This document shows positions 1-64,000 of a stretch of 64,000 nucleotides of DNA, piece after piece (the stretch's first letter is position 1; the number at the start of each line of letters is the position of its first letter). The notes under the pieces were generated by a model that made no database searches, had not been told where the DNA came from, and saw nothing but the letters and a program-made list of their open reading frames with translations. The position numbers and the translations under genes are program-made. The stretch is from an uncultured bacterium. Lineage in GTDB: Bacteria > DAOPZR01. The DNA lies in NCBI GenBank assembly GCA_964517215.1, contig CAZFBR010000001.1, positions 24,907-88,906 on the forward strand, in the 5' to 3' direction.

Positions 1-14
1 GGGCGGAGGCGGAA

Positions 15-356
15 GTGAAATTGTCCGCAGGATACCTGATTTCCGGGCTGGCGCTGGCGGCGTCGCTGCTGCCGGGATGCGTGATTGGCGATCTGTATAT
101 TGACGATCATGTGGCGGAGGGGATGACGTACGGCGCCATCGGCGGCGCGGCAGTCGGTGCCGCCGTGGCGGATGCCAACGGCACCAGCCGCTGGCAGGGG
201 GCAGCATACGGCGCCGGGGCCGGCGCGGTTGCCGGCGGTGTCGTTGGCAGTCAGGTGCCGGCCGACCAGCCGCCGCACACCGGTGCGGCCCGGTCGGTGG
301 TGCCGATCGAGCGCAGCGGCGGATCTGTGTCGCAGGTGCAGCCGACTATTCGCTGA
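15..356 (+). CDS. Gly/Ala-rich lipoprotein (glycine-zipper-like), signal peptide with lipobox LLPGC
   Basis: N-terminal hydrophobic signal ending in L-L-P-G-C; GxxxG/AxxxG-rich core (AIGGAAVGAAVA, GAGAGAVAGGVVG) typical of glycine-zipper outer-membrane lipoproteins. Confidence 0.45.
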   Translation: MKLSAGYLISGLALAASLLPGCVIGDLYIDDHVAEGMTYGAIGGAAVGAAVADANGTSRWQGAAYGAGAGAVAGGVVGSQVPADQPPHTGAARSVVPIERSGGSVSQVQPTIR

Positions 357-387
357 CTGTTGTTCTGACGGGCGCGCAAGCCGGCGC

Positions 388-1108
388 ACGATGCCGGAGC
401 GCGGGTCCGCAGTCAGGTTCATCCCGGAGAATGCCCAGAAGCGCGGCCATTCCCTGCCGGCGCTGGGATATTTGCGCTCCAGCGCGTTCGGCAATTCCAT
501 GCCGGGCAAGTTGCGCAGCCGGTCGCGTTCAAACCGGCGCCGCACGTTCTGCAGATGGCGCTCCCAGTCGGGCCGCAGCGATTCCGGCAGTACGGTCTGC
601 CGGTCCTTGTTCCCCTTGCCGGCGCGCATTGTGAGCACGCCGCGGTCGAAATCAACATCCGTGATGCGCAGCAACAGGCACTCCCGCAGTTGCAGTCCGC
701 ACCCGTAAATCATCCGTGCCATCAGCGCGGACATGCGGGGCATGCGCGTGGTTATCCTGCCGATTTCCGCATGCGTCAGCACCACCGGCAGTCGCCGCCG
801 CTCCGGTGCGCGCACTGGAACCGTTTAGGTCGGTTGGATTGCGGCCGAGGCAGTGGCACAGGAAGAACAGCAGGGCATTGAAGGCCTGGTTCTGGGTTTT
901 CGCAGACACCTGGCGTTCTCCTGCGATAAAAGACAGGTAATTGCGCACATCGGCGGAAGTCACTCCCTGCGGCGGCCGCTCATTGTGCCAGTGCCGGAAC
1001 TGCCGCAGGTAGGCGAGGCAGGTTCTCCGTCTGCGGCGACAACTGCCTGATGCGGATGATACGCCGCATTTCCGCGACGACGGCATCCCAGCGCAGCACA
1101 TCCGCCAT
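388..1108 (-). pseudogene. intI: Integron integrase (IntI-type tyrosine recombinase) remnant: at least two frameshifts, C-terminally truncated (ends after ...DPRSGIVRR; no HxxR/Tyr catalytic box)
   Basis: Reverse-strand translation in three frames gives an N-terminal segment (RRIIRIRQLSPQTE), a SAM-like core-binding segment (AYLRQFRHWHNERPPQGVTSADVRNYLSFIAGERQVSAKTQNQAFNALLFF), then a catalytic-domain segment (RLPVVLTHAEIGRI...LQLRECLLLRITDVDFDRGVLTMRAGKGNKDRQTVLPESLRPDWERHLQNV...LPNALERKYPSAGREWPRFWAFSGMNLTADPRSGIVRR). The ALERKYP...WPxFW block is the insertion specific to integron integrases. Confidence 0.7.
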
Positions 1109-1572
1109 CGACGGTACGGGGACCGATTCGGCGGCAGTGCGGTCTGCTGCCGGCGCGGAGGGCTGGCTGGCACGGTAATAGAGAAACAGGCGCACGGTTT
1201 CCCCCTGCCTGTTTTACCTGCCATGGTGCCTTGATGCGTCCAAGTTCATCAAGGAATTGCTGCAGTTCCTGCGGGGCGTTGCCGCTGGCGGCAGGGACGT
1301 GGCGATACCGCAGGAACAAGTCGATCCAGTATTGATAGAATCTCAACTTCTTGTCAGGAACATGGTGGACTGTGAGGTAATTACCTACTGCGGCTTGTTC
1401 ATCTGGTATCAGTGCTTGTCCCATAGTTATTCCCCTTTTTTGTGGATCAACCCTATACGGGTCTAATATACGGGCGCTGCATGATTTTCACCTCCGTTCA
1501 ATATTATCCTCCCACTGCCATAACATCCTTTCCAGCAAATAATAACAGTATCTATAACATTTCATTAACCTA

Positions 1573-1601
1573 TTGACATTCAACCCACCCAGTGGTACAA
1601 T
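1573..1601 (+). promoter_or_regulatory. Consensus sigma70-type promoter TTGACA-17bp-TACAAT (Pc-like cassette promoter candidate)
   Basis: TTGACA at 1573-1578, 17-nt spacer, TACAAT at 1596-1601; about 40-70 bp upstream of the first cassette ORF and divergent from the intI remnant. Confidence 0.5.
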
Positions 1602-1637
1602 CTAAAAATACGCTGTTATTCTACGGTTCTGTACAAT

Positions 1638-1964
1638 ATGAATGTTAGGCAGTGGATAGAGATAGTGATGACTGCGGATGAAAAGATGGAATGGCCAATT
1701 TGGAAATGCACAGCATTGACCGTCATGTTGTGTGGTGCTCCGGTCTTTGCGTCACCTTTGGGGTTCTCAATAATATCGGTTTTGATTTGGATGCTGCTGA
1801 TTATTATCTATGCCGGAATATTAAAAGTATTTGGTTCTAGTTTTGTGATAGAAGGCGCGATCATCGTACTTGTTATAGCGACTCTTGTTTTTGCGGGCGC
1901 GAAATATTTTACAAATAACCTTCAAGAACAACCCGCGCAACAAGAGATGACAAGCAATGCCTAA
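1638..1964 (+). CDS. Small integral membrane protein (3 predicted TM helices), integron-cassette-like; alternative start at 1668
   Basis: ORF in an AT-rich region; hydrophobic segments (LTVMLCGAPVFASPLGF, ISVLIWMLLIIIYAGIL, AIIVLVIATLVFAGA); its stop codon TAA lies inside the RYYYAAC box of the following attC-like repeat. Confidence 0.5.
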   Translation: MNVRQWIEIVMTADEKMEWPIWKCTALTVMLCGAPVFASPLGFSIISVLIWMLLIIIYAGILKVFGSSFVIEGAIIVLVIATLVFAGAKYFTNNLQEQPAQQEMTSNA

Positions 1965-2024
1965 CTTCGCGCCGCACCACGTTGGCGAAAGACGCGCCGA
2001 CGCGGTGAGCGCTATTCGTTGGCA
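1959..2024 (+). repeat. attC-like recombination site 1 (imperfect palindrome GCCTAAC...GTTGGCA)
   Basis: Begins GCCTAAC (RYYYAAC inverse core), ends GTTGGCA (core-like), internal imperfect dyad; about 80% identical in its ends to the second site at 2673-2736 (shared AACTTCGCG...GAGCGCT-N-TCGTTGGC). Confidence 0.5.
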
Positions 2025-2037
2025 TCCAAGAAATCAC

Positions 2038-2066
2038 TTGACATATAACGTTATACGGTATATAAT
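2038..2066 (+). promoter_or_regulatory. Consensus sigma70-type promoter TTGACA-17bp-TATAAT upstream of higB
   Basis: TTGACA 2038-2043, 17-nt spacer, TATAAT 2061-2066; ATG of higB at 2073. Confidence 0.55.
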
Positions 2067-2072
2067 GGAATT

Positions 2073-2360
2073 ATGATAGAGGATTTCCGGTGCAAAGAAA
2101 CCGAAAGGATCTTTCGGCGCGAGTATTCGCGGAAGTTGCCTGCTGGTATTCAGCGGGTTGCTTTGCGAAAATTACGAATGCTGAATCGGAGTTCGACCAT
2201 CGAAGACCTCCGCGTTCCTCCGGGGAACCGGTTAGAAGCCCTTTCCGGCAATCGGAAAGGCGAACACAGCATTCGAATAAATGATCAATGGCGTATTTGC
2301 TTTGTTTGGCGGAATGGTGACGCCCACGCCGTAGAGATCGTGGATTATCACAGGGGGTGA
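2073..2360 (+). CDS. higB: HigB-family toxin (RelE/ParE superfamily, plasmid maintenance system killer protein)
   Basis: 95 aa; LRVPPGNRLEALSGNRKGEHSIRINDQWRICFVWRNGDAHAVEIVDYH matches the HigB_toxin family signature; precedes the antitoxin with a 3-nt gap. Confidence 0.85.
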   Translation: MIEDFRCKETERIFRREYSRKLPAGIQRVALRKLRMLNRSSTIEDLRVPPGNRLEALSGNRKGEHSIRINDQWRICFVWRNGDAHAVEIVDYHRG

Positions 2361-2363
2361 ACT

Positions 2364-2660
2364 ATGAAAAAGATTCCGGTTGTACATCCAGGCGAGATAC
2401 TAAACGAGGAGTTTCTCAAGCCTCTGAACATCAGCCAAAACCAACTCGGCAAAGGACTCGGTGTATCCGCCCGAAGAATCAATGAAATCATCCACGGCAA
2501 ACGCGCCATCACAGCGGATACCGCACTAAGGCTATCTAGGTATTTTGGCAATTCCGCTAGTTTTTGGCTGGGTCTGCAAATGGACTACGAGCTCGATATG
2601 GCCGATGATGCCCTCGCCTCACGTATCAACAGGGAAGTCCAGCGCCTGAAGGTCGCATGA
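2364..2660 (+). CDS. higA: HigA-family antitoxin (XRE-type HTH)
   Basis: 98 aa; PGEILNEEFLKPLNISQNQLGKGLGVSARRINEIIHGKRAITADTALRLSRYFGNSASFWLGLQMDYEL is the canonical HigA HTH. Confidence 0.85.
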   Translation: MKKIPVVHPGEILNEEFLKPLNISQNQLGKGLGVSARRINEIIHGKRAITADTALRLSRYFGNSASFWLGLQMDYELDMADDALASRINREVQRLKVA

Positions 2661-2672
2661 CGACACAGCGGT

Positions 2673-2736
2673 GCCAACTTCGCGTTGCGGCGCTTCGCCG
2701 CTGGCGCGGATCAACGCAGAGCGCTCATCGTTGGCC
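2673..2736 (+). repeat. attC-like recombination site 2 (GCCAAC...GTTGGCC), paralog of site 1
   Basis: Starts 13 bp after the higA stop; GCCAACTTCGCG...GAGCGCTCATCGTTGGCC; dyad ends GCCAAC/GTTGGC. Confidence 0.5.
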
Positions 2737-2957
2737 GTATGAAGACGACAATTAGATTATGAGATAAAATGAAGAATTGATGAATTCGGAAATACGGGCA
2801 TTCTTACATCGTACGCGCGAGGCAAGTGGCTTCCGGACAAAAACGGAAAGGCGGAAATCGCCAGGTTGCGGCAGCATGCTCACTCGACCCTGCAAAAGAG
2901 TAAAAGGATAAACACAGTACCGCATCCCTTACGCACGGATCACAGAAAGCTCATCTG

Positions 2958-2986
2958 TTGACGCAATGTAAAAACTGTGATAAAAT
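2958..2986 (+). promoter_or_regulatory. Strong sigma70-type promoter TTGACG-17bp-TAAAAT upstream of tRNA-Cys
   Basis: TTGACG 2958-2963, 17-nt spacer, TAAAAT 2981-2986; tRNA starts at 3073. Confidence 0.45.
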
Positions 2987-3072
2987 CAATGATTGTACGG
3001 GTCGTGGTGTCGCTGCCCGGGCCGCTGGTCGGCCGGCGGGCGGCGGCGGTTTATCCCGCGACAGCGTAACGA

Positions 3073-3148
3073 GGCGGCGTAGCCAAGTGGCTAAGGCGAC
3101 GGTTTGCAAAACCGTTATTCACCGGTTCAACTCCGGTCGCCGCCTCCA
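3073..3148 (+). tRNA. tRNA-Cys (GCA), CCA encoded
   Basis: 76 nt; 7-bp acceptor stem GGCGGCG/CGCCGCC, anticodon stem ACGGT/ACCGT with loop TTGCAAA (anticodon GCA), T-arm ACCGG-TTCAACT-CCGGT. Confidence 0.85.
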
Positions 3149-3173
3149 TTTTTTGCAAGGAGTTTCCCAACTC

Positions 3174-3761
3174 ATGACTGACGAAGGCCGTCGCGTCTAT
3201 TCCAATAGCGAACGCGAAAAGATGGACCGCGGACAGAGTTTGATCCCGGATCTGGTGGAAAGCTTGTGGGTGGAGAAGCGCCGCCTGTATGCCCTGCGCG
3301 AGCTGCTGGTCAAGAACAACGTTGCCACCGCGCTGGAGCTGATCAATGACCTGCTGAAAATCAAGCAGGCGCGCGCGGACCGCAAACGGCCGCCGTTGTG
3401 GATGCAGTTTACCACCAGCGACGGCGTGCTGGTGGCGCGCGGCCAGACCACCGGCTACAATGAAAACGGGCTGGGGGCGCGAGTCGACTTTTTCTGGCAG
3501 GACAAGACCGCCTCCACCAAGGCCTCGGACCTGGCGGAACGGCCGGGCACGGTGGTGCTGTACTGCCCGCCCGGCGAATACTATCCGTACCCGCTGCCGG
3601 CAAAGCTGCTGCGGGTCGAGGCCTGCAATTCGCTGGAGCGCAAACAGGCGTTCGTTGCCATCGAGTTCACCCCGCCCATCATGAGCGACCTGCTTGAGGC
3701 GCTCACCGATTGGGCGGAGCAATGCGAGCGCTATCAGGCGCAGCAGCACGAAGGCAAGTAA
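3174..3761 (+). CDS. Hypothetical protein (196 aa) between two tRNA genes
   Basis: ATG at 3174 preceded by AAGGAG; the longer six-frame ORF from 2958 would overlap tRNA-Cys, so the internal start is used; no recognisable domain. Confidence 0.4.
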   Translation: MTDEGRRVYSNSEREKMDRGQSLIPDLVESLWVEKRRLYALRELLVKNNVATALELINDLLKIKQARADRKRPPLWMQFTTSDGVLVARGQTTGYNENGLGARVDFFWQDKTASTKASDLAERPGTVVLYCPPGEYYPYPLPAKLLRVEACNSLERKQAFVAIEFTPPIMSDLLEALTDWAEQCERYQAQQHEGK

Positions 3762-3775
3762 CCATGTCCACCCGC

Positions 3776-3851
3776 GGGCTCTTAGCTCAATGGTTAGAGC
3801 ATCGGACTCATAATCCGGCGGTTCTGGGTTCAAGTCCCGGAGGGCCCACCA
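3776..3851 (+). tRNA. tRNA with CAU anticodon (elongator Met or lysidine-type Ile2; not initiator), CCA encoded
   Basis: 76 nt; acceptor GGGCTCT/AGGGCCC, D-arm GCTC-AATGGTTA-GAGC, anticodon loop CTCATAA, T-loop TTCAAGT; the G1-C72 pair excludes initiator; resembles E. coli ileX-type more than metT. Confidence 0.8.
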
Positions 3852-4070
3852 CTTTCGCCAGTGCCGTCCGCCTGCTGTCGTTCGCCCTGGTGGCGGTGCT
3901 GCTCGCTGCCGTCGCCGTCGCGGTCAGCACCATGGTGCCGGAGAACGGCGTCCGCACCACCGCCTCGAAGTACGCTGTTTCCAAAGACGATACCCCCTAC
4001 GCCTGATCCCCCGCCGGGTTTGCGCTCCCTGCCGGCATAATGGTATTATCCCCACCGGAGGGCGTGTATT

Positions 4071-4832
4071 GTGGCGATGCTCGAAATGGCCGGGGTGTAT
4101 ACCACGCTGGAGCACAAGGAAGTGCTGCGCGGTGTCAGCTTTTCCGTCGCTGACGGCGAAACCCTGGTCATCATCGGCCGGAGCGGCACCGGCAAGAGCG
4201 TCATCCTCAAGCATCTCATCGGCCTGATGCATCCGGACCGCGGCGCCATTTTTGTCGGCGGGACCGATATTGCCGCCTTGCGCGGCCCGGCGCTGCGCAC
4301 CGCCTGCCGCCCGGTGGCGATGCTGTTCCAGAACGGCGCGCTGTTCGATTCGCTGCGGGTGTGGGAAAACGTCGGCTTTCACCTGCTCGAGAATCTTGAC
4401 CGCCCGGTGGCGGAGGTGCAGCGGGTGGTGCGCGAAAAGCTGGCGCTGGTCGACCTGCACGGCGTCGAGCAGCTCATGCCGGCGGAACTGTCGGGCGGCA
4501 TGCGCAAGCGGGTGGCGCTGGCGCGGACGCTGGCACTGGAACCGCGGGTGCTGCTGTGGGATGAACCGACGTCGGGGCTTGATCCGGTGACGTCGGACAT
4601 CATCAACCGGCTGATCGTGCGCACGCGCGAGCAGCTCGGCCTGACGTCGGTGGTCGTCACCCACGACATGACCAGCGCCTACCAGGTCGGGCAGCGGATC
4701 GCCATGCTGCATGCAGGACGCATTCACACCATCGGCACCCCGGACCGCATCCGCGCCACCACGGATCCGGTGGTGCGGCGGTTTATCACCGGCGATGCCA
4801 GCGATCTGGTCGCCGCCGGGAACGGGGAATAG
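4071..4832 (+). CDS. mlaF: ABC transporter ATP-binding protein, MlaF/Mce-type
   Basis: Walker A GRSGTGKS, signature LSGGMRKRVALARTL, Walker B LLWDEPTSGLD; directly followed by an MCE-domain protein. Confidence 0.8.
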   Translation: MAMLEMAGVYTTLEHKEVLRGVSFSVADGETLVIIGRSGTGKSVILKHLIGLMHPDRGAIFVGGTDIAALRGPALRTACRPVAMLFQNGALFDSLRVWENVGFHLLENLDRPVAEVQRVVREKLALVDLHGVEQLMPAELSGGMRKRVALARTLALEPRVLLWDEPTSGLDPVTSDIINRLIVRTREQLGLTSVVVTHDMTSAYQVGQRIAMLHAGRIHTIGTPDRIRATTDPVVRRFITGDASDLVAAGNGE

Positions 4833-4835
4833 GTC

Positions 4836-5924
4836 ATGGACGAACAGCACCAGTTGAAAGTCGGCATCACGGTGATCGTCGGGTTCATCCTGCTGGCCGC
4901 GATCATCTTCATGGTCAGTGATTTCCACCTGCTGACGCCGGGCTCGACCTTTTTCGTCACCTTCAACTTCGCCAACGGCCTCGCCGAGGGCGCCCCGGTC
5001 ATGGTCGCCGGCGTCGAGGTGGGAACGGTCGAGGCGATTGATTTTGTCACCGACAACCAGGGCAACACCCGGGTGCAGCTGACGGTGTGGGTCAACCGCC
5101 GCGCGCGGGTGTTCCGCAACTCCAAGGCCTTCATCAACACCCTCGGCCTGATGGGGGAGAAATACCTCGAAATCACCACCGGCGAAGGCGGGGAGCAGCC
5201 CATCCGCGAAGGGGATGTGCTGGCCGGCACGGACCCGATCCGCCAGGACGAGATCCTGTCGCGCGGGGCGGAACTGGTGCGCGAATTCCAGTCGTCGGTG
5301 GCGGCGGTGAACTCCATTCTCGGCGAGGCGGGCACCCGCGACGACATCCGCAACACCCTGCACAACATGAACAACATCTCGCGGCGGATCGACAGCATCA
5401 TCGAGAAGAACGAGGGGAGCATCAACACCTCGCTGGCCAACTTCGGCCAGGCGTCGACGCGCCTCAACAGCACGGTGCAGACCTTCGACCGCATGATCAC
5501 CGGCAACGAAAAGGGGCTGACCGAGTCGATCCAGAATTTTTCCACCGGGATCGGCGAACTGCGCCTGATGGTCAGCGAAAACCGCCCCGGCCTGACCCGC
5601 GCGGTGCAGGACTTCCAGACCTTCTCGGGCGACCTGGCGGCCCTCACCCACGGCAACCGCGCCACCCTCGGCACAACCATCACCAACGTCGGCGAGGCGA
5701 GCGGCAACCTCAAGGGGGTGCTGGAGAAGATGGATGCGGTGCTGACCCGGATCAACAGCACCCAGGGCACGCTGGGCATGCTGCTCAACGATGCGACGGT
5801 GGGGAACAACCTGCGCAAGTCGTCGCAGGACCTGCGCGAGATGATCGCCTACGTCAAGTACCGGCCCTGGCTGCTCTACCGCAGCAGCGACGAGCCGCTC
5901 CGATACGGCACGGAAGAGCCATGA
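4836..5924 (+). CDS. mlaD: MCE-domain protein (MlaD-like) with long C-terminal helical extension
   Basis: N-terminal TM helix plus MCE fold (FFVTFNFANGLAEGAPVMVAGVEVGTVEAIDF); 362 aa. Confidence 0.75.
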   Translation: MDEQHQLKVGITVIVGFILLAAIIFMVSDFHLLTPGSTFFVTFNFANGLAEGAPVMVAGVEVGTVEAIDFVTDNQGNTRVQLTVWVNRRARVFRNSKAFINTLGLMGEKYLEITTGEGGEQPIREGDVLAGTDPIRQDEILSRGAELVREFQSSVAAVNSILGEAGTRDDIRNTLHNMNNISRRIDSIIEKNEGSINTSLANFGQASTRLNSTVQTFDRMITGNEKGLTESIQNFSTGIGELRLMVSENRPGLTRAVQDFQTFSGDLAALTHGNRATLGTTITNVGEASGNLKGVLEKMDAVLTRINSTQGTLGMLLNDATVGNNLRKSSQDLREMIAYVKYRPWLLYRSSDEPLRYGTEEP

Positions 5925-7300
5925 CCGCCAAAAAGGCGCGGGTTGCATTCTTCTGCAGCGACTGCGGCGCCACGGCGCCCGGCTGGCTGGGCCGCTGTCC
6001 CGGCTGCGGCAAGTTCAACACCATGGTCGAGGCGCCGGCCGCGGCCGCGCCGCATCGCGCCCGCGCCGCGGAACGGCCGGCCGCGCGGGCGCTGACCCTC
6101 AGCCAGATCCCCGCCGACCAGCTGGACCGCTGGGACACCGGCTTCGGCGAGCTCAATCGCGTGCTGGGCGGCGGGCTGGTCCCCGGCTCGCTGGTGCTCA
6201 TCGGCGGCAGTCCGGGGATCGGCAAGAGCACGCTGCTGCTGCAGGCGGCGGCGGCGCTGGCCGGGCGCGGCAAACAGGTCCTCTACGCCACCGGCGAGGA
6301 ATCGGCCGGCCAGCTGGCGCTGCGCGCGCGGCGGCTCGGCATTGCGGATCCGCGCCTGCGCGTCATCGCCGAAAGCGACCTGGCGCAGATTTTTTCCGCC
6401 GCGGACGGCTGCGAGCTGCTGGTGCTCGATTCCATCCAGGCGGTGTTCCATCCCGACGTGCCCGCGCTGCCCGGCACGGTCAGCCAGATCCGCGAATGCA
6501 CCGCGCAGCTGGTGGACTGGGCCAAGCCGCGCAACACGGCGGTGTTCATCGTCGGACACGTCACCAAGGAGGGCGCGCTGGCGGGCCCGCGGCTGCTCGA
6601 GCACATGGTGGACACGGTGCTCTATTTCGACAGCGACCAGCAGCTGTTCCACCGCATCATCCGCGCGGTCAAGAACCGCTTCGGCGCCACCAATGAACTC
6701 GGCATCTTCCGCATGGTCGAGGGCGGGCTGGAGGAGGTCAGCAACCCGTCCGACCTGTTCATCAACCAGCGCCCGGAACCGATTGCCGGGACCGCGGTGG
6801 CGGCGGTGATGTCCGGTTCCCGCCCGCTGCTGTGTGAAGTGCAGGCCCTGGGCGTGCCCACGGTCTTCGGCAATCCGCGGCGGGTGGCGTCGGGCATCGA
6901 CTACAACCGCCTGCTGATGATCCTTGCCGTGCTCGAACGCCGGGCCGGCATCCCCGTCAGCACCCGTGATATCTACGTGTCAGTCACCGGCGGGCTGCGG
7001 GTCAGCGACGATCCGGGCGCGGACCTGGCGGTGGCGCTGGCCGTGGTTTCGCACCTGCGCGACCGGCCGCTGCCGGTCGGGCTGGCCGCCATCGGTGAAC
7101 TGGCGCTGTCGGGCGAGATCCTGCCCGTGCTCGGCGGCGAGACCCGGCTGCGGGAAAGCGCCAAACTCGGGTATACCCGCGCGGTCGGACCCGCGCGGCA
7201 CATGGGCGACAAGCATCCGCTCCCGTATGCAGGAGCGTATAATCTGCACGCGGCCCTGGCGGCCGCGGAACTGTTGACGAAAGGAGGTACCGACGCATGA
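5921..7300 (+). CDS. radA: DNA repair protein RadA/Sms
   Basis: N-terminal Zn ribbon CSDCGA...CPGCGKFNT, RecA-like Walker A GGSPGIGKST, KNRFG motif, Lon-like C-terminal domain; start ATGA-overlaps the mlaD stop. Confidence 0.9.
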   Translation: MTAKKARVAFFCSDCGATAPGWLGRCPGCGKFNTMVEAPAAAAPHRARAAERPAARALTLSQIPADQLDRWDTGFGELNRVLGGGLVPGSLVLIGGSPGIGKSTLLLQAAAALAGRGKQVLYATGEESAGQLALRARRLGIADPRLRVIAESDLAQIFSAADGCELLVLDSIQAVFHPDVPALPGTVSQIRECTAQLVDWAKPRNTAVFIVGHVTKEGALAGPRLLEHMVDTVLYFDSDQQLFHRIIRAVKNRFGATNELGIFRMVEGGLEEVSNPSDLFINQRPEPIAGTAVAAVMSGSRPLLCEVQALGVPTVFGNPRRVASGIDYNRLLMILAVLERRAGIPVSTRDIYVSVTGGLRVSDDPGADLAVALAVVSHLRDRPLPVGLAAIGELALSGEILPVLGGETRLRESAKLGYTRAVGPARHMGDKHPLPYAGAYNLHAALAAAELLTKGGTDA

Positions 7301-8220
7301 GTACCATGAACACCGCCCTGGTCGGCTATCTGGTAGCGGCAGCGACGCTGCTGCTGGCCATCGGCGGCATGCTCTGCTGGCGGCGCCTGCCGGTGCGCGA
7401 TATAATCATCCGCTGCACCGGCGGCGTCATCGGGCTTATCATCAGCAATCTTCTGCTGTTTTCCGTTATCCGCTTTCTGCCCGTCCCGGCTGCGGTCTGG
7501 TTTCTGCTGCATCTGCTGTTCCTCACGTGCGGGGCCATGGTGGCGGCGGCCAAGCGGGAGGAGATCTGCCATCTGCTGCCCGTCCTCTCCGAGCACCCGG
7601 ACAGCGATCACATCGCCCCCAAGGTGCTCGACACCAGCGTGATCATCGACGGGCGCATCATCGACGTCTGCAAGAGCCGGTTTATCGAGGGCGATTTGCT
7701 GGTGCCGCGCTTCATCCTGCGCGAACTGCAGAACATTGCCGATTCCGCCGACAATCTGCGCCGCGCGCGCGGCCGGCGCGGTCTCGACATCCTCAAACAG
7801 CTGCAGCAGCATCCCGACCTGACGGTGCGGGTGACGGAGCAGGATTATCCCGAGGTGCACGAGGTGGACGGCAAGCTCATCCGGCTCGCGCAGCAGCTGT
7901 CGGCCTGCATCCTCACCAACGACTACAATCTCAACAAGGTCGCCGGCCTGCAGCAGGTCACCGTGCTCAACCTCAATGACCTGGCCAATGCGCTCAAGCC
8001 GGTGGTGCTGCCCGGCGAGGAAATGCGCATCCAGGTCATCAAGGACGGCAAGGAGGCAGGCCAGGGGGTGGGGTATCTCGACGACGGCACGATGGTGGTC
8101 GTGGACAACGGCAAGCCGCAGATCGGCCGCACCGTCAAGGTTACCGTCACCAGCATCATCCAGACCTCGGCCGGCCGGATGATTTTCACCCGCTTCGGCG
8201 ACGCCCCGGGTGAACGATGA
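7297..8220 (+). CDS. yacL: PIN/TRAM-domain membrane protein YacL-like
   Basis: N-terminal TM helices, PIN domain (VLDTSVIIDGRI), C-terminal TRAM (GRTVKVTVTSIIQTSAGRMIFTRF); conserved radA-yacL-ispD-ispF order. Confidence 0.75.
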   Translation: MSTMNTALVGYLVAAATLLLAIGGMLCWRRLPVRDIIIRCTGGVIGLIISNLLLFSVIRFLPVPAAVWFLLHLLFLTCGAMVAAAKREEICHLLPVLSEHPDSDHIAPKVLDTSVIIDGRIIDVCKSRFIEGDLLVPRFILRELQNIADSADNLRRARGRRGLDILKQLQQHPDLTVRVTEQDYPEVHEVDGKLIRLAQQLSACILTNDYNLNKVAGLQQVTVLNLNDLANALKPVVLPGEEMRIQVIKDGKEAGQGVGYLDDGTMVVVDNGKPQIGRTVKVTVTSIIQTSAGRMIFTRFGDAPGER

Positions 8221-8894
8221 CCCTGGCGGCGATCCTCGTTGCCGCCGGGCAGAGTTCCCGGTTCGGCGGCGGCGTCAGCAAGGTGCTGCGCCGCTGCGGT
8301 GACCTGCCCCTGATCGCCCATGCGGCGCAGGCCCTGCTGGCGGCCGACGGCCTGACGGAAGTGGCGGTGGCCGCGCGGCCGGAGGACTGCGCCGCGATCG
8401 AAACCGCACTGGCGTTCCTGCGCGACCGCGGCCTGCGGCTGGCCGTGGTGGCGGGCGGCGCCGAACGCCAGGACAGCGTGGCAAACGCGCTGGCGGTCCT
8501 GACCCCGGCGGTGACCCACGTCATCGAGCATGACGCCGCCCGGCCGTTCCCGCCCGCCGCCCTGGTGGCGCGCGTGGTCGCCGCCCTTGCGGCGCACGAT
8601 GCCGTCATCCCGGTCATTCCCGTGGTGGACACCATCAAGGAGGTGGCCGGCGACACCGTGGTCCGCACTCCGGTGCGCAGCGCGCTGCGCGCGGTGCAGA
8701 CCCCGCAGGGTTTTCGCCGGACGCTGCTGGCGGCGGCGCTGGCGGCGGCGCAGCGCGACCGCGTCACCGGCACCGACGATGCCATGCTGGTTGAACGCCT
8801 GCAGCTGCCGGTATACTGTGTGGCCGGTGATCCGGCCAATCGCAAAGTCACCACCCAGGAGGACAGCCAATGGCTTCCGCATCCGCTCACGTAG
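8217..8894 (+). CDS. ispD: 2-C-methyl-D-erythritol 4-phosphate cytidylyltransferase
   Basis: AAGQSSRFGG, VIEHDAARPF, VQTPQGFRR motifs. Confidence 0.9.
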   Translation: MTLAAILVAAGQSSRFGGGVSKVLRRCGDLPLIAHAAQALLAADGLTEVAVAARPEDCAAIETALAFLRDRGLRLAVVAGGAERQDSVANALAVLTPAVTHVIEHDAARPFPPAALVARVVAALAAHDAVIPVIPVVDTIKEVAGDTVVRTPVRSALRAVQTPQGFRRTLLAAALAAAQRDRVTGTDDAMLVERLQLPVYCVAGDPANRKVTTQEDSQWLPHPLT

Positions 8895-9361
8895 GCATCG
8901 GTTTCGATGTTCATCGCTTCTGCACCGGCCGCCCGCTGCTGCTGGGCGGGGTCAAGGTCAACTACCCGCAGGGCCTCGCCGGCCACTCCGACGCTGATGT
9001 GCTGCTGCATGCGATCAGCGACGCCATTCTCGGCGCGGCCGGCCTCGGCGACATCGGCCAGCATTTTCCCGATACGGACCAGAAATGGAAGGACGCCGAT
9101 TCCGGCCTGCTGCTCAAGGTCGTGGTGGCCAAGGCGCATGCCGCCGGCTGGCAGGTGGGCAATATCGACGCCACCGTCATCTGCGAGGAGCCGAAAATCG
9201 CCCCGCTGCGCGAGGCCGTGTGCGCCCGGGTGGCGGAACTGGCCGGCATTGTTCCCGCCGCGGTCAATATCAAGGGCAAAACCACCGAGCACCTCGGGTT
9301 TCTCGGACGCTGCGAGGGCATCGCTGCGCAGGCTGTGGTGCTGCTCGAACGGCTGCCGTGA
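8870..9361 (+). CDS. ispF: 2-C-methyl-D-erythritol 2,4-cyclodiphosphate synthase
   Basis: GIGFDVHRF, GHSDADVLLHAISDAILGA, DIGQHFPDTDQKWKDADS motifs. Confidence 0.9.
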   Translation: MASASAHVGIGFDVHRFCTGRPLLLGGVKVNYPQGLAGHSDADVLLHAISDAILGAAGLGDIGQHFPDTDQKWKDADSGLLLKVVVAKAHAAGWQVGNIDATVICEEPKIAPLREAVCARVAELAGIVPAAVNIKGKTTEHLGFLGRCEGIAAQAVVLLERLP

Positions 9362-9912
9362 GCGCACGCACCGCCCCGGTGGTCCTGTTCGGGTTCATGG
9401 GCACCGGCAAAAGCGCGGTCGGCGAGATTCTCGCCCGCCGGCTGCAGCGGACGTATCTCGACAGTGATGCGGAGATCGAACGCGAAGCCGGCGCCGGCAT
9501 TCCCGTCATTTTCGCCCGTCAGGGCGAGGCGGGGTTTCGCCGGCTGGAAACGCAGGTCATCACCCGCCTGGCGGAAACCGAGAATGCCGTTATTGCCTGC
9601 GGCGGCGGTGCGGTGCTGCGCCCGGAAAACCTGGCGGCGCTGCGGCGGCACGGCAGCATTCATTTTGTGCTGACCGCGCAGGTCGACACCATCCTGGCGC
9701 GCACGGCCGGCAGCGACCGGCCGCTGCTGCAATGCCCGCCGGCGGAGCGGCGGCAGCGCGTCGAGGAACTGCTGGCCCGGCGCGCGGCGGCCTATGACGC
9801 GGCCGGACTCGCGGTACCCACTGACGGCATGACCGCGGATGAAGTGGCTGACGCCATTGTCCGTCTGCTCAATGGCGGCATGAGCGCCCAGGCGCTGCAT
9901 GCCACATCGTAG
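9358..9912 (+). CDS. aroK: Shikimate kinase
   Basis: GTG start overlapping the ispF stop; Walker [12 protein letters not shown], shikimate-kinase fold. Confidence 0.8.
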
Positions 9913-9922
9913 GAGGAATTCC

Positions 9923-10363
9923 ATGCAACCGGCCATCCTAATCATCAACGGACCGAACCTGAACCTGCTGGGCACCCGCGAACCGGGCATCTATGGCACG
10001 CTGACCCTTGCGGCGATCGAGGAAACCCTGCGCACCCGCGCGACTGAGCTCGGGGTGGCGCTCGACTTTTTCCAGTCGAACCACGAAGGGGATCTGGTGG
10101 ATCGCATCGGCCAGGCGCCCGGAAAGTATGCCGTGATCATCATCAACCCCGGCGCCTACACCCACACCTCGATCGCCATTCAGGACGCCATTCGCGCGGC
10201 CGGGGTGCCCGCCATCGAAGTGCATCTGTCAAATATCGCCGCCCGCGAGGAATACCGGCATACCTCGCTGGTTGCGCCCGCCTGCCTCGGGCAGATCGCC
10301 GGCTTCGGTGCGGACAGCTACCTGCTCGCACTGGATCAGGCTGCGCGCCGGCTGCGCGCGTGA
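9923..10363 (+). CDS. aroQ: 3-dehydroquinate dehydratase type II
   Basis: RBS AGGAGG; [38 protein letters not shown] motifs. Confidence 0.9.
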
Positions 10364-11427
10364 CCACCGCCGCCCGCCGGCGCCGCCTGCGCACCCGGCT
10401 GCGCGGCGAGCGGATCGACGTCTGCCTGATCACCGCGCCCGTCTCCCTGCGCTATTTTTCCGGCTTCATCGGCAGCACCGGCCTCCTGCTCGTCACGGCC
10501 CGCCAGGCCACGCTGTTCCTCGACGACCGCTATCTGGAAAAGGGCCGGGCCGAGGCGCGCGGCCTGACCGTGCTGCCGCTGGCGGGCTGGCAGGACGCGC
10601 TGCACCAGCTCGCGGCAAATGCCGGCCGGATGCTCACGGTGGCCTTCGATGAAGCCGACACCACGGTGCTGCAGGCGCGGCGCTGGCAGGAATTGTTTCC
10701 CGAACTGCTGTGGCGGTCGCGCGGCTTCGCCCTCGCCCCGCTGCGCGCGGTGAAGGAGCGCGATGAACTGGCGGCGCAGCGCGAAGCGGGCCGGCGCCTC
10801 GCCCGCGCCTGGTCGGCGGTGCGCCCGCAGCTGGCGGTCGGCATGAGTGAACGGCAGATCGCCGGCCTGCTCGATGCGGCGGTGCTGCAGCATACCGGCG
10901 CGCCGGTGCCGTTTGAAACCATCGTCGGCAGCGGCCCGCATGCCGCGCGCCCGCACCATTCGCCGTCCGACCGGGTGCTGCAGCGGGGCGAGGCGCTGCT
11001 GATCGATATGGGCGCCGCCTGGCACGGCTACAGCGTTGATATGACCCGCATGCTGGCGCTGTCCCCGCTCCCGGCGACGGTGCGCCGGGCATGGCGGGTT
11101 GTGGCCGCCGCGCAACGCGCCGCCCTGCGCGCCTGCCGGGCCGGGGTGCCGCCCCGTGCGCTCGACCTGGCGGCGCGGCGGGTGCTGCGCCGGGCCGGGA
11201 TGGAAGCGCAATTCACCCACAACCTCGGCCACGGCGTCGGCCTCAAGGTGCATGAAGAACCGACCGTCGGCGCCAGAAATCATGCGCCGCTGCAGGCGGG
11301 CATGGTGATTACCGTCGAACCCGGGGTCTATTTTCCCGGCGAGTTCGGCATCCGCATAGAAGATACGGTTGTGGTCACTGCGCACGGCGCGGAAATCATC
11401 ACGCCGGTGCCCCGGGAGCAGCCATGA
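10360..11427 (+). CDS. Xaa-Pro aminopeptidase / M24 family peptidase
   Basis: Creatinase-like N-domain plus pita-bread fold; [37 protein letters not shown]. Confidence 0.8.
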
Positions 11428-12191
11428 GCAATGATCCGGTGGTGGTGTGCGGCCGGCAGCCGGTGCGTGAATTGCTGCGCGCCGCCCGGCGTCCGGTCAA
11501 ACGCCTGCTGTGCAGCGCCCGCGAGGGCAAAACCCTGGCCGACATAGTCGCGCTGGCCGGCGAGCGGGGCGTCCGCGTGGAGCAGGCGGACGACGCCGCA
11601 GTGGCAAAACTCGCGGGCGGCGCCCACCATCAGGGGGTGGCTGCGGTTACCGTGCCGCTGCCGCTGCTGGCGCTGGATGAACTCTGGCCGCGCCTGGGGG
11701 AGCAGCAGCCCGCGCTGCTGATCGCCGACGAGGTGCAGGATCCGCAGAATGTCGGCTCGCTCATTCGCAGTGCGGAAACGCTGGGCTTTCATGCCCTGCT
11801 CATTCCCGAACGGCGCAGCGCCGGCCTGACCCCGGCGGCGGAACGCGCCGCCTCGGGCGCCGCGGAACACCTGCCGGTTGTGGCGGTGGGCAATACCGCC
11901 GCGGCGATGCTGACCCTGCGCGAGCACGGCATCTGGCTGGTCGGCACGGTGGTGGACGGCGGCCAGTCGCTGTGGCAGACCGACCTGACCGGACCGACCG
12001 CCGTTCTCGTCGGCAACGAGGCCGACGGTCTGCGCCGGCTGGTGCGCGACCGTTGCGACCTGCTGGTGACCATCCCGCGCGGCGGGCTGACCGACTCGCT
12101 CAACGTTGCCACCGCCGCCACGGCCGTCATGGCCGAAGTGATGCGCCAGCGTGCGGTCGGCCCGCCGCCGCGGCCCGGCAGGAAACCGTAA
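11424..12191 (+). CDS. rlmB: 23S rRNA (guanosine-2'-O-)-methyltransferase RlmB (SpoU/TrmH family)
   Basis: LIADEVQDPQNVGSLIRSAETLGF, LVGNEADGL, SLNVATAATAVM SPOUT motifs. Confidence 0.8.
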   Translation: MSNDPVVVCGRQPVRELLRAARRPVKRLLCSAREGKTLADIVALAGERGVRVEQADDAAVAKLAGGAHHQGVAAVTVPLPLLALDELWPRLGEQQPALLIADEVQDPQNVGSLIRSAETLGFHALLIPERRSAGLTPAAERAASGAAEHLPVVAVGNTAAAMLTLREHGIWLVGTVVDGGQSLWQTDLTGPTAVLVGNEADGLRRLVRDRCDLLVTIPRGGLTDSLNVATAATAVMAEVMRQRAVGPPPRPGRKP

Positions 12192-12352
12192 CCCCCGGTC
12201 TGCGGCGCACCGGGATGCTGCTGCTGTTGCCGGGGGCGCTGCGGCCCCGGCGTTTTCCCGGGGCGGACGCTGTGGCGGAAGCACCGGGTCTGTGGTAAGA
12301 TTGCCGGTCAGCTGCCGGTCCGGGGTTTGGCCGGCGCCGTTGAAAGGAAACA

Positions 12353-13606
12353 GTGATGAGCAAATTGGCAAGCCAGGATCCCGCGGTGGCGCAGGCCATC
12401 AGCCGGGAAAGTGAACGTCAGCACAACAAGCTGGAACTGATCGCTTCGGAGAATTTCACCAGCGAAGCGGTGCGCGAAGCGGTCGGCAGCCTGCTGACCA
12501 ACAAATATGCCGAGGGCTATCCCGGCAAACGCTATTACGGCGGTTGTGAGGTCGTGGACAGCATCGAGGACCTCGCCCGCGACCGGGCCAAACAGCTGTT
12601 CGGCGCGAAGTTCGCCAACGTCCAGCCGCATGCCGGCTCGCAGGCGAATATGGCGGTTTTCTTCGCGCTGATCAAGCCGGGTGACGCCATTCTGACCATG
12701 GACCTGTCGCATGGCGGCCATCTGACCCACGGCAGCAAGGTCAATTTCTCCGGCCAGCTCTATGCGGTGCACCATTACGGGGTCACGCGCGAGACGGAAA
12801 CCATTGATTATGCCGCGCTCGAGCGGCAGGCGCATGCCGTGCGGCCGAAACTCATCCTCGCCGGCGCGTCGGCCTATCCGCGCACGATCGATTTCGCGCG
12901 GTTCCGCGCCATCGCCGACAGTGTCGGTGCGCATTTTGTCGTCGACATGGCGCATATTGCCGGACTGGTTGCCGCGGGCGTGCATCCGTCGCCGCTGCCC
13001 CATGCCACCGCCGTCACCTCGACCACGCACAAAACCCTGCGCGGTCCGCGCTCCGGCCTGGTGCTGTGCAATGACGAGGCCGTGGCCAAAGCCGTCGACA
13101 AGGCCGTTTTCCCCGGCCTGCAGGGCGGGCCGCTCATGCATGTCATCGCCGGGAAGGCGGTCGCTTTCCAGGAAGCGCTGCAGCCGGCGTTTCACACCTA
13201 CCAGCAGCAGGTGCTGGCCAACGCCCGGGCCCTTGCGGAAACCCTGACTGCCGCGGGCCTGCGCCTGGTGTCCGGCGGCACCGACACCCACCTGCTGCTC
13301 ATCGATCTGCGGCCGCGTTCGGTCAGCGGTGCGGACATCCAGCTGGCACTCGACGAGGCCGGCATCACCTGCAACAAGAACACCATCCCGTTCGAAACCC
13401 GGCCGCCGGCCCAGGCCAGCGGCATCCGGCTCGGCACCCCGGCGCTGACCACCCGCGGCATGCAGGAGGCGGAGATGCGGCAGATCGGCGCCTGGATCGC
13501 CGCGGTCATCGAGCAGCATGACGACCACGCCCGCCTGGAAAGCATCCGCCGGTCGGTCGGAGAGCTGTGCAGCCGGTTTCCGCTGTTCGCGGAACGGTGG
13601 CAGTAG
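12353..13606 (+). CDS. glyA: Serine hydroxymethyltransferase
   Basis: [34 protein letters not shown] (PLP-lysine region). Confidence 0.95.
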
Positions 13607-13608
13607 GC

Positions 13609-14133
13609 ATGCGCATCGACAGTCCGGCGGCGGAAGAGGCGGCGCTCCTGGCCGCGGCGCAGGCCATGGCCGCGGCGGCACGCACCGCCCCCAAGGGCCG
13701 CGGCCGCGATCTGTTGCAGACCTGCATCCTTACCGGCGCGGAGAAGGACGCGCTGGCGGACGTCATGGCGGAGATCGGGGGCGCGGAGCAGACCCCGTTT
13801 GCCCGCGATGCCGCCGGGGTGCGCCGGGCGCAGGCCATCCTGCTGATCGCCACGGAACACGCGGTCATGGGACTGCGCCGCTGCGGCTTCTGCGGTTTCG
13901 GCGACTGCGCCGGCTGTGCCGCCGCCCGGGGCATGTGCGTTTTCGTCCCCGGCGACCTGGGGATCGCCATCGGCTCCGCCGTGAGTGTGGCTGCCGACCG
14001 GCGGATCGACAACCGGGTCATGTATACCGCCGGCTATGCCGCGCTCAAGATGCAACTTTTCGGCAAAAATGCTATACTGGCGTTCGGAATTCCGTTGTCG
14101 GTCAGCGGCAAGAGTCCGTTCTTTGACCGGTAA
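13609..14133 (+). CDS. Cys-cluster protein (DUF2148/ferredoxin-like family candidate)
   Basis: ATG 2 nt after the glyA stop; RCGFCGFGDCAGCAAARGMC cysteine cluster; 174 aa. Confidence 0.4.
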   Translation: MRIDSPAAEEAALLAAAQAMAAAARTAPKGRGRDLLQTCILTGAEKDALADVMAEIGGAEQTPFARDAAGVRRAQAILLIATEHAVMGLRRCGFCGFGDCAGCAAARGMCVFVPGDLGIAIGSAVSVAADRRIDNRVMYTAGYAALKMQLFGKNAILAFGIPLSVSGKSPFFDR

Positions 14134-14156
14134 CCGCACGACGAAGGAGGGCAGGC

Positions 14157-14504
14157 ATGGACATCACACGTGAGGAAAAGGACGGCGTGGTCATCCTGCG
14201 CTTGAATGAGGATGTGCTGGTCGAGAACTTTCAGGAGCTCAAGACCGTTCTGGAAGAGCTCATCACGCGGGAGAACGACCGCATCGTCATCGACATGCAT
14301 CGCATCCAGTATTTCTGCAGCCAGGGCCTGGGCACCATCACCTCGTCGCTGAAGATCATCCGCGAACGGGGCGGTGATATCAAGATCCTGAACCCGGCCG
14401 GCCGCATCCTCAAGCTGTTCGAGCTGACCCGGCTCAACAAGATCCTTGACATTCTGCAGGAAGAAAAAGACCTGAAGGAGCGCTTCCAGCTCCCCACGCC
14501 ATGA
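14157..14504 (+). CDS. STAS-domain anti-sigma-factor antagonist (SpoIIAA/RsbV-like)
   Basis: 115 aa; VVILRLNEDVLVENFQELKTVLEEL...IVIDMHRIQYFCSQGLGTITSS (conserved Ser in the DxxxxxxDSxGL context); RBS GAAGGAGGG. Confidence 0.8.
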   Translation: MDITREEKDGVVILRLNEDVLVENFQELKTVLEELITRENDRIVIDMHRIQYFCSQGLGTITSSLKIIRERGGDIKILNPAGRILKLFELTRLNKILDILQEEKDLKERFQLPTP

Positions 14505-15355
14505 CCACGACCCCCGCGGGCGACGCCCCGGGGCAGATGCCGGGCAACCTCACCACCCGCTGCCTGGTCTTTCAGCATGCCGCCCTGCCGCCCGCCCTGC
14601 TGCCGCTGTTGCGCGCCGGCGGTGTGCGGGAAATCGAAATCATCACCGCCCAGCAGATCGCCACCATCACCCAGCCGCAGATGGCCGATTTCATCGCGGT
14701 TGTCGACGAGAATGACGAGCAGCTGTCCGTGCAGGCCGAACGCCTGCGCCAGAACACGCAGTGGAAGCTGCTCCCGTGGCTGGTCTTCGGCGCGGAAACC
14801 GAGTATACCCGCCGGGTGGCGGTGCTGCGCCGCGGCTTCTGGGAATACCTGCAGTTCGACGATGAGGAGCGCACCCGCAAGAAGATCGGGCTGACCATCG
14901 ACTTCTACCGCAACTGCCGGATCAGCCGCCACATGGAGGGGTGGGTTTCCTTCCAGTTCAAGAGCGAATACAGTTTCGTGCGCGAAGTGAATTTTTTCAT
15001 TTCCCGGCTGCAGTACATGACCACGCTGACCCAGGCGGAAATCGAGGACATCCAGTACGCCTTTCTCGAAATCGGCAACAATGCCGTCGAGCACGGGAAC
15101 ACCGGCAACCCGGAAAAGCTGGTCGACATCAGCTACCTCATTTTCGAGGACAAGCTCATCATCCGGGTCGCCGACGAGGGGCAGGGCTTTGACGTCAGCA
15201 AGATCCGCAACCCGCTCGACGACGACCGCATCGAGCATGCGCGCGGGCGCGGCATATTTCTGGTCAAGCAGATGATGGACGAGGTTGACTTCAACGACAA
15301 GGGCAATGTCTGTCTCATGACCAAACGCTTCGCCCCGCTGCCCGCCACCGCCTGA
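14501..15355 (+). CDS. Anti-sigma regulatory factor-type Ser/Thr kinase (HATPase_c, RsbW/SpoIIAB-like) fused to an N-terminal degenerate receiver-like domain
   Basis: C-terminal FLEIGNNAVEHGN (N-box), IIRVADEGQGFD (G1), GRGIFLVKQMMDEVDF (G2); N-terminal ~140 aa has an alternating beta/alpha pattern (CLVFQHAA, EIEIITA, FIAVVDEN, LPWLVFGAE) but lacks the conserved acidic pocket; 4-nt overlap with the STAS gene. Confidence 0.7.
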   Translation: MTTTPAGDAPGQMPGNLTTRCLVFQHAALPPALLPLLRAGGVREIEIITAQQIATITQPQMADFIAVVDENDEQLSVQAERLRQNTQWKLLPWLVFGAETEYTRRVAVLRRGFWEYLQFDDEERTRKKIGLTIDFYRNCRISRHMEGWVSFQFKSEYSFVREVNFFISRLQYMTTLTQAEIEDIQYAFLEIGNNAVEHGNTGNPEKLVDISYLIFEDKLIIRVADEGQGFDVSKIRNPLDDDRIEHARGRGIFLVKQMMDEVDFNDKGNVCLMTKRFAPLPATA

Positions 15356-15383
15356 CTTCCGGCCTGCACAAGGAGAACACATC

Positions 15384-17150
15384 ATGACTGTTGAACTGCT
15401 ATCCGGCAACGAAGCCCTTGCCCGCGGCGCCTACGAGGCGGGCGTCACCGCGGCCTTCGGCTACCCCGGCACTCCGTCGACGGAGATCCTGGAATATGTC
15501 GCCGCGCATTTCCGCGACGCCATCTATGGCGAATGGTCGCCCAACGAGAAGGTCGCCTTCGAGGCGGCCGCGGGCGCCGCCTACACCGGCGCGCGCACCC
15601 TCTGCACCATGAAACATGTCGGGCTCAATGTCGCGGCCGATCCGCTGATGACCATGGCCTATACCGGGACGGTGGGCGGCTTCGTCGCCATCGTCGCCGA
15701 CGATCCGGGCATGCACAGCTCGCAGAACGAACAGGACACGCGCCGCTACGCGGCGTTTGCGCGCATTCCCTGCTTCGAGCCGGCCGACAGCCAGGATGCC
15801 GCCGACGTCATGCGCGCCGCCTATGCCGTCAGCGAGCAGCACCGCACTCCGGTTATCGTCCGCACCACGACGCGCGTCAGCCATTCCCGTTCGCGGGTCG
15901 TCCTGCGCGACCGCGAACCGGCGCCGCTGCCGGTCGGGTTTGTCAAGGATCCGGCGCGGTTCGTGCCCATTCCGCTGTGGGCGCGCCCGATGCGCGTGCG
16001 GGTCGAGGAGCGCTATGCCGCCCTGCGCACGGCGGCGGAACAGTCGCCGCTCAACCGCATCGAATGGCGCGACCGGAAACTGGGGATCATTGCCCCGGGC
16101 ATCGCCTACCAGTACGTGCGCGAGGTCTTTCCGGAGTATTCCACGCTCAAACTCGGCTTTACCCATCCCTATCCCGACGCGCTGCTGCGTGAGTTCGCCG
16201 CCGGCTGCGCCGAAGTGCTGGTGGTGGAGGAACTGGATCCGCTGGTCGAGGAACACTGCCGGGTGCTCGGCCTGGCGGTGCGCGGCCGCGACCTGGTGTC
16301 GGGCATCGGCGAGCTGTCGCCGCTCCGCCTGCGCGAAGTGCGCGCCCGCTGGGAAGGAGCGGCATTCGCCGCCCCGCAACCCATCGCCGCGGCGGCGGAT
16401 CTGCCGGGCCGGCCGCCGGTGCTGTGCCCCGGCTGCCCGCATCGCGGGGTGTTTGCCGCGCTGGCCCAGCATGACGTCGTGGTTACCGGCGATATCGGCT
16501 GCTATTCGCTCGGCGTGCTGCCGCCGCTGGCGCGCATGGACACCATCCTGTGCATGGGCGGCGGCGTGTCGCTGGCGCACGGCATGGACAAGGCGGGCGA
16601 ACCGAAGCCGGTGGTCGGCATTGTCGGTGACTCAACCTTCTTTCATTCCGGCATCACCGGCCTGCTGAATATCGCCTACAACCGCGGCAAGGCGACGATC
16701 ATTGTCGTCGACAACCGGACCACGGGCATGACCGGCCACCAGGATAATCCCGGCACCGGCCGGACGCTGCTGGGTGAACCGAGTCCGGCGGTGCGGATCG
16801 AGGACGTGGCCCGGGCCTGCGGCATTCGCCGGGTGGTCACCCTCAACCCGTACGACCTGACCGCCACCAGCCGCATCCTCGCGGAGGAATTGGCGGCAGA
16901 CGAGCCGTCGCTGCTGGTCTCGGTCGCCCCCTGCGTGCTCAAGGTGCGCCAGCGGGTCGGTCCCGTGCGCACCGTTGCCGCCGCTGCCTGCAAAAAGTGC
17001 CGGGCCTGCCTGAAGATCGGCTGCCCCGCCATTGAAAGCGCCGACGCCGGCCAGCCGCCGCGCATCAATCCGGAATTGTGCAACGGCTGCGGGCTCTGCG
17101 CGAAGGTCTGCAGATTTTCCGCCATCATTGAAACGGAGGTGCGCTCATGA
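15384..17150 (+). CDS. iorA: Indolepyruvate ferredoxin oxidoreductase alpha subunit
   Basis: TPP-binding and pyrimidine-binding domains (GYPGTPSTEILE, GCPHRGVF) plus C-terminal 2x[4Fe-4S] motifs CKKCRAC...CNGCGLCAKVC. Confidence 0.9.
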   Translation: MTVELLSGNEALARGAYEAGVTAAFGYPGTPSTEILEYVAAHFRDAIYGEWSPNEKVAFEAAAGAAYTGARTLCTMKHVGLNVAADPLMTMAYTGTVGGFVAIVADDPGMHSSQNEQDTRRYAAFARIPCFEPADSQDAADVMRAAYAVSEQHRTPVIVRTTTRVSHSRSRVVLRDREPAPLPVGFVKDPARFVPIPLWARPMRVRVEERYAALRTAAEQSPLNRIEWRDRKLGIIAPGIAYQYVREVFPEYSTLKLGFTHPYPDALLREFAAGCAEVLVVEELDPLVEEHCRVLGLAVRGRDLVSGIGELSPLRLREVRARWEGAAFAAPQPIAAAADLPGRPPVLCPGCPHRGVFAALAQHDVVVTGDIGCYSLGVLPPLARMDTILCMGGGVSLAHGMDKAGEPKPVVGIVGDSTFFHSGITGLLNIAYNRGKATIIVVDNRTTGMTGHQDNPGTGRTLLGEPSPAVRIEDVARACGIRRVVTLNPYDLTATSRILAEELAADEPSLLVSVAPCVLKVRQRVGPVRTVAAAACKKCRACLKIGCPAIESADAGQPPRINPELCNGCGLCAKVCRFSAIIETEVRS

Positions 17151-17728
17151 CCGCCACCACCAGTGTTGTGCTCGCCGGCGTCGGCGGGCAGGGCATCCTG
17201 CTGGCCGGCACCATCATCGCCCGGGCCGCGCTCAGCGCCGGGTTCGATGCGAAAACCAACGAAGTGCACGGCATGGCCCAGCGGGGCGGGTCGGTGATCG
17301 CCCAGGTCCGCTTCGGGCATGCCGTGAACAGTCCGCTCGTCGAGGAAGGCACCGCCAGCGTGCTGGGCTCGCTGGAGCTGATCGAGGCGCTGCGCTTTGC
17401 GCATTACCTCGCGCCGGACGGGCTGGCGGTTGTTTCCACCCAGCGCATCATTCCCGTCACGGTCTCCTCGGGCAAGGCCGCCTATCCCGCCGATGCCGAG
17501 GCGCGGGTGCGGGCCGCCTTTCCCCGGCTGGTTCTGGTGGATGCCATCGCCGAAGCGCATGCCCTGGAGGATGTGCGCACGGCCAATGTCATTCTGCTGG
17601 GCGCCATGGCCGGCGGGCTGGCGATCCCCGCCGACGCCTGGCGCGAGGCGATTACCGCCAGCGTCAAGCCGCAATTTGTCGAGCGCAATCTGCGCGCCTT
17701 CGCCCGCGGCCAGGCCCTGTGCCGGTGA
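17147..17728 (+). CDS. iorB: Indolepyruvate ferredoxin oxidoreductase beta subunit
   Basis: VLAGVGGQGILLAGTIIARA...MAQRGGSV (pyruvate-ferredoxin oxidoreductase gamma-like fold); ATGA overlap with iorA. Confidence 0.9.
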   Translation: MTATTSVVLAGVGGQGILLAGTIIARAALSAGFDAKTNEVHGMAQRGGSVIAQVRFGHAVNSPLVEEGTASVLGSLELIEALRFAHYLAPDGLAVVSTQRIIPVTVSSGKAAYPADAEARVRAAFPRLVLVDAIAEAHALEDVRTANVILLGAMAGGLAIPADAWREAITASVKPQFVERNLRAFARGQALCR

Positions 17729-17730
17729 GC

Positions 17731-19002
17731 ATGTTCAACCCCGCCGCGGAAACGCTTCCGGCGGAGGCCCTGCAGGCGCGGCAGCTGGAACTGCTGCGCG
17801 CGCTGGTGGCGCGCGCCCGGGCCGGCAATCCGCTGCACCGGGCGCGGCTGGCGGATATTGCGGTGAGCGATTTGCGCACGACCGACGATATCGTCCGGCT
17901 GCCGTTCATGGACAAGGAACTGTTCCGCACGTCCTATCCGGTGCAGCTGGCCCTGACCCCCGCCGCGTCGTTTGTCGAAATGCACATGTCCTCGGGGTCC
18001 ACCGGCACGCCGGTGGTCATGCCCTACACGCGTGCCGACCTGGCGCAGTGGGCGGAATGCATGGCGCGCTGTTTCATTATGGCCGGGGCCCGGCCGGGTG
18101 ATCCCGTGCAGATTACCCCGTCATTCGGGCTGTTCAACGGCGGGTTCGGTTTTTATCACGGCGCGCGTGCGGCCGGGCTGTTCATCATTCCCACCGGCGC
18201 GGGCAACACCCAGCGCCAGCTCCGGCTGGCCCGTGACTTCCACACCCGCGTGCTGACGGGGGTGGTCTCGTACGGCCTGCGCTGCCTCGAGGTGCTCGAA
18301 GAGACGGGCGGACGACTGCCCGACCTGCAGATCGGCATGTTTGGCGCCGAAACCTTCTCCGAGGCGCTGAAGGAAAAGTTCCGCACCGCCTTCGGCCTCG
18401 AGGTCTTTGACATCTACGGCATGACGGAAACCGGCGGCGTCGGCACCCTGGGCATGGACTGTCCCGCGCACGACGGCATCCACCTGTGGGAGGATCACTA
18501 TCTCGCGGAAATCATCGATCCGGCGACCGGCAACCGGGTTCCTGACGGCACCGCGGGCGAACTGGTGGTCACGTCGCTGACCCGTGAGGCGCTCCCGGTG
18601 ATCCGGTTCCGCACCGGCGACTGCACCCGCATCGTCAGCCGCGCGCGCTGCGCCTGCGGGCGCACCCACCTGCGCCTCGCCCCGGTCACCGGCCGGGTCG
18701 ACGACATGCTCATCATCAAGGGGGTCAATTTCTTTCCCCGCCAGGTCGAACAGGCGCTGATGGCCATTCCCGGGGTGGGGAACAACTGGCAGATCATTAT
18801 CGAGGAGAACTGCGGGGTCAGGGATGTGCGCGTCAATGTCGAAGCCGCCCCGGCAGTCACCGGCTATCTGGTGGAAAAAGCGCTGAAGGAAGCGCTCGGC
18901 TTCTCGCCCAAGGGGGATGTGTTCCCGCTGGGCGCCCTGCCCCGCCAGGAAGGCAAGGCCCAGCGCGTGTTCCACCGCCAGCCCGACGGCTCGCTGCGCT
19001 GA
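17731..19002 (+). CDS. paaK: Phenylacetate-CoA ligase family (aryl-CoA ligase, PaaK-like) paralog 1
   Basis: HMSSGSTGTPVV (P-loop), YGMTETGGVG, RFRTGD, DMLIIKGVNFFP motifs; internal ATG chosen because the upstream extension overlaps iorA. Confidence 0.85.
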   Translation: MFNPAAETLPAEALQARQLELLRALVARARAGNPLHRARLADIAVSDLRTTDDIVRLPFMDKELFRTSYPVQLALTPAASFVEMHMSSGSTGTPVVMPYTRADLAQWAECMARCFIMAGARPGDPVQITPSFGLFNGGFGFYHGARAAGLFIIPTGAGNTQRQLRLARDFHTRVLTGVVSYGLRCLEVLEETGGRLPDLQIGMFGAETFSEALKEKFRTAFGLEVFDIYGMTETGGVGTLGMDCPAHDGIHLWEDHYLAEIIDPATGNRVPDGTAGELVVTSLTREALPVIRFRTGDCTRIVSRARCACGRTHLRLAPVTGRVDDMLIIKGVNFFPRQVEQALMAIPGVGNNWQIIIEENCGVRDVRVNVEAAPAVTGYLVEKALKEALGFSPKGDVFPLGALPRQEGKAQRVFHRQPDGSLR

Positions 19003-19011
19003 CGGGTTGCC

Positions 19012-20157
19012 GTGCTCGCATATCTCGGTTTTTTCGCCATCTATGTCCTGGGGTACGGCGGCCTGCAGTATTGCTGCTGGCGCAAACTGCGGCATCTCGT
19101 CCGGGGCCGGCGGCAGCGCGTGCTGTTCATGGCGTGGTTCATCCTGCAGCTTGCCCTGCCCATCCTCACCCGTGTCGCCGAACGCAGCGACTGGCTGCTG
19201 ACCGCACGGCTGCTGGCCTGGCCCGGCTACCTGTGGATGGGATACAGCTTTCTGCTGTTGGTGTTCGCGATGCTGATCGACCTGCCGGCAGGACTGCTCG
19301 TTCTCCTGCGCCGCCGCCGCCCGGACGCGGTTCCGCCGCCGGGAACCCCGCGCATCTTCAAACTGACCGGTCCTGTCGCCGCCGTGCTGGCGCTGCTGGT
19401 CACCCTGTACGGCGCGTATGCCGCGCGCCAGATGGTGATCGAACAGCATACCCTCACCACCGGCAAACTGCCGGCCGCCCTGCCCCGCCTGCGCATCGTC
19501 CAGATCTCCGACCTGCATATCGGGATCATGACCGACCCCGCCCGGCTGACCGACATTGTCGCGCAGGTGCGCGCGCTGCAGCCGGATCTGCTCGTCGCCA
19601 CCGGCGACGTGGTCGACGGGACGATGGCGCCGCATCAGGCCGGCGCGGCCGCCTTTGCCGCACTGCAGCCGCGTTACGGGAAATTTGCCGTGACCGGCAA
19701 CCATGAGTTTTATGCCGGCCTGGCCCAGGCCCTCACCTGGCTGAACGACGCCGGGTTCCAGGTGCTGCGCGGGGAATCATCCAATTACCACCGGGTTATC
19801 AACCTTGCCGGCGTCGACGATTACGCGACGAACGGCGAATTGCCGCGCGCGGTCGATGAACGCGAACTGCTGGCCACGCTGCCGCGCGACCAGTTCACCC
19901 TGCTGCTCCGCCATCGTCCGGACGTTCCGGCCAATACCGTTGGCCTGTTTGATTTGCAGTTGTCCGGCCATACCCATCGCGGCCAGATCTTTCCCTTCAC
20001 CGGCGTGGTCTGGCTGGCAACCGGCCATACCTCCGGCTGGTATGAAGCAGGGAACAATTCGCGCTTGTATGTCAGCCGCGGCCTCGGCACCTGGGGCCCG
20101 CCGCTGCGCGTGTTCTCCCCGCCGGAGATTACGGTGTTTGATCTCGTGCGCGGATAG
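19012..20157 (+). CDS. Membrane-anchored calcineurin-like metallophosphoesterase (YkuE-like)
   Basis: N-terminal TM helices; ISDLHIG, ATGDVVDG, VTGNHEF, GHTHRGQ metallophosphatase motifs. Confidence 0.75.
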   Translation: MLAYLGFFAIYVLGYGGLQYCCWRKLRHLVRGRRQRVLFMAWFILQLALPILTRVAERSDWLLTARLLAWPGYLWMGYSFLLLVFAMLIDLPAGLLVLLRRRRPDAVPPPGTPRIFKLTGPVAAVLALLVTLYGAYAARQMVIEQHTLTTGKLPAALPRLRIVQISDLHIGIMTDPARLTDIVAQVRALQPDLLVATGDVVDGTMAPHQAGAAAFAALQPRYGKFAVTGNHEFYAGLAQALTWLNDAGFQVLRGESSNYHRVINLAGVDDYATNGELPRAVDERELLATLPRDQFTLLLRHRPDVPANTVGLFDLQLSGHTHRGQIFPFTGVVWLATGHTSGWYEAGNNSRLYVSRGLGTWGPPLRVFSPPEITVFDLVRG

Positions 20158-20162
20158 CGCGC

Positions 20163-20945
20163 TTATCCGGTCAGCATGATCACCGCGGCCTGACGGCCGG
20201 TGACCCCGTCGCGACGGTAGGAGAAATAGGCGCGGTTGCAGATGGTACAGTCCGGGGAGAGTTCAATCCGGTCTGCCGGCACGCCTGCCGCCAGCAGTTG
20301 CGCCCGGTTGATCCCGGCCAGGTCCAGCGTCGGCTGGCCGTCGGGCGCCCGCCCGATGAACTGCGCCGCGTCCGCCGGCCGGGCCGCACGCAGTTCCGCC
20401 ACCGCCGCCGCATTCACCGCATAGCAGCAGCGGCCGGCGGCCGGACCGATCGCGGCCTGCAGGGTGCGCGGCGCGCAGCCATACCGCTGCACCAGATGCC
20501 GCACCGCCGCCCCGGCGGCATCCGCCAGCGTGCCGCGCCGGCCGGCGTGCATTGCGGCAACCGCCCGCCGCTGCGGGTCGAAGAGCAGGAGCGGCAGACA
20601 GTCGGCAGTGCGCACCATCAGCGCCACCCCCGGGGTGGCCGTCGCCAGCCCGTCGCACAATCCCGCCCGCCCGCCGGGCACCGGTCCGGTCACATCGATC
20701 AGCTCGATGCCGTGCACCTGTGTGGCAAAGCAGACCTGTTCCGGCGCCACTGACAGGAATGCGGCCAGCCGGCGCAGGTTTTCCGCCGTTGCCGCGTCAG
20801 CATCACCGACATGAAATCCGAGGTTGAGCGAGGCATAGGTTGCCGCCGACACGCCGCCCGCGCGGCGCGTAAACAGCGCCCGGCATCCGTTGCCCGACCA
20901 GTCGGGTTGCAGCCCCAGTTCGGCATGGTTCATGGCCCGCACCAT
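20163..20945 (-). CDS. pgeF: Peptidoglycan editing factor PgeF (YfiH/DUF152 family, laccase-domain)
   Basis: ...LNLGFHVGD..., QVHGIEL, MVRTADCLPLLLFDP, AAMHAGRRG motifs; start placed at the MVRAMNHAE Met inside a longer frame. Confidence 0.75.
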   Translation of the reverse strand: MVRAMNHAELGLQPDWSGNGCRALFTRRAGGVSAATYASLNLGFHVGDADAATAENLRRLAAFLSVAPEQVCFATQVHGIELIDVTGPVPGGRAGLCDGLATATPGVALMVRTADCLPLLLFDPQRRAVAAMHAGRRGTLADAAGAAVRHLVQRYGCAPRTLQAAIGPAAGRCCYAVNAAAVAELRAARPADAAQFIGRAPDGQPTLDLAGINRAQLLAAGVPADRIELSPDCTICNRAYFSYRRDGVTGRQAAVIMLTG

Positions 20946-21079
20946 ACCCGTTTTTCGCCGCCCGCGCAAGATGGCGCGCGCCGGCGGCGCGGTTGACTTT
21001 TCCGGCAGGGACGCGATATACTCGGCGCATGGTTGGGTGCGCGCCCGCAGCGACGCCGCCCGCACGGAGGAATGCGGCA

Positions 21080-21553
21080 ATGATCGAGCATATCCGCAAA
21101 AAGATTATCGATGAGCTGAGTCAGCTCAAATACGAACTCGAAGTGACCCTGCCCAAGGCAATCGAAATTGCGCGCGGGCACGGCGACCTGTCGGAGAATG
21201 CCGATTACTCCGCCGCGCTCGAACGGCGTGATTTCTGCCAGGCCCGCGTGGGGCAGCTGTTGCAGCGTTCGGCGATGCTGCAGGATGTCAAGGAAGAGGA
21301 TATTCCCGTCGGCGTGGTCGGGCTCGGCTCGCTGGTCACGGTGTATGACAACGAAGACGAGGAGGAGGAGCAGATCGAGCTGGTGGTGGGCGGGAGTGAG
21401 ATCAAGCCCGGCCAGGTGACGATCAGCTCACCCTACGGCAAAGCGCTGACCGGACACAAAGTCGGGGATGAAGTCGCCATTACCCTGCCCTTCGGCACCC
21501 GCATGGTGAAGATCACCGGGCTGAAAACCATCCACGAAATCGTCAAGGGCTGA
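21080..21553 (+). CDS. greA: Transcription elongation factor GreA
   Basis: RBS GGAGGAA; 157 aa; DLSENADYSAA coiled-coil tip motif; FKBP-like C-domain (VTISSPYGKALTGHKVGDEV). Confidence 0.9.
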   Translation: MIEHIRKKIIDELSQLKYELEVTLPKAIEIARGHGDLSENADYSAALERRDFCQARVGQLLQRSAMLQDVKEEDIPVGVVGLGSLVTVYDNEDEEEEQIELVVGGSEIKPGQVTISSPYGKALTGHKVGDEVAITLPFGTRMVKITGLKTIHEIVKG

Positions 21554-21557
21554 ACGC

Positions 21558-21587
21558 GGCCGCTGGCGGCGCCGGGAGCGGCCGCGG
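21558..21587. terminator. Bidirectional stem-loop between convergent greA and the GT2 gene
   Basis: GCGGCCGCT-ggcggcgccggg-AGCGGCCGC 9-bp perfect stem immediately after the greA stop; no obvious U-tract. Confidence 0.3.
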
Positions 21588-21686
21588 TCTCCGGCAGCCG
21601 CCGTATCCCCGTGAAGGAATTCCTGCCGGCGCCCGCGGCCAACCGGCAGCTGCGTTTCCGCGGGAAGCTGATGGCAGCGGCCGGTG

Positions 21687-23096
21687 TCAGGTGCCGAACC
21701 CGCGCCGGGTCATCCGCCCCCAGCCCTTGCGGCGCAACAGCGCGGAAACAATTCCCTGCAACCGCCAGAAATTGATCAGCTGGCGATAGCCGAAATTCTC
21801 GACCAGCGCCAGCGCAAACAGCAGGACGACATCCCGCAGCCGCTGATAGCGGCGCAGGGTCAGTTCCTCGAGTCCCACCGCCGCCAGCGACAGCACCGCC
21901 CCCAGCACAAATGCGACCATGAAAAACGCCAGCGCATAGTGCGGGGTGACAATACCGCCGGCCACCGAAGCGGCAAACACCACATAGCCGAGAAACTCGA
22001 TTACCGGACCCAGCATCTCCAGAAAATAGAAATAGGGGAAGGCGATCAGGCCGATGCCGCCGTAGCGCGGATTGAACAGCATGCGCCGGTGCCGGGCCAG
22101 GGTTTCGGTCAGACCGCGCTGCCAGCGGTCGCGCTGGCGGCGCAGCACGGCAAATTTTTCCGGACATTCCGTCCACGCCACCGGATCGGGGACAAAGCCG
22201 ATGCGGTACGGCACCTGCTGTTCGCGGCAATACCGGTGCAGGCGCACCACCAGTTCGACATCCTCCCCGACCGTGTCGCGGGTATAGCCGCCGGCGCACA
22301 CCACCACATCGCGGCGGAACACGCCAAAGGCGCCGGAGATAATGAAGGTGGCGTTGACCGCATCCCAACCCATGCGCCCGGCGAGGAAGGCGCGCAGGTA
22401 TTCCATCACCTGGAAACGTGCCAGCCATGAACGCGGCAAGCCCACCTGCCGGACCAGGCCGTCGCGCACTGTGCAGCCGTTGACGATGCGGATGATTCCG
22501 CCCGTGGCGACCACCCGGGTGTCTTCGACAAAGGGCCGGACAATGCGCAGCAGGGATTCGCGTTCAAGCAGGGTGTCCGCATCCAGGGCACAGAAGAGCG
22601 GCGTCCGGCAGAAACTGACCCCGACGTTAAGCGCATCGGCCTTGCCGCCGTTCTCCTTGTCGATCACCCACAGCTGCGGATAGCGCGCGCTGCGATAAAT
22701 CCCCCGCACTGCCTGCGCCGGCAGCGCCGCCGTCGGCAGACGTGCCGCCGGCTGCAGGGCATACGCCTCCTGCAGGCGCGCCAGCGTGCCGTCCTGCGAG
22801 CCGTCATTGATGACCATGATCTCGTAGTCGGGATAGATCAGGGTCAGCAGCGCCCGCACGCTGTCCACGCAGGTTTGTTCCTCGTTATAGGCCGGGGCCA
22901 GCAGCGTCACCGGCGGGGCAATATCGCCGGTCAGCACCTGCGCCGCGTCCAGCGCCTTCAGCCGCCGGGCATACCGGGTCAGGCCGCGAAACGCGAAGAT
23001 GCTGGTCAAGAGATAGACACTGTTGACCGCGATGAAATAGGCGAGCACCAGCCAGTTGAAGGCATGCAGGATCGACCAGGCCAGGGCGCTGCTCAT
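21687..23096 (-). CDS. Membrane glycosyltransferase family 2, processive PgaC/IcaA/NodC-like (2 N-terminal plus 3 C-terminal TM helices)
   Basis: LLAPAYNEE, D-x-D (ALDADT), GG (ATGG), QRDRWQRG (Q-x-x-RW) motifs; 469 aa from the internal ATG that ATGA-overlaps the upstream gene. Confidence 0.75.
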   Translation of the reverse strand: MSSALAWSILHAFNWLVLAYFIAVNSVYLLTSIFAFRGLTRYARRLKALDAAQVLTGDIAPPVTLLAPAYNEEQTCVDSVRALLTLIYPDYEIMVINDGSQDGTLARLQEAYALQPAARLPTAALPAQAVRGIYRSARYPQLWVIDKENGGKADALNVGVSFCRTPLFCALDADTLLERESLLRIVRPFVEDTRVVATGGIIRIVNGCTVRDGLVRQVGLPRSWLARFQVMEYLRAFLAGRMGWDAVNATFIISGAFGVFRRDVVVCAGGYTRDTVGEDVELVVRLHRYCREQQVPYRIGFVPDPVAWTECPEKFAVLRRQRDRWQRGLTETLARHRRMLFNPRYGGIGLIAFPYFYFLEMLGPVIEFLGYVVFAASVAGGIVTPHYALAFFMVAFVLGAVLSLAAVGLEELTLRRYQRLRDVVLLFALALVENFGYRQLINFWRLQGIVSALLRRKGWGRMTRRGFGT

Positions 23097-24142
23097 TGCT
23101 GCTGCTCCAGTTGGCGGAACAGCGCGGCGCGCGGATGCCCGGCCGCCGCCAGCCGGGCCAGTTCGCCCGCGCCGTGCAGCCGCTGCAGCGCCCGCGCCGC
23201 CGCCATCGCCACCCATACCGAGGCATCGTCCAGCAGCGGGCGCAGGAACGGGGCATCGGCCGGCAGCCCGAACGCCGCCAGGGCGGCCGCCGCCTGACCG
23301 CGCAGAATCGCGTCAGGATCCCGCAGCAGCAAACGGACCGTCGGCAGCTGTTCCGCGGTCCCGACCGCCGCCAGCAGGCGCAGCGCGGCGGCGCGCAATT
23401 CGCGGTCGCTCGTTGTCGTCGCTGCCAGTGCGGCGGCGGGTGCGGCGGCGGCGGCATGATGCAGCTGCCGCAGCGCTTCCGCCGCCACGAGGCGCGTCTG
23501 CACCGGCGCCTGCGCGTCGGTGAAGCAGGCCAGCAGCTGGTCGCTGGCGGGCGGCCGTGCCAGGAGTGCCGCCAGATACCGCGGCTGCCACAAGGCAAAG
23601 CGCGGCATCACGGCCAGCAGTTCCGGCAGGAACCGGGTTCCGGCGGTTGTCGCCAATGCCCGCGCCGCAGTCATCGCCACCAGCGGAGAGCGATCCTGCA
23701 GTGCCGCGAGAAACAGGGTCTCATACCGGCCGGCGGCCAACTGGCCCAGGGTCTGCACGGCCCGGGCACGCTGCTCCGCATCGCCGTTAGCGGCCTGACC
23801 CTCGATATGCCGGAGATACGGCAGTGCGAGCTGGCTCAGCCGCTCGGCTTCGACGCCGCGCAGGCGCTGCCGCAGGCGCAGCAGGTAATCGAGAAAACGG
23901 GCGGCATCGGCCGGGGCAACCGCCGGCGGTGCCGCCGGCTCGCCGGCCAGCGCCGCGAATACCGGCGCCTGCCACTCCTGTTCCAGCCGAAGCCAATGCG
24001 CTGCCCGCCGCCGGTTGCGCCGTCGCAACAGGATCGCGCTGCAGGAAAACGCCAGCGCCAGCAGCAGCAGGAGCGCGATGCTGATAGCCAGGATCCGGAG
24101 CAGGTGATCCTGCGCCGTCAGGGAAAAAAAGGCGGTGAGCAT
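23093..24142 (-). CDS. Membrane-anchored HEAT/PBS-lyase-like repeat protein
   Basis: N-terminal TM helix (ILAISIALLLLLALAF), then repeated ~30-aa units of the form xxVRxxAAxALGxxG; stop overlaps the GT2 start (ATGA). Confidence 0.6.
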   Translation of the reverse strand: MLTAFFSLTAQDHLLRILAISIALLLLLALAFSCSAILLRRRNRRRAAHWLRLEQEWQAPVFAALAGEPAAPPAVAPADAARFLDYLLRLRQRLRGVEAERLSQLALPYLRHIEGQAANGDAEQRARAVQTLGQLAAGRYETLFLAALQDRSPLVAMTAARALATTAGTRFLPELLAVMPRFALWQPRYLAALLARPPASDQLLACFTDAQAPVQTRLVAAEALRQLHHAAAAAPAAALAATTTSDRELRAAALRLLAAVGTAEQLPTVRLLLRDPDAILRGQAAAALAAFGLPADAPFLRPLLDDASVWVAMAAARALQRLHGAGELARLAAAGHPRAALFRQLEQQQ

Positions 24143-24145
24143 CAG

Positions 24146-25585
24146 CTATTTCCGGCGCAACAGCCGCCGGGCGCGCGCCACGAGCTCCGTCGGGGAGAAG
24201 GGTTTGGTCAGATAGTCGTTGGCGCCCAGTTCCAGCCCGCGGCTCAGATCGTGCTCCGCACTCAGTCCGGTGAGGATGATGACCGGCACACCGGTGCAGT
24301 CCGGCCGGGCGCGCAGTTCCCGCAGCACCTGCAGACCGTCCTTGACCGGCATCTGCACGTCGAGAAGGATGAGGTCGTACCGCTCGTGCGCAACGGCCTG
24401 CAGCGCGGCCTGGCCGTCCGCAACCTGATCGACCGTCATTCCCTCGCGCTGCAGGCGATGGCTGATCAGGGCGACGAAGAGCGGATCGTCGTCGGCCAGC
24501 AGGACCCGCTGACGCTGGCCGATACTGCAGGATTCCGGGGTTACCGTGCAATTGCGTCCATGGCTTTTTGCCGCCTCAAGGCAGCGCGCGGCCGCATCTG
24601 CCGCCAGCGGCAGCTCGGCAACCGTGACCGGCACCACGCCGGCGGAAAAGGTCGGCGGCGGCGGCGGGTCTGTCGCCAGACGCTGCCGCACCCCCGCGAT
24701 TGCCGCTGCCACCGCCGCCAGCGGTCCGGCGGCATACAGCAGGAGCACGGCGCTGTCCGTCCAGCGACTGATTGCGACGGGCGCGGGGGTCGCTGCGCGC
24801 AGCAGCCCGAGCAGCCGGCGCAGCAAGGCATCGCCCGCGGCCATCCCGCGTGCGGCGTTGAGTGCGGCCAGATTATCGACGTCCAGCATCGCCAGGCATG
24901 GCGGATTATCCGCGGCGGCGGTCCGGACTGCGCCGGCAAACGCCGACACCAATGCGGCGCGATTGCCGGCTGTTGCCAGCAGGTCCGGTGGTGCGGCGGT
25001 ATGCTGATCCAGTTGCGCACTGACCGCAGCCAGGACCTGCGCCGGGGCAAAGGGTTTGGCGAGACAGGCTGCCGCCCCCAGCGCCAGGCATTCGGCCTGC
25101 ACCGCATCGCCGATCCTGCCGGAGAGCACAATCACCGGAACGGTGGCGGTTGCGGGCTGTTCCCGGAACTGCACCAGCAGATTGCGGCCGTCAATGTCAC
25201 CCAGCATCAGATCAAGCAGAATCAGGTTGGGCGGTTGCGCCGCAATCAGCTGCTCCGCCTGGACCGCAGTGGCAGCGCTGAGGACCGTCCGGCCCGGTCC
25301 GCGCAACAGGTCGCCCAGCAGCTGGCGCATGGCCTCATCATCGTCGATAATCAGTACGGTCGCGCCGGCCGCGCCGGCCATGGCATCGAGTGCCGCCAGC
25401 AGTTCGCGGGCGGCCGCCGCCATCTCCTCCGGCGGCGCGGTCCGCACCCGCTGCTGCGCTGCTGCCACGGCGTCGGAAACCGGCTCCGGGATGGTCGCTG
25501 CCAGCCGGCGGACCGTGGCGGCCAGCTCCGTCGCCGATTCCTGATGGGTCAGCGCCAGCCGCAGCGCCGCGCGCGTGGCATTCAT
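24146..25585 (-). CDS. Response regulator, REC - degenerate GGDEF - REC
   Basis: REC1 (LIIDDDEAM...LLDLMLGDIDG...AKPF), GGDEF-like core (LAMLDVDNLAALNAARGMAAGDALLRRL) with the GG[DE]EF position reading RWTDS, REC2 (LLADDDPLF...LLDVQMPVKDG...TKPFSPTEL). Confidence 0.7.
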   Translation of the reverse strand: MNATRAALRLALTHQESATELAATVRRLAATIPEPVSDAVAAAQQRVRTAPPEEMAAAARELLAALDAMAGAAGATVLIIDDDEAMRQLLGDLLRGPGRTVLSAATAVQAEQLIAAQPPNLILLDLMLGDIDGRNLLVQFREQPATATVPVIVLSGRIGDAVQAECLALGAAACLAKPFAPAQVLAAVSAQLDQHTAAPPDLLATAGNRAALVSAFAGAVRTAAADNPPCLAMLDVDNLAALNAARGMAAGDALLRRLLGLLRAATPAPVAISRWTDSAVLLLYAAGPLAAVAAAIAGVRQRLATDPPPPPTFSAGVVPVTVAELPLAADAAARCLEAAKSHGRNCTVTPESCSIGQRQRVLLADDDPLFVALISHRLQREGMTVDQVADGQAALQAVAHERYDLILLDVQMPVKDGLQVLRELRARPDCTGVPVIILTGLSAEHDLSRGLELGANDYLTKPFSPTELVARARRLLRRK

Positions 25586-25607
25586 CGGCGAATCCTGGTT
25601 GGGGCAG

Positions 25608-26756
25608 TCATTTTTTCAGTACCGCGAGCATGGCCCGGAACGGGGCGGAGAATTCCGTGCGCAAATCGGTGAAAATTGAACGATAGGTGCGGTCACCGCG
25701 CAACAGTTCTTCGAAATAGCCGACGACCTTCCGGTTCTTGACCCCCAGCTTGTAGGAAATGTACGGATGCCGGAAAAAAATGTCCGCCAGCTTGCCGGCA
25801 TAGGCAAGATCATCGCGAATCTCCGCGTCCACCTGCTCCTGGTAGCGCGCGAGCGGGGTTCCGGCAAGAATTGTCTGCGCCGCCAGCTCACCCGACCGGG
25901 CGGCAAAATAGATGCCTTCGCCGGAGAGCGGGTCGACGAGGCAGGCGGCGTCGCCGGTGAGCAGCGTGCGCCGGCCGATCAGCGGATCGCGGGCGCCGCA
26001 GTAGGGGAGCGGCCAGCCGCGCACCTCTGCTGCCAGCCGCTGCCGGGTGTTGGTCATGCCGTCGAGAAACCGCTCCAATACCGCCCGCGCGTCCGGCATT
26101 CTGCGCCGGGCCGAGCCGATGCCGCAGGAAAAATGCTCCCGTTTCGGGAAGATCCAGCCGTAGCCCTCGGGCACATCACCCACATCCATTGCCGCGACCG
26201 CACCCTGGTTCGCCCGTGCCTCAGGCGATATCCGCACTTCCGCATTGAGTGCCACCCCGAGATAGCGGTTCGGGGTCAGCTGCAGCGCGCGCGCGATCCG
26301 GCTGTGCGCACCGTCTGCCGCCACCAGCCAGTCAGCCGTATGCACCGCGCCCGCCGCGGTGGTGACGGTGACGCCGGTCGGGGTCTCCGCCACGGTGGTG
26401 ACGGTTTCCCCCTCGTGCAACTCCGCACCCGCCGCCTGTGCCTGGCGCGCCAGCCACCGGTCGAACGGGGCGCGCATGACCATCATGATCCCCGGGCCGT
26501 GCGCCTGTTCCGTTACGGCGTCGCTGAACCGGTAACTGAAGGTCGTTGCGGTTACGGTGCATTCCACCAGTTCGGGCGGCAGTGCGCCGGTCAGTCGCAC
26601 CAGATGCGGCGGGATGCCGCCGGCACAGATTTTGACGCGCGGCAGGTGCTCTTTTTCCAGCAGCAGCACACGCGCTCCGCCCCGGGCCAGGTCACGCGCG
26701 GCAATGCTTCCTGCCGGCCCGCTTCCGACAACGATGACAGTTGTTTTCACGTTCAC
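25608..26756 (-). CDS. FAD-dependent oxidoreductase, geranylgeranyl reductase family
   Basis: GXGXXG (VIVVGSGPAGSIAARDLA), ICAGGIP, geranylgeranyl-reductase-like length; start set at the GTG near the Rossmann fold, overlapping the upstream gene. Confidence 0.7.
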   Translation of the reverse strand: MNVKTTVIVVGSGPAGSIAARDLARGGARVLLLEKEHLPRVKICAGGIPPHLVRLTGALPPELVECTVTATTFSYRFSDAVTEQAHGPGIMMVMRAPFDRWLARQAQAAGAELHEGETVTTVAETPTGVTVTTAAGAVHTADWLVAADGAHSRIARALQLTPNRYLGVALNAEVRISPEARANQGAVAAMDVGDVPEGYGWIFPKREHFSCGIGSARRRMPDARAVLERFLDGMTNTRQRLAAEVRGWPLPYCGARDPLIGRRTLLTGDAACLVDPLSGEGIYFAARSGELAAQTILAGTPLARYQEQVDAEIRDDLAYAGKLADIFFRHPYISYKLGVKNRKVVGYFEELLRGDRTYRSIFTDLRTEFSAPFRAMLAVLKK

Positions 26757-27247
26757 GACCCCAGTGGTAGTGACTGCAGTACGGCCGCGGCATCCCGGGC
26801 GGCGCGGGTTTCCGGAAACTGGCGGATGCAGATCGTGAGCGCGGCATTGGCCGCCGGATAGCGGCCCAGCCGCTTGAGGCATTGGCCCTGCAGGTACCAC
26901 AGCTGCGCTTCGCTGTCACAGCCGCGATAGCGTTCGCCCAGCTGTTCCGCCGCCGCCAGCGCCGCGGTATCATCACCCTGATTCATCAGCGTTGCCACCA
27001 GCAGCGGCGCGGCCTGCATCGCCCATTGGCTCTCCGGGTGGTCCGCCAGCAGGGTGCGTGCCGCCGCCGCCGCGTGCACCCAGTCGCCGGTTTTGTCGAA
27101 GCCGACATTCGTCCAATGAAATATTACGGCGTTGTATTGCCGGTGGGCAGCGGCGTCCTGCTGTTCAAACCGATAGAGGGCATACCACAGCAGGCCGGCC
27201 AGCACTGCTGTCAGGCCCAGGATAATGGCGTAATTCCGCCGCCGCAT
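26753..27247 (-). CDS. Membrane-anchored TPR-like repeat protein
   Basis: N-terminal TM helix (YAIILGLTAVLAGLLWYALY), helical repeat region (YLQGQCLKRLGRYPAANAAL). Confidence 0.5.
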   Translation of the reverse strand: MRRRNYAIILGLTAVLAGLLWYALYRFEQQDAAAHRQYNAVIFHWTNVGFDKTGDWVHAAAAARTLLADHPESQWAMQAAPLLVATLMNQGDDTAALAAAEQLGERYRGCDSEAQLWYLQGQCLKRLGRYPAANAALTICIRQFPETRAARDAAAVLQSLPLGS

Positions 27248-27250
27248 CGG

Positions 27251-27889
27251 TTAGCTCCCGCCCTGCACGCGGGCCAGCAGCGCCGCCGCCGCCGCCTGCG
27301 GATCCGCCGCCGCCATGACTGCGGAGACCACCGCGATCCGTTGCGCACCTGCGGCGAGTACTGCGGCCAGGGTATCCGGCTGGATGCCGCCGATGACGAA
27401 CCAGGGTACGGGCAGTGCCAGCGCGGCCACCTGCCGGACCAGTGCCAACCCGCCGGGTCTGCCGGTGTCGGTTTTGGTCGGCGTGGCGAAGACCGGACCG
27501 ACCCCGAGATAATCCGCACCAGCGGCAACCGCCTGCTGCGCTTCCGTCGGGGTGGTCGCGGAACAGCCGATAATCGCCGACGGGCCAAGCAGCCGGCGCG
27601 CGTCCTGCACGGTCAGGTCATTTTGGCCCACATGCACGCCGTCCGCACCCGCTGCGAGTGCCAGGTCAACACGGTCATTCACGACCAGCGGCACCGCTGC
27701 CGCGCGGCACAGCGGCAGCAGCGCAGCCAGCATCGCCAGCTGTTCCCGGGCACTGCCGGTTTTGTCGCGATACTGGATCAGGCCGGCGCCGCCGGCCAGG
27801 GCGAGGCGCACCGTTTCCGCCAGCCCGCACCCGGCCGCCAGCTGCCGGTCGGTGATGACGTTCAGCCGCACATCACCGGTCAGCATCAT
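27251..27889 (-). CDS. thiE: Thiamine-phosphate synthase
   Basis: [47 protein letters not shown]. Confidence 0.85.
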
Positions 27890-29175
27890 ACCCGTTCAAT
27901 GCGCAGCAGCCGCGCGGGATGGCGCACCAGCTCGAGCTGGTCGATTTCCGCCAGGGCCGCGCGCACGCTCCCCTCACGCGCCGCATGGGTCATGATGACG
28001 ATATGCACGTAATCGCGGGTTTCCTGATGCTCCTTCTGCATGCATGAGAGGATGCTGATCCCGTGCCGGCTCAGCGTGGTGCAGAGGGTGCCGAGCACGC
28101 CCGGCTGGTCCACCGTCGAAAAGCGCAGATAGTACTGGCAGGTGACCTCGGGCATGGGTGTTACCGGGTACGGCCGGCTGCGGTAGAACGTGCGCGCCGG
28201 GGTCAGCTGCCGTCCGATCAGCAGAATATCCGCCATCACGGCGCTTGCCGTCGGCAGCTCGCCTGCGCCCTTGCCGTAAAACATCTGGTTGCCCACCGCG
28301 TCGCCGGTGAGGAAGATGGCGTTGTATTCGCGCCGCACGCTCGCCAGCGGCGATTCCGCCGGCACCAGCGTCGGATGCACGCGCAGTTCGAGGCGCGGCT
28401 GGTCGCCCGGCACGCATTTGGCCACCGCCAGCAGCTTCAGGGCGTACCCCAGCTCCGCCGCATGGCGGATGTCGGTCGGGCTGATTTCCTCAATCCCCTC
28501 GCAGTAGACCGCGTCGAACGCCACCTGCTGGCCGTACATCAGCATGGCCAGCACGGTCAGCTTGTGCGCCGCATCGTGGCCGTTGAGGTCGAGCGTCGGG
28601 TTCGCCTCGGCGAACCCCAGCCGCTGCGCGTCCGCCAGCGCCCGGGCGAGTGTGTCGTTGCCTTCGGTCATGCGCGTCAGGATGAAATTGGTGGTGCCGT
28701 TGATGATTCCGTACAGCGACGGGACATGGTTGGCGGTCAGGCAGCCGTCCAGCACATTGAGGATGGGGATGCCGCCGGCGACACTGGCGTCGCAGCGCAG
28801 CGAGACCCCCATCTCCTGCGCGGTGGCGAACAGTTCTGCGCCGTGCAGCGCCAGCAGGGCCTTGTTTGCCGTGACCACGTGCTTGCCGGCACGCAGGGCG
28901 GTCAGCATGATCGTGCGCGCCGGCTCGATCCCGCCGATCAGTTCCACCACCACCTCGAGTCCGGGCGTGCCCAGCAGCTCCGCCACTGACGTGGTGAACT
29001 GTTCTGCACGCAAACCGAGTTCCGCACCGCGCTGGGCCCGCACATCGCACGCGCGCACCAGTTCCGGCGTGAAGCCCAGCCGCGTGGCCAGCGGCTCACG
29101 CAGCGTGGTCAGCAGTTTGACTACCCCTGCTCCGACTGTTCCCAATCCGATAACGCCAACCCCGATACCCTTCAT
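27886..29175 (-). CDS. hom: Homoserine dehydrogenase (with C-terminal ACT domain)
   Basis: VGVIGLGTVGAGV NAD-binding, catalytic region, C-terminal ACT (GVLGTLCTTLSRHGISI). Confidence 0.9.
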   Translation of the reverse strand: MKGIGVGVIGLGTVGAGVVKLLTTLREPLATRLGFTPELVRACDVRAQRGAELGLRAEQFTTSVAELLGTPGLEVVVELIGGIEPARTIMLTALRAGKHVVTANKALLALHGAELFATAQEMGVSLRCDASVAGGIPILNVLDGCLTANHVPSLYGIINGTTNFILTRMTEGNDTLARALADAQRLGFAEANPTLDLNGHDAAHKLTVLAMLMYGQQVAFDAVYCEGIEEISPTDIRHAAELGYALKLLAVAKCVPGDQPRLELRVHPTLVPAESPLASVRREYNAIFLTGDAVGNQMFYGKGAGELPTASAVMADILLIGRQLTPARTFYRSRPYPVTPMPEVTCQYYLRFSTVDQPGVLGTLCTTLSRHGISILSCMQKEHQETRDYVHIVIMTHAAREGSVRAALAEIDQLELVRHPARLLRIERV

Positions 29176-29263
29176 GATTGTTCCGCCCCTGTCGTCCTGT
29201 ACTGCCGGTCGCTCCGGCGCCGATAGTATAGCATATTTTGTCCGCGATTCCGGATGGTTGGCA

Positions 29264-29836
29264 TTACCGTTCCATGACCAGAAAATCGCTGATCAGCCCC
29301 CGATTGGCCAGGGCGGTGGCGTATTGTTCCGCATCGCTGCGCGTGGCATAACTGCCCAGGCAGACACGGTAGCGGTCGCCGGCAGGGCCGGGTACGGTTT
29401 CCACCTGCGTCGTCAAGCCCTTGCCCTGCAGGGTGCGCGCGTCCTGCTCCGCCTGCGCCCGTTCGCTGCGGGTGGTGATCTGGATGCTCCACCGGCCGGC
29501 CGGAGGGGCGGACGCTGCCGGCGCCGCCATCCGTGCCGGGGCTGCAGTTGGTGCTGCTTCCGGAACTGTTGTCCCGGGTCCGGCAGCAGGCAGCGCTGAT
29601 GGCGTGGCGTCGCCGGTTTCGCCCGCGGGGGGCGGAATGGTCACCGTGCGCGCCGCCAGCGGCATGGCCAGCGCCGCATACGGGTCGCCGGCCGGCCGGT
29701 CCGCACCGGTTCGTGCGCCCAGCCAATACCCGCCGGCAAAGACAGCGCCGAGCACGGCCACAAGCACCGCCAGTGCCGCCAGCAGGGTCAGCCGGTTGAA
29801 TCGCACGCTGTATTCGTCAGTTCGCAGCATGGCCAT
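29264..29836 (-). CDS. SPOR-domain (septal peptidoglycan-binding) protein
   Basis: N-terminal TM helix; C-terminal SPOR (WSIQITTRSERAQAEQDARTLQGKGL...YRVCLGSYATRSDAE). Confidence 0.7.
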   Translation of the reverse strand: MAMLRTDEYSVRFNRLTLLAALAVLVAVLGAVFAGGYWLGARTGADRPAGDPYAALAMPLAARTVTIPPPAGETGDATPSALPAAGPGTTVPEAAPTAAPARMAAPAASAPPAGRWSIQITTRSERAQAEQDARTLQGKGLTTQVETVPGPAGDRYRVCLGSYATRSDAEQYATALANRGLISDFLVMER

Positions 29837-29847
29837 GGCAGTGCGCG

Positions 29848-30720
29848 TCAGGCGCGGGCGGTCTGCGTCATCACGATAAAGTCCTGCGCCGTGTGCATGT
29901 CCCGTTCGAGATCGCGCAAAATGCCCTCGAGGTCATCCTGATCGAGTTGCAGCCGTTCCCACACCGCTTCCTGCAGGTCGGGAATGACGGTATCGCCGCC
30001 GTTGCCGATGCCGCGGGTGCGGGCCAGCAGATCGGCAAGATAGATGATTGCCGGCAGCACTTCGGTGTTCTCCGCTTTCGTCGCGTCGTGATGCCAGGCG
30101 ATGGCATGCAGCAGCGCCGGCGGCAGCTTCCAGCGTTCCGCCAGCCAGCCGCCGATGGCCGCATGATCGACGCCCAGCACGGCCTTTTCCGCCGCGCGCA
30201 GCGAGCTGCCCTTGTCGTCGCGCCAGGCCAGCACCCGGGCAAAATCGTCGGGCAGAAACTGGTCCAGCACCACCTTGCCGAGATCATGCACAATCCCGGC
30301 GATGAAGGCCTCCTCGATCAGCGGGTAGCGCATTTTTTTGGCGATGATCTGCGCCGCCACCCCCGTGCCGATCGAGTGTTTCCAGAATTCCTGCCGGTCA
30401 AACCGCTGTGTGCCGCGCCCGCCAAAGATCTCAAATACCGTGGCCGACAGGGCCAGCGACTTGATCGTGCGGAAGCCGAGGATCACCACCGCCTGGGTGA
30501 CGGTCGAGATCTGCCGGGAGAATCCGTAGAACGGCGAATTGACCAGCTTGAGCACCTTGGCCGCCAGCGCCTGGTCCGTGGAAATGACGCGATTGACATC
30601 GACCGCCGAGGTCTCCGGGCTTTCCACCAGGGAGAGGATCTGCGTCACCACCACCGGCAGGGTCGGCAGCTTGTCGATGCGGTCAACCATCGCATGCAGT
30701 TTTGCGGTGTCCTGTGCCAT
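29848..30720 (-). CDS. HDOD-domain signalling protein
   Basis: LPTLPVVVTQILSLVESPETSAVDVNRVISTDQALAAKVLKLVNSPFYG...HAAIGGWLAERWKLP...HHD. Confidence 0.75.
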   Translation of the reverse strand: MAQDTAKLHAMVDRIDKLPTLPVVVTQILSLVESPETSAVDVNRVISTDQALAAKVLKLVNSPFYGFSRQISTVTQAVVILGFRTIKSLALSATVFEIFGGRGTQRFDRQEFWKHSIGTGVAAQIIAKKMRYPLIEEAFIAGIVHDLGKVVLDQFLPDDFARVLAWRDDKGSSLRAAEKAVLGVDHAAIGGWLAERWKLPPALLHAIAWHHDATKAENTEVLPAIIYLADLLARTRGIGNGGDTVIPDLQEAVWERLQLDQDDLEGILRDLERDMHTAQDFIVMTQTARA

Positions 30721-30773
30721 GGCCGCAGTATACCTTATTTGTCCGGGCGCACGAAAGTCAAACCGGGTGCGGC

Positions 30774-31832
30774 TTACAGTTCGGGCGACTGCACATACCG
30801 CCGCATTTTGCCGACATTTTCCTCGTCACCCAGGATGATCAGCGCGTCCTCGGCCTGCAGCACGGTGGGCGACAGGGGGTTGGCGATGAACTGGCCGTCC
30901 TGGCGCTTGATGGCGACCACGATGGTATGGGTATGCTGGGTGATGCGCGAATCGCGCAGGGTCTTCCCCGCCAGATGGGAATCGGCCGGGATGCGGATCT
31001 CCTCGAGACGCAACGACACATCGTCCGTGTGGGTGACCACATCGACAAACGAGCAGACTGCCGGTCGCAGGATGTAGGAGGCCAGCCGGATGCCCGCGAT
31101 GACCTTGGGCATGATCACCTTGTCCGCGCCCGATTTGTAGATCTTGGCCTCCGCCTCGGGATCGTAACAGGTGGCGACGATGTAAATGTCCGGGCGCAGG
31201 TCCTTGGCGGTGAGGATCAGGTAGACGTTGTCCGCGTCATGCGACAGGGTGCAGATCACGCCCTTGGCCCGTTCGATGCCGGCGCGGAGCAGCGACTCCT
31301 TTTTCGTTGCATCCGCCACTTCAATCAGGATCCGGTCGCCGTACTTCAGGCGGATGCGTTCCGCCGCCGCCGGACTGCGGTCGATGACCACCATCGGCAC
31401 CTTGGCCTGCCACAGCTCGTCGATGACATGCTCGCCCAGCTGTCCGCCGCCGCAGACAATGTAATGATCGTGGTATTTGCCCATTTTTTTAATCAGCCTC
31501 CGTTTGCGCACCATGGTATTGAGGTGCCCTTCCGCAATGAACGTGATGATGGTGCCGACGCAATAGGTTGCCGTGGCAATGCCGAACACCACCAGGAAGA
31601 TGGTGAAGATTTTGCCTTCATTTGTCAGCGGGTTGACTTCGCGAAAGCCGATGGTGGCGATGGTGATGACCGTCATGTACACCGCGTCGAGGAGGGTGTA
31701 GTGCTCGATGGTGACATACCCCGCCACCCCGCTCACCACCACCGCGGCAAGCAGCAGCAGTGCGATGAAAATCCGGGTCGGATTGATCGGCGGCGCCGGC
31801 AGCGCAATGCGGTCGGGACTCATTGCCGGCAA
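30774..31832 (-). CDS. Two-TM ion channel with RCK (TrkA-N plus TrkA-C) gating domains (Kch/MthK-like)
   Basis: Pore region TIATIGFREV, Rossmann HYIVCGGGQLGEHV, TrkA-C at the C-terminus. Confidence 0.7.
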   Translation of the reverse strand: MPAMSPDRIALPAPPINPTRIFIALLLLAAVVVSGVAGYVTIEHYTLLDAVYMTVITIATIGFREVNPLTNEGKIFTIFLVVFGIATATYCVGTIITFIAEGHLNTMVRKRRLIKKMGKYHDHYIVCGGGQLGEHVIDELWQAKVPMVVIDRSPAAAERIRLKYGDRILIEVADATKKESLLRAGIERAKGVICTLSHDADNVYLILTAKDLRPDIYIVATCYDPEAEAKIYKSGADKVIMPKVIAGIRLASYILRPAVCSFVDVVTHTDDVSLRLEEIRIPADSHLAGKTLRDSRITQHTHTIVVAIKRQDGQFIANPLSPTVLQAEDALIILGDEENVGKMRRYVQSPEL

Positions 31833-31856
31833 TCCGTGGGGGATCGGCGGCGCCGG

Positions 31857-33071
31857 TTAGAAGCCAAGCTTGAACCGCTTCCTGACCCGGGTGATGAATT
31901 CGGGGATCAGGGTGCGCCGCGTGTTGGAATGCATGAAGGCGCTTTTGAGGCCGTTCAGTTCCGCGGCGGCGAGGTCGGCCAGGGAGAAATCGTGGTGCTG
32001 CCAGGCCAGATAGCATTCCTTGGTCTTGGTCGTGTTGGAGATCAGCCGGTTGTCGGTGCAGAGAATGACCCGCAAATTGCGCTTGCGGAATTCGCGCACC
32101 GGGTGGTTCTTGTAGTTGGCGAATTCCGGGGTGGTCTGCGCGTTGCTCGTCAGACAGACCTCGATGGGCACCCGCCGCATCCCGGCGCAGTATTCAACCA
32201 GCATATCGCTATCGAGCAGGTGGGTGCCGTGCCCGATGCGGTCGACATGGCAGTCGACCAGCGCCTGCTTGATGCTCTCCCAGCCGAACCCCTCCCCCGC
32301 ATGGCAGGTGTTGTACAGGCCGGCCTTGGTGATCAGCTGGAACGATTCGGCGAAATTCTTCGCCGGATACCCTTTTTCCGGGCCGGCGATGTCGAACCCG
32401 ACCACGCGCGTCAGTCCGTCCACCTGCCGCGCATTGACTGCCGCCACCGCGGTGTTGCGCGCCACCTCCTGGGCCAGCTGCTTGTTGGTGAAGCAGGAGA
32501 AGAAGCGCGCGATCTTTTTGTGGTAGGGCGACATGTGCTGGTTGTAGATGCGCAGCGAGCAGAGGATCATATTGGCGACGATCCCCGTCTCCTGCTGCGC
32601 CCGTTCCAGGCCGCGCGCCACCGCGTGGATCACCTCGTGCGGGCGCAGGCCGCGATGGGTATAATTCATCGGGGAGAAGCGCAGCTCGCAATACCAGACA
32701 TTCTCCGCCGCCATGTCGCAGGCGATCTCATAGGCGCCGCGCTCCAGCGCCGGCACGGTCTGCAGCACTGATTCGGTAAGCGGAAAATACTTGAGATAGG
32801 CCTCAAGGTTGGGGTAGCGGTCGCGGCTGACCAGGGTGCGGAACCTGTCCGGGTCCGTTGTCGGCAGCGCGATCCCCTGCTCCTGCGCCAGGTCAATGAT
32901 CGTGCTGACCCGCAGCGACCCGCCGAGATGGACATGCAGATCAACCTTCGGCAATTCAAAGATGTCGGTGATGATTTTGCGATGGCGCCTGATCTGTTCC
33001 GGCTTCAGCCGGGTCACTTCCGCGATTGCCGCGATGCTCTTGTGCTGCAGGGTCGGTACCGTCGTCAGCAT
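31857..33071 (-). CDS. add: Adenosine/adenine deaminase family metallo-hydrolase
   Basis: LPKVDLHVHLGGSL, CHAGE, ILCTDN motifs. Confidence 0.75.
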   Translation of the reverse strand: MLTTVPTLQHKSIAAIAEVTRLKPEQIRRHRKIITDIFELPKVDLHVHLGGSLRVSTIIDLAQEQGIALPTTDPDRFRTLVSRDRYPNLEAYLKYFPLTESVLQTVPALERGAYEIACDMAAENVWYCELRFSPMNYTHRGLRPHEVIHAVARGLERAQQETGIVANMILCSLRIYNQHMSPYHKKIARFFSCFTNKQLAQEVARNTAVAAVNARQVDGLTRVVGFDIAGPEKGYPAKNFAESFQLITKAGLYNTCHAGEGFGWESIKQALVDCHVDRIGHGTHLLDSDMLVEYCAGMRRVPIEVCLTSNAQTTPEFANYKNHPVREFRKRNLRVILCTDNRLISNTTKTKECYLAWQHHDFSLADLAAAELNGLKSAFMHSNTRRTLIPEFITRVRKRFKLGF

Positions 33072-33251
33072 GTGATCTCATCCTCGTTTTCCGCAAGAAT
33101 ACACCGTTCGCCGCACCGACGTCAAGTAATTGCCCGCCGGCCGGTCTGTTTGCCGGCATTCGTCATGATGACAACCGCCGCGGTTATCGGTATACTGGTG
33201 TTGATACCGCAGTATCAGCTGTTGCGGCAGTGACGGTATCCGGGATGCGAC

Positions 33252-35951
33252 ATGACCGTGTTCAATCCGCCGGCCGACCTGCCGGTATCTGAATCATTGC
33301 CGGAGCTGCGCACGCGGCTTGCTGCCGCGTCGCAGGTGCTGCTGCATGCCCCGCCGGGCGCGGGCAAGACCACGGTTGTGCCGCCCGCGCTGCTGGCGGA
33401 GCCGTGGCTGCGTGGCCGGCGCATCCTGGTGCTCGAGCCGCGGCGGATCGCGGCGCGCGCTGCCGCAGCCCGGGTTGCCGAGCTGCTGGGTGATCGTGTC
33501 GGCGGGGTGGTTGGCTATCGCACCCGCCTGGAAACGCGCGTCTCCGCTGCCACCCGCATCGAGTTCCTGACTGAAGGGCTGCTCGCCCGCCGTCTGCAGC
33601 ATGACCCGACCCTCGACGGGATTGGTGCCGTTATCTTTGATGAATTTCACGAGCGCCACCTTACCGGTGACCTCGCGCTGGCACTGGCGCTTGATGCGCA
33701 GCGGCAGGTGCGGCCCGACCTGAAGCTCATCGTCATGTCCGCCACCCTCGCCGTGGCGGCGCTGCAGCGCCTGCTGCCGCAGGCCGCGACCGTCGCCTGC
33801 ACCGGGCGCATGTTCCCGGTTGCTATCCGCCACCTGCCGGAGACGCCGGACGACTATTGCGCCGCCGCTGTGGCGACGATCCGGCGTGCCCTGTCCGAAA
33901 CTGCCGGCGATATTCTGGTGTTTCTCCCCGGCATCGCCGCCATCCGCCGCGTGCAGCAGGCGCTTACTGACCTGCCGGCGCAGGTGGTGACGCTCTTTGG
34001 CGACCTTGCCGCCGACGAGCAGGATGCCGTGCTCCGGCCCGGTGCGCATGCCGCCCGGCGGGTTATTTTGGCGACACCACTGGCGGAAACCAGCGTGACG
34101 GTGCCGGGGGTCAGCGTCGTTATCGACAGCGGCTGGCAGCGCCAGCCGCGGTATGAACCTGCGCGGGAAATGACCCGGCTCGCCACCGTACGCGTGAGCA
34201 AGGCCAATGCCGAGCAGCGTGCCGGACGCGCCGGGCGGCTGGGCCCGGGCGTTTGCTATCGTCTGTGGAGCGCCGGCACCCAGCATGCCCTGCTTGAGCA
34301 TCCCGAACCAGAAATGCTGCAGGCCGACCTGGCACCGCTTGCGCTCGAGTTGGCTGCCTGGGGCGTGGCCGATCCTGCGACCTTGACCTGGCTTGACCCG
34401 CCCCCCGCCGGCGCTTTCGCCCGCGCCCGGGCCACCCTTGCAGCACTCGGCGCAGTGGAAGTGACGCATGCGCTGGAAGACGCAACGGATGCCGTCAACG
34501 TCAGTGCCGGTGCGGGTCATGACGCAGAAGAATCGCTGAATGCCGAATGTGGCACTGACAATTCACTGCACAGTAAGCAAGATTCAATCATCGTTCCCCG
34601 CGCCTGCGATGCGGGAGAGAAAGTGCGCGAGGCCGGTGAGAGTCAATATGGCCGGATCACACGGTCTGGCCGGCAGCTGGCTGCACTTCCTCTGCATCCG
34701 CGATTGGCGGCAATGCTGCTCTTTGGCGCTGCCCGCGGGCAGGGCGCGCTGGCGGCGGATATTGCCGCCCTGCTTGCGGAACGCGATATCCTTGCCCGAG
34801 CTGACAATTGCGATCTGGCGGCCCGACTGGCCGTCCTGCACGCCTGCCGGCGCGGTCGCAGGCCGCATGATTGTGACCGTAATGCTGTTGCCGCAGTGGT
34901 GCGGGTGGCGGCGCAACTGCACCTGCTGCTGCGGGACACGCCGCTGCCGAACGGGATACCGCTGGCCTCCGATGACGACACTGCCGGTATCCTGCTGGCG
35001 CACGCCTATCCCGAACGGCTGGGCAAGCGCCGCGAACCGGGGAATGATCTCTTTCTGCTCGCCGGCGGGCGCGGGGCCCGCTTGCGCGCCGGCGTTGCCC
35101 TCCGCGGCTGCGAATTCATCGTGGCCGCCGACATTGATAGCGGGCAGCGCGACAGTATCATCCATCTCGCTGCCGGTCTTTCCGCGGCGGCGGTGCGCAT
35201 CGCATTCGCTGACCGCATTTGCTGGCGGGAACGGGTTTTCTGGTCGGACCGCGACGGCGATCTCGTCGCCACCCGCGCGGAAATGCTTGATGCGCTGGTG
35301 CTGTGTGAAGGACCGTGGGAAAAGCCGGATCCTGCCGCTGCGACTGCGGCGCTGCTCACCGGCATTCGCGCGCGCGGGCTGGCAGCGTTACCCTGGCGCG
35401 AGGATGACCGGCAGTGGCAGCAGCGGGTCCTGTGTCTGCGCACCTGGCTGCCCGACGGGAACTGGCCTGACGTCAGTGATGAATGGCTGCTCGCCAATCT
35501 CGAACAGTGGCTCGCGCCGTCGCTTGCAGGTATCACCCGGTTTGCCCGGCTGGCAGCGCTTGATCTGGCGGCGGCGCTCAACCACCTGCTTGACTACCGG
35601 CAGCGTCAGCAGCTGGCGGCACTGGCGCCGACGCATATCACCGTGCCCACCGGCTCGTCCATCCGCCTGCGGTATGCACTGGGTCAGGCGCCGGTGCTGG
35701 CGGTGCGGTTGCAGGAGATGTTCGGCTGCGTCGCTACGCCGTGCGTGGCCGGTGGCAGGGTGAAGGTGCTGCTCCAGCTGCTCTCGCCCGCCCATCGCCC
35801 GGTGCAGGTTACCGACGATCTTGCCGGGTTCTGGTCCGGCTCGTATGCCGAGGTGCGCCGCGAGCTGCGCGGCCGCTACCCGAAACATGTCTGGCCCGAC
35901 GATCCGCGTCACGCTGCGCCCACCCGTCGCGCCAAGCCGCGCCCGCAATAG
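33252..35951 (+). CDS. hrpB: ATP-dependent RNA helicase HrpB (DEAH-box)
   Basis: LHAPPGAGKTT, DEFHER, SATL, HrpB C-terminal domain; about 70-aa low-complexity insertion near residue 420. Confidence 0.85.
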   Translation: MTVFNPPADLPVSESLPELRTRLAAASQVLLHAPPGAGKTTVVPPALLAEPWLRGRRILVLEPRRIAARAAAARVAELLGDRVGGVVGYRTRLETRVSAATRIEFLTEGLLARRLQHDPTLDGIGAVIFDEFHERHLTGDLALALALDAQRQVRPDLKLIVMSATLAVAALQRLLPQAATVACTGRMFPVAIRHLPETPDDYCAAAVATIRRALSETAGDILVFLPGIAAIRRVQQALTDLPAQVVTLFGDLAADEQDAVLRPGAHAARRVILATPLAETSVTVPGVSVVIDSGWQRQPRYEPAREMTRLATVRVSKANAEQRAGRAGRLGPGVCYRLWSAGTQHALLEHPEPEMLQADLAPLALELAAWGVADPATLTWLDPPPAGAFARARATLAALGAVEVTHALEDATDAVNVSAGAGHDAEESLNAECGTDNSLHSKQDSIIVPRACDAGEKVREAGESQYGRITRSGRQLAALPLHPRLAAMLLFGAARGQGALAADIAALLAERDILARADNCDLAARLAVLHACRRGRRPHDCDRNAVAAVVRVAAQLHLLLRDTPLPNGIPLASDDDTAGILLAHAYPERLGKRREPGNDLFLLAGGRGARLRAGVALRGCEFIVAADIDSGQRDSIIHLAAGLSAAAVRIAFADRICWRERVFWSDRDGDLVATRAEMLDALVLCEGPWEKPDPAAATAALLTGIRARGLAALPWREDDRQWQQRVLCLRTWLPDGNWPDVSDEWLLANLEQWLAPSLAGITRFARLAALDLAAALNHLLDYRQRQQLAALAPTHITVPTGSSIRLRYALGQAPVLAVRLQEMFGCVATPCVAGGRVKVLLQLLSPAHRPVQVTDDLAGFWSGSYAEVRRELRGRYPKHVWPDDPRHAAPTRRAKPRPQ

Positions 35952-36135
35952 TCCGCGCACCAGTGCACGGGTTCCCTGCCGAAATGCAATGTGGCAGAGA
36001 AGGGTCGGGTGCTGCGCAAATCCATAGTTGTATTACAAAATGATTAAAACCAAAAATTGATACACGCATTGACTTTAATATCGTATTAACATACAGTAAT
36101 GGTACGTGAAACTGGGAAATGACGCTGCAGGTTTG

Positions 36136-36186
36136 ATGGTGATGATAATGATGCTGATGCAATTGACACACAGCGCACGCGAATGA
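36136..36186 (+). CDS. Candidate 16-codon Met-rich leader ORF (MVMIMMLMQLTHSARE) overlapping the downstream start via ATGA
   Basis: ATG at 36136 to TGA at 36184-36186; 6 of the first 8 codons are Met/Ile/Val; sits between a consensus-like promoter (TTGACT-17-TACAGT) and the 36183 ORF. Confidence 0.25.
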   Translation: MVMIMMLMQLTHSARE

Positions 36187-36815
36187 CGCGCAGGATACAG
36201 GTGCCGGTATGGTGGGCGCTGTTCGGGTTGGTGTTGGTTGCCGCTGGTGTTTGGTGGTTCAAACAGCCCAAAGCTTTGGTTGCCGGCTATGACCCTCCGC
36301 ATAACCTGGTCGCATCGCTTTGTGGCGCTGACAGTACGACGTTGAATGCGCGAGTGCGTGCGGATTTTCTGTTGCGCGTACAAGAAAACCGTCGGGGTGA
36401 GATTCAGCGTGCATATCCGCAATTGGTTGAACATCCTGGTTTGGAGGGCTTCCTCCTGTCGCTGCCGGCATATGGCAAAAGGAATGCAGACGGATATGGT
36501 TGCCGTTTCGTCTTACCCGATGGCGGAAATGACACACTTGTCGTATTTCCCGAGTATTATCCGCCCCTTGAATTCCGCACGGCATCTGGTGAACAGGTTC
36601 CTACGCGGTTGGGGACCGATAATCAGGAATCGTTCCATGTTCTGTACCAACAAACCCGGCAGCGTTATTGGATGTTCGTGCAAATGGGGTGGGGGTACCC
36701 GGGGGTAATGTATGGCCCATTTGCTGAACCGGCAAGCTATCCGCCGGCTGTCGCAGAACAGCTGAACAAAGTGCGCCGTCAAATCATCGCCGATGCCGGA
36801 GGCATTGCCGATTAG
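36183..36815 (+). CDS. Hypothetical single-pass membrane protein (210 aa) in a low-GC islet
   Basis: N-terminal TM (VPVWWALFGLVLVAAGVWWF); no recognisable domain; G+C visibly lower than neighbours. Confidence 0.45.
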   Translation: MTRRIQVPVWWALFGLVLVAAGVWWFKQPKALVAGYDPPHNLVASLCGADSTTLNARVRADFLLRVQENRRGEIQRAYPQLVEHPGLEGFLLSLPAYGKRNADGYGCRFVLPDGGNDTLVVFPEYYPPLEFRTASGEQVPTRLGTDNQESFHVLYQQTRQRYWMFVQMGWGYPGVMYGPFAEPASYPPAVAEQLNKVRRQIIADAGGIAD

Positions 36816-37200
36816 ACAAGAACTGACCCCAGGGCGAATTGCCCTGTGCAGGGGTGGACTTCAACTGTGGTGCGCGCCGGGTGTTCGGCGGCAGCATATA
36901 TATGCAGGTGCCATTTGTTGTGCGTTGCTTGTGTGTTTCTTATGCCTTCTTGAATCATCCTGGCCGACAATATGTGCAGGTTTCAGCAAGGTGATATGCA
37001 GCATCAAACACGTCTGCACCAGGCATCGCACCGACTTGGACGCCGGCACATAAGTGCCTGACGGGTGCTCATCATTGCGGGATATCCTCATGTCGTTCAG
37101 GCACATTGCACTGCCGGGTGCCGGCAATTGACGGCCCGCGGGGAAAGGGCTATGATAACGGCATGGCATCCGCCGGAGCGGGCCGGGAGACGGGGACGCG

Positions 37201-38718
37201 ATGTTTGTCCGCCTGATCTCGGCCGCGCTGTTCGGGATTGAGGCGTACCGCCTCGAAGTCGAGGTGGACGTCGCCAACGGCATCCCCTGTTTCACCATCG
37301 TCGGCATGCCCGACACCGCCATCCGCGAAAGCCGCGAGCGGGTGCGCGCGGCGCTCAAGAACAACGGCTTCGAATTCCCCGCCAAGCGCATCACCGTCAA
37401 CCTCGCCCCTGCCGACCGGAAAAAAGAAGGCGCGGCGTTCGACCTGCCCATGGCGCTCGGCATCATCGCCGCCTCGGGCCAGCTCCGGCGCACGGCCTTC
37501 ACTGAGGTGCTCATTGTCGGCGAGCTCGCGCTCGACGGCACGCTGCGGCCGGTGCCCGGCATCTTGCCCATCGCCATGGACGCGGAACGGCATGGCGCGC
37601 AGTTCCTGCTCGTCCCTGCCGCCAATGCGGCTGAAGCGGCGGCGGTAATTCCGGCGGAACGCATCGTCCCGCTCGCCACCCTGGCGCAGGCGGTGGCGTG
37701 GCTGCAGGGCGAGCTGCCGCCCGAGGCGTTGCGGCTGCCGCCGCCGCCGGTCTGGCAGCCGCGCGACAGCGTTGACCTGCGCGAAGTGAAGGGTCAGGCG
37801 TCGGCCAAGCGCGCGCTGGAGATCGCCGCGGCGGGCGCGCATAACCTGCTCTTTATCGGTCCGCCCGGATCGGGCAAGACCATGCTGGCGCGACGGCTCC
37901 CCACCATCCTCCCTGAGCTGACCCGCGACGAGGCGGTGGCGGTGACCCGCGTCCACAGCGTTGCCGGCCTGCTGCCGGCGGGGCAGGGGCTGCTGCGCGA
38001 ACGGCCGTTCCGCGCGCCGCATCACACGGTGAGCGATGCCGGGCTGATCGGCGGCGGGCAGATCCCGCGCCCGGGCGAGGTTTCGCTCGCCCATTTCGGG
38101 GTGCTCTTTCTCGACGAACTGCCCGAATTCCAGCGCCATGTCCTCGAAGCGATGCGCCAGCCGCTCGAGGGGGGTGAGGTGACCATTGCCCGGTCGGCCA
38201 TGACGCTGCAGTTCCCCGCGCGGTTCATGCTGGTGGCGGCGATGAATCCCTGCCCCTGCGGCTTCCGCGGCGATCCGCGTCATGCCTGCACCTGCCGGCC
38301 CGACGAAATCGACCGCTACCTGGCGAAAATCTCCGGACCGCTGCTCGACCGCATCGACCTGCACCTCGAAGTGCCTGCCGTGTCGTACGATGAACTGCAG
38401 CAGCGCAGCGGCGACGGCGAGCATTCCGCTGCGGTCCGCACCCGTGTCGCCCGGGCGCGTACTATTCAGGCGCAGCGCGGTCCGCACTGGAATGCCTATC
38501 TTTCAGAAAAGGAAGTGCGGGCGGCGGTGGTGCTCGACCAGTCAGCTGAGGATTTGCTGCGCATGGCAGTTGACCGGCAGGGTTTCAGCGCCCGCGCCTA
38601 TCATCGCGTCCTGAAGGTGGCACGCACCATTGCGGATCTTGCCGGGAGTGATCGTGTCGCCACGGACCACGTCGCCGAGGCGCTGTCGTACCGCGCGCTC
38701 GAACGGATTCCCGAATGA
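37201..38718 (+). CDS. yifB: Mg-chelatase-like AAA+ ATPase YifB/ComM
   Basis: ChlI N-terminal domain (FGIEAYRLEVEVDV), Walker A FIGPPGSGKTM, sensor/arginine-finger region. Confidence 0.85.
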   Translation: MFVRLISAALFGIEAYRLEVEVDVANGIPCFTIVGMPDTAIRESRERVRAALKNNGFEFPAKRITVNLAPADRKKEGAAFDLPMALGIIAASGQLRRTAFTEVLIVGELALDGTLRPVPGILPIAMDAERHGAQFLLVPAANAAEAAAVIPAERIVPLATLAQAVAWLQGELPPEALRLPPPPVWQPRDSVDLREVKGQASAKRALEIAAAGAHNLLFIGPPGSGKTMLARRLPTILPELTRDEAVAVTRVHSVAGLLPAGQGLLRERPFRAPHHTVSDAGLIGGGQIPRPGEVSLAHFGVLFLDELPEFQRHVLEAMRQPLEGGEVTIARSAMTLQFPARFMLVAAMNPCPCGFRGDPRHACTCRPDEIDRYLAKISGPLLDRIDLHLEVPAVSYDELQQRSGDGEHSAAVRTRVARARTIQAQRGPHWNAYLSEKEVRAAVVLDQSAEDLLRMAVDRQGFSARAYHRVLKVARTIADLAGSDRVATDHVAEALSYRALERIPE

Positions 38719-38857
38719 TTCGCCCGCGTCGCCGCGATGGTCTGGTATCCGTCGGGCCGAATGCCGGCATACCGCGGGACGTGTGCAGGATGTGGGCATC
38801 CGCTGCCGGTCATGGTGTGTGGTATAATTGCGGTAGAGGCAACCAGGGAGGCGGCCA

Positions 38858-39169
38858 ATGAATGATATCCAGCGTGATGAATTTCAGCGGTTTGCGGTAC
38901 GCTTGTGCGTGGCCCGGCGATTGCTCGGCGGGTTTCTGCTGATCGGCGTGGGGTTGTACCTGTTGTCGGCCGGCGCCTTTTTCGGTCTGCACGGCTGGGT
39001 GATGCATCTTACGCATCACTGGTACGGGCTTATTCCGCCCCAGGTCGAGCTGCTGTCGCTGCTCTATTTCACCGCCCTGAAATGCCTGTTTGCCGGGGTG
39101 GTGCTGCCGCTCTGGCTGAGCGCGCTGCTGACCGGCCGCTGGGTCGACCGCCAGCTCGGCGCGGCATAA
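38858..39169 (+). CDS. Small hypothetical membrane protein
   Basis: 103 aa, 3 hydrophobic segments; weak support only. Confidence 0.3.
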   Translation: MNDIQRDEFQRFAVRLCVARRLLGGFLLIGVGLYLLSAGAFFGLHGWVMHLTHHWYGLIPPQVELLSLLYFTALKCLFAGVVLPLWLSALLTGRWVDRQLGAA

Positions 39170-39221
39170 AAAACGCCGGACCGCGTTGCGGTCCGGCGCG
39201 AATGTGCGGCGGGGTGGCGGG

Positions 39222-39659
39222 CTACAGGGCGTAGACCTGCTCAGCGGTCAGCACGGGAATGCTGGCCGCCGCCAATGCCTTGACGCCCGCGGCAATATTC
39301 TCCGTGCGCATGACCACCACCGCATGCTTGGCGGACTTTTCCACGAACGCGTAGATGTATTCGACATTGATCCCGGCAGTGCTCATCGCGCGCAGCACCG
39401 CCGCCAGCCCGCCCGGCCGGTCGCTCACCAGCACGGCGATAACCTCGGTTTCCTTGACGGTGAACCGCGCCTTTTCCAGCACCTGCTTGGCCCGGTCCGG
39501 TTCCGGCACAATCAGCCGCAGGATGCCGAAATCAGCGGTATCGGCGATTGATAACGCGCGGATATTGATCCCCGCCGCGCCCAGCGTCTCCACCGCCTCG
39601 AGCAGCCGTCCCTGCTTGTTCTCCAGAAAGATCGAGATCTGCTTGACTTTCATGATCAT
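39222..39659 (-). CDS. ACT-domain protein (tandem ACT), partner of the aryl-CoA ligase
   Basis: ISIFLENKQGRL...GINIRALSI and IAVLVSDRPGGLAAVLRAMSTAGINVEY ACT signatures. Confidence 0.7.
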   Translation of the reverse strand: MIMKVKQISIFLENKQGRLLEAVETLGAAGINIRALSIADTADFGILRLIVPEPDRAKQVLEKARFTVKETEVIAVLVSDRPGGLAAVLRAMSTAGINVEYIYAFVEKSAKHAVVVMRTENIAAGVKALAAASIPVLTAEQVYAL

Positions 39660-39668
39660 TCCTTTCCC

Positions 39669-40988
39669 CTACAGGTTCCGCTGATCGATGACGCGCACGG
39701 CCTTGCCTTCGCTGCGCGGCAGCGACTTCGGCTCGACCAGAGCCACCTTCACCCGCAGGCCGACGGCCTGCTCGATATGCCGCTCCACCTTGCGTTTGAA
39801 CTCCTCGACATGGCGGACCTCGTCGGAGAAGAAGCCCCTGCTCGCCTCGACCCGCACTTCGACCTCATCCAGCCCGCCGGCCGGGCGCGAGACGATGATC
39901 TGGTAGATCGGCTCCAGACCCTTGATCTCGAAGAGCGCGCGCTCGATCTGCGACGGGAAGAGAATGACCCCGCGGATCTTGAGCATGTCGTCCGACCGGC
40001 CGGTGATGCGGCTCATGCGCACCAGGGTGCGTCCGCAGGCGCAGGTCCCCCGCTCGAGCGAGGTCAGGTCGCGCGTGCGGAAACGCAGCATGGGCATCCC
40101 CTCGCGGGTGAGTGTGGTCAGCACCAGCTCGCCCACGGCGCCGTCGGGAAGCGGCTCGAGGGTTTCGGGCGACACCACCTCGGGAAAGAACAGGTCCTCG
40201 GCAATGTGCAGCCCGCACTTGGCGGGGCATTCCTGCGCCACGCCCGGTCCGATGACCTCGGTCAACCCGTAGATGTTGAGCGCCTGCAGCGGATAGCGCT
40301 TCTCGATCTCCGCACGCATGTGCTCCGTCCACATTTCCGCGCCGAACAGCCCGGCCTTGAGTTTCGTTTTGTGCAGGTCGATTCCCGCCTCGGCGGCGAG
40401 CTCGGCCAGGTGCAGCATGTAGGAGGGCGTGCCGGTGATGATTGTGCTGCCGAAATCCTGCAGGATGGTGAGCTGGCGCTTGCTGTTCCCTGCGGAGATC
40501 GGCACCAGCATGGCGCCGATGCGGTGTGCCCCGTAATGCACGCCCAGTCCGCCGGTGAACAGCCCGTAGCCGTAGCAGTTCTGCACGATATCCTCGGGCG
40601 TGGCCCCGGCCATGGTCATGGCGCGGGCCATCGCCTCGCCCCACAGCCTGATGTCACCGGCGGTATACCCGCTCACCACCGGCTTGCCGGTCGTGCCCGA
40701 CGAGGTGTGGATCTCGACAATCTCGCGGCGCGGGACAGCGAACATGCCGAAGGGATAGCCCGCGCGCAGTTCCGGCTTGCCGATGCACGGCAGCCGGCGG
40801 ATGTCGTCGAGCGTGCGGATATCCTCCGGCCTGACCTTCGCCGCCTTGAACGCCTGGCGGTAATACGGCACGCGCGCATAGGCGTGCGCGACCGTCGCCT
40901 TCAGCCGGCGCAACTGCAGCGCGCGGCGCTTCGCCGCCGGCATGCACTCCGCCGCGCGGTCCCAGATGAGGTATTTTTTCCGTGCCAT
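39669..40988 (-). CDS. paaK: Phenylacetate-CoA ligase family paralog 2
   Basis: RBS AAGGAG; [40 protein letters not shown]. Confidence 0.85.
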
Positions 40989-40998
40989 GATCGGCTCC

Positions 40999-41418
40999 TT
41001 AGTTCCCGTCGTACATGGTGAGGCCGGCCCCGGCCAGCTTGCGGCGCGCCGCCGCGATATCATCGGTCTCGACGACAAAATAGGCGATGGCCCGCTCCTG
41101 CGGAATCAGCACGTAGGCATTGTCGATATTGACCGCCTGCTGCTGCAGCGCGTCGGCCACGGCATGCAGTCCGCCCGGCCGGTCGCTGATGGCGATCGCC
41201 AGCACCTCGGTCACCGCCACGGTGAACCCCGCCTGCTCGAATGCGGTGGTGGCGCGGTCGGTATCGTCGACGATGAACTTGATCACCCCGAACTTGCCGC
41301 TGCTGGCGATGTTCAGCGCGAGGATGTTGACCTTTTCCTGCGCCAGCACCCGGCAGATATTCTCCAGCTTGCCCGGCTGGTTCTTGGCGAACACCGAAAT
41401 CTGGCGTAATGCGCCCAT
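40999..41418 (-). CDS. ACT-domain protein (tandem ACT)
   Basis: [31 protein letters not shown] and [24 protein letters not shown]. Confidence 0.7.
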
Positions 41419-41427
41419 GGCTTCCTC

Positions 41428-42708
41428 CTACAGCGTGCGGTTGTCGAACACGCGCTTGGTTTTGCCCTCGCTTACCGGCAGGGTGCCCGGTTCCAGCAGT
41501 TCCACTTTCGGTTTGACGATGATCTCCGCCCGCACCCGGTCGATGATCTGCTTCTCCAGCGCCACCAGGTGCTCGACATTGCCGTCGAAAAACCGCGCTC
41601 CGATCTCCACCCTGATGGTGAGCTGATCGAGCGCGTCGAGATGAATCTGGTAGTTCTGTCCGACCCCCGGCGTTTCCATCAGCACCCGCTCGATCTGCTG
41701 CGGATAGAAATTGACCCCGCGCAGGATGAGCATGTCGTCGGCGCGCCCGTGGATGCGCGCGATGCGGCGGTGGGTCCGTCCGCAGCGGCATTTGCCGCGG
41801 TAGATATAGGTGATGTCGCGCGTGCGATAGCGGATGACGGGCATGGCCGTGCGCCGCAGCGTGGTCAGCACCATCTCCCCCTTTTCCCCGTCGGGCAGGA
41901 CCGTTCCGGTTGCCGGATCGATTATCTCGACGAGGAAACTGTCCTCCCACACATGCATCCCCTCGCGCGCCGGGCATTCGCCCGCCACGCCCGGCCCGTT
42001 CATCTCGGTCATGCCGTAGCAGTTGTAGACCTGAACCCCGAGCAGTTCCTCAATCTTCCGCCGGGTCTCCTCCGTGTACGGTTCCGCGCCGACGAAGACC
42101 CGCCGGAGCTTGAGCGAGGTGCGATCAATCCCCTTGCGTCTGAGCGCGTCGGCGAGATAGAGCGCGTAGCTCGGGGTCAGGTGCAGGGTGGTTGTCCCGA
42201 AATCCTGCATGAGCATGAGCTGCCGGTCGGTGTTGCCCGGCCCGGCGGGGATGACCATAGCCCCGATCTTTTCCGCGCCGTAATGCAGCATGATCGCCCC
42301 GGTGAACAGCCCGTAGGTCATCATGTTCTGGATCACATCGGCGGCGGTGACCCCGCCCATGGTGAGCGACCGGGCCATGTTCTCGGACGCGGCGGCGAGA
42401 TCGCCCTTGGTGAAAAAGATCGCCTTCGGCTTGCCGGTCGTGCCCGACGAGGTGTGCAGCCGCAGCACCTTGTCGTACGGCACGGCGAGCAGCCCGAAGG
42501 GATACCGGGTCTGCAGGTCCTCGCGGGTGGTGAAGGGGAGCTGCTGCACGTCGCTGATCTTGCGCAGCGGCGCGCAGCCGCGCAGCCGTTCGCGATAGAG
42601 CGGGCTTTTCTTCGCGCGCTGCACGCTGCGCCGCAGCAGCGCCAGCTGCAGGGCCTGAAGTTTCGTCCGACCCATTGTTTCCACCGCTTTGTTCCAAAAC
42701 AGTGCCAT
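41428..42708 (-). CDS. paaK: Phenylacetate-CoA ligase family paralog 3
   Basis: [40 protein letters not shown]; internal ATG chosen. Confidence 0.85.
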   Translation of the reverse strand: MALFWNKAVETMGRTKLQALQLALLRRSVQRAKKSPLYRERLRGCAPLRKISDVQQLPFTTREDLQTRYPFGLLAVPYDKVLRLHTSSGTTGKPKAIFFTKGDLAAASENMARSLTMGGVTAADVIQNMMTYGLFTGAIMLHYGAEKIGAMVIPAGPGNTDRQLMLMQDFGTTTLHLTPSYALYLADALRRKGIDRTSLKLRRVFVGAEPYTEETRRKIEELLGVQVYNCYGMTEMNGPGVAGECPAREGMHVWEDSFLVEIIDPATGTVLPDGEKGEMVLTTLRRTAMPVIRYRTRDITYIYRGKCRCGRTHRRIARIHGRADDMLILRGVNFYPQQIERVLMETPGVGQNYQIHLDALDQLTIRVEIGARFFDGNVEHLVALEKQIIDRVRAEIIVKPKVELLEPGTLPVSEGKTKRVFDNRTL

Positions 42709-42814
42709 GATCCGCCTCGGTACAATTATGATGGCCGTATTGTAGCCCTTTTTGTCCGCACTGGCAACTTTTGCCGTCTTGCCCAACAGCAGCGACTGAG
42801 CTACAATAAACCGC

Positions 42815-43741
42815 ATGGCATACTGTTACCTGTTCGGACCGGTCAATTCGCGGCGGCTTGGCCGCTCGCTTGGCGTCGATCTTGTGCCGCCCAAGGTCTG
42901 CACGCTCGACTGCGTCTATTGTGAAAGCGGGCGCACCACCCGCCACACCGGCGCGCGGGACGAATACGTCCCGACTGCGGCGGTGCTGGCGGAACTGGAT
43001 GCTTTTCTGGGAACCCGTCCGGAGCTCGACTACGTGACCTTTTCCGGCGCCGGCGAGCCGACGCTGCATCGCGGCCTCGGCACGGTCATTGCCCACCTCA
43101 AGGCGCGTCATCCGCAGTACCGCGTGGCGCTGATCACCAACGGCACGCTGCTGGGTGATCCCGCCGTGCGTCGCGAGGTGTGTCCGTGCGACCTGATTGT
43201 CCCGTCGCTCGATGCCGCGACCGACGCGGTCATGGCGACGGTCAACCGGCCCGTTCCCGGCTGCACCGCGGCGGGCCTTATCGATGCGCTCGTGGCCCTG
43301 CGCGGCGAATACCGCGGGCAGTTGTGGCTGGAGATTTTCATTGTGCCGGGCGTCAACGACACTGATGCGGAGCTGGCCGCGCTGGCGGCGGCGGCGGCCC
43401 GTATCCGCCCCGACCGCATCCAGCTCAATGCGCTCGACCGGCCGGCCCCCGACGCCTGGGTCCGCGCGGCGGACCGCGACCGGCTGGCGGTTATTGCGCG
43501 CCATTTCACCGGCCCGGTCGACGTTATCGCCCGCCACCACGCCACCGCCAGCGGCAGCGGCACCGTTACCGCCGCCGCAGTGTTGGAGATACTGCGCCGC
43601 CGGCCGAGCACCGCCGCTGATCTGGCGCACGGCCTGCAGGGCAGCGCCGCCGATCTTGACCGCCTGCTGGTTGAACTGGAGCGCCGGGGGCTCATCCGCC
43701 CGGAAACGCGCGATGGCCTGACGTTCTTTCACTGCCGATGA
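42815..43741 (+). CDS. Radical SAM protein (COG0731-like Fe-S oxidoreductase)
   Basis: FGPVNSRRLGRSLGVDLVPPKVCTLDCVYCESG (CxxxCxxC); divergent from the paaK-ACT operon. Confidence 0.65.
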   Translation: MAYCYLFGPVNSRRLGRSLGVDLVPPKVCTLDCVYCESGRTTRHTGARDEYVPTAAVLAELDAFLGTRPELDYVTFSGAGEPTLHRGLGTVIAHLKARHPQYRVALITNGTLLGDPAVRREVCPCDLIVPSLDAATDAVMATVNRPVPGCTAAGLIDALVALRGEYRGQLWLEIFIVPGVNDTDAELAALAAAAARIRPDRIQLNALDRPAPDAWVRAADRDRLAVIARHFTGPVDVIARHHATASGSGTVTAAAVLEILRRRPSTAADLAHGLQGSAADLDRLLVELERRGLIRPETRDGLTFFHCR

Positions 43742-43889
43742 CCTTCAGATTACGCATTTGGATTTGGGTTTGATATATCATTACGAATTGACAATGGTGG
43801 TGATTGGTTTGGCACGCATCTTCATGTTGCACTGGTTGGGCAGGAATAACCAGGAAATTGGCTGCTATCACCAGTGGCGATAACGGTTT

Positions 43890-44237
43890 TTGATCAGCAC
43901 GATCGTGTTTGCGACACCGTATTGGGGATTATGCTGGCTTGATTCACAGATGGAACATATGGAAGGGAGTCCGACGGGAGCTGCTTCCGGTGATATTGGC
44001 GCATACAATTCAGCATTGGCACTCTCTCAGGTTGACGTGGCAGGCCAGACATTTCCGGTCACAACGCTCATGCAACTGTACAGTGACCATGCTCCGGGGT
44101 GGGCTGGCCCGTATATGGTAACCAATCGCGATGATGTCCGGGGCAATGAATATTCATATACCAGCAACGGCGTTTCGTATCACTGTCAATCCATGACTCC
44201 ATTTCCAACAGACACGAAACAATTCCGGGGTAATTGA
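43890..44237 (+). CDS. Orphan hypothetical protein in a low-GC islet
   Basis: 115-aa ORF (or ~96 aa from MEHMEG); no similarity recognised; compositionally atypical. Confidence 0.25.
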   Translation: MISTIVFATPYWGLCWLDSQMEHMEGSPTGAASGDIGAYNSALALSQVDVAGQTFPVTTLMQLYSDHAPGWAGPYMVTNRDDVRGNEYSYTSNGVSYHCQSMTPFPTDTKQFRGN

Positions 44238-44423
44238 ACTGCTACCCAGTGAAGCGCCCATTGCGAACCAAGCGGTGACAGGGCGTTGCGAATGGAATTC
44301 CTCGTCGGGGAAATGTGCACGTCACCACCCGGAAACAGGGCGGCTTGACGCGCCGGTACCGGCAAGCTATCGTGCGCGCATCACACCGCCAAGGTCTGAC
44401 CTGCTCCGGGGAGGGGAGGCAGC

Positions 44424-46232
44424 ATGGTATTCATTGCCGAACGCGCATACTATCGCGCGGCGTCGGGCCGCCGCCGTCTGGCAGTCCTGGCCGCGCTCAA
44501 CCGCATCAACGCGCTGGCCTGCATCAAGAGCGCGGAACACGGCTGGCTGGGCGCCAGCTTCTCCGTCGCGGAACTGCTGACCGTCCTCACCTTCGACCGG
44601 CGGGCGCGCAATGTCATCCTCTCCAAAGGGCATGCCGCCCCGATGCAGTACGCCTGCCTGTTCGGTACCGGCCGCATCGGCGCGGCACAGCTGCGCTCGT
44701 ACAAGAACGGCGCCGGCGCGCTGCAGGCCCATACCGACACCTGCACGCCGGGCATCCTCGTCAACAGCGGGTCGCTCGGCCAGGCGCTGTCCAAGGCGGC
44801 GGGCATGGCGCGGGTGGCGCCGCGCGAGGAATTCTTCGTCATTATCGGCGACGGTGAACTGCAGGAAGGGCAGAACTTCGAGGCGCTGCAGAGCATCGTG
44901 CAGCTCGGGTTGCGCAACCTGACCGTGATCCTCGACCGCAACGTGTTCCAGACCGAGTATCCGGTCGATGCCATCAAGGGGATCCGCGATTACCGGCAGG
45001 TCTTTGCCGGGTTCGGCTATACCGTGCTGGCGATCGACGGCCACGATCCGGCGGCGATCAGCGCGGCGCTGCGCCGGAAGGTGCGCGGCCAGAAACTGAT
45101 CATCGCGCAGACGCGGAAAGCGGGCGGATCGGCACTGCTGGCACCGGTGCGCGGCAAACAGCCCTGGCATGCGCAGGTCCCGGGGCGGGACCTGTACGCG
45201 GCGCTGCTGCACGAGCAGGCGGCGCTGACCGGGAATGCGCGGCTGCAAACAGCCGTCGCGGCTTTCACCGCGCGCCTGGTGCGGCAGCCGCAACCGGTCC
45301 CGCCCGCCCCGCGGTCGGGTTCCACCCGCGACCTGTTCTGGGACGCTGTGCTGCCGCATTACCGGCGCAACCGGAAGATCATGGTGCTGGACGCTGATTT
45401 GGCCAAATCCTGCGGCCTCGACCGGCTGCCGTCGCGTCCGCGCCAGTTCGTCGAGCTGGGCATCAGCGAGCAGGACATGGTCAGCTTCGCCGGCGGCTTG
45501 GCCTTGCGCGGGTACCGGCCCATCGTTAACACCTACGCGTCATTCTTCAAGCGCGCGTACGAGCAGCTTTGCGTCAACCAGTCGGAACAGGTCCCGGTGA
45601 TCTATGCGGGTCATTATGCCGGCTTCGATTATCATACCGACGGCAAGACGCATCAGTCGATCAACGATCTGTCGCTGATGCGCAGCGTCCCCGGCCTGGC
45701 GGTGTTCGAGCCGGTGACGGCGCGCCAGACCCGTCTCTATGTCGACTGGGCGCTGCGCCAGCGGACGCGCAGCAGCTATTTCCGGCTGCGGCGCACGCCG
45801 CTGCCGCTGGCGCTTGACGACCGCGCGGTGCGGCTCGATTGCCCGCTGACCGCGGGCCGCGAATTCGCCCGCTGCTTCGTCACCGGCGGCATCGTGGCCA
45901 CTGCGCTGGCGCTGCGCTGCCGGGAGGAACAGGACTTCGCGCGCTGGGGCGTGCTGGTCCAGGGCGCCTACGGCCTGCCGCTCGACCGGCCGTGGTATGC
46001 ACGGCGGCTGGCGCGCACGCGGGAGATCGTGGTCCTCGAGGACAATTTCCGGCAGGGGGGGCTATACGAGTTCACCTGCGCGCTGGTGAATGAGCTCGGC
46101 CTGCGGGTGCGGGTGCGCGCGCTGGCGCCGGACTTTTTCGGCTGGTCGTTCCGCACGTTCGACGACTGTCTGCGTCATTTCGGATTCACGCCCGACGGGG
46201 TGCGTGCTGTGCGGCGGGATGGCCGCGCATGA
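44424..46232 (+). CDS. Transketolase-family protein with fused TPP-binding (N) and pyrimidine-binding/C-terminal sections
   Basis: SKGHAAP, NSGSLGQALSKAAG, IIGDGELQEGQNFEALQ, LTVILDRN (N-part); FVELGISEQDMVSFAGGLALRGYRPIVNTYASFF...AYEQL (pyr domain). Confidence 0.7.
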   Translation: MVFIAERAYYRAASGRRRLAVLAALNRINALACIKSAEHGWLGASFSVAELLTVLTFDRRARNVILSKGHAAPMQYACLFGTGRIGAAQLRSYKNGAGALQAHTDTCTPGILVNSGSLGQALSKAAGMARVAPREEFFVIIGDGELQEGQNFEALQSIVQLGLRNLTVILDRNVFQTEYPVDAIKGIRDYRQVFAGFGYTVLAIDGHDPAAISAALRRKVRGQKLIIAQTRKAGGSALLAPVRGKQPWHAQVPGRDLYAALLHEQAALTGNARLQTAVAAFTARLVRQPQPVPPAPRSGSTRDLFWDAVLPHYRRNRKIMVLDADLAKSCGLDRLPSRPRQFVELGISEQDMVSFAGGLALRGYRPIVNTYASFFKRAYEQLCVNQSEQVPVIYAGHYAGFDYHTDGKTHQSINDLSLMRSVPGLAVFEPVTARQTRLYVDWALRQRTRSSYFRLRRTPLPLALDDRAVRLDCPLTAGREFARCFVTGGIVATALALRCREEQDFARWGVLVQGAYGLPLDRPWYARRLARTREIVVLEDNFRQGGLYEFTCALVNELGLRVRVRALAPDFFGWSFRTFDDCLRHFGFTPDGVRAVRRDGRA

Positions 46233-46249
46233 CCGTTGCTACCATGGTG

Positions 46250-46430
46250 TCTCTCACCGGTGCTGCAGTCACCGGCGCCGGGAGTCGCCGGTGACCGCCG
46301 CGACAGTGTCGCGCCTCGCCCGGGCTGCAGTCACCGGCGCCAGGAGCGGCCGGTGACCGCCGCGACGGTGTCGCGCCTCGCCTGGGCTGCAGTCACCGGC
46401 GCCAGGAGCCGCCGGTGACCGCCGCCGAAC
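46250..46430. repeat. Tandem direct repeat, ~61-63 bp x ~2.7, each unit containing a 9-bp-stem hairpin GTCACCGGC...GCCGGTGAC
   Basis: Units start at ~46263, ~46326, ~46387 (GCTGCAGTCACCGGCGCC[A/G]GGAG..GCCGGTGACCGCCGCGAC[A/G]GTGTCGCGCCTCGCC[C/T]GG); lies between the transketolase-like stop and the exonuclease start. Confidence 0.8.
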
Positions 46431-47245
46431 TCTGCCGCACGGAACCGTCGCTGCTGGGTGAGCGGCTGCAGCTGGGATCGAAGAAACAATGCGCGATCTG
46501 CGGCGGGCGGCTGATCTGCAAGCAGGTCATCGCCGCCCGGCATCGCGGCCACCGGGACCAGCAGCCGTTCTACGCCTGCGCCGGCTGCCAGCGGTCGCTG
46601 GCCCGGTCGCACGGCAACCTGGTCAATGAAGACCATTTCATTGACACCCTGAAGAAGCTGAAGCAATTCAAGAGCGTGACGATCATCGACCTGGAAACCT
46701 CGGGACTGCTCAACCTCGGCGGCGAGATTATCGAGATCGGCGCGGTGAAGTACCGCTTGTCGCCGAAACTGGCGCTGGACGGCCTGTTCTTCCAGCGGAT
46801 CAATCCGCCGACGCGCGAATTCGATCCGATCGCCATGCGGGTTAACGGTATCGATCCCGCATCGCTCGCGGCGGCGCCGCCGCCCGAAGAAGTGCTGCCG
46901 AAGTTCCTCGCGTTCATCAACCATTCGCTGATTGTCGCGCATCGCGCGCTGTTCGACGCCGGCTTCCTCAATTGGTACTGCGACCGCTATGGCTACCCGC
47001 GGCCGCAGAATCCCGTGCTTGACACCTTCAGGATCGGTCAGCAGCTTTACGGCGAAGACGTGCGGCTCGACGGACTGCTCAAGCGCAACCATATCCGCGT
47101 CCCGGTTTCGCGCCACAAGTCGTGGGTTGACTGCCTGACCACCAGCGAGGTATTTTTCAAAATGGCGCGTTGGTATACGCTGGCCGAGCTGAACCCGCGC
47201 CCCTTCGCCGAATTCGACCCGTCGCTCTACAAGCCCGTCCGCTGA
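46415..47245 (+). CDS. DEDDh 3'-5' exonuclease (DnaQ-like) with N-terminal Cys4 Zn-ribbon
   Basis: CAICGGRL...CAGCQRS zinc ribbon; Exo I TIIDLETSGL, Exo II region FLAFINHSLIVAHRALFDAGFL, Exo III H-x4-D (SRHKSWVD). Confidence 0.65.
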   Translation: MTAAELCRTEPSLLGERLQLGSKKQCAICGGRLICKQVIAARHRGHRDQQPFYACAGCQRSLARSHGNLVNEDHFIDTLKKLKQFKSVTIIDLETSGLLNLGGEIIEIGAVKYRLSPKLALDGLFFQRINPPTREFDPIAMRVNGIDPASLAAAPPPEEVLPKFLAFINHSLIVAHRALFDAGFLNWYCDRYGYPRPQNPVLDTFRIGQQLYGEDVRLDGLLKRNHIRVPVSRHKSWVDCLTTSEVFFKMARWYTLAELNPRPFAEFDPSLYKPVR

Positions 47246-47396
47246 TCCGGCAACAGGCGGTCTGCCGCCGCTAACCCGCCGGCGCATTAACCGTGGTTGC
47301 TGCGGTGTTCCGCCGCATGGTGCGCTGCCGTCGGGTTGACGAAACTTTCCCGACGGTGTACAATTATCCATTCTGTGCTGCAGAAGGAGCAGGTGA

Positions 47397-48899
47397 ATGA
47401 CGGAACCGACCCAAGCCGCACCCGACCTCACGGCGGTGCGCCAGGCCAAACTCGATGCGCTGCGGGCGCAGGGCATCAATCCCTATCCCAACCGTTTTGT
47501 GACCGACACGACGGCGGCGGCGGCGCGCGCGGCGATTGCCGTGCTGCCGGAAGGCGGCACCGACCCGACGGTGCGGACGCTGGCCGGCCGGCTGATGTCC
47601 GTCCGCCGCATGGGCAAGGCGCTCTTCGCGCATCTGCGCGACCGCAGCGGCAACCTCCAGCTTTACGTGAAGAAGGGGACGCTCCCGGACGCGGATTTTG
47701 CGCTGATGGCGGAAACCCTCGATATTGGCGACCTGGTCGGCGTGCAGGGGACGGGGTTCGTAACCCGGACCGGCGAGCCAACGGTCCAGGTGCAGCATAT
47801 CGCGCTGCTGGCCAAGGGGCTGCGTCCGCTGCCGGAAAAGTGGCACGGACTGACTGACGTCGAGACGCGATTCCGCCAGCGGTACGTCGATTTCATCGTG
47901 AATGATGACGCGCGCGCGGCGCTGCGCGCCCGGGCACAGGCGATCGCCGTCCTGCGCAGCGAATTGGCGCAGCGCGAATTCCTTGAAGTCGAGACCCCGA
48001 TGATGCAGGCAATCGTCGGCGGGGCGACGGCGCGCCCGTTCATCACCCACCACAACACGCTGGGAATCGACCTTTACCTGCGGATCGCGCCGGAACTGTA
48101 CCTCAAGCGGCTCATTGTCGGCGGATTCGAGCGGGTGTTCGAGCTGGGCCGCAATTTCCGCAACGAAGGCATCTCGCTGATGCACAATCCCGAATTCACC
48201 ATGCTCGAGTTGTATCAGGCGGGCGCGGATTACCGGGACATGATGGACCTGACCGAGGCGCTGCTTACGGCGGTGTTCACCGCGGTGGCCGGCGGCACGA
48301 CGCTGCGCTGGCATGATCGCGAGTTGAATGCAACGGCGCCGTGGCGGCGGGTGACCATGCTCGACGCCATTGCCGAACTGACCGGCTGGCGGGCGGAGCA
48401 GAAAAGCCCGGCCGAGCTGCAGGCGTTCCTTGCGGGCAAGGGGCTGCCGGCGGAAAAACTGGCCGACCTGTCCCGGGAGAAGCTGATCGCCGAGGTGTTC
48501 GACAATGTGGTCCAGCCGACGCTGCAGGATCCGACCTTCGTGCATGATTATCCGCGCGCGCTGTCGCCCCTGGCCAAGTCGCGGCCGGACGATCCCGATA
48601 CGGTCGAACGGTTCGAGCTGTTTATCGGCGGCATGGAAATCGCCAACGCCTATTCGGAACTGAACGACCCCGCGGAACAGCGGCGGCGGTTTGAAGCGCA
48701 GCAGGCGCAGCGGGCGGCGGGCGATGTTGAGGCGCAGATGCTTGATGATGACTATATCCGCGCGCTGGAATACGGGCTGCCGCCGACCGGCGGGCTGGGC
48801 ATCGGCATCGACCGGGTGGTCATGCTGGCGACGGGCCATGTTTCGCTGCGCGAGGTGGTGGCCTTCCCGCAGCTGCGCCCGGAGGGTGCAGGTCAGTAG
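47397..48899 (+). CDS. lysS: Lysine--tRNA ligase (class II)
   Basis: OB anticodon-binding N-domain; class II motifs ([31 protein letters not shown]). Confidence 0.9.
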
Positions 48900-48902
48900 C
48901 CC

Positions 48903-50114
48903 GTGTATTTCGCCTGGCTGGTCGGTTCCCGGCACCTGCGCACGCGGCGCGAGGGTTCGCTGGCGTCGCTGATCGCGCTGATTGCCATGCTGGGGGTGTG
49001 TGTCGGGGTGGCGGCGCTGATCATCGTCATTTCGGTGATGAACGGGTTCGAGCGCGATCTGGCGCAGAAAATCCTCGGCACCAATGCGCACATCCGCATT
49101 GTCAGCGCCGGCGGCAGCGGCATTACCGACACCATGGCGGTCTGTGCGGCGGTGGAACGGGTGCCCGGCGTGCTGGCCGCCGCCCCGGTCGCAGACGGCG
49201 AAGTGCTGCTGCGCGCCAACGGGCGGGTGCAGGGCGCCAAGCTGCGCGGCATCGCGCCGGCGCAGGAAACGCGGGTGACGGATATCGGGCGGTATCTCAC
49301 CCGCGGCACGCTTGAGTTTCCGCGCGAGAACGGCATCATCCTCGGCGAGGAACTGGCCCAGTTCCTCGGGGTCACGCTGGGCGACCGGATCTCGGTGGTC
49401 TCGCCGGAAATGATGCTGACCCCGGTCGGCATGGCCCCGCGCATGGCGGGCGTCGAGGTGACCGGCCTGTTCCGTTCGGGGATGTACGAATACGACTGCG
49501 TCATGGCCTATGCCCCGCTGCCGCTGGCGGCGCGGCTGCTCACGCCCGACGGGCGGGCCACTGCCATTGAGGTCAAGACGGTGGATCCGATGCTGGCCCA
49601 GCAGATTGCGCGGGCGGTGGGCGCCGCGCTCAATCACCGGCTGCTGGCCAAAAGCTGGCAGCAGATCAATCATTCGCTGTTTGCCGCCATCCGCCTGGAA
49701 AAGGTGACGATGTTCGTCATTCTTACGCTGATTGTCTTTGTGGCGGCGTTCAACGTCGCGGGCTCGCTGATCATGATGGTCATCGAGAAGACCGCGGACG
49801 TCGGGGTGATGCGCGCGTTCGGGGTTTCCCGCCGCACCGTGCTGCTGATCTTCCTCGGCGAGGGGATGATGATCGGGGCGGGCGGCACGCTGCTGGGCGG
49901 ACTGATCGGCGCGGGGGTCTGCTGGTTCCTGGTGCAGTTCGGTTTGCCCCTGCCCAGCGACGTCTATTACATCGACCAGCTGCCGGTGGATATGCAGCTG
50001 CTTGACGTGAGCATTGTCGTTGCCGGGACGCTGCTGCTGACCCTGCTGGCGGCGATCTATCCCGCGTGGCGCGCGGCCCGGCTCGATCCGGTCGCGGCCA
50101 TCCGGCTGGACTGA
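48903..50114 (+). CDS. lolE: Lipoprotein-releasing system permease LolC/LolE (FtsX-like)
   Basis: GTG start; 4 TM with large periplasmic loop; FtsX C-terminal domain. Confidence 0.8.
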   Translation: MYFAWLVGSRHLRTRREGSLASLIALIAMLGVCVGVAALIIVISVMNGFERDLAQKILGTNAHIRIVSAGGSGITDTMAVCAAVERVPGVLAAAPVADGEVLLRANGRVQGAKLRGIAPAQETRVTDIGRYLTRGTLEFPRENGIILGEELAQFLGVTLGDRISVVSPEMMLTPVGMAPRMAGVEVTGLFRSGMYEYDCVMAYAPLPLAARLLTPDGRATAIEVKTVDPMLAQQIARAVGAALNHRLLAKSWQQINHSLFAAIRLEKVTMFVILTLIVFVAAFNVAGSLIMMVIEKTADVGVMRAFGVSRRTVLLIFLGEGMMIGAGGTLLGGLIGAGVCWFLVQFGLPLPSDVYYIDQLPVDMQLLDVSIVVAGTLLLTLLAAIYPAWRAARLDPVAAIRLD

Positions 50115-50115
50115 C

Positions 50116-50928
50116 ATGAGCGCCGCCGGCTCCGCGCCGCTGCTGACTGCCGTCGGCCTGGCCATGACCTACCGGCGCAAGCATACGGATATTCCCGTGC
50201 TGCACGGTGTCAATCTGGCGCTGCATGCCGGCGAGGAACTGCTTATCGTCGGGGCGAGCGGCACCGGCAAAACGACGCTGCTCAACCTGCTGTCGGGTCT
50301 GGAGCGCCCGACGGCCGGTACGGTCAGCTATCGCGGTCAGGTGCTGGCGACGCTGAGCGACCGGGAACGGTCGCGGCTGCGGGCGGAGCAACTGGGGTTT
50401 GTTTTCCAGCTGCATCACTTGCTGGGTGAATTCAGCGCCCTGGAGAATGTCATGCTCCCCGCGCTGGCGGCGGGGATGACCCGCGCCGCGGCGCGGGCAC
50501 GCGCGGCTGAACTGCTGGACCGGGTCGGGCTGAGCCGGCGCGGCGAGCATTTTCCCGCACAGCTGTCGGGCGGCGAATCGCAGCGGGTGGCGGTGGCGCG
50601 GGCGCTGGTGAACCGCCCGGCGCTGGTCATGGCCGACGAACCGACCGGCAACCTGGACTGGGCGAGCGGCCATCAGGTTATCGACCTGCTGCGCGAGCTG
50701 GTGCGGGAGCGGCAGGGCGCCTTCCTGCTGGTTTCGCATGATGACCGGTTGTGCCGCGAGCTGCCGGTGCGCCGGCTGGCGGCAGGGATTCTGCAGCCGC
50801 CGGCGGAATCGCCGGCGGGAACAGGCGCGGGGCCGGTTGCGGGGTGCGGCGGCGGCCCTGACGTGCAGGCGGCCGCGGGGTCAGCGTGCGGCGGCGGGGC
50901 GACTGACGGGGGAAAGGGAACGGCATGA
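50116..50928 (+). CDS. lolD: Lipoprotein-releasing system ATP-binding protein LolD (with ~50-aa C-terminal extension)
   Basis: GASGTGKTTLLN, LSGGESQRVAVARAL, MADEPTGNLD; LolD-type D-loop. Confidence 0.8.
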   Translation: MSAAGSAPLLTAVGLAMTYRRKHTDIPVLHGVNLALHAGEELLIVGASGTGKTTLLNLLSGLERPTAGTVSYRGQVLATLSDRERSRLRAEQLGFVFQLHHLLGEFSALENVMLPALAAGMTRAAARARAAELLDRVGLSRRGEHFPAQLSGGESQRVAVARALVNRPALVMADEPTGNLDWASGHQVIDLLRELVRERQGAFLLVSHDDRLCRELPVRRLAAGILQPPAESPAGTGAGPVAGCGGGPDVQAAAGSACGGGATDGGKGTA

Positions 50929-51443
50929 GCGAAAAAAACTGCGAACACTGCCACGAGCGGCCGGCCACGATCCGCATCGTCCAGCAGCTCGGCGACAAGG
51001 TGACCAAGCACAGCTTTTGCGAGACCTGTGCCGAAAAGCTGGGGATCACCGGTGACGGCATGAATTTTTCCCTCGCCAACCTGCTGACGGCGTTTGCCAA
51101 TCTCGACAGCGTGACCGAGGCGGCGGCGGAACCGGAAACGGCATGCGCCTGCGGCCTGACCTTTCCCGAATTCCGCGAGAGCGGCCGGCTCGGTTGCGCG
51201 CAGTGCTACACCACCTTCGCGCCGCGGCTGGCCCAGCTGCTGCGCACCATCCACGGCAGCACCGAGCATCGCGGCAAGTGTCCGCGGCGGCGGGCGGCGG
51301 CGGTCTCGCGCAATCGCGAGCGGCTGCGCCTGCAGGCGGATCTGCGCGACGCGGTGCGGCGCGAGGATTACGAAACCGCGGCGCGGCTGCGCGACACCAT
51401 CCGCGGACTGGCGCCGGATGAAGCCCCGGAGGAACGCGCATGA
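50925..51443 (+). CDS. mcsA: McsA-like protein-arginine kinase activator (Zn fingers plus UVR domain)
   Basis: CEHCHERPA...FCETCA and CACG...CAQCY cysteine pairs; UVR motif LRLQADLRDAVRREDYETAARLRDTIRGL. Confidence 0.75.
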   Translation: MSEKNCEHCHERPATIRIVQQLGDKVTKHSFCETCAEKLGITGDGMNFSLANLLTAFANLDSVTEAAAEPETACACGLTFPEFRESGRLGCAQCYTTFAPRLAQLLRTIHGSTEHRGKCPRRRAAAVSRNRERLRLQADLRDAVRREDYETAARLRDTIRGLAPDEAPEERA

Positions 51444-52483
51444 TCGAGCAACTGATGCGCGGCAGCGGGGAGTGGCTGGCCGCGCAGGGTCCGGAATCGG
51501 ACATTGTGCTCACCAGCCGGGTGCGGCTGGCGCGCAACCTGGCGGACCAGCCGTTTGCCAGCCGGGCCGACGAGGCCACCGCGCAAGCCACCCGCGAGCA
51601 CATCCTCGCGGCGGCGCGCGACACCACCCAGCTGGCGGGCGCCCTGTATTTCGATCTGCCGCACACCCCGGAGAGCGAACAGCAGCTGCTGGTCGAGCGC
51701 CACCTGATCAGTCACAACCTGCTGACCGCGACCGCGGGCGGCGCGCTGGTCAAGCCGGGCGAAGCGGCGTCGGTGATGATCAACGAGGAGGACCACCTGC
51801 GGATCACCGCGTTTGCCTCGGGCCTGCAGCTGGCGCGCACCCTTGAGGCGGTCAATGAGATCGATGATGCGCTCGACCAGCGGCTCACCTTTGCCTTCCG
51901 CGACGACTGGGGCTACCTGACCGCCTGCCCGACCAATGTCGGGACGGGCCTGCGTGCGTCGGTGCTGGTGCATCTGCCCGGGCTGATCCTCTCCAAGCGG
52001 ATCAACACGGCGATCAAGGGGATTTCGCATCTCGGCCTGACCGTGCGCGGCTACTATGGCGAGGGGACGGACAGCATCGGCGACTTCTTCCAGATTTCCA
52101 ACCAGGTGACGATGGGCAACAGCGAAAGCGACCTCATTGCCACCATCACCGAAGTCACCCAGCGCATCATCAAGAACGAGCTGACGGCGCGCCGGCAGCT
52201 GTATGTGCGCCAGCGGCTGAAATTGGAAAACCGCGTCTGGCGCGCGCTCGGGCAGCTGCGCAGCGCGCGGCTGCTTCCCGCGGAGGAGGCGATGGAGCTG
52301 CTGTCGGCGCTGCGGCTGGGGATCAGCATGGGGATTATTCCGGACATCGACGTGCACCTGCTGAATGAGGTGTTCCTGCTCATTCAGCCGGCGCATGTGC
52401 AGTATTACGGCGGCAGCGAGGCCAGCGGCGAGCAGCAGGCCTGGCTGCGGGCCAGGCTGGTGCGCGAGAAACTGGCCGGCTGA
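51440..52483 (+). CDS. mcsB: Protein arginine kinase McsB (ATP:guanido phosphotransferase)
   Basis: SRVRLARNL, EEDHLRI, CPTNVGTGLRASV phosphagen-kinase motifs. Confidence 0.85.
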   Translation: MIEQLMRGSGEWLAAQGPESDIVLTSRVRLARNLADQPFASRADEATAQATREHILAAARDTTQLAGALYFDLPHTPESEQQLLVERHLISHNLLTATAGGALVKPGEAASVMINEEDHLRITAFASGLQLARTLEAVNEIDDALDQRLTFAFRDDWGYLTACPTNVGTGLRASVLVHLPGLILSKRINTAIKGISHLGLTVRGYYGEGTDSIGDFFQISNQVTMGNSESDLIATITEVTQRIIKNELTARRQLYVRQRLKLENRVWRALGQLRSARLLPAEEAMELLSALRLGISMGIIPDIDVHLLNEVFLLIQPAHVQYYGGSEASGEQQAWLRARLVREKLAG

Positions 52484-52504
52484 CGCCGGCCTGCGGAGAG
52501 GATT

Positions 52505-55012
52505 ATGGCGGATTTTCACTATCAGGGGTTTACCCCGCGGGCGAAAAAGCTGGTGCATATCGCCCAGAACCTCGGCATCACGCTGGGGGTGCGGCGGATG
52601 GGCGACGAGTTTCTGCTCTTTGCCATCCTGAAGATGGGCGAGGGCCTGGCGTTTGATGCGCTGCGCCAGCTGGAGGTCGAGCCCGGGCAGCTGACCCGCG
52701 AACTGGAGCAGTTCATCCGCGAGAAATACCAGACCGAGGCGAACCTGCTGGAAACGCCCGATTTCGGGCCGACCGCGGCGCGGCGGCTGCAGTCCTGCGC
52801 GCAACTGGCGGTCGGACTCGGCCAGGATTATGTCGGGACCGAGCATATTCTGCTGGTGCTGCTCAAGGGCGGGGGGACGCATACCGCGCAGCTGCTGGCC
52901 AAATACGGCATTGACTTCGAGAAGGCGCGGGCGGTGATTTTCCGTTTTCTGGGCGCGGCGGGCAAGTCCGCGCCGGACGAGCGGGCGGAAGCGGAGGCGG
53001 AGGACGAGGAGGAGGAGGACAAGCCGCGGGCCCACGGCCCGGCGGGGCTGCCCCCCGGCGCGCGCAAATCGCTGGTGGCGCAGTTTTCACGCGACCTGAC
53101 CAAGCTGGCGGAGGACGGCAAGCTCGACCCGGTGATCGGGCGCGAGAAGGAAATTGCGCGGCTGGAGCAGATTCTGTCGCGGCGGACCAAGAACAACCCG
53201 GTGCTGATCGGTGATCCGGGGGTGGGCAAGACGGCGATTGTCGAGGGGCTGGCGCAGCGCATTGTGGCGGAACAGGTGCCGCAGGGCCTGCGCGGCAAGC
53301 GGCTGCTGACGCTCGACCTGGCGGGGATCGTGGCGGGGACCAAGTACCGCGGGCAGTTCGAGCAGCGGCTGAAGTCCATTCTCGCCGAGCTGATTGCCAA
53401 GCGTGACGCGATCGTTTTCCTCGACGAACTGCACACCATCATCGGCGCCGGTTCGGCTGAAGGCTCGATGGATGCGGCCAACCTGCTCAAGCCCGCGCTG
53501 GCGCGCGGCGAACTGCAGTGCATCGGCGCCACCACCCTGGATGAATACAAGAAGTACATCGAGAAGGATGCCGCGCTTGAGCGCCGGTTTCAGCCGGTGA
53601 ATGTGCCGGAACCGACGGTTGAGGAGACGGTCGCCATCCTGCGCGGGCTGCGCCCGCGCTACGAGGAGCATCATCGCGTGGCGGTGGCTGACGACGCGCT
53701 GGTGGCGGCGGCGCGCCTGTCGAAGCGCTACCTCAGCGACCGTTTTCTGCCCGACAAGGCGGTGGACCTGATGGATGAGTCCTGCGCGCGGCTGCAGCTG
53801 GCGACGCGCACCGGGCCGGACGAGCGGGAGCAGCTGGCTGCGCGACTTACGGAGATCGAAGGCGAAAAGCGGAAGGCCATCAACGAGCAGGATTACGAGC
53901 GGGCGGCGGAGCTGCGGGACGAAGAAAAGGTCGTGCAGCAGCGGCTGGTTGAGCTGGGCGACACTCCGCCGGCTGGCGACCGGCCGACGGTAACGGCCAC
54001 CGATATTGCCCGGCTGATCGCGCAGTGGACGGGCATCCCGGTGGACAGCATCACCGAGGCGGAGGGTTCGAAGCTGCTGCGCATCGAGGACGAATTGCGC
54101 AAGCGCGTGATCGGCCAGGAGGAGGCGATCAGCGCGGTGGCCAAAGCCATCCGCCGGGCGCGGACCGGGCTCAAGGACCCCGCCAAGCCCGCGGGGACGT
54201 TCCTGTTCCTCGGCCCGACGGGCGTGGGCAAGACCGAGCTGGCGCGCGCCCTGGCGCTGTTCCTCTTCGGCGAGGAAGAGGCGCTGATCCGCATCGACAT
54301 GAGCGAGTTTGTGGAGAAATTCGCCGTCTCGCGGCTGACCGGGGCGCCCCCGGGCTATGTCGGTTACGAGGAGGGGGGGCAGCTCACCGAGGCGGTGCGC
54401 CGCCGGCCGTTCGCGGTGGTGCTGCTGGATGAGATCGAAAAGGCGCATCCCGATGTGTTCAACATCCTGCTGCAGGTGCTTGACGACGGCCAGCTGTCGG
54501 ACAATCTCGGCCACACGGTTGATTTCAAGAACGCCGTGGTCATCATGACCTCAAACGTGGGCGGGCGGGACATCGCCAAGGGCGGGGGCGGGGTCGGGTT
54601 TATCGGCGACAGCGACGCCGCGTCGTTCGCCCGCCTGAAGGAGAGCGCCCTGTCGGAACTGAAGAAGACCTTCAACCCGGAGTTTCTCAACCGGCTTGAC
54701 GAGATCATTGTCTTCCATCCGCTTGACCACCGGCATCTGCGCGCCATCCTCGACATCATGCTGCATGACCTTGAGGAGCGGCTGACTGCGCAGGAGCTGC
54801 GGCTGGAACTGACTGACGCGGCCAAGGAACTGCTGGTTACCAAGGGTGACGACCGCAAGTACGGGGCGCGGCCGCTGCTGCGCGTGCTGCGCCGCGAGAT
54901 CGAGGAACCGCTGTCGCTCAAGCTGCTGGAGGGGAGCTTTGTAGCCGGTGATGTTATCATCGGCGATGCCGGCGACAATGCCCTGATCTTCAGCACGAAG
55001 CCCTCCGCCTGA
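52505..55012 (+). CDS. clpC: ATP-dependent Clp protease ATP-binding subunit ClpC
   Basis: Clp-N repeats, AAA1 [11 protein letters not shown] linker, AAA2 GPTGVGKT, ClpB_D2-small. Confidence 0.9.
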
Positions 55013-55026
55013 CCGGGCCCAACGGC

Positions 55027-56418
55027 ATGCTGGCGCGCGCCCGACGGATGCTGGCCATTGCGGCGGCCAAACTGGCTTATCATGCCGCCCGGGCCACCGG
55101 TCGCGGCGGCGGGACGGCCTTTCCCGGCCTGGTGGCGCAGGCCCTGTGTCCCGGCCTGCTGGCCGCGCTGACCGGCGGACTGCCGCGCGGCTCGCTGGTG
55201 GTCACCGGCACCAACGGCAAGACGACCACCACGCGCATGCTGTCGGATTCCCTGACGCTGGCGGGTTGGTCGGTGGCGCACAACCGGCACGGCTCGAACC
55301 TGCTGCGCGGGGTCACCGCGGCGGCGGCGCTGCAGAGCACCGCCGCCGGGGTGCTGCCCGCCACCGTCGGGTTGTGGGAAACCGACGAGGCGGCCTTTCC
55401 CGCCATCGTCGCCGCGGTGCAGCCGCGGGTGATTGTCATCACCAACCTGTTTCGCGACCAGCTCGACCGCTACGGCGAGACGGAACAGATCCGCAGCCGC
55501 TGGGTCAGCGTGCTGCCGGCGCTGCCGCGCGCAACCCTGGTGCTCAATGCCGACGACCCGTCGGTGGCCACGCTGGGGGCGGCGCATCCGGGGCCGGTGG
55601 TCTATTTCGGGATCAGCGACGACAGCTGCCGCCAGGCGGGCGACGCCCATGCCAGCGACGTGCGCACCTGCCGGCGCTGCAACGGGACGCTGACCTACCG
55701 CCAGCATTTTCTCAGCCATCTGGGCGATTGGTCCTGTCCCGCCTGCGGCGATCGCCGTCCGGCGCTGACGTTCAGCGCCAGCGCCATCGCCCCGACGCTG
55801 CGCGACTGCTCGTTTCGCCTGACCACGCCGGCGGGAACGCAGCAGATCCGGCTGCCGCTGGCCGGCACGTACAATGTCTACAACGCGCTGGCGGCAATTG
55901 CCGCCGCGAGCGCCCTGGCGCTGGACGCTGCCGGGGCCGTGGCGGCGCTGGCGAAATTCCAGCCCGCCTTCGGCCGCTTTGAACGGCTCGCGGTGGCCGG
56001 TCGCGAACTGTGCCTGTTTCTGGTGAAAAATCCGACCGGCGCCAATGCCGTCCTGCAGACGCTGGCTGCGGCGAACGAGCGGCAGCTCCCGGTGCTGGTC
56101 GCCATTAACGACCTGACTGCCGACGGGCATGATGTTTCCTGGCTGTGGGATGCCGATTTCGAGCTGCTGGCCGGTTGCGCGTCACCGGTGGCGACGGCGG
56201 GCATTCGCGGCGCGGATATGGCGGTGCGGCTGAAATACGCGGGCCTGCCGGCGCCGGCGGTGATGCCGGGCGATGACAGCGGCGAAGCGCTGTATGCCTG
56301 GCTGCAGACCATTCCCGCGGGCGCGACGGCGTACTGCCTTGCCACCTACACCGCCATGCTGGCCATCCAGAAGATGCTCGCCGCGCGCGGCTGCAAGGCG
56401 CCGTACTGGAAGGAATGA
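55027..56418 (+). CDS. murT: Lipid II isoglutaminyl synthase MurT (Mur-ligase family with Zn ribbon plus DUF1727)
   Basis: VTGTNGKTTTTRM, Cys4 ribbon CRRCNG...CPACG, DUF1727-like C-terminus. Confidence 0.8.
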   Translation: MLARARRMLAIAAAKLAYHAARATGRGGGTAFPGLVAQALCPGLLAALTGGLPRGSLVVTGTNGKTTTTRMLSDSLTLAGWSVAHNRHGSNLLRGVTAAAALQSTAAGVLPATVGLWETDEAAFPAIVAAVQPRVIVITNLFRDQLDRYGETEQIRSRWVSVLPALPRATLVLNADDPSVATLGAAHPGPVVYFGISDDSCRQAGDAHASDVRTCRRCNGTLTYRQHFLSHLGDWSCPACGDRRPALTFSASAIAPTLRDCSFRLTTPAGTQQIRLPLAGTYNVYNALAAIAAASALALDAAGAVAALAKFQPAFGRFERLAVAGRELCLFLVKNPTGANAVLQTLAAANERQLPVLVAINDLTADGHDVSWLWDADFELLAGCASPVATAGIRGADMAVRLKYAGLPAPAVMPGDDSGEALYAWLQTIPAGATAYCLATYTAMLAIQKMLAARGCKAPYWKE

Positions 56419-57203
56419 CCATGCCCGGCATCCGTCTCGCTTTTCTCTACCCGGATCTGATGAACATTTACGGTGACCGGGGCAATGTCATTGCGCTGAC
56501 GCAGCGCTGCCGCTGGCGCGGGCTGGAAATCGCGGTCAGCGAGCTCGGGCTGGCATGCGCGCCGGATCCGGATGATTTCGACCTGTATTTTTTCGGCGGC
56601 GGACAGGACCGGGAGCAGCTGACGGTGGCGGAAGACCTGTTGCGGTACAAGGCGGCGGCACTGCGCGCGGCGGCGGCCAGCGGCGCCGCCGTGCTGGCGA
56701 TCTGCGGCGGCTATCAGCTGCTGGCGAACTACTACCAGCCGTTCAATGCCCGGCGGCTCGACGGGGTCGGCCTGTTCGACGCCTGGACTGAGGCCTCGGC
56801 CACCCGGATGATCGGCAATGTCGCCATTGAGCTTGATGCCGCGCTGGCGGCGGAAGCGGGGCAGGTGCGCTCCACGGTGGTGGGGTTCGAAAACCACAGC
56901 GGAAAAACCCGTCTGGGACCCGGCTGCCGGCCGCTCGGCAGGGTGATGCGCGGGTTCGGCAACAATGGCGAAGACGGGTGCGAAGGGGCGATCCAGGGGC
57001 ATGCCATCGGCTGCTATCTGCATGGCTCCCTGCTGCCCAAAAACCCGCATCTCGCCGACCTGCTCATCCGCTGGGCGCTGGAACACCGCTATGGCGCGTC
57101 CGCGCCGGCACTGGCGCCGCTTGCTGACGCGCTGGAATGGCAGGCGCATGCGGCTGCGTTGTGCCGGAAGAAAAGTGCGTTTTCCCGCCGGGAAGGTGCA
57201 TAA
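56415..57203 (+). CDS. gatD: Lipid II isoglutaminyl synthase glutaminase subunit GatD (CobB/CobQ-like GATase)
   Basis: YPDLMNIYGDRGN, ICGGYQLL (catalytic Cys), H-containing C-terminus; ATGA overlap with murT. Confidence 0.8.
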   Translation: MTMPGIRLAFLYPDLMNIYGDRGNVIALTQRCRWRGLEIAVSELGLACAPDPDDFDLYFFGGGQDREQLTVAEDLLRYKAAALRAAAASGAAVLAICGGYQLLANYYQPFNARRLDGVGLFDAWTEASATRMIGNVAIELDAALAAEAGQVRSTVVGFENHSGKTRLGPGCRPLGRVMRGFGNNGEDGCEGAIQGHAIGCYLHGSLLPKNPHLADLLIRWALEHRYGASAPALAPLADALEWQAHAAALCRKKSAFSRREGA

Positions 57204-57334
57204 TCGCGGGGTAACGGGTGGTGCGTTACTGCGTGCGAACAGCACCCGCATGATCGGCAGCAATCTGTTCCCGCCGCAGTGTGCATGAAAAAATGCGGGC
57301 GTCGCCGTGATGGCGACACCCGCACGGGGCTGCG

Positions 57335-57775
57335 TCAGCTGATCTTGATCTGCCGCGGTTTGGTTTCCTCGCGTTTGGCCATGGTCAGGGTCAGGACCCC
57401 GTCTTTGTGTGACGCCTTGATGGACTCGTGATTGATGGTGTTGGGCAGCGTCAAAGAACGGGTGAAACTGCCATAGTCGCGCTCGACGCGATGCCACTGC
57501 AGATTTTTGTCCTCCTTGCTGATCTTCTTTTCGCCCTTGACCGTCAGGACTCCGTCATGCACCGTGACGTCAATGTCGCTTTGCTGCACCCCCGGAAGTT
57601 CAATCCGAACCAGAATCTCATTTTCCGTCTCCGCGATATCAAGCGGAGGGGAAAACAAGGCATTACCCTGCTGGGTTGGACGATTAAAAAAATCGTCAAA
57701 AATCTTGTTCACCTCATCCTGAACCCCCGATACTTCCGACCACGGCCGCCAACGCATGATAGCCATAACCACCAC
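57335..57775 (-). CDS. Small heat-shock protein Hsp20 (alpha-crystallin domain)
   Basis: PPLDIAETENEILVRIELPGV...GVLTV...G.F.R.L.LP; start could be an internal Met. Confidence 0.85.
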   Translation of the reverse strand: MVVMAIMRWRPWSEVSGVQDEVNKIFDDFFNRPTQQGNALFSPPLDIAETENEILVRIELPGVQQSDIDVTVHDGVLTVKGEKKISKEDKNLQWHRVERDYGSFTRSLTLPNTINHESIKASHKDGVLTLTMAKREETKPRQIKIS

Positions 57776-57792
57776 CTCCTGAAATTGATTTA

Positions 57793-57815
57793 GCGGTCAT
57801 TATGACATGCCGCTG
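57793..57815. promoter_or_regulatory. Nested palindrome AGCGGTCATTATGACATGCCGCT in the hsp20 promoter region (candidate heat-shock operator)
   Basis: Lies 18-40 bp upstream of the hsp20 start, downstream of a TTGGCA-17-TATGGC promoter-like element on the gene strand; only partial resemblance to CIRCE. Confidence 0.3.
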
Positions 57816-57973
57816 TTGTATGCCATAAAGCAAAGCGACAATCATGCCAATTGACAGTGAAGTTATATCAAATTAAAAATAAGATAGTTGTGGATTATTG
57901 AAAAATGTTAATCGATTTGCCAATATGGCACACATATGTTGCAATAGGTTTGGTCTGCCGTTATTGCAGATAA

Positions 57974-58924
57974 CTACGCGTGGTTGATGATGACTTTTAC
58001 GGTATCGCTTTTTTGAGCGGCGGTAAACGCTGCGACAATATTAGTAAAGGTGAATTCAGCTGATACCAATGGCTCGGGATTGATCCGATCCGCAGCCAGC
58101 ATAGCCAGTGCCGGGGCAAACGGGCCGCAGCGAGAGCCGATGAGAGTGAGTTCATTGATTACGATTTGATTGATATCAAAGGCGGCCGGATCGGCAACCG
58201 TTGTTTTAAGCACAATCGTGCCGCGCGGGCGCACATGCTGCAGTGCCAGCGCCATGCCCTGCGGGTTGCCGGTGCAGTCGATGCAGACATCGACCCGTTC
58301 ATCCGGAGGAAGCTCGGCCAGCGGCCGGCAATTAATGCCCAGTGTTTGCGCCAGTTTGATTTTGCGGGGATTGCGGTTGTAGGCGGTGTAGTGGTAGCCG
58401 CCCTGCTGCAGCACCAGGGCGGTCAGCAGGCCGAGCTTGCCGGTGCCGAGGAGGATGATGCGGTCGGTCGGCCGGATATGGAACTGCTCGAAAATCTGCA
58501 GTGCCGCCGCCAGCGGCTCAGTGAACAGGGCGCGCACCGACGCCAGATAATCCGGCACGCAATGCAGATTGGCTTCCGGCAGCGCCACATATTCGGCGAA
58601 GACCCCGGGCCGCCCGGCAATCCCCAGCACCGTGCGCTGGCTGCAATGCGTCGGCAGGGCGCGCCGGCACAGCGCGCAGTTGCCGCACGGGCAGTTGATT
58701 TCGCCGACCACCCGCTTGCCGCGCAGCGCCGCTGAACCCTGTTCGACCACGCCGACGAACTCATGGCCGGGCACGCCGCGAAAGCCCAGATAGCCGCGCG
58801 TCAGCTCGATATCGGTATTGCAGATTGCGGAATACTCGACGCGGATCAGCGCCTCACCCGCCGCCGGGACCGGTGCGGGAATTTCGCTGAGCGATAGGGT
58901 GCCGTCGAAGACCAGTGCGCGCAT
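57974..58924 (-). CDS. Zn-dependent alcohol/polyol dehydrogenase (MDR superfamily)
   Basis: C..H catalytic Zn (CNTDIE...GHEFVG), structural Zn cysteines (CPCGNCALC), Rossmann GTGKLG. Confidence 0.8.
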   Translation of the reverse strand: MRALVFDGTLSLSEIPAPVPAAGEALIRVEYSAICNTDIELTRGYLGFRGVPGHEFVGVVEQGSAALRGKRVVGEINCPCGNCALCRRALPTHCSQRTVLGIAGRPGVFAEYVALPEANLHCVPDYLASVRALFTEPLAAALQIFEQFHIRPTDRIILLGTGKLGLLTALVLQQGGYHYTAYNRNPRKIKLAQTLGINCRPLAELPPDERVDVCIDCTGNPQGMALALQHVRPRGTIVLKTTVADPAAFDINQIVINELTLIGSRCGPFAPALAMLAADRINPEPLVSAEFTFTNIVAAFTAAQKSDTVKVIINHA

Positions 58925-59224
58925 TGCATTCTCCGCGCCGCAGCATACTGCGTGCCGATTGCCCTGTCAACTGCCGCGGACGGTTGCGCAAGGTGGTGGG
59001 ATTGGTCCGCGAACACTGCGCGCACGGTTGCGTACCCGCGCCGGTTATCGGCATCTTTCGGCGGTGTTCTCCGGGGCTGTGCGCGATGAGTGGCGGGGAC
59101 GGCATCGTTGACAGGCAACTGCTGCCGCAGTAAAATGTTTCCGGATGCATCAGAAACGGCTAAAGCAAGGCGCTCGTCGTTTAGCAGCAACTGCAGACAT
59201 CCGCACTAAAACTGATGCAAGATC

Positions 59225-60118
59225 ATGAGAGTGTTCAATATCGGGTCCGTCAATATCGATCATGTCTATTCCGTCGGGCATTTGGTGCGGCCGGGTGAAA
59301 GCCTGATCAGCAGTCGTTATGCGGTATTCGCCGGCGGCAAGGGCTTCAATCAGTCAATCGCCCTGGCCCGGGCCGGGGCGGCGGTCAGCCATGTCGGGCT
59401 GGTCGGGCGGGACGGCGCCTGGCTGCGCGAACGGCTGCAGGGCGAAGGCGTTGACTGCAGTGCCCTGGGCGGCAGTGAACTGCCGACAGGCCACGCCATC
59501 ATCCAGGTGATCCCCTCGGGGGAAAATGCGATTATCGTGCATGCCGGGGCCAACGCGGCGGTGACGGAAGCCAGCGTGCAGCGGGTGCTGGCAACCGCCG
59601 TGCCTGGTGATTGGCTGCTGGTGCAAAATGAAACCGGCGCCACGGCAGCGGCCATTCAGGCGGGAAAGCGGGCGGGCCTGACGGTGGTGTTCAATCCGGC
59701 GCCCATGACCCCGGCGGTGCGTGAGTATCCCCTGCAGGAGGTCGACTGCTTCATCCTGAACGAAACGGAAGCGGAATGCCTGACGGGTGAGTGCGCTCCG
59801 GACGCAGTACAGCTGGCGATGCGCGCAACGTATCCGCAGGCCGCAACGGTATTGACCATGGGCCGGGCGGGAGCGGTATATTTCGACCGCGAACGGACCG
59901 TGCGGCACCCGGGCGTACCGGTGCGGGCAATCGATACCACCGCGGCCGGCGACACCTTCATCGGCTTCTATCTTGCAGAACGCATGCGCGGCGGCGATCC
60001 GGTCCGGGCCCTGACGCGTGCGTGCTGTGCCGCCGCGATCAGTGTGACGCGGCCCGGTGCGGCGGAATCGATCCCCACCCTGCAGGAAGTTCGCGCCGAC
60101 GAGGAAGGTTGCGACTAA
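59225..60118 (+). CDS. rbsK: Ribokinase / PfkB-family carbohydrate kinase
   Basis: GSVNIDH, GGKGFNQ, DTTAAGDTFIG anion-hole motif. Confidence 0.75.
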   Translation: MRVFNIGSVNIDHVYSVGHLVRPGESLISSRYAVFAGGKGFNQSIALARAGAAVSHVGLVGRDGAWLRERLQGEGVDCSALGGSELPTGHAIIQVIPSGENAIIVHAGANAAVTEASVQRVLATAVPGDWLLVQNETGATAAAIQAGKRAGLTVVFNPAPMTPAVREYPLQEVDCFILNETEAECLTGECAPDAVQLAMRATYPQAATVLTMGRAGAVYFDRERTVRHPGVPVRAIDTTAAGDTFIGFYLAERMRGGDPVRALTRACCAAAISVTRPGAAESIPTLQEVRADEEGCD

Positions 60119-60220
60119 CCCGGCGGGGCAAATGGCCGGCAGATATTGCCGGTGCCGGCAGTATCGGTGCGCCTGCCGGTTGACGGCCTGAGTCCGGGCT
60201 GTTAGCATCTCTGCGGAGGG

Positions 60221-60910
60221 ATGACGATGCGGATAATTGCCCGGATAATGCTGCTGCTTGCTGCGCTCGTGCTGCTCACCGGCTGTGCCAACCGCAAGTA
60301 CGCGGTCGGGTACGACGTCGCGCCGGCCAACGATATCAGCGGACCGGCGGTGGCGGTGCGGGGGTTCAGTGACGCGCGACCGGCGGCGGAACGCACCGGC
60401 GAAGGGGTGGGCATCCTCAACAGCAGCACCTACGACACCATGTATACCGAAGAGGTTGCCGCGGGAATTACCCGCACGCTGGCGGCGGAACTGCGCGGCG
60501 CCGGCGTGGCCGCGTCGGACGATCCTGCCAGCAATGCGCAATTTATTATCGACGGTACGGTCCTCAATTTCCATGCGGTGCAGGTCCCGCCGATCGAGTC
60601 GTATATCCCGTACCTGAACAATGTGAGCTGGCTGTGGACGGATGATTCGGTGGCGGTGTCGCTGCGCTTGCAGATGACGGTTACTGACCGGGCGCGTGAC
60701 GAGGTGCTGCTTGACCGCACCTACGATGTGTCGCAGGACACGGCGGTCTGGGTCGGGTTCCTCAATCTCGATTCGCGGGTGAACAATTTCACGCGCAAGC
60801 AGCTCGCGGAACTGCTGCAGGCCGGCCTGCATGAGCTTATGGCGCGGATGGTCGCCGATATCCGCCAGGCGGCAGGACGCTGGCTGCCGCCGCCGGGCAG
60901 CGGGCAATAA
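60221..60910 (+). CDS. Lipoprotein (lipobox LLTGC), function unknown
   Basis: Signal peptide MRIIARIMLLLAALVLLTGC; no recognised domain. Confidence 0.5.
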   Translation: MTMRIIARIMLLLAALVLLTGCANRKYAVGYDVAPANDISGPAVAVRGFSDARPAAERTGEGVGILNSSTYDTMYTEEVAAGITRTLAAELRGAGVAASDDPASNAQFIIDGTVLNFHAVQVPPIESYIPYLNNVSWLWTDDSVAVSLRLQMTVTDRARDEVLLDRTYDVSQDTAVWVGFLNLDSRVNNFTRKQLAELLQAGLHELMARMVADIRQAAGRWLPPPGSGQ

Positions 60911-60950
60911 GCCGGTGGCTGCAGGGAATACGGGATCGGGGAGCGGAACC

Positions 60951-61607
60951 ATGCTGACCATTGCAGAAGAAGTATACCTGCTGTTTCTCGATGATCAGCA
61001 CGGCGCGATCATCGACACGCCGGTGCCGGTAATCGCACAGGTGCTGGCGGGGGCGCTGCTGATGGAACTGACGCTGGGCGATTATGTCGAGGCCGAGATT
61101 GATACGCTGCGGCTGGCCGGCGGGCAGGATGCCGGTGAACCGCTGCTGGACGAGGCCCTGCGGGAATTGCGCCGCACGCCGGACCCGCAGCCGATTGCCG
61201 CCTGCCTGCAGGAGCTGGCCCGACCGCAGCGCGCATTGCCGGAGCGGGTGCTGGCCCGGCTGCTGGAGCGGGGCATTCTCCGGCGCGAGGAGCGCCGCCT
61301 GTTCTGGGTGCTGGCGGTCCGGCAGTATCCGCTGGTCGATGACCGCGAGGTGCGGGAAGTTAAGACCCGGCTGCGCGCGCTGATTATGAGTGATGACTTG
61401 CCGGATCCCCGCGATGTCGTGCTCATCAGTCTGGCGTCGTCGGCGCGGCTGTTCGACACCATGTTCACGCCTGCGGAGCGCATCCGTCTGCAGTCGCGGA
61501 TCGACCTGCTCGCCCGGTTTGATCTCGTTGGCCAGGTGGTGGCGCGGTCGGTGCGGAGCATCGAACAGACGATGACGCAGCTGCTGGCGCTGGCCGCGGC
61601 GATGTAG
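60951..61607 (+). CDS. GPP34 (GOLPH3-like) family protein
   Basis: LTIAEEVYLLFLDD...GAIID...AGALLMEL pattern typical of the bacterial GPP34/DUF family. Confidence 0.5.
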   Translation: MLTIAEEVYLLFLDDQHGAIIDTPVPVIAQVLAGALLMELTLGDYVEAEIDTLRLAGGQDAGEPLLDEALRELRRTPDPQPIAACLQELARPQRALPERVLARLLERGILRREERRLFWVLAVRQYPLVDDREVREVKTRLRALIMSDDLPDPRDVVLISLASSARLFDTMFTPAERIRLQSRIDLLARFDLVGQVVARSVRSIEQTMTQLLALAAAM

Positions 61608-61705
61608 CCGCGCGGACGGCGGTGCGCCGGCCGGCGCGATACGTGCCGCGGCGACGGGGTATGACCTCGGCAGCAGTGACAGTTATAATCGGGTAATGCT
61701 ATTGA

Positions 61706-62497
61706 TCAGCCGCACTGGAGCATTCCGCGCACCGTTGTGTGGATTGCCCCGTTGCTGGCGAGGAGCGTGTCGGCATGCAGCCAGTCGCTCCCGCCGGCAA
61801 AATCAGTAACCATCCCGCCCGCCTCTTCGACCACCAGTCCGCCGGCGGCCACATCCCACGGTTTGAGGTACAGTTCCCAAAACGCCTCCGCCCGGCCTGA
61901 CGCCACGGCGCACAGGTCGAGAGACGCGGCGCCCAAGCGGCGAATCCCGAGGGTCTGCGGGGCGATCGTCATGAAATTCGCCAGATTGTTCGGCTGCCGG
62001 TTGGCGCGCAGGCAGGCGAAGCCGGTGATCACCAGCGCCTGCGCCAGGTCGGCGATGGGCGTGACATGCAGTTTCTTGCCGTTGAGAAAGGCGCCCTCGC
62101 CGCGCACCGCGCAGTACAACTCGTCGAGGATCGGGTTGTATACCACCCCCGCCGCCGGCTGTCCGCTGATGACCAGCCCGATGGAGACGGCGAAGAAGGG
62201 GATGCGGCGGATGAAATTGGTGGTGCCGTCGATGGGATCGATGATCCATTGCCGCGCGCCGGTGGTGGCCACGCCGCCGGTTTCTTCGCCGGTAATGCCG
62301 TCGTCGGGAAAAACGCGGGTGATGGCATCCGTGACCAGCTGTTCCACCAGGATATCCGTCGCGGTGACGAGGTCCTTTTCGCTCTTGTGGGTGATCTGCA
62401 GCGGCTCGTGCGCCTGATAATGCTCGCGCAGCACCGCCCCGGCCTGGCGGGCGATATTGGTCGCGACCGTAATCTCCTGACTGAGGGCCGGCATCAT
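61706..62497 (-). CDS. suhB: Inositol monophosphatase family (SuhB-like)
   Basis: ATDILVE, WIIDPIDGTTNF, WDVAAG motifs. Confidence 0.85.
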   Translation of the reverse strand: MMPALSQEITVATNIARQAGAVLREHYQAHEPLQITHKSEKDLVTATDILVEQLVTDAITRVFPDDGITGEETGGVATTGARQWIIDPIDGTTNFIRRIPFFAVSIGLVISGQPAAGVVYNPILDELYCAVRGEGAFLNGKKLHVTPIADLAQALVITGFACLRANRQPNNLANFMTIAPQTLGIRRLGAASLDLCAVASGRAEAFWELYLKPWDVAAGGLVVEEAGGMVTDFAGGSDWLHADTLLASNGAIHTTVRGMLQCG

Positions 62498-63060
62498 GGC
62501 AGCCGCAGCGAGTCAAACACCTGCCGGGTGCGTTCCTCGCGATCGTCGCTGGTGCTGATGACCATGGCATAATAGCCGGTGCCGTTCCTGACGAATCCGG
62601 CCGCGCGGTTCACCGCCGGCACACTGTCGTTTCCGCGCTGCAGCGTGCCGCTGCTGACCGTGACGGTCACCTGCTCACCGCACAGGGTTCCCGCTTCAGT
62701 ATGTATTTCTTCCGCCACAAAATCGCCGCCGCCGCCTGGCGCCTGGCGCAGCTGTTGCTGCAGCTGTGCCGCCGGGTCCACCTGGGCTTGTGCCGGGATG
62801 GAGAAGAGCACCAGCAGCAGCGACCCGTCCTCTTTCCGGTCGCTGATGATCGCCATGCGCATCATCATGTCCAGTGCAAAAATGCCGACGCCGTCGCCCG
62901 GCAGGTCGTAGCGCATAATGGTGCCGGCGATTGCCTGCACCCGGGCAGGATCGGTGGCGACGGAATCCTTCAGCTTGCTATAGCCCCAGAGGGCAACGCC
63001 GCTGGCCACCAGCCCGGTGAGAACCGCGAGCACGGCGCAGCCGATGAGGACCTTTTTCAT
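62494..63060 (-). CDS. Lipoprotein (lipobox LIGC), function unknown
   Basis: MKKVLIGCAVLAVLTGLVAS signal; the longer six-frame ORF (to 63786) is antisense to the aconitase-family gene and rejected; ATGA overlap with the suhB start. Confidence 0.5.
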   Translation of the reverse strand: MKKVLIGCAVLAVLTGLVASGVALWGYSKLKDSVATDPARVQAIAGTIMRYDLPGDGVGIFALDMMMRMAIISDRKEDGSLLLVLFSIPAQAQVDPAAQLQQQLRQAPGGGGDFVAEEIHTEAGTLCGEQVTVTVSSGTLQRGNDSVPAVNRAAGFVRNGTGYYAMVISTSDDREERTRQVFDSLRLP

Positions 63061-63189
63061 GCCTGCCTCCGGACGCGTTCTGCCGCGCCTGCCGCCACCA
63101 TAGCATACCGCCGGCGCAGCGACAATGGCGGCATTGACAGTGCCGCGCCGGCACAGTAGAATGCGCCGACGAACCCAAAGGAGCGAACC

Positions 63190-64000
63190 ATGAATGTCGT
63201 GGAAAAGATTCTGCAGGCGCATCTCGTAACCGGCACGCCGCAGGCGGGGGCGGAGGTCGGCATCCGTATTGACCAGACCCTGACCCAGGATGCGACGGGG
63301 ACGATGACCTACCTGCAGTTCGAGGCGTTGGGCCTGCCGCGGGTGAAAACGGAACTGTCGGTCAGCTACGTCGACCACAACACCCTGCAGCAGGGATTCG
63401 AGAACGCCGACGACCATCTCTACCTGCAGAGCGTGGCGGCGAAGCACGGCGTGCTCTTTTCCCGCCCGGGCAATGGCATCTGCCATCAGGTGCACCTCGA
63501 GCGGTTCGGCGTGCCGGGCAAGACGCTGCTCGGGTCCGATAGCCATACCCCGACGGGGGGCGGGATCGGCATGCTTGCCATTGGCGCCGGCGGGCTGGAG
63601 GTGGCGCTGGCGATGGCCGGCGTTCCCTTCCCCATGGCGTGGCCGAAAGTGGTGCGGATCAATCTCAACGGCAAGCTGCCGGCGTGGGTGACGGCCAAGG
63701 ATATCATCCTGCAGGTGCTTTCCCTCCTGACGAGCAAGGGGAATGTCGGCTGGGTGGTGGAATACGGCGGGAGCGGCCTGAAACACCTGTCGGTCCCCGA
63801 ACGGGCGACGATCACCAACATGGGGGCGGAACTCGGTGTCACCACCTCGGTCTTCCCGAGCGACGCGGTGACGCGCGCCTTTCTCGCGGCGCAGGGGCGC
63901 GCCAAGCAGTGGCGCGAACTGCTGCCGGACAAAGATGCGAAGTATGACCGCACTATCAACATCGATTTGGCGAAGCTCGTGCCGCTGGCGGCGGCGCCGC
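63190..64000 (+). CDS. Aconitase/3-isopropylmalate dehydratase large-subunit family protein (partial, continues beyond window)
   Basis: RBS AAAGGAG; DQTLTQDATG, GSDSHTPTGGG, aconitase swivel-less catalytic motifs. Confidence 0.75.
   Translation, partial: MNVVEKILQAHLVTGTPQAGAEVGIRIDQTLTQDATGTMTYLQFEALGLPRVKTELSVSYVDHNTLQQGFENADDHLYLQSVAAKHGVLFSRPGNGICHQVHLERFGVPGKTLLGSDSHTPTGGGIGMLAIGAGGLEVALAMAGVPFPMAWPKVVRINLNGKLPAWVTAKDIILQVLSLLTSKGNVGWVVEYGGSGLKHLSVPERATITNMGAELGVTTSVFPSDAVTRAFLAAQGRAKQWRELLPDKDAKYDRTINIDLAKLVPLAAAP

Follow-up and report, generated by a model that had tools for sequence, protein, structure and literature searches.

The two attC-like elements of the 64,000-nucleotide stretch of DNA analysed here (the window) are very probably the attC sites of two gene cassettes in a small chromosomal integron whose adjoining integrase gene has decayed. 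The locus as a whole is probably a small fossil chromosomal integron, which in IntegronFinder terms we file as a CALIN with an intI pseudogene because the integrase ORF is not intact. An intI remnant on the minus strand is followed by an intergenic attI and then by the cassettes on the plus strand, each closed by one attC (Table 1), and GC content falls from ~65% to 40–53% across the cassettes. Of the parts expected of a complete integron, an attI site whose GTT crossover separates intI from the first cassette appears to be in place, and a divergently oriented tyrosine recombinase with the additional domain specific to IntI adjoins the array; an intact integrase ORF with the catalytic R-H-R-Y residues is missing. 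The attC type is new and taxon-specific, and the integron system itself is already well known; as members of a lineage-specific attC family, the two sites thus make the locus an ordinary, though previously uncatalogued, example of a known system.

Table 1. Features of the integron locus and its 3' flank, in window positions.
Feature	Position	Strand	Description and basis
intI pseudogene (integron integrase remnant)	366–1424	−	TIGR02249 profile and IntI1 alignment
intI, N-terminal SAM-like module	1424–1230	−
intI, second SAM-like domain	1080–841	−
intI, first part of catalytic domain	824–366	−	With IntI-specific insertion ALERKYPSAGREWPRFWAF
Promoter-like site, Pc-like by position, facing the cassettes	1573–1601	+	TTGACA-17-TGgTACAAT; 11/12 consensus positions, extended −10
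Predicted attI crossover heptamer GTTAGGC	1644–1650	+	Reverse complement of R'' GCCTAAC of attC site 1
Cassette 1, 374 bp	1645–2018	+	ORF 1638 (or in-cassette ATG 1668) to 1964
attC site 1	~1959–2024	+	Motif, fold, family covariance model (56 bits)
attC site 1, boxes	1959–1965 (R''), 2018–2024 (R')	+	R'' GCCTAAC, spacer TTC, L'' GCGC, imperfect stem-loop, L' GCGC, spacer TATTC, R' GTTGGCA
Cassette 2, 712 bp, higB-higA toxin-antitoxin	2019–2730	+	Profile matches
Cassette 2, own predicted promoter	2038–2066	+	TTGACA-17-TATAAT; 12/12 consensus positions
Palindrome TATAACGTTATA	2044–2055		Enclosed by cassette 2 promoter
higB	2073–2360	+	PF05015 HigB-like toxin, 1.4e-20
higA	2364–2660	+	TIGR02607 HigA, 3e-32
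attC site 2	~2672–2736	+	Motif, family covariance model (65 bits); last site of the array
attC site 2, boxes	2672–2678 (R''), 2730–2736 (R')	+	R'' TGCCAAC, R' GTTGGCC
Low-GC non-coding stretch past last attC	2737–2957		~220 bp
Promoter-like site	2958–2986		Promoter scan
tRNA-Cys	3073–3148

We begin with the sites themselves. The original prediction had singled out a pair of attC-like elements, and both sequences are found where it had placed them (site 1 at 1959–2025, site 2 at 2673–2738). The composite motif AACTTCGCG-N(35–65)-TCGTTGGC occurs exactly twice in the 64 kb, at 1963–2023 and 2676–2735, both on the plus strand, and in none of 100 dinucleotide-preserving shuffles; the significance rests on the combination, since either half-motif alone is not unusual. 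Run over the whole window with filters off, the family covariance model returns site 2 and site 1 at 65 and 56 bits, and its next best match reaches only 17.9 bits, so that a third copy is absent from the window. Both sites are co-oriented and stand at ORF 3' ends, the TAA of the cassette 1 ORF lying inside R'' of site 1 and site 2 beginning 11 nt past the higA stop codon. The two share 26 identical flank positions. Their centres, which had been described as variable, do differ but are not free: they represent two distinct subtypes, both of which recur many times outside the window, and that of site 2 is the conserved subtype A, shared almost unchanged by about half of the other family members. 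The internal GTTGGCG noted in site 1 is present in the sequence, but it is one arm of the inner hairpin stem.

The AAC (R'') and GTT (R') triplets are found in both sites and in 95–97 of 99 distinct family sites. R'' GCCTAAC and the attI GTTAGGC match the heptamer consensus RYYYAAC/GTTRRRY; TGCCAAC, GTTGGCA and GTTGGCC are one or two outer positions off it with their triplets intact, in a consensus that is known to hold only loosely beyond the triplets (PMC5027507). The reconstituted bottom strand of site 1 is predicted to fold into an R box, a 5×3 unpaired spacer, an L box, a 1×2 asymmetric loop, a stem and a loop (−19.9 kcal/mol), and canonical attC geometry is predicted for both of its strands. 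The canonical hairpin of site 2 is weakened by two substitutions, and the site takes this geometry under constraint only (−16.6 kcal/mol, against −21.7 for a branched minimum-energy fold). Canonical attC sites have two or three extrahelical bases, usually G and T placed 6 bp apart, on the arm with the top-strand AAC. Here, an asymmetric loop of 2 nt versus 1 nt is conserved adjacent to L'' on the expected arm; the second extrahelical base, in canonical attC a conserved T 6 bp further on, is not evident, leaving one net extra base.

The cassette boundaries provide a second line of evidence. Each cassette opens with six bases that are reverse-complementary to the R'' box of its own attC (TTAGGC and GCCTAA(C) for cassette 1, TTGGCA and TGCCAA(C) for cassette 2), a rule that holds for two of two cassettes in the window; for cassette 2, the reverse complementarity of GTTGGCA at its start to the full R'' of site 2, TGCCAAC, is exact. 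Across the family, agreement at all four variable R-box positions is seen for 43 of 55 non-redundant neighbouring sites, against a mean of 5.5 and a maximum of 14 in a shuffled control (2000 trials). Going by the sequences, this match is what an IntI crossover at G↓TT leaves behind. Tandem duplication of a single unit is an unlikely source of the rule, since the cassette contents are unrelated.

The gene adjoining the array is recognizable as an integron integrase from its match to TIGR02249 ('integron integrase', 2.6e-42), which covers profile positions 19–79 and 90–234 of 315 in two different frames. Six-frame translation reveals at least three frameshifts; the remnant ends after ...DPRSGIVRR, at profile position 234 of 315, and the catalytic HxxR/H/Y part is missing. 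Compared with what we take to be the IntI1 reference sequence, it is 47% identical to residues 111–249, and the ALERKYPSAGREWPRFWAF insertion aligns with residues 213–231. A tblastn search of the 64 kb found no trace of the missing C-terminus, and no other integrase was found within the 64 kb. An independent metagenome contig, L072, carries the same frameshifted sequence without a difference. Judged by what is left of its reading frame, the local integrase is incapable of activity.

Upstream of the cassettes, the Pc-like site may function as a promoter, and the homologous attI region of a second integron, L048, shares the conserved TGGTAcAAT/TGGTAtAAT element with it. The attI crossover point would fall between G1644 and T1645; the attI region of the window can be aligned with that of L048 through ...GTACAATAnGAAnGTT, and the two diverge past the GTT. 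Cassette 1, with a GC content of ~41% against ~65% in the flanks, encodes a hydrophobic, small membrane protein of 98–108 aa that matches no family in Pfam, NCBIfam or PADLOC. The higBA cassette recurs with unchanged boundaries in other contexts, namely L039 (87% identical), where it sits behind a different cassette, and L028 (88% identical), and in the related MAG CAZWUZ01 the array finishes with a copy truncated at its 5' end. After 2736, no further attC is detected by the covariance model or by an inverted-repeat scan of 1400–3100, and the low-GC stretch that follows may be a cassette remnant or the original end of the array.

The original prediction proposed a lineage-specific attC family comparable to VCR or XCR repeats. 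The checks that it put forward all favour this proposal, as do the arrays of the related MAG, the metagenome copies and the position of the sites downstream of an intI remnant and an attI. In a search for copies elsewhere with the covariance model, one related genome and metagenomes proved rich in the family: the cassette arrays of CAZWUZ01 contain at least 35 strong matches, co-oriented and with a spacing of 400–1100 bp, over 11 contigs, and metagenome contigs contribute 75 further sites. Sedentary chromosomal integrons are expected to have large arrays (more than ~19 attC sites, PMC4889954) in which the sites closely resemble one another and persist across the lineage; the locus, with 2 sites in the window, falls short of this number, whereas at the level of the lineage the related MAG exceeds it. 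All other sampled genomes lack the family and give pattern matches of at most 27 bits, those in 19 of them (Solirubrobacterales, Phenylobacterium, a Kiritimatiellia MAG and others) being chance matches inside genes. The consensus R boxes are GGC[T/C/G]AAC and GTT[A/G/C]GCC. Over 99 distinct sites, 96.8% of cells are paired, with all slid controls down to 4–58%, and three stem pairs show compensatory changes (UA/AU 60:23; GC/CG/AU/UA; CG/UA), pair counts that are biased towards the proposed structure by an alignment whose covariance model was fitted to it. The longest ORF lies on the attC strand in 47 of 55 family cassettes, the median coding fraction is 0.90 and stop codons mostly fall 1–50 nt upstream of R''. 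Rfam, which has no attC family, yields nothing but the two tRNAs over the whole window at gathering thresholds. Searched by blastn against 72,556 plasmids, each site gives chance partial matches only (E of at least 0.1) and therefore no relation to known mobile-integron attCs at the sensitivity used. The further suggestion of a larger array broken up by rearrangement finds no support, since the window contains just two cassettes, which remain joined to their decayed integrase.

CAZWUZ01 is the host's only close relative (ClpC 80% identical with shared gene order; next match 56%). We sought its orthologous locus through RadA homologues; CAZWUZ01 itself yielded no RadA, and L089, a groundwater contig at 88% identity from this search, ends before the tRNA-Cys region. 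In L048, an IntI remnant 74% identical to that of the window is accompanied by a homologous attI and by sites of the window's attC family, and the boundary rule holds from attI on. L087, which holds the next-closest named IntI (51% identical), and L088 have no member of the attC family. No intact IntI of the clade was recovered, and each copy is damaged in its own way, that of the window by frameshifts and 3' truncation, that of L048 by an internal deletion and that of L088 by an interruption. For both the host and its relative, the nearest named ClpC and RadA homologues are 50–56% identical and lie in Bacillota and Armatimonadota, and the gene order is Bacillota-like, with mcsA-mcsB-clpC-murT-gatD in both genomes and radA followed by a PIN/TRAM gene, ispD and ispF in the window. 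These data leave room for a tentative proposal, possible though in our judgement not probable, of a deep-branching uncultured lineage with a native sedentary chromosomal integron system, marked by an attC type of its own, by an additional SAM-like module at the N-terminus of IntI and by more than 100 environmental cassettes. Bacillota and Actinobacteria are reported to have almost no integrons, and Firmicutes a single complete one (PMC9024848); if the lineage does own such a system, it would thus be a rare integron-rich clade in that part of the bacterial tree. The repeated, independent decay of intI would then point to ongoing trans-mobilisation or to recurrent domestication.

As for how the array arose, we draw on established integron biology (PMC5027507, PMC4889954) to infer how the strands are cleaved and in what order the events took place. 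The attC bottom strand would fold into an imperfect hairpin of R box, unpaired spacer, L box with asymmetric bulge, stem and loop, which the integron integrase would bind and cut between A and C of the bottom-strand AAC, equivalent to the top-strand G↓TT. Recombination between two attC sites would excise a cassette as a circle, and recombination between attI and attC would insert it at GTTAGGC, behind the promoter-like site; cassette 1 and cassette 2, the latter bringing its own promoter, would have been acquired by such insertion. With the local intI frameshifted and lacking its catalytic C-terminus, the array would now be frozen unless integrase is supplied in trans.

That last condition leads to the alternative that survives best, in which the array is a live CALIN-type reservoir whose cassettes are still mobilised by an intact integrase elsewhere in the genome or the community. 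CALINs can in principle be served in trans (PMC4889954), the higBA cassette is found in at least three contexts with conserved boundaries and site 1 retains the canonical fold; all the IntI copies of the clade that were recovered are damaged, however, the 64 kb holds no second integrase and site 2 bears substitutions that weaken its stem. Assemblies L001 and L033, from the same strain, both break at window position 1640, 4 nt before the attI GTT, which could reflect alternative junctions in the population; on the other hand, the two may share reads, and L072 spans this junction without a variant. On balance, we regard a live reservoir as unlikely, though worth keeping in mind.

Much less plausible is that the elements are generic intergenic hairpins, from a REP-like repeat or a Rho-independent terminator family, that merely resemble attC. 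They are imperfect GC-rich palindromes directly past stop codons, as such hairpins would be, but they are not terminators, because neither site has a T-run or a terminator call, and the only two copies in the 64 kb both lie within the integron, with none dispersed. Moreover, the four variable R'' bases change in step with the start of the same cassette, for which there would be no reason in a terminator or REP element, and the elements are linked to intI and attI at two independent loci. An identity as intrinsic terminators or REP hairpins is effectively refuted, and we consider any version of this explanation highly improbable. Local duplication of one hairpin into paralogous copies without recombination function would account for the shared flank positions, but it is refuted by the family-wide data and has next to no probability, given that the two centres are of different, elsewhere recurrent subtypes, that the cassettes between the sites are unrelated and that more than 100 family members occur in other contigs.

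A small integron with a decayed integrase thus remains the preferred reading, and it explains a low-GC islet in the host genome as two captured cassettes next to a dead integrase, with a self-expressed toxin-antitoxin pair in one of the two. The gain is one more taxon-specific attC type for the short list by which cassette origins are traced, with a covariance model and ~110 example sites, and an integron lineage documented in an uncultured, unclassified bacterial clade; the general understanding of integrons is unchanged.

We finally compare the locus with known systems. VCR in Vibrio and XCR in Xanthomonas are taxon-specific attC families of sedentary chromosomal integrons, and 11 taxon-specific attC covariance models have been described (Ghaly et al. 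2021, PMC8352920). First, the family resembles VCR and XCR in its homogeneous attC type, whose R and L boxes and sequence subtypes are conserved, in its co-oriented arrays of mostly single-ORF cassettes and in its restriction to one lineage (two related genomes and metagenome contigs). It differs from both in being a new sequence family without a meaningful plasmid match or an Rfam entry, in its spacers of 3 and 5 nt and in its single 2×1 asymmetric loop in place of two or three clear extrahelical bases, and its host, an unclassified deep-branching bacterium, lies outside the 11 modelled taxa. The sites here are short (~61–66 nt), whereas VCR sites are ~120–130 nt long. Second, CALINs with a neighbouring intI pseudogene have precedent, making up 15 of 279 (Cury et al. 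2016, PMC4889954). The locus is like these in having at least two attC sites beside a recognizable integrase pseudogene; unlike them, it keeps attI and the promoter-like site and has two cassettes only, so that it is a decayed complete integron and not a detached cluster. Third, the Vibrio superintegron contains higBA, relBE and parDE toxin-antitoxin cassettes (PMC13108822), and the higBA pair here likewise makes up a single cassette that has a promoter of its own, whereas ordinary cassettes are promoterless; in contrast to the superintegron, a two-cassette array offers it little to stabilise. Finally, the sites are similar to the attC sites of class 1 integrons (59-base elements such as attCaadA7) in size (57–70 nt), in their AAC/GTT triplets and in their R-spacer-L-stem-loop geometry (PMC5027507), and they differ from these in showing no sequence similarity, in carrying no resistance genes and in having a chromosomal instead of a transposon or plasmid setting.

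We conclude that the two look-alike elements are attC sites and that they belong to a chromosomal integron that has decayed. First of all, the sequences quoted for site 1 and site 2 were located at 1959-2025 and 2673-2738 of the window, where the composite motif AACTTCGCG-N(35-65)-TCGTTGGC has exactly two matches, both on the + strand, and none in 100 dinucleotide-preserving shuffles, each half being unremarkable when taken singly. The paralogous elements with common 5' and 3' motifs that the original prediction described are thus real and not due to chance. Second, IntI crossover at G|TT is known to assign the final six bases of an integrated attC to the cassette that follows, and to make a cassette's first six bases complement its own R'' box. 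Cassette 1, carrying a small membrane protein ORF, starts TTAGGC (1645-1650) and ends in R'' GCCTAAC, and cassette 2, carrying higBA, starts TTGGCA (2019-2024) and has R'' TGCCAAC; family-wide, this boundary rule holds at all four variable positions in 43 of 55 non-redundant neighbouring sites (5.5 expected, maximum 14 in 2000 shuffles). Third, the R box of each site pairs over the full 7 bp once the site is reconstituted in the form that an excised circle would have. For the bottom strand of site 1 so reconstituted, the fold starts with the 7-bp R box; next come an unpaired spacer (5x3), the 4-bp L box and an asymmetric loop (1x2), and further in a stem of 8 bp, a 1x1 mismatch, another 4 bp and a loop of 7 nt (-19.9 kcal/mol for the whole fold). 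Site 2, with two stem-weakening substitutions relative to the family consensus, takes this geometry only under constraint (-16.6 versus -21.7 kcal/mol for a branched fold). Terminators, REP elements and local duplication are excluded by the boundary rule, by intI/attI linkage in two independent loci and by the lack of both T-runs and dispersed copies.

Features of the integron locus, in window coordinates
Feature	Position	Strand	Remarks
intI ORF fragments (three, overlapping)	419-658, 652-1224, 960-1424	-	ORF list
Promoter-like site	1573-1601	+	11/12 positions, extended -10; faces away from intI
Heptamer GTTAGGC (attI)	1644-1650	+	
Hydrophobic ORF, 98-108 aa	ends 1964	+	followed by site 1
attC site 1	1959-2024	+	R'' GCCTAAC
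Sigma-70 promoter	2038-2066	+	promoter scan; perfect consensus TTGACA-17-TATAAT
higB	2073-2360	+	PF05015, 1.4e-20
higA	2364-2660	+	TIGR02607, 3e-32; followed by site 2
attC site 2	2672-2736	+	R'' TGCCAAC
tRNA-Cys	3073-3148		after array
tRNA-Met	3776-3851		

The attC family comprises two sequence subtypes: site 2 belongs to subtype A, with its nearly invariant centre ...CTTCGCCGCTGGCGCGGCTCAA..., and site 1 falls, as a diverged copy, within hairpin subtype B. In 185,579 species-representative genomes, an exact-pattern scan hit 30 loci, 11 of them from a single MAG, CAZWUZ01 (GCA_964637655.1, 'binchicken_co154_39'). A family covariance model, the kind of model that the original prediction had proposed building, was made from 18 sites and found 35 strong matches (39-80 bits) within these 11 loci, in the same orientation per locus and 400-1100 bp apart; pattern matches in all other genomes scored at most 27 bits. 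In metagenome contigs the same pattern scan yielded 52 loci with 75 additional family members. Across 99 distinct sites, in an alignment fitted to the model and so with pair counts biased towards structure, standard base pairing is seen in 96.8% of cells at the positions proposed to pair (R box, L box and stem), both sides change at three pairs (UA/AU 60:23; GC with CG/AU/UA; CG/UA), and slid controls all fall to 4-58% paired; an unfitted MAFFT alignment of 18 sequences agrees with this. The predicted association with ORF boundaries is also upheld, the longest ORF lying on the attC strand in 47 of 55 cassettes, with a median coding fraction of 0.90.

The arrangement is the canonical integron layout of intI, attI with a Pc-like promoter, and cassettes each with a terminal attC, and GC content, about 65% in the flanks, drops to 40-53% in the interval 1350-3000. 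The three minus-strand ORF fragments upstream of the cassettes are together what is left of an integron integrase gene. The profile TIGR02249 ('integron integrase') is matched by two stretches that differ in frame, 1080-841 at profile positions 19-79 and 824-366 at positions 90-234 of 315; the second piece contains the IntI-specific insertion ALERKYPSAGREWPRFWAF and shares 47% identity with residues 111-249 of IntI1, the NCBIfam result being the main support. Six-frame translation gives at least three frame changes, and homology stops at ...DPRSGIVRR, short of the catalytic histidine/arginine/tyrosine region, which was not found elsewhere within the 64 kb. An independent metagenome contig, the reverse complement of 497-2051, has the identical frameshifted intI sequence. 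A glycine-zipper lipoprotein gene with a YiaD-like N-terminus (15-356) ends 10-25 nt from the end of intI homology (~366-381), and the deletion of the intI 3' end thus extends up to the neighbouring gene. In two further assemblies of this strain (GCA_035353495.1 contig DAOPZR010000002.1 and ENA ERZ795026 NODE_7440; 0 mismatches over 10 kb), the contig begins at 1640, just 4 nt short of the attI GTT. One possible reading of a break exactly at the point of recombination is that the population has alternative junctions; an artefact is another, if both assemblies were built from the same reads. Within the higBA promoter spacer lies a 12-nt palindrome, TATAACGTTATA (2044-2055), which is likely a HigA operator. 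Beyond the array, a 195-aa ORF (3174-3761) between the two tRNA genes, called as a gene in other assemblies too, matches no Pfam, NCBIfam or PADLOC family.

A second platform, on contig L048, has an intI remnant of its own; over the part shared with the window's copy the two are 74% identical, and the L048 copy keeps the catalytic C-terminus but has an internal deletion. The L048 attI region aligns with the window attI as far as ...GTACAATAnGAAnGTT and diverges beyond; next come three cassettes, each with a site of this family, and the boundary rule holds from attI on (GTTCGCT to AGCGAAC, GTTAGCC to GGCTAAC, GTTATCC to GGATAAC). The third attC is broken right after R'' (GGATAAC|GAGACTG...; L048 4080-5620) by an opposite-strand 450-aa transposase gene, which looks like an insertion sequence landed in the site. 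In both loci the intI frame opens with an extra SAM-like module (window 1230-1424, L048 2017-2223, both minus strand; in the window MGQALIPDEQ...KLRFYQYWIDLFLRY...WQVKQAG), which precedes the IntI N-terminal domain normally present; its start codon region and YWIDLFLR motif are kept in L048, and it may be a duplicated N-terminal domain of this IntI clade. On a JGI contig (L088, 1-3623), a 76%-identical IntI fragment adjoins three consecutive tyrosine-recombinase genes, 'recombinase in trio'-like, which suggests a third independent disruption of intI in the same clade.

The higBA cassette recurs at two other places. The copy on contig L039 shows 87% identity and keeps the GTTGGCA/TGCCAAC boundaries, but has a different preceding cassette and a different attC centre; on L028, as the last unit of a CAZWUZ01 array, it is 88% identical, 5'-truncated and has a half attC only. 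The occurrence of this cassette with the same boundaries in other contexts thus shows that cassettes of this attC family moved as discrete units. The L039 centre is subtype-B-like and the window copy is subtype A, so that one cassette occurs with different attC centres; L039 also keeps the promoter-palindrome arrangement, and the cassette before its higBA (1075-1390, reverse complement) ends in an attC of which there is just the L'-R' half (...ACGCAGAGCGCTCATCGTTGGCA). On L028 (1690-2300), homology begins inside higB (window 2212), immediately after an attC R' box, and the cassette's own attC is halved where a GC-rich chromosomal gene starts.

Window proteins are identical to those of NCBI MAG GCA_035353495.1, labelled '[bacterium]'. 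The single close relative of ClpC (80% identical) is encoded on CAZWUZ01 in the same mcsA-mcsB-clpC-murT-gatD order, and the next matches, across Bacillota, Armatimonadota and Elusimicrobia, are at most 56% identical; RadA matches run from 88% (a groundwater contig, which opens with a homologue of the 195-aa ORF) to 65% and then at most 53%. Given this relatedness, the attC family is common to two genomes that are relatives within a deep-branching lineage of uncultured bacteria, which bears out the lineage-specific, VCR-like family of the original prediction, 'lineage-specific' meaning, for VCR-type repeats, sharing within related genomes (PMC8352920). Gene order is Bacillota-typical at 50925-57203 (mcsA-mcsB-clpC, then murT-gatD) and 5921-9361 (radA, a PIN/TRAM gene, ispD, ispF), in a 65% GC genome also with MlaF/MlaD-like genes (4071-5924), which bears on lineage placement. 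Protein identities of 50-56% and gene order do not settle whether the host is near Bacillota or Actinobacteria, where integrons are reported to be extremely rare (PMC9024848); if it were, the lineage would be a notable exception.

By analogy with described integrons (PMC5027507), the bottom strand of attC would fold, its asymmetric unpaired features would guide IntI binding, and cleavage would occur at AAC, attC x attC giving excision and attI x attC insertion. The fit is poorer in that one asymmetric loop is evident, versus two or three clear extrahelical bases, outer R-box positions depart from GTTRRRY, and the canonical hairpin of site 2 is weak. By IntegronFinder definitions, the locus is a CALIN with a neighbouring intI pseudogene, as are 15 of 279 CALINs (PMC4889954). 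The kind of element is well known; what is new is the host lineage and the attC sequence family, for which neither plasmid attCs nor Rfam gave a match, and possibly also an IntI with a second N-terminal SAM-like module.

Follow-up and report, generated by a model that had tools for sequence, protein, structure and literature searches.

Partner switching is a major signalling device in bacteria, and several of its modules have outputs other than a sigma factor. In the stretch of DNA analysed here (the window; 64,000 nucleotides), a gene for a small STAS protein is overlapped by a gene for a serine kinase of the anti-sigma type that carries an additional N-terminal domain. The questions raised by this locus are what the N-terminal domain is, how the pair would work and on what target it would act. 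An earlier reading made from the DNA letters (the sequence-only reading) had described an orphan partner-switching pair located between glyA/DUF2148 and iorAB-paaK. The genes and domains concerned are as follows, with coordinates given as positions in the window.

12356-13606, + strand: glyA, serine hydroxymethyltransferase (Pfam SHMT, E 6.5e-167)
13609-14133, + strand: DUF2148 gene, 174 aa, with a CxxCx4CxxC motif (Pfam DUF2148, E 4.4e-27)
14157-14504, + strand: STAS gene, 115 aa, single-domain, anti-sigma-antagonist type (Pfam STAS and TIGR00377)
14501-15355, + strand: kinase gene, 284 aa, predicted pseudo-receiver-HATPase_c_2 serine kinase
14555-14932, + strand: degenerate receiver, kinase residues 19-144
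14933-15328, + strand: GHKL/Bergerat kinase domain, kinase residues 145-276, with the N, G1 and G2 boxes
15384-17150, + strand: iorA, downstream neighbour
17147-17728, + strand: iorB, downstream neighbour
17719-19002, + strand: paaK, downstream neighbour
19012-20157: gene with a Pfam Metallophos match

The STAS and kinase genes overlap by 4 bases (ATGA). A GGAGG motif lies 5' of the STAS ATG, and the kinase gene has no Shine-Dalgarno sequence of its own. Translation of the kinase is therefore probably coupled to that of the STAS gene. The pair lies in a tight co-directional run (aroK-aroQ-M24 peptidase-SpoU-glyA-DUF2148-STAS-kinase-iorA-iorB-paaK-Metallophos), in which the DUF2148 stop and the STAS start are separated by 23 nt. 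GC3 of both genes matches that of the + strand neighbours (0.83-0.88), and the local G+C dip at the pair is an effect of codon position 2. Horizontal acquisition, an idea that came from the lower GC, was rejected since GC3 equals that of the neighbours and the dip reflects amino-acid composition. A 392-aa ORF on the opposite strand (14231-15409) was discarded; with a GC3 of 0.67, vs 0.83-0.88 for the + strand genes, it is a shadow ORF such as high-GC DNA produces.

The kinase domain was matched by Pfam HATPase_c_2 at 80.7 bits (cut-off 27.4, E 1.2e-22). The N box (ExxxNAxxH), G1 (DxGxG) and G2 (GxG) motifs are all intact, as the sequence-only reading had stated, and residues E190, N194, H198, D225, G227, G229, G249 and G251 do not vary among 16 relatives and line up with their counterparts in RsbW and SpoIIAB. 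The fold of this domain is equivalent to that of SpoIIAB/RsbW. No PP2C domain was detected in the 284-aa protein by Pfam scan, HATPase_c_2 being the sole domain found. Among solved folds, the anti-sigma factors SpoIIAB, RsbW and UsfX come nearest, and the best NCBIfam matches are TIGR01924 (RsbW) and TIGR01925 (SpoIIAB). These likenesses favour a classical anti-sigma/antagonist pair, in which the kinase would sequester a sigma factor encoded elsewhere, the unphosphorylated STAS protein would free it and the N-terminal domain would only modulate the exchange. Both NCBIfam scores are far under the equivalog cut-offs, which argues against that assignment (64.7 vs 155.05 for TIGR01924; 41.2 vs 135 for TIGR01925). 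The kinase is classed by these comparisons as a member of the HATPase_c_2 superfamily that is not an orthologue of either RsbW or SpoIIAB.

The 115-aa protein was matched by Pfam STAS PF01740 (E 7.7e-14; 51.8 vs a cut-off of 22.6) and passed TIGR00377, the anti-sigma-antagonist superfamily (62.3 bits vs 53.45). Together with the HATPase_c_2 match, these results bear out the proposed pairing of a STAS protein with an anti-sigma-type kinase. The score against the SpoIIAA equivalog TIGR02886 was 43.8 vs 114.75, so the protein is not an orthologue of SpoIIAA. TM1442, RsbV and SpoIIAA are the solved proteins closest to it. Ser55 (codon 14319-14321), in the motif CSQGLG, aligns with Ser58 of SpoIIAA (DSSGLG) and with the corresponding serine of TM1442 and RsbV, and is unchanged across 4 orthologues; the phosphorylatable serine context recognised earlier is thus present. 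The preceding residue, Cys54 (14316-14321 region), is also invariant, at a position where STAS antagonists usually carry Asp. This cysteine beside Ser55, with a Cys-rich DUF2148 protein encoded by the neighbouring gene, might hint at redox sensitivity.

Identity of the STAS protein to its orthologues is 79-96%. Against the most distant orthologous locus (L011), it shows the highest identity in the block, 79% (14157-14504 vs L011:3974-4321), above the housekeeping SHMT (65%), DUF2148 (57%), the kinase (52.5%), SpoU (46%) and the M24 peptidase (42%). The kinase domain considered separately is 68% identical. The genomes compared differ in G+C content (66% for the window, 48% for L011). Recent transfer was rejected as the cause of the high STAS identity, given that the overlapping kinase gene is much more diverged. 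Such constraint on 115 aa suggests that the STAS protein may have several simultaneous binding partners. In a STAS profile search, the best 120 of 2,833 matches comprised 3 clusters of more than 80% identity (P0025-P0027) and a remainder at 30% or less. The query alignment contained B. subtilis SpoIIAA, whose orthologues dominated the matches, and intermediate STAS relatives could fall outside the best 120.

[quoted passage not shown] No Pfam model matched the first ~145 residues of the window kinase, even at E<=10, and the N-domains of 5 family members gave no Response_reg (PF00072) match at E<=10. A PDB sequence search with the N-domain returned no match. When 1.84 billion representatives were searched with a profile made from just the N-domain, its own family and one REC-REC protein were retrieved, and nothing else; the REC-REC match (E 8e-5) spans both receivers. 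Alignment of the N-domain to a receiver alignment with hhalign gave a probability of 86% (not above 95%) and E 5e-6; the alignment covers 83 columns and puts D69 on the phospho-acceptor column. The control alignment to STAS gave 0.06%. With a full-length profile, four metagenomic proteins (P0008-P0011, 276-281 aa) came directly after the five family members (E 1e-30 to 1e-32). They carry PF00072 and PF13581 and are collinear with the window kinase over both domains.

An AF2 model was built from a 16-sequence alignment including canonical REC relatives, which biases the N-domain toward the REC fold; the 5-member family alone gave a pLDDT of 57, and the larger alignment was used instead. The N-domain was modelled as (beta-alpha)5, in keeping with the earlier suggestion of a receiver-like fold, and this fold was found alongside the homology to receivers. 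Taken alone, the model would be circular because canonical relatives are in its alignment. The sequence evidence is independent of the model. The N-domain is, by its homology, best described as a degenerate, receiver (REC)-derived pseudo-receiver. A GAF or PAS sensor was considered for the N-domain and rejected, with no match in the searches and positive evidence for REC. It is very improbable that the domain is some other flavodoxin-like domain (B12-binding-like or a novel sensor) that resembles REC through a shared fold only. The REC-REC match from the N-domain-only profile, the hhalign alignment with the acceptor Asp in register and the collinear full-length homology to PF00072 + PF13581 proteins all argue against it.

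The residues of the phosphorylation pocket were compared across the family. The DD pair that follows beta1 and binds Mg2+ is present in P0008-P0011 and is replaced by QH, HQ, HG, HR or YQ in the 5 members. The Thr/Ser at the end of beta4 has become an invariant Gly97. The Lys at the end of beta5 has become Phe/Leu119 (YLQFD; canonical relatives, YVFKPF). D69 (codon 14705-14707), which occupies the acceptor position where beta3 ends, is still present and does not vary. The domain is read as a pseudo-receiver because the canonical relatives have DD/D/S/K and the window family has only the D. The sequence-only reading had described a pseudo-receiver without the acidic pocket; derivation from REC and loss of the DD pair, Thr/Ser and Lys agree with it, but the acceptor-position aspartate is still there. 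Because D69 is invariant, it may have an atypical use, structural or even chemical. Compared with its L011 orthologue, the window kinase shows 18% identity over residues 19-89 (beta1-alpha3, the side of phosphorylation) and 56% over residues 90-144 (beta4-alpha5, the usual output face and linker helix). We infer that selection probably keeps the alpha4-beta5-alpha5 face of the pseudo-receiver. Elsewhere in the window (21687-25585, - strand), a REC-GGDEF-REC response regulator adjoins a HEAT-repeat protein and a family-2 glycosyltransferase (cellulose/chitin-synthase-like), likely a module for c-di-GMP-controlled exopolysaccharide. Its receivers are canonical, unlike the pseudo-receiver of the 14501-15355 kinase.

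The closest solved structure is LvrC (LIC11110) of Leptospira interrogans (PDB 9qih, chain deposited as 'SenB'), which was the top Foldseek match and aligned by profile over the full length at E 3.7e-41. LvrC is a REC-Bergerat response regulator whose receiver is phosphorylated on D53 by LvrB, and it was read by its authors as a putative anti-sigma factor with a sigma factor that is still unknown and unlinked (Nat Commun 2026, PMC13269768). In the crystal, the receiver 4-5-5 surface helps to form the dimer and contacts the Bergerat domain of the other protomer (PMC13269768). LvrC and the window kinase are both single chains of ~280-300 aa in which a REC precedes an RsbW-like GHKL domain. The LvrC receiver is canonical, whereas the window kinase lacks the DD pair, the Thr/Ser and the Lys, and with them the pocket residues for phosphotransfer from a cognate histidine kinase of the LvrC type. 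LvrC has a ~30-residue insertion after the N box of its Bergerat domain that is absent from the window kinase. No STAS partner is described in the LvrC paper, in contrast to the probable translational coupling of the window kinase to one.

P0008-P0011 are the nearest relatives outside the subfamily (32-35% identity), of similar length and without the insertion; they keep DD/D/S/K and match PF00072, which the window family does not. In their loci a SIR2 gene is adjacent, and neither a STAS nor a DUF2148 gene is a neighbour. STAS coupling appears specific to the pseudo-receiver branch because these canonical REC-kinase relatives lack a STAS neighbour. P0008 and P0010 lie directly 3' of a gene for a SIR2-family deacetylase (L016:7247-8831 and L018:268-1881) in two unrelated metagenomes, a recurrent arrangement. 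Sequence comparison places the locus as a degenerate offshoot of the REC-Bergerat architecture. The term 'orphan' used for the pair earlier is apt as regards a sigma factor nearby. It is less so for the architecture, of which canonical REC-HATPase_c_2 relatives and LvrC are further examples.

Other systems were compared with the pair. The SpoIIAB-SpoIIAA and RsbW-RsbV pairs of Bacillus appear to have the kinase-STAS chemistry in common with it. The Bacillus kinases have no N-terminal domain, sigF and sigB lie in the same operon and the PP2C phosphatases are known. In SypE-SypA of Vibrio fischeri, an RsbW-type kinase fused to a receiver acts on a single-domain STAS protein with a non-sigma output. 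HsbR-HsbA of Pseudomonas aeruginosa likewise combines an RsbW-type kinase and a receiver with a single-domain STAS protein and a non-sigma output. SypE and HsbR have an extra PP2C domain, a functional receiver and another domain order, whereas the window kinase has no PP2C domain and a dead receiver. In the partner-switching systems of RsbY and RsfR, the receiver is carried by the phosphatase. The N-domains of TadZ/CpaE (PDB 4lda, 4dn6) are atypical or pseudo-receivers fused to ATPases of the ParA/MinD type, not GHKL, and have no detectable sequence relationship to the window N-domain. A literature search for partner switching with a pseudo-receiver returned nothing relevant.

The pseudo-receiver kinase subfamily is represented by 5 clusters at 90% among 5.8 billion proteins and by 3 representatives among 1.84 billion. 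Pattern scans for the N-domain added one locus from GTDB (a single species genome) and one from JGI (a further contig). Every member comes from a metagenome or a MAG. The two-gene pair is a genuine variation on a known signalling module, rare and restricted to its lineage. Four independent genomic contexts were compared, namely the window, L015 (81-85% identical), L012 (66%) and L011 (~53%). On L015 the order STAS-kinase-iorA-iorB is kept and no paaK follows iorB; its upstream side ends at the contig end. L012 has DUF2148-STAS-kinase followed by an AT-rich stretch without iorA. This region (L012:2320-2847) begins abruptly after the kinase, contains a gene for a small hydrophobic protein on the opposite strand and may be an insertion breaking downstream synteny. 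L011 has M24-SpoU-glyA-DUF2148-STAS-kinase followed by convergent OTCase genes.

The location between glyA/DUF2148 and iorAB-paaK given in the sequence-only reading is conserved on the upstream side, and iorAB is found 3' of the pair only in the window lineage and L015. It had also been suggested that the output is the adjacent aromatic amino-acid fermentation genes. Control of iorAB-paaK (aromatic amino-acid/arylpyruvate fermentation) by the pair, at the protein or expression level, would fit the operon-like layout of the window, where the genes are on one strand with a 28-nt gap between kinase and iorA and no convincing terminator, and it would fit the identical order of these genes through iorB on L015. 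The adjacency is gone in both more distant orthologues, L011 and L012, and L015 itself lacks the paaK. Neither the STAS protein nor the kinase has a DNA-binding domain (Pfam). Such control is held to be quite unlikely, the earlier suggestion is not upheld, and iorA, iorB and paaK probably do not belong to the module. Three paralogues of PaaK-type phenylacetate-CoA ligase are encoded in the window (39222-42816, - strand; 17719-19002, + strand). Two of the three have a partner gene each for a small ACT-domain protein, and a radical-SAM gene comes next (42815-43741).

DUF2148 lies directly upstream of the STAS gene, at 18-23 nt, in the window, L011 and L012, which are all the contexts that reach that far. 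M24 peptidase, SpoU and glyA precede it in the window and L011. The conserved neighbour of the pair is DUF2148 (with glyA where the contig reaches), not iorAB-paaK. This linkage raises the possibility of a functional unit DUF2148-STAS-kinase, in which the Cys-rich, presumably Fe-S DUF2148 protein would be the redox input or the target of the switch and may tune one-carbon or amino-acid metabolism near glyA. The co-directional gene run of L011, which stops at the kinase, and the unusual invariant Cys54 beside Ser55 are in its favour. It is weakened by the number of independent contexts, three in all, each inside a larger housekeeping block (M24-SpoU-glyA), so that the linkage may be inherited gene order and not function. 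We regard this unit as doubtful. A literature and solved-structure search on DUF2148 returned no relevant papers and no solved homologue.

Sigma factor and phosphatase genes were sought using precomputed Pfam calls on matching contigs and our own scans, covering essentially all substantial ORFs of the window. Among the ORFs and called genes examined over the 64 kb, none carried a sigma-70-family domain or a PP2C/SpoIIE domain. In line with what the sequence-only reading had noted for the surroundings of the pair, no sigma factor gene was found within 14 kb upstream or 49 kb downstream. None was found on the 11.7-kb contig of L011 or on L015, and none accompanies the pair in any of the four contexts. 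No histidine kinase gene adjoins the pair among the window gene calls. The Metallophos gene (19012-20157) was considered as the missing phosphatase and left out, being unlinked to the pair in L011.

These results bear on the classical pair with an unlinked sigma factor introduced above. The lack of a sigma gene in all four contexts counts against it, as does the existence of several RsbW-type kinases with non-sigma outputs. SypE and SiaB are examples of such kinases, and SypA, SiaC and BtrV are STAS proteins with non-sigma targets. It gains from the precedent of LvrC, which its authors read as an anti-sigma factor with a sigma factor that is also unlinked (PMC13269768). The classical arrangement is a tentative but serious alternative, somewhat short of an even chance.

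Because the STAS protein is the most conserved of the block and no sigma gene was found in the four contexts, we lean slightly toward the STAS protein itself as the effector, which would bind a highly conserved non-sigma target like SypA, SiaC, BtrV and HsbA. Output through a sigma factor from another part of the genome is almost equally probable. A further scheme would make DUF2148-STAS-kinase a self-contained, sigma-independent switch, with redox input through DUF2148 and Cys54, the dead receiver used for docking, and the STAS protein binding a core metabolic or translational target; this is unlikely.

The reading preferred here, with a probability of roughly 0.7, is a partner-switching pair of a STAS protein and an RsbW/SpoIIAB-type kinase with a phosphorylation-dead receiver in a scaffold or regulatory role. 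The kinase, of the RsbW/SpoIIAB-type GHKL class and probably dimeric, would transfer phosphate from ATP to Ser55 of the STAS protein translated along with it. Unphosphorylated STAS would bind the kinase and phosphorylated STAS would not. The kinase probably derives from response-regulator-type REC-Bergerat proteins such as LvrC. In proteins of that type, the Bergerat domain is controlled through phosphorylation of the receiver Asp by a histidine kinase. The present receiver, with its DD pair, Thr/Ser and Lys gone, would no longer accept a phosphoryl group and may persist in a scaffolding or regulatory role that does not depend on phosphorylation. As in the LvrC crystal dimer, its conserved alpha4-beta5-alpha5 face and its long alpha5 linker probably lie against the kinase domain or against the other protomer.

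Other features of the window were recorded. The region 650-3850 has a lower GC (0.57) and resembles what is left of a mobile element associated with tRNA genes. It contains the following.

652-1224, - strand: N-terminal fragment of a phage integrase
2073-2660: HigB/HigA toxin-antitoxin pair
3073-3148: tRNA-Cys
3776-3851: tRNA-Met

A 267-aa ORF (2958-3761) overlaps the tRNA-Cys gene and is probably spurious. A McsA-McsB-ClpC operon followed by MurT/GatD lies at 50925-57203. Both sets are best known from Gram-positive bacteria. MlaD and FtsX/MacB-type proteins are encoded in the same window. A match to GPP34, the Golgi phosphoprotein 3 family, was obtained with E 7.8e-40 for a bacterial protein encoded at 60831-61607.

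Both pseudo-receivers and orphan STAS/kinase pairs are familiar, and the locus is an annotation-level refinement that brings no surprise. REC-Bergerat proteins were first characterised in 2026, with LvrC. The locus represents a branch of these proteins in which the phosphorylation chemistry of the receiver has been lost and its output face kept, and in the same branch the kinase is now probably coupled in translation to a STAS protein of very high conservation. Study of the locus could show how a GHKL kinase is regulated by the alpha4-beta5-alpha5 surface of a receiver without phosphorylation, and, in an uncultured lineage of anaerobic habitats, could reveal a new target of a STAS protein.

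Follow-up and report, generated by a model that had tools for sequence, protein, structure and literature searches.

Three aryl-CoA ligase paralogs, two of them followed by genes for ACT-domain proteins, and an indolepyruvate:ferredoxin oxidoreductase operon in an uncultured bacterium

The arrangement of an indolepyruvate:ferredoxin oxidoreductase (IOR) with an aryl-CoA ligase is already known, and its enzymes belong to established types. In Bacteroides, IOR is colocalised with an AMP-forming ligase that was assayed as an arylacetate-CoA ligase on phenyl-, hydroxyphenyl- and indole-acetate; the authors, who do not discuss ACT proteins, argued for an anabolic role (PMC13285125). The pathway proposed for the methanogens M. 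maripaludis and M. thermautotrophicus leads from arylacetate to its CoA ester, then through reductive carboxylation by IOR to transamination (PMC4162585, PMC13285125). M. maripaludis draws on aryl acids to make aromatic amino acids (Porat 2004, cited in PMC4162585), and methanogen IOR has been proposed to be anabolic (Tersteegen 1997, cited in PMC13285125); the passages of these papers on which we draw identify neither the activating ligases nor an ACT partner. The clostridial oxidative arylpyruvate route (the oxidoreductase HpdDEFG with HpdJ and HpdK) likewise involves arylpyruvate, arylacetyl-CoA and arylacetate but runs in the opposite direction; its CoA ester is handled by the phosphotransacylase HpdJ and the kinase HpdK with a yield of ATP, and the route includes neither an AMP-forming ligase nor an ACT partner (PMC13285125).

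We analysed a bacterial stretch of 64,000 nt (the window) that shares the IOR-PaaK linkage with Bacteroides and the proposed chemistry with the methanogens. It differs from the Bacteroides system in having three ligase paralogs instead of one, two of which have putative dedicated ACT-pair partners. Searches of Pfam and NCBIfam confirmed all seven genes and their domain content, and the identities assigned in an earlier note were correct. Operon 1 (iorA-iorB-paaK1) occupies positions 15384-19002 of the plus strand, and operon 2 (paaK3-ACTa-paaK2-ACTb) runs on the minus strand from 42708 to 39222, approximately 20 kb away; the coordinates in the earlier note, which described both, covered operon 1 and left operon 2 (39222-42708) outside.

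The iorA gene (15384-17150) encodes an IOR alpha subunit of 588 aa with POR_N, TPP_enzyme_C and C-terminal 4Fe-4S (Fer4) domains, and it passed the equivalog TIGR03336 IOR_alpha (693.4 bits; cut-off, 650.9). The beta subunit gene iorB (17147-17728; 193 aa) matched the POR domain PF01558 at 5.6e-38; its best NCBIfam matches were all IOR-beta equivalogs, at 210 bits, slightly below the 230-bit cut-off. The third gene, paaK1 (17731-19002; 423 aa), encodes a ligase with AMP-binding and AMP-binding_C_2 domains and has no ACT partner. In operon 2, paaK3 (41428-42708; 426 aa; assigned by Pfam, NCBIfam and our tree) precedes ACTa (40999-41418; 139 aa), and paaK2 (39669-40988; 439 aa; identical to database protein P0001) precedes ACTb (39222-39653; 143 aa).

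Shine-Dalgarno sequences were found at every junction, with stop and start codons overlapping or close together. AAGGAG lies just 5' of the iorA start codon, the iorB start overlaps the iorA stop (ATGA), and the ATG of paaK1 is 2 nt past the iorB stop. The ACT genes start 9-15 nt past the stop of the preceding ligase gene: ACTa starts 9 nt past the paaK3 stop, which is overlapped by GGAGG, and an AAGGAG for paaK2 overlaps the ACTa stop. Longer ORFs at 17032-19002 (paaK1) and 41428-42816 (paaK3) were rejected as too long for the genes. The paaK3 start at 42708 is backed by its Shine-Dalgarno sequence, by the position of a promoter-like site (TTGCCA-17 nt-TACAAT; 42739-42767, minus strand), which falls within the longer ORF, and by the same short start in the orthologue of an 80%-identical relative. 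This site, a consensus match known from sequence alone, agrees with the consensus at 10 of 12 positions, and its -35 element and most of its -10 element are kept in that relative. A strong intrinsic-terminator-like hairpin (39173-39199, minus strand; 12-bp stem with 10 G-C pairs, then a T tail) lies 23 nt past the ACTb stop. The genes paaK3-ACTa-paaK2-ACTb appear to be an operon, with the conserved promoter-like site at one end and the terminator-like hairpin at the other. The earlier note suggested that the divergent radical SAM gene (42815-43741, plus strand) belongs to the same regulon; we found it beside the paaK3 operon only in the window and the 80%-identical relative and in none of 80 loci collected with the ACT protein as query. 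Sixteen metagenomic relatives of the gene, 9 of them with approximately 5 kb of upstream flank, had no PaaK, ACT or IOR gene in the retrieved DNA. A link between this gene and the operon is supported no further than the one close relative.

All three ligases are members of the arylacetate PaaK family. They scored far higher against TIGR02155 (PaaK) than against TIGR03335 (coenzyme F390 synthetase), at 337 versus 118 bits for paaK1, 434 versus 177 for paaK3 and 532 versus 151 for paaK2, which disposes of the F390 synthetase-like identity that the earlier note had named as the case against its reading. All three nevertheless fall below the 646-bit PaaK equivalog cut-off, a point that we count against our preferred interpretation. 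Pairwise identities were 41%, 43% and 45% by BLASTP, slightly lower than the 45-50% estimated previously. The best solved relatives are the phenylacetate-CoA ligases 2Y27, 2Y4O and 4R1L. We take 2Y27, 2Y4N and 2Y4O to be PaaK1 and PaaK2 of Burkholderia cenocepacia and 4R1L to be the ligase of B. thetaiotaomicron. The window ligases share family and fold with the aerobic paa-pathway enzymes from B. cenocepacia; paaK2 is 47-48% identical to those enzymes and matched 2Y4O and 2Y27 best (1e-120 to 1e-121). However, the window ligases lack a paaABCDE ring-oxygenase context and carry a Cys...His...CxCGRT motif that is absent from the 2Y27 and 2Y4O chains. The motif is shared with 4R1L, to which identity is only 40-49%; among solved structures, paaK1 matched this one best (3e-88).

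Neighbour-joining analysis of 102 PaaK proteins with 100 bootstraps placed the paralogs in three separate clades, those of paaK1 (clade 1) and paaK2 (clade 2) with bootstraps of 100 and that of paaK3 (clade 3) with a purity of 98/100; 4R1L grouped inside the clade of paaK3 when all data were used and in 56 of 100 bootstrap replicates. The aryl-pocket residues, at positions taken from published work on 2Y27 and with residue identities checked here, are alike within each clade and unlike across the three: P-F-F-A-I-V in paaK1, M-F-L-A-C-P in paaK3 and Y-F-V-A-I-P in paaK2, which shares five of six with the 2Y27 chain (Y-F-A-A-I-P). These results fit the separate specificities proposed for the paralogs in the earlier note. 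Of the three, paaK2 is the most similar to true phenylacetate-CoA ligases in score, solved matches and pocket and would be the best candidate for phenylacetate; which aryl acid would go with which paralog is judged by this pocket comparison, a limit that we count against our preferred interpretation.

ACTa and ACTb, which share 39% identity, stand alone as ACT pairs of types A and B, respectively. Both matched PF19571 ACT_8 (ACTa, 2.3e-15; ACTb, 6.1e-28) and the two-ACT-domain protein 2F06 (3.5e-16 and, over its full length, 6.7e-29, respectively), an uncharacterised protein deposited as 'conserved hypothetical protein'; ACTb also gave weak PDB matches to aspartokinase and acetohydroxyacid synthase subunits. 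Aspartokinase beta (2DTJ, 3AAW) and the acetohydroxyacid synthase small subunit (2F1F, 2PC6) are likewise small, separate two-ACT polypeptides, and their genes adjoin that of a catalytic partner in amino-acid metabolism. Unlike in those systems, the putative partner here is an adenylate-forming CoA ligase, and to our knowledge no enzyme of the adenylate-forming superfamily is known to use a separate ACT subunit.

In the 80 ACT-seeded loci, which come from bacteria and Methanobacteriaceae, ACTb orthologues from across the bacterial phyla and from Methanobacteriaceae share 53-72% identity. In 74 of these loci, the gene immediately before ACT, in the same orientation, encodes a PaaK, the pairs spanning Nitrospirota, Bacillota, Actinomycetota, Verrucomicrobiota, Methanobacteriaceae and others, and an ACT gene lies downstream in 6/6 loci found with paaK2. 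ACT is strongly co-conserved with paaK, contrary to the absence of co-conservation that the earlier note had named as the other case against its reading. All ligases linked to type-B ACT (75/75) formed one exclusive clade, clade 2 (bootstrap, 100), and ACT-less PaaKs of the same loci were placed outside it; in 13 loci, a type-A orthologue comes after a clade-3 ligase. We found no paper on an ACT-ligase partnership in the literature searched, and this pairing, conserved in anaerobic bacteria and methanogens, appears to be unstudied so far.

The ligase-ACT pairs are also linked to IOR; when neighbouring ORFs were clustered without bias, no other neighbour recurred broadly. On the metagenomic contig L113, all seven orthologues lie in one cluster on a single strand, with a TRAP transporter after them (paaK2 type-ACTb-paaK3 type-ACTa-iorA-iorB-paaK1 type-DctPQM). 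In Nitrospirota, Omnitrophota and Chloroflexota, the order is transporter-iorB-paaK-ACT-paaK-ACT with a convergent iorA. The paaK1 orthologues with 66-72% identity come after iorA-iorB in L092 and L113; in L094, the preceding gene is iorB. Methanobacteriaceae, which account for 20 of the 80 ACT-seeded loci, carry orthologous paaK2-ACTb pairs (ligase identity, 56-68%) that directly adjoin iorBA in five loci. Another locus has ACT-iorA-iorB and then an ORF whose N-terminal sequence resembles an aminotransferase. Genes for uptake systems of the SSF, TRAP and Liv types border the clusters in relatives.

With moderate confidence, we propose that both loci form one anabolic system that salvages aryl acids for aromatic amino-acid synthesis. 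PaaK1, PaaK2 and PaaK3 would activate arylacetates, probably phenylacetate, 4-hydroxyphenylacetate and indole-3-acetate, with ATP and CoA; IorAB would carboxylate the arylacetyl-CoAs reductively with reduced ferredoxin and CO2; and aminotransferases would turn the arylpyruvates into Phe, Tyr and Trp. The earlier note had IOR producing arylacetyl-CoA and PaaK releasing arylacetate. This direction is probably reversed because AMP-forming ligases favour CoA-ester formation, because paaK-ACT pairs, sometimes beside iorBA, occur in methanogens with a proposed anabolic IOR, and because relatives carry genes for uptake transporters next to the cluster. We consider it unlikely that, essentially as in the earlier note, aromatic amino acids are transaminated and fermented, with IorAB oxidising arylpyruvates to arylacetyl-CoAs and reducing ferredoxin, the ligases running in reverse (acyl-CoA + AMP + PPi -> acid + CoA + ATP) to save energy or free the acids, and ACT proteins sensing the amino-acid supply and switching the route on. 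A reverse-running AMP-forming acyl-CoA synthetase is described in Syntrophus aciditrophicus, and for an ACT protein, sensing of substrate and of product amino acids are equally plausible. IOR is oxidative in peptide-fermenting archaea (PMC13285125), and Bacteroides IOR is reported, in work cited in PMC13285125, to contribute to phenylacetate production; oxidative flux is therefore possible in vivo. However, the pair is common, with or without iorBA, in hydrogenotrophic Methanobacteriaceae, which are not amino-acid fermenters; characterised fermentative routes rely on a phosphotransacylase and kinase or ADP-forming synthetases rather than AMP-forming ligases (PMC13285125); uptake-type transporters (TRAP, SSF and a Liv-type binding protein) flank the clusters; and three separate ligases would be superfluous for mere CoA release. 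It is highly improbable that phenylacetate-type compounds, once activated by the ligases, serve as carbon and energy sources and are oxidised, as by the Thauera/Aromatoleum pathway, via phenylglyoxylate to benzoyl-CoA, with IOR as an accessory. In denitrifiers, anaerobic degradation of phenylacetate and indoleacetate begins with PaaK-family ligases, and the paaK2 pocket is of the phenylacetate type, but genes for phenylacetyl-CoA:acceptor oxidoreductase, phenylglyoxylate oxidoreductase and benzoyl-CoA reductase were not seen beside either window locus or in related loci, IOR was the only recurrent partner, and methanogens are among the carriers.

More tentatively, by analogy with the amino-acid-metabolic enzymes above, the ACT-pair proteins may be small-molecule-sensing, probably amino-acid-sensing, regulatory subunits of two of the ligases. 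Each would be the dedicated partner of the ligase encoded directly before it and would bind that ligase, throttling its ATP-consuming first step allosterically when the product amino acid is abundant. Alternatively, they could be free-standing small-molecule binders of the same pathway that only share an operon with paaK and might, for instance, regulate IOR or the transporter, or else buffer or carry an aryl acid. Six of the 80 ACT genes have no PaaK upstream, four following an unrelated 472-aa gene, one preceding mraZ and one directly preceding iorAB; therefore, the ACT protein can exist without the ligase. Moreover, no PaaK-ACT fusion, which we list against our preferred interpretation, was found among the best 150 cluster representatives, and paaK1 and some clade-3 ligases (L007 and L065) do without any ACT. 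We nonetheless regard free-standing binders as rather doubtful, since each ACT type keeps to one ligase clade (A to clade 3, B to clade 2), the order of ligase and then ACT a few nucleotides on is fixed with coupled translation signals, and most pairs have no IOR or transporter in the same 14-kb locus (IOR in only 22/80). The window also contains a shikimate kinase gene, and salvage would therefore be supplementary rather than essential.

ORF listing and domain scans located seven genes at two places in the window. On the forward strand, iorA (15384-17150; POR_N, TPP_enzyme_C and 4Fe-4S (Fer4) domains) and iorB (17147-17728; POR domain) encode an indolepyruvate:ferredoxin oxidoreductase (IOR); iorB overlaps the iorA stop in an ATGA and is translationally coupled to iorA, and the ATG of the ligase gene paaK1 (17731-19002) lies 2 nt past the iorB stop. 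The second locus, on the reverse strand, runs paaK3 (41428-42708), ACTa (40999-41418), paaK2 (39669-40988) and ACTb (39222-39653), with the two ACT genes encoding small ACT-pair proteins. It is located approximately 20 kb from the first and thus outside the 15384-19002 interval to which the earlier note had assigned the entire finding. Each stop in the second locus is followed by the next start after 9-15 nt, and GGAGG-type Shine-Dalgarno sequences overlap or abut the preceding stop at the junctions. The four genes are bracketed by a promoter-like site (TTGCCA, 17 nt, TACAAT; 42767-42739, reverse strand) and a G+C-rich 12-bp hairpin with a T tail (39199-39173, reverse strand). Because the -35 element, most of the -10 element and a short paaK3 start were kept in an 80%-identical relative (L004), the 462-aa ORF annotated in the source contig makes paaK3 too long. 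The products of paaK2, ACTb and paaK1 are each identical to a database protein. No riboswitch or leader RNA was detected before either operon, and Rfam at the gathering threshold gave only two tRNAs in the window.

The first locus has close neighbors on both sides. A STAS-domain gene and an RsbW/SpoIIAB-like HATPase_c_2 gene (14157-15355) end 28 nt before iorA, and a membrane-anchored metallophosphoesterase gene (19012-20157) begins 9 nt past paaK1. Since no terminator-like site separates these genes from iorAB-paaK1, they may be co-transcribed with it. The STAS/kinase genes and the phosphoesterase gene were not conserved in the relatives examined (L092, L094 and L113), and we did not count them as parts of the system.

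The iorA product scored 693.4 bits against TIGR03336 (equivalog cut-off, 650.9) and contains the TPP and 4Fe-4S domains; iorB scored 210.3 bits against its best IOR-beta equivalog (cut-off, 230 bits), and its top 12 matches were all IOR-beta models. All three ligases matched PF00501 and PF14535 (AMP-binding and PaaK-type C-terminal domains) above the gathering scores, and their best NCBIfam models were the two PaaK equivalogs. With TIGR02155 (PaaK), paaK1, paaK3 and paaK2 scored 337, 434 and 532 bits, respectively; none reached the cut-off of 646.3, and therefore we place them in the family without certifying them as orthologues of aerobic PaaK. The earlier note had named a coenzyme F390 synthetase-like identity as the case against an arylacetate function. 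We rejected this identity because the TIGR03335 scores (118, 177 and 151 bits, in the same order; cut-off, 458.7) were far under each protein's own PaaK score. The closest solved structures are the phenylacetate-CoA ligases 2Y27, 2Y4O and 4R1L, and the nearest assayed enzyme is an IOR-linked Bacteroides ligase (PMC13285125). ATP- and CoA-dependent activation of arylacetates is the activity predicted from these sequence relationships.

The pairwise identities of the ligases were 41%, 43% and 45%, slightly below the 45-50% estimated in the earlier note, and ACTa and ACTb were 39% identical. Both ACT proteins matched PF19571 (ACT_8; ACTa 57 bits and ACTb 97.8 bits versus a gathering score of 23.5), with two tandem ACT domains in approximately 140 aa. 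PDB entry 2F06, deposited as a 'conserved hypothetical protein', matched ACTa at 3.5e-16 and ACTb at 6.7e-29, with homology over the full length. Members of this family fall into 5332 clusters at E<=1e-3, or 2213 at the stricter E<=1e-10; the family retains 53-72% identity between bacterial phyla and archaea, and its genes appear in database annotation as 'ACT domain-containing protein'. Alignment of the ACT-pair proteins split them into two orthologous types, A and B.

A neighbor-joining tree of 102 PaaK sequences (window proteins, fetched-locus proteins and four PDB sequences), rooted on 2-hydroxyisobutyryl-CoA synthetase, resolved three clades. Clade 1 contained paaK1 and 66-72%-identical relatives from Planctomycetota-type contigs and Methanothrix (bootstrap 100). 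Clade 2, which was exclusive in 100/100 bootstraps, contained paaK2 together with all ligases whose gene is followed by a type-B ACT gene (75 sequences); in the full-data tree, the outgroup closest to it was the 2Y27/2Y4O pair, to both chains of which paaK2 is 47-48% identical. Clade 3 joined paaK3 to the ligases preceding a type-A ACT gene (clade purity 98/100), and 4R1L fell inside it in the full-data tree and in 56/100 bootstraps.

We took the aryl-pocket positions of the 2Y27 enzyme to be Y136, F141, A147, A214, I236 and P245, and confirmed these residue identities in the 2Y27 sequence. The six positions were conserved within each clade and different between clades. Relative to Y-F-A-A-I-P in 2Y27, clade 2 has Y-F-V-A-I-P (five of six as 2Y27 in paaK2), clade 3 has M-F-(M/L)-A-(C/S)-P (M-F-L-A-C-P in paaK3 itself, three of six) and clade 1 has P-F-(F/M)-A-I-V (P-F-F-A-I-V in paaK1 itself, also three of six). 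Such clade-specific pockets look as would be expected of separate substrate specificities, and the three supported clades are compatible with the suggestion in the earlier note that each paralog has its own. The residues point to phenylacetate as the substrate of paaK2; the pockets do not separate hydroxyphenylacetate from indoleacetate among the paralogs. All three ligases and 4R1L also have a Cys...Gly-x-His...Cys-x-Cys-Gly-Arg-Thr pattern (2Y27 positions ~250-260 and 310-316), whereas the 2Y27 and 2Y4O ligases are without its His and CxC. This pattern may mark a metal-binding structural site (zinc?) peculiar to the anaerobe-type enzymes.

Scanning the ACT alignment against one genome per GTDB species returned at least 577 relatives, of which the best 80 were examined: 36 from Bacillota, 20 from Methanobacteriaceae and related archaea, 7 from Nitrospirota, 4 from Verrucomicrobiota and Kiritimatiellae, 3 from Actinomycetota and the rest from several candidate phyla. 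A PaaK gene was located directly upstream of the ACT gene, on the same strand, in 74 of these 80 loci. Carriers in culture include Methanobacterium oryzae (L024), Carboxydothermus islandicus (L059), Desulfofundulus thermosubterraneus (L035) and Heliophilum fasciatum (L082). Retrieval seeded with paaK2 likewise found an ACT gene downstream of the paaK2 homologue in 6/6 independent contexts, and the PaaK genes of the same loci that had no ACT gene lay outside clade 2. A lack of co-conservation between ACT and paaK genes, which would have counted against the partnership described in the earlier note, was thus not what we observed, because the pairing is strong, clade-specific and found in both domains.

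The six exceptions were of three kinds. In four Pelotomaculum-like loci (L027, L042, L051 and L069; Pelotomaculum and Desulfotomaculaceae), a type-B ACT gene follows an unrelated 472-aa gene downstream of tsaD. The N-terminus of this 472-aa gene product (~5430-7430 in L027) is radical-SAM-like, with 'SxCN', and a second sort of ACT partner may exist in these loci. In another locus the ACT gene precedes mraZ. The last (L071, 6980-11515) has the order ACT-iorA-iorB with no ligase between ACT and IOR, followed by an ORF that resembles an aminotransferase in its N-terminal sequence; this order puts the ACT protein in direct connection with IOR, and perhaps with transamination.

Comparative evidence indicates that the two loci of the window belong together. 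Nitrospirota, Omnitrophota and Chloroflexota have transporter-iorB-paaK3type-ACTa-paaK2type-ACTb, with a convergent iorA after it, and three loci from uncultured bacteria (L043, L062 and L064) have iorA-iorB-paaK2type-ACTb-paaK3type-ACTa. One locus (L113) carries orthologues of all seven genes on one strand, in the order paaK2type-ACTb-paaK3type-ACTa-iorA-iorB-paaK1type, and then a DctPQM TRAP transporter; in a Sedimentisphaerales genome, a paaK1-type gene lies between iorA-iorB and a TRAP transporter. Unbiased clustering of the neighboring ORFs of 84 loci gave PaaK, ACT, IorB and IorA as the top four families, followed by housekeeping genes of closely related Methanobacteriaceae and an SSF transporter. 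The uptake systems beside the cluster vary by lineage (L005/L006, L007, L009, L114, L092 and L113): some are SSF symporters with a small 'Symport_access' gene and an Alginate_exp-type outer-membrane protein, and others are Liv-type ABC systems or the TRAP DctPQM system. In the window, no transporter adjoins either locus.

IOR interconverts arylpyruvates and arylacetyl-CoAs, and AMP-forming ligases favor formation of the CoA ester. We propose that external aryl acids would be salvaged by these enzymes into Phe, Tyr and Trp. This direction is favored by the presence of the paaK2-ACTb pair in hydrogenotrophic Methanobacteriaceae, five times directly beside iorBA, by the uptake-type transporters that recur beside the cluster, and by the one aminotransferase-like ORF after iorAB, judged from its N-terminal sequence only. 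In M. maripaludis, aryl acids taken through IOR provide aromatic amino acids from a second source (PMC4162585, citing Porat 2004). The authors of a 2026 study assayed an IOR-colocalised Bacteroides ligase as an arylacetate-CoA ligase and proposed from this that its role is anabolic, as in methanogens (PMC13285125). Operation in reverse, to conserve energy during amino-acid fermentation, has some support, in that a Bacteroides IOR is reported to contribute to phenylacetate production; however, it fits poorly with both the occurrence in methanogens and the transporters. Breakdown of phenylacetate to benzoyl-CoA under anaerobic conditions would call for neighboring genes that are missing: no paaABCDE ring-oxygenase, phenylacetyl-CoA oxidoreductase or phenylglyoxylate oxidoreductase genes were found beside the ligases in the window or related loci, where the neighbors are IOR, ACT, transporters or unrelated housekeeping genes. 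We therefore rejected assignment to an aerobic paa or anaerobic pad degradation cluster. A shikimate kinase domain (residues 105-262 of the ORF at 9085-9912) indicates that the same genome encodes at least some of the de novo aromatic pathway, and salvage would therefore supplement de novo synthesis rather than replace it.

Among characterized proteins, the ACT-pair proteins are closest to the stand-alone ACT-pair regulatory subunits of aspartokinase and acetohydroxyacid synthase, and ACTb weakly matches the sequences of both. The aspartokinase beta and acetohydroxyacid synthase small subunits bind their catalytic partner and pass on ligand-dependent inhibition or activation. From this precedent, we propose that each ACT protein would bind both its own ligase and a small effector, for which the simplest candidate is the product amino acid. 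The evidence bearing on such a putative subunit is genomic and consists of the adjacency in 74/80 loci, the clade-specific pairing and the coupled translation signals. That the ACT proteins are instead independent sensors of the pathway is a serious alternative, because an ACT gene occurs without a ligase in 6 of the best 80 of at least 577 relatives and no ligase-ACT fusions were found among the top 120 word-indexed matches or the best 150 ACT-family cluster representatives (101-293 aa). In its full form, our proposal is that the 2F06 family comprises dedicated allosteric subunits of arylacetate-CoA ligases, that types A and B differ in the aromatic amino acid or aryl acid that they sense, each gating its own ligase, and that this would provide end-product control of an ancient salvage route common to anaerobic bacteria and methanogens; we offer it tentatively and give it somewhat less than even credence. 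To our knowledge, no adenylate-forming (ANL) enzyme was previously known to be under the control of a separate ACT subunit. If correct, the proposal would supply the first such enzyme and assign a function to a protein family of more than 2000 clusters at 50% identity; if the ACT proteins are irrelevant to the ligases, the finding shrinks to routine annotation of a known pathway.

The arrangement of IOR with ligases and the aryl-acid pathway are already known, and our search of the open-access full-text literature found no paper discussing the ACT-PaaK pairing or the three-clade set. The recurrence of three ligase clades with clade-specific ACT partners is unsurprising in principle; it provides a clean, testable functional lead to an ACT family that is large, conserved and structurally solved and for which we found no assigned function. 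Anoxic sediments, digesters, the rumen and the gut are rich in phenylacetate, 4-hydroxyphenylacetate and indole-3-acetate, and gut aryl acids matter to the host, for example as phenylacetylglutamine precursors and indole signalling molecules. A conserved set comprising three ligases, two ACT partners and IOR would account both for the recapture of aryl acids as amino acids by many anaerobes and for their not spending ATP needlessly while amino acids are in good supply.

A radical SAM gene (42815-43741; 308 aa, CTLDCVYC motif) is divergent from paaK3, with which it flanks a 106-bp promoter region, and the earlier note had suggested that it may belong to the same regulon. Beyond the 80%-identical relative L004, in which the gene keeps its place beside the operon though the outer flanks differ, we found no support for this. 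It was absent from all 80 ACT-seeded loci, and no PaaK, ACT or IOR gene occurred in the retrieved DNA of 16 metagenomic radical SAM relatives (38-60% identity; 9 of the 16 with ~5 kb of upstream flank). We therefore excluded it from the system. The protein matched no specific NCBIfam family and no solved structural relative, and its C-terminus has a weak winged-helix-like match (HVO_A0261_N).

Elsewhere in the window, positions 1-4000 have a G+C content of 0.57-0.58, compared with 0.65-0.71 in the remainder, and contain tRNA-Cys (3073-3148) and tRNA-Met (3776-3851). A 267-aa ORF (2958-3761) without a Pfam match contains the tRNA-Cys and is probably not a gene. A cluster of McsA-like (UVR), McsB (ATP:guanido phosphotransferase) and ClpC genes, followed by a MurT/GatD-like pair, occupies 50925-57203; such genes are typically Gram-positive features, but MlaD and ABC genes (4071-5924) occur in the same window, together with a G+C content of 65-70%.

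Follow-up and report, generated by a model that had tools for sequence, protein, structure and literature searches.

Can a HEAT-repeat protein serve as the inner-membrane partner of a polysaccharide synthase? Synthase-dependent exopolysaccharide systems (cellulose, PNAG, alginate, Pel and Nfr) are few, well catalogued and central to biofilm biology. They have in common a non-homologous inner-membrane co-polymerase (PMC8892547; PMC7112194). The question is raised by a locus within a 64-kb window, the whole stretch of DNA that was analyzed, in which a GT2 synthase gene overlaps the gene for a membrane-anchored HEAT-repeat protein (here HEAT).

Gene organization

Three genes follow one another on the minus strand. 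A REC-GGDEF-REC response regulator gene (24146–25585, 479 aa) ends 3 nt upstream of the start of the HEAT gene (23093–24142, 349 aa), which encodes the proposed synthase co-subunit; the gene for the membrane-integrated GT2 synthase (21687–23096, 469 aa) comes last. The first-pass annotation had placed the regulator directly upstream in the same orientation, as was found. The ATGA overlap that it described was likewise confirmed by direct reading of the minus strand (23093–23096), with the HEAT stop codon TGA at 23093–23095 and the GT2 start codon ATG at 23094–23096. Translational coupling is possible given this overlap, and the GT2 ATG has a GGAG 8 nt upstream. The GT2 was 509 aa long in the program-made list of open reading frames; homolog alignment and three independent public gene calls agree on 469 aa with the 4-nt overlap.

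The usual Pga partners had been noted as missing. This holds, as E. coli PgaA, PgaB and PgaD gave no tblastn match to the window at E≤0.01, and no homolog of PgaA/B/D, NfrA, YaiO or a TPR barrel was detectable across the 64 kb. Export is unexplained in this genome, since no porin, deacetylase or hydrolase gene was found in the window either. Promoter and terminator scans of the operon returned nothing exceeding shuffle expectation, and Rfam and tRNA scans of the window found only two tRNAs, at 3–4 kb. With PADLOC, the GT2 had no defence-system match, and HEAT and the regulator gave generic repeat and REC matches only.

The GT2 synthase

Pfam matches of the GT2 were to Glyco_tranf_2_3 (74 bits), Glycos_transf_2 (68 bits) and Chitin_synth_2 (36 bits). 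The D, D-x-D and Q-x-x-RW motifs claimed in the first-pass annotation were all located on the minus strand. The nucleotide-sugar binding aspartate D98 lies in a DGS motif (22797–22805) that is invariant in a 20-sequence alignment. Motif reading and the alignment place the metal-binding DxD at DAD, residues 172–174 (22575–22583). Profile alignment to BcsA (4hg6/5ej1) pairs GED, residues 277–279 (22260–22268), with the catalytic-base TED, and identifies QRDRW, residues 321–325 (22122–22136), as the acceptor-binding QxxRW. All three GED residues (G277, E278, D279) and Q321, R322, R324 and W325 are invariant in the GT2 alignment. The GT-A motif set of D, DxD, (T/G)ED and QxxRW is thus complete, and it is invariant across the family.

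The 2+3 transmembrane topology proposed earlier was not recovered. The AlphaFold model has one long N-terminal helix (residues 2–48), followed after the GT domain by two clearly hydrophobic helices (347–379 and 385–414) and, in residues 420–453, by two further helices that may be amphipathic. The hydrophobic part of the N-terminal helix, TM1 (residues 8–36; 22989–23075, minus strand), carries a conserved polar face of N14, Y20, Y28, T31 and S32. Conservation along TM1 is periodic on one helical face, and 0 of 5000 shuffles reached the observed value.

The protein ends 16 residues past its last helix, in the cytoplasmic tail KGWGRMTRRGF (21696–21728, minus strand). In this conserved tail W459, G460, M462, G466 and F467 are invariant in the alignment and R464 is at least 90% conserved, which makes it a candidate docking peptide; in the AlphaFold model it is without secondary structure (pLDDT ~50). 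There is no Pfam domain outside the GT2/chitin-synthase region, and Pfam and NCBIfam profile searches found no PilZ, MshEN or other known c-di-GMP receptor domain in the GT2.

The best family model was PgaC/IcaA (NCBIfam equivalog TIGR03937), with 129.1 bits against a cutoff of 422.3. This score and the missing partners rule out a PgaC ortholog. The AlphaFold model matched hyaluronan synthases, BcsA and a minimal cellulose-synthase-like mannosyltransferase far better than DPM/ArnC/GtrB-type enzymes. A DPM/ArnC/GtrB-type transferase is ruled out by this fold ranking together with the QxxRW motif, so the separation from DPM-type enzymes on which the original assignment depended stands.

The HEAT-repeat partner

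The partner had been described as a 349-aa protein with one transmembrane helix and at least six HEAT repeats, and our analysis agrees. Pfam HEAT_2 scored 87.8 bits in four stretches (gathering cutoff 27.7), and the AlphaFold model (pLDDT 92) contains about nine helical hairpins beyond residue 77. The single transmembrane helix spans residues 13–38 (24029–24106, minus strand; Kyte-Doolittle peak 2.76) and is followed by RRRNRRR; in the model the helix runs unbroken from residue 13 to 65. HEAT is predicted to lie N-out and C-in, with a cytoplasmic solenoid, and an N-terminus outside agrees with the N-terminal SH3b domain seen in one homolog.

The transmembrane helix has one conserved face (L15, L18, L25, A29, F32, A36, L39 and R40) with 100-degree periodicity, a value that 0 of 5000 shuffles reached. 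Such single-face conservation, as in GT2 TM1, suggests that the helix is more than a mere anchor. A conserved Arg/Trp-rich juxtamembrane helix is also present. No ligand-binding motif was recognizable in HEAT, including any PilZ-, I-site- or MshEN-like motif. Foldseek returned alpha-solenoid protein and peptide binders only (alphaRep, importin-alpha, PP2A-A). We count this likeness, together with a synthase tail that is invariant yet unstructured, in favor of HEAT as a co-subunit.

HEAT is alanine-rich, and word-indexed homolog searches gave only 10–11 relatives; the remainder were recovered by exhaustive profile search and a locus-based HMM. The profile search collected 1605 cluster representatives at E≤1e-30, generic giant HEAT-repeat proteins included. 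Among the top 150 family representatives there was no natural HEAT-GT2 or REC-HEAT fusion.

Conservation of the pair

Absence of co-conservation had been set in advance as the observation that would count against the pairing. Every one of the 79 genome loci that could be assessed has a HEAT homolog (HMM E≤1e-40) directly next to the GT2, far beyond chance. These loci belong to Gemmatimonadota, Marinimicrobia/Fidelibacterota, Rhodothermales, Elusimicrobiota, Nitrospirota, Planctomycetota, Lentisphaeria and Sericytochromatia, and protein matches add Omnitrophota; by homology, the pairing recurs in at least eight bacterial phyla. Of 77 related loci, 72 space the two genes by -8 to +7 nt and 55 allow an NTGA overlap. 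Even HEAT homologs of only 27–29% identity are still overlapped by 4 nt with a 469-aa GT2. Measured against the window proteins in the same genomes, identity is 25–42% for HEAT and 58–68% for the GT2. The very high GT2 identity across phyla, about 60–68%, suggests strong constraint or transfer of the cassette between phyla.

A HEAT subunit for such a synthase is not described in the literature searched, the NCBIfam and PADLOC models or solved structures, in keeping with the first-pass view of HEAT as an undescribed accessory subunit. Papers on HEAT repeats with synthases, PNAG, c-di-GMP or YaiO gave no account of the pairing, and a published census of synthase operons does not mention it.

Regulator and wider cassette

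The regulator matched Pfam Response_reg with 185 bits in two stretches, and both REC domains retain the receiver residues DD...D...T/S...K in the translation. Its GGDEF match is weak but recognizable (32 bits, residues 203–345, cutoff 23.8), and the protein aligns with the Hpt-REC-GGDEF-REC protein of related locus L012 (residues 96–501; tblastn 36% identity, E 2e-58). At the diguanylate-cyclase active-site position (24746–24760, minus strand), TDSAV replaces GG[DE]EF. No RxxD I-site lies upstream of TDSAV, where the sequence reads PAPVAISRW; this rules out a PelD/PssE-type c-di-GMP receptor function for the window GGDEF domain.

Across 67 orthologous upstream regulators, GG[DE]EF is intact in 20, and 19 of these also have RxxD; the site is degenerate or absent in the other 47, the window included. 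No HEAT residue and only two trivial GT2 positions are conserved solely where the cyclase is intact. With a dead cyclase here and HEAT conservation independent of cyclase state, a c-di-GMP link is unsupported for this genome.

These data bear on the reading that HEAT is itself the c-di-GMP receptor of the synthase, a functional counterpart to the PgaC-PgaD composite site, Alg44-PilZ or PelD. The dinucleotide would be bound through R40, W50, W57, R125 and R127, or jointly with the GT2 tail, and would switch polymerization on. The usual activator of known synthase systems is c-di-GMP (PMC8892547). The canonical GGEEF and RxxD cyclase of 19–20 of the 67 loci, the lack of a PilZ, MshEN or other known receptor domain in the GT2 and the Arg/Trp-rich juxtamembrane helix of HEAT also speak for this reading. 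Against it stand the degenerate or absent cyclase site in most loci, the complete lack of HEAT residues specific to active-cyclase loci and the lack of a PilZ-, I-site- or MshEN-like motif in HEAT. We know of no HEAT or ARM protein that is a c-di-GMP effector, a further point against. Overall we consider a receptor role for HEAT unlikely.

In at least 67 of the 79 loci, the gene immediately upstream of HEAT encodes a REC domain, and full cassettes encode a REC protein, a MASE3- or CHASE-PAS histidine kinase and an (Hpt)-REC-GGDEF-REC protein. Of 80 related loci, about 38 have a TPR+YaiO or YaiO barrel gene, directly beside the GT2 in at least 14, and 17 encode a large TPR protein. The wider conserved cassette is a phosphorelay, REC-GGDEF-REC, HEAT, the GT2 and often a TPR/YaiO outer-membrane barrel. 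Barrel linkage in about half of the loci makes sense for an exported polymer. No deacetylase (PgaB/IcaB) was found among the conserved neighbors in the 80 loci.

The GT2 might instead make no polymer. As a minimal cellulose-synthase-fold transferase comparable to PcManGT, GT21 enzymes or NodC, it would yield a glycolipid, a lipid-linked sugar or a short oligosaccharide, and HEAT would scaffold or regulate this membrane reaction. The QxxRW motif also occurs in non-polymerizing GT21 enzymes, which counts against assigning a polymer synthase. Four observations oppose this alternative, however: the profile match to PcManGT is restricted to the N-terminal nucleotide-binding stretch (E 2e-5), the GED/QRDRW/interface-helix half of the protein aligns to BcsA, PgaC_IcaA is the best family model (129 bits), and outer-membrane barrels are linked to the GT2 in about half of the related loci, in 14 or more as its direct neighbors. 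A non-polymerizing GT2 appears distinctly unlikely to us.

Comparison with known systems

PgaCD/IcaAD resembles the pair in the size of its GT2 and in the motifs D, DxD, (T/G)ED and QxxRW. The window GT2 is 24.7% identical to E. coli PgaC, has PgaC/IcaA as its best family model and shares with PgaC a similar R-W-x5-R-G tail at the end of the protein. The PgaCD/IcaAD synthase also requires an adjacently encoded, non-homologous small membrane partner (PMC7112194), and the system includes an outer-membrane TPR porin. In contrast, the window GT2 has one N-terminal transmembrane helix rather than two, and its partner is encoded upstream and has 349 aa, one transmembrane helix and a HEAT solenoid, where the Pga partner is a 137-aa protein with two transmembrane helices. 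The related loci examined have no PgaB/IcaB deacetylase, and the porin, where present, is of the YaiO type.

In the NfrB-NfrA system, which makes the E. coli N4 receptor exopolysaccharide, a GT2 works with an outer-membrane TPR beta-barrel, and its activator is a dedicated diguanylate cyclase in physical association with it (PMC8669469). In related loci the GT2 is similarly accompanied by TPR/YaiO barrels and a cyclase encoded in the cassette. NfrB, however, senses c-di-GMP through a C-terminal MshEN domain, whose lack in the window GT2 rules out an Nfr-type system. BLASTP between the GT2 and NfrB reached only E 1e-3, Nfr has no HEAT subunit, and the window has no adjacent outer-membrane barrel gene.

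Other systems are more distant. Class I hyaluronan synthases (Chlorella virus HAS, Xenopus HAS1) are partner-free, have more transmembrane helices and are ~15% identical. In BcsA-BcsB, BcsB is periplasmic, unlike the HEAT domain with its predicted cytoplasmic position, and BcsA has the PilZ domain that the window GT2 lacks. Membrane-anchored helical repeats and a degenerate GGDEF also occur in PelDEFG, where the TPR protein PelE is listed among the co-polymerases and the degenerate GGDEF belongs to the receptor PelD (PMC8892547). The Pel transferase is cytosolic and separate from its transporter, the PelE repeats are described as periplasmic, and there is no sequence relation. The sequence similarity of the Pyrobaculum calidifontis mannosyltransferase PcManGT (PDB 6yv7) is confined to the N-terminal nucleotide-binding stretch. 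For this archaeal enzyme, the subject of a 2020 structural study, neither a partner nor polymer synthesis is known. In yeast, the processive GT2 synthase Chs3 is activated on the cytoplasmic side by the membrane-tethered, Sel1-like helical-repeat protein Chs4/Skt5. This comparison is one of analogy only, as the yeast pair is eukaryotic and non-homologous and its tether is a lipid rather than a transmembrane helix.

Proposed system

We hold it somewhat probable that the three genes for HEAT, the GT2 and the regulator make up the core of a synthase-dependent polysaccharide system not described before, with HEAT as co-subunit. Against it count the missing export genes of the window, the occurrence of QxxRW in non-polymerizing GT21 enzymes, the dead cyclase, the lack of a ligand motif in HEAT and the lack of a natural fusion among the top 150 family representatives. 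From the observed gene anatomy, motifs, fold class, co-conservation and cassette composition we infer a physical HEAT-GT2 complex, its docking sites, its product and the nature of its signal. The inner-membrane GT2 would polymerize a nucleotide sugar at the cytoplasmic face, by family resemblance probably a hexosamine such as UDP-GlcNAc, and would probably thread the chain through its own small transmembrane domain. HEAT, with its synthesis coupled to that of the GT2 by the ATGA overlap, would be the obligate co-subunit of the synthase and fill the role of the non-homologous PgaD, IcaD, BcsB and Alg44 in known systems. Its single helix would pack on the transmembrane helices of the synthase, and its cytoplasmic alpha-solenoid would form a protein-binding platform beneath the catalytic domain, possibly gripping the invariant GT2 tail.

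The input would be a two-component phosphorelay acting through the upstream-encoded REC-GGDEF-REC protein. In lineages with intact GGEEF and I-site, this protein would make c-di-GMP locally. With the cyclase dead here, the regulator most likely acts by a phosphorylation-dependent contact with the HEAT-GT2 complex, or else c-di-GMP comes from elsewhere. A bolder version of the co-subunit reading, possible but rather doubtful, makes HEAT a new class of co-subunit through which a two-component phosphorelay would directly drive polysaccharide synthesis. The phosphorylated RECs of the dead adaptor would dock on the solenoid, which would hold the synthase tail and so gate polymerization. In most lineages a PgaC/HAS-like synthase would then be controlled by phosphorylation, independently of c-di-GMP, and the cyclase-active versions would be an ancestral or parallel form.

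It seems very unlikely that adjacency reflects co-regulation or assembly only, with HEAT a dedicated chaperone, stabilizer or localization factor outside the working enzyme (one tethering the synthase to the cell pole or other envelope machinery, for example): although HEAT evolves much faster than the GT2 in the same genomes, has a generic scaffold fold and lacks a catalytic or ligand motif, the invariant gene order, the overlap kept across phyla and the one conserved transmembrane face point more to a lasting, stoichiometric partner than to a transient factor. A chaperone or localization role and a role as working subunit are not fully exclusive.

Implications

Each known synthase-dependent system has its own non-homologous inner-membrane co-subunit. 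If HEAT is the co-subunit of this synthase, the cassette would add another system, one with a built-in phosphorelay and a cytoplasmic HEAT-solenoid subunit that is without precedent. The pair would also offer a compact two-protein synthase for structures of accessory-subunit gating of GT2 polymerases. The linked GGDEF domain, active in some lineages and dead in others, would provide a natural series on the gain or loss of c-di-GMP control. The cassette occurs in barely cultured phyla that abound in soil, sediment and ocean (Gemmatimonadota, Marinimicrobia, Elusimicrobiota, Omnitrophota and Planctomycetota), and it could explain their aggregation or attachment to particles.

Results

The 64-kb window holds only a three-gene core, tightly packed on the minus strand. 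The gene for a 479-aa REC-GGDEF-REC regulator (24146–25585) is followed after 3 nt by that for HEAT, a 349-aa TM-anchored HEAT-repeat protein (23093–24142), and the 469-aa glycosyltransferase GT2 (21687–23096) takes its own ATG from an ATGA shared with the HEAT stop codon. The longest mechanical ORF for GT2 is 509 aa. The 469-aa start, and with it the 4-nt overlap, was given by homolog alignment and by each of three independent public gene predictions for contigs of the same organism; GGAG lies 8 nt 5' of the ATG. The coordinates and overlapping arrangement in the first-pass annotation are therefore correct, as is its statement that GT2 lacks Pga partners: no Pga or Nfr partner, kinase or barrel was detectable within the 64 kb. 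The surroundings are housekeeping (greA, pgeF-like, iorAB, hom, thiE, radA, clpC-like and murT-like genes). The regulator is immediately preceded by two further genes (25608–27247, minus strand; spacings 4 nt and 22 nt), encoding a 164-aa TM and TPR protein (26753–27247, minus strand) and an FAD-dependent, geranylgeranyl-reductase-like protein of ~382 aa; hom, thiE, these two genes, the regulator, HEAT and GT2 form a single tight co-directional array. The MurT-like Mur ligase (Mur_ligase_M and MurT_C; 55027–56418, plus strand) is a hint that peptidoglycan stem peptides are amidated in the uncultured host.

A genome-collection scan for GT2 returned 574 relatives, and the analysis covered the 80 best-scoring loci. 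Gemmatimonadota supplied 50 of the 80, and locus counts are for this reason not phylogenetically independent. The others were from Marinimicrobia/Fidelibacterota/FCB (14), unclassified sources (8), Rhodothermales (2), Elusimicrobiota (2), and Nitrospirota, Planctomycetota, Lentisphaeria and Sericytochromatia (1 each); Omnitrophota were also among the protein matches. A strong HEAT match (E ≤ 1e-40, with an HMM trained on the small set of HEAT homologs then available) directly adjoined GT2 in 79 of these best 80 loci, and the 80th ends at a contig end inside GT2. The HEAT gene was upstream on the same strand in 78/79 loci. Spacing was between -8 and +7 nt in 72/77, and an NTGA overlap of the GT2 start codon with the HEAT stop was available in 55/77. 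The pairing first noticed in this single genome is thus co-conserved across these related genomes. In the sole exception to gene order, the Sericytochromatia locus L078, HEAT (3847–5517, minus strand), followed by a gene for a YaiO-type outer-membrane barrel, lies on the opposite strand and is divergent from GT2 (5523–6935, plus strand).

The GT2 family is unusually conserved, with 58–68% identity to the window GT2 across phyla. HEAT diverges far faster, at 25–42% identity to the window protein in the same genomes; this contrast could reflect either strong constraint on the enzyme or transfer of the cassette between phyla. Homologs of HEAT at just 27–29% identity keep the 4-nt overlap with a 469-aa GT2. 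When 1.84 billion cluster representatives were searched exhaustively with a HEAT profile, 1605 proteins matched at E ≤ 1e-30, a list that takes in generic giant HEAT-repeat proteins too. The top 150 matches were mostly 340–370 aa with one full-length match, and no HEAT-GT2 fusion was seen among them. The cassette can also be duplicated: in one Gemmatimonadaceae genome, two distinct HEAT-GT2 loci (L041 and L069) lie ~0.5 Mb apart on contig CAWBNF010000001.1. In the Lentisphaeria locus L073 the HEAT gene is split into two ORFs (6659–7663 and 7693–7974, plus strand), possibly because it is a pseudogene or was misassembled.

Pfam assigned GT2 to GT2 families, with a chitin-synthase match at residues 297–446. 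The top NCBIfam model was PgaC_IcaA at 129 bits, ahead of cellulose synthase, NodC and others; because the equivalog cutoff is 422 bits, GT2 is not a PgaC orthologue, and PgaC/IcaA membership fails on partners as well as on score. By BLASTP, E. coli PgaC shared 24.7% identity across 320 residues (E 2e-27), followed by YaiP (E 4e-6) and NfrB (E 1e-3). The motifs DGS98, DAD172, GED277 and QRDRW321 were all invariant in a 20-sequence cross-phylum alignment. A profile from this alignment identified BcsA as the best solved relative, its TED and QRGRW aligning with GED and QRDRW.

The AlphaFold model of GT2 (pLDDT 80.5, pTM 0.83) comprises a single long N-terminal helix (residues 2–48), a GT-A domain, helices at 315–340, and C-terminal helices at 347–379, 385–414, 420–432 and 437–453, with the last 16 residues unstructured. 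The 2+3 TM topology of the first-pass annotation was not borne out: the model has one N-terminal TM helix, two clear C-terminal helices and two that are possibly amphipathic. The top Foldseek matches in the PDB were the Chlorella-virus and Xenopus hyaluronan synthases (E 7e-15, TM 0.63), with BcsA, chitin synthases and CesA next. Grouping with DPM/DPG-type enzymes, which would have spoken against the processive synthase originally proposed, was not seen. The small TM domain and a match to the Pyrobaculum calidifontis mannosyltransferase PcManGT (PDB 6yv7) leave some room for a non-polymerizing function, which we consider a minority alternative to a polymer synthase.

Pfam HEAT_2 matched HEAT in four stretches (87.8 bits), and its model (pLDDT 92) shows a continuous helix over residues 13–65 followed by about nine helical hairpins. 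Since the hydrophobic segment (residues 13–38) precedes RRRNRRR, the positive-inside rule predicts a cytoplasmic solenoid. Sequence and fold searches of solved structures returned only generic protein-binding solenoids (alphaRep, importin-alpha, PP2A A subunit). Conserved positions across 69 orthologues were structural leucines and alanines, plus R40, N43, W50, E54, W57, E98, R125, R127, D150, W185, R217, R281 and W310, with no recognizable known nucleotide-binding motif among them. Conservation in the HEAT TM helix was limited to one face (100-degree periodicity; observed value reached by 0/5000 shuffles). GT2 TM1 was likewise one-faced (0/5000 shuffles), its conserved face being polar. Such a pattern is not expected of a simple anchor and suggests helix–helix packing within the membrane. 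One HEAT-family representative, P0143 (539 aa), has a bacterial SH3 (SH3b) domain N-terminal to the TM helix and solenoid. This is consistent with an outside N-terminus, and suggests periplasmic or cell-wall contact in some lineages.

In at least 67 of the 79 loci, the gene directly upstream of HEAT encoded a REC domain. The typical full cassette reads REC, MASE3-PAS-HisKA-HATPase-REC hybrid kinase, (Hpt)-REC-GGDEF-REC, sometimes a single REC, HEAT, GT2; alternative cassettes have a CHASE-PAS kinase, downstream. Canonical GGDEF (GGEEF or GGDEF) was present in 20/67 upstream regulators, mainly from Marinimicrobia and relatives, 19 of them with an RxxD inhibitory site, and was degenerate or absent in 47/67. 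The window regulator has TDSAV at this position and no RxxD; phospho-acceptor residues are kept in both receiver domains. No HEAT residues were conserved specifically in active-cyclase loci. In L032 (16053–17222, minus strand) and six other Gemmatimonadales loci a REC and HD-GYP (HD_5) protein, which may be a c-di-GMP phosphodiesterase, is encoded ~7 kb downstream of GT2.

A TPR+YaiO or YaiO-only barrel gene occurred in ~38/80 loci, frequently adjoining GT2, and a TPR protein of 900–980 aa in 17. The conserved neighbors examined in the 80 loci included no deacetylase, glycoside hydrolase or PilZ protein. In L061 (7992–10484, plus strand) the GT2 ORF runs on into a YaiO barrel domain (830 aa), as a genuine fusion or through a missed stop or frameshift in the MAG. 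L043 (9404–10603, plus strand) and nine other Marinimicrobia-type loci encode, directly after GT2 or the TPR-YaiO gene, a conserved protein of 399 aa that has no Pfam match and may be a further, uncharacterized cassette component.

Discussion

Synthase-dependent exopolysaccharide systems share a general plan of GT2 synthase, non-homologous inner-membrane co-subunit, nucleotide or signaling input and TPR/barrel exporter (PMC8892547; PMC7112194; Nfr: PMC8669469). Their co-subunits BcsB, Alg44, PelE and PgaD are needed for synthase activity or stability (PMC8892547; PMC7112194). The cassette anatomy is consistent with this plan, the co-subunit slot being filled, by analogy, by a predicted single-pass cytoplasmic HEAT solenoid. 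What the analysis shows directly is the co-conservation, the gene overlap, the predicted topologies and the conservation patterns; we infer that the HEAT TM helix would pack against the synthase helices, and that the solenoid may act as a docking platform linking regulator and catalytic domain. A candidate ligand for the solenoid is the C-terminal tail of GT2 itself, KGWGxMxRxGF, which is invariant in the alignment yet unstructured in the model; a similar R-W-x5-R-G tail terminates E. coli PgaC. With the cyclase dead here and in most of the related loci, but the receiver domains retained, the signal in this genome is at least as likely to be a phosphorylation-dependent protein contact as c-di-GMP.

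[quoted passage not shown] The curated protein models, defense-system models, solved structures and literature searched describe no HEAT-repeat subunit of a GT2 synthase, which upholds the earlier view of HEAT as an undescribed accessory subunit. We rate the pair as an undescribed family of synthase-dependent systems that has a co-subunit of a new type and is widespread among poorly cultured phyla.
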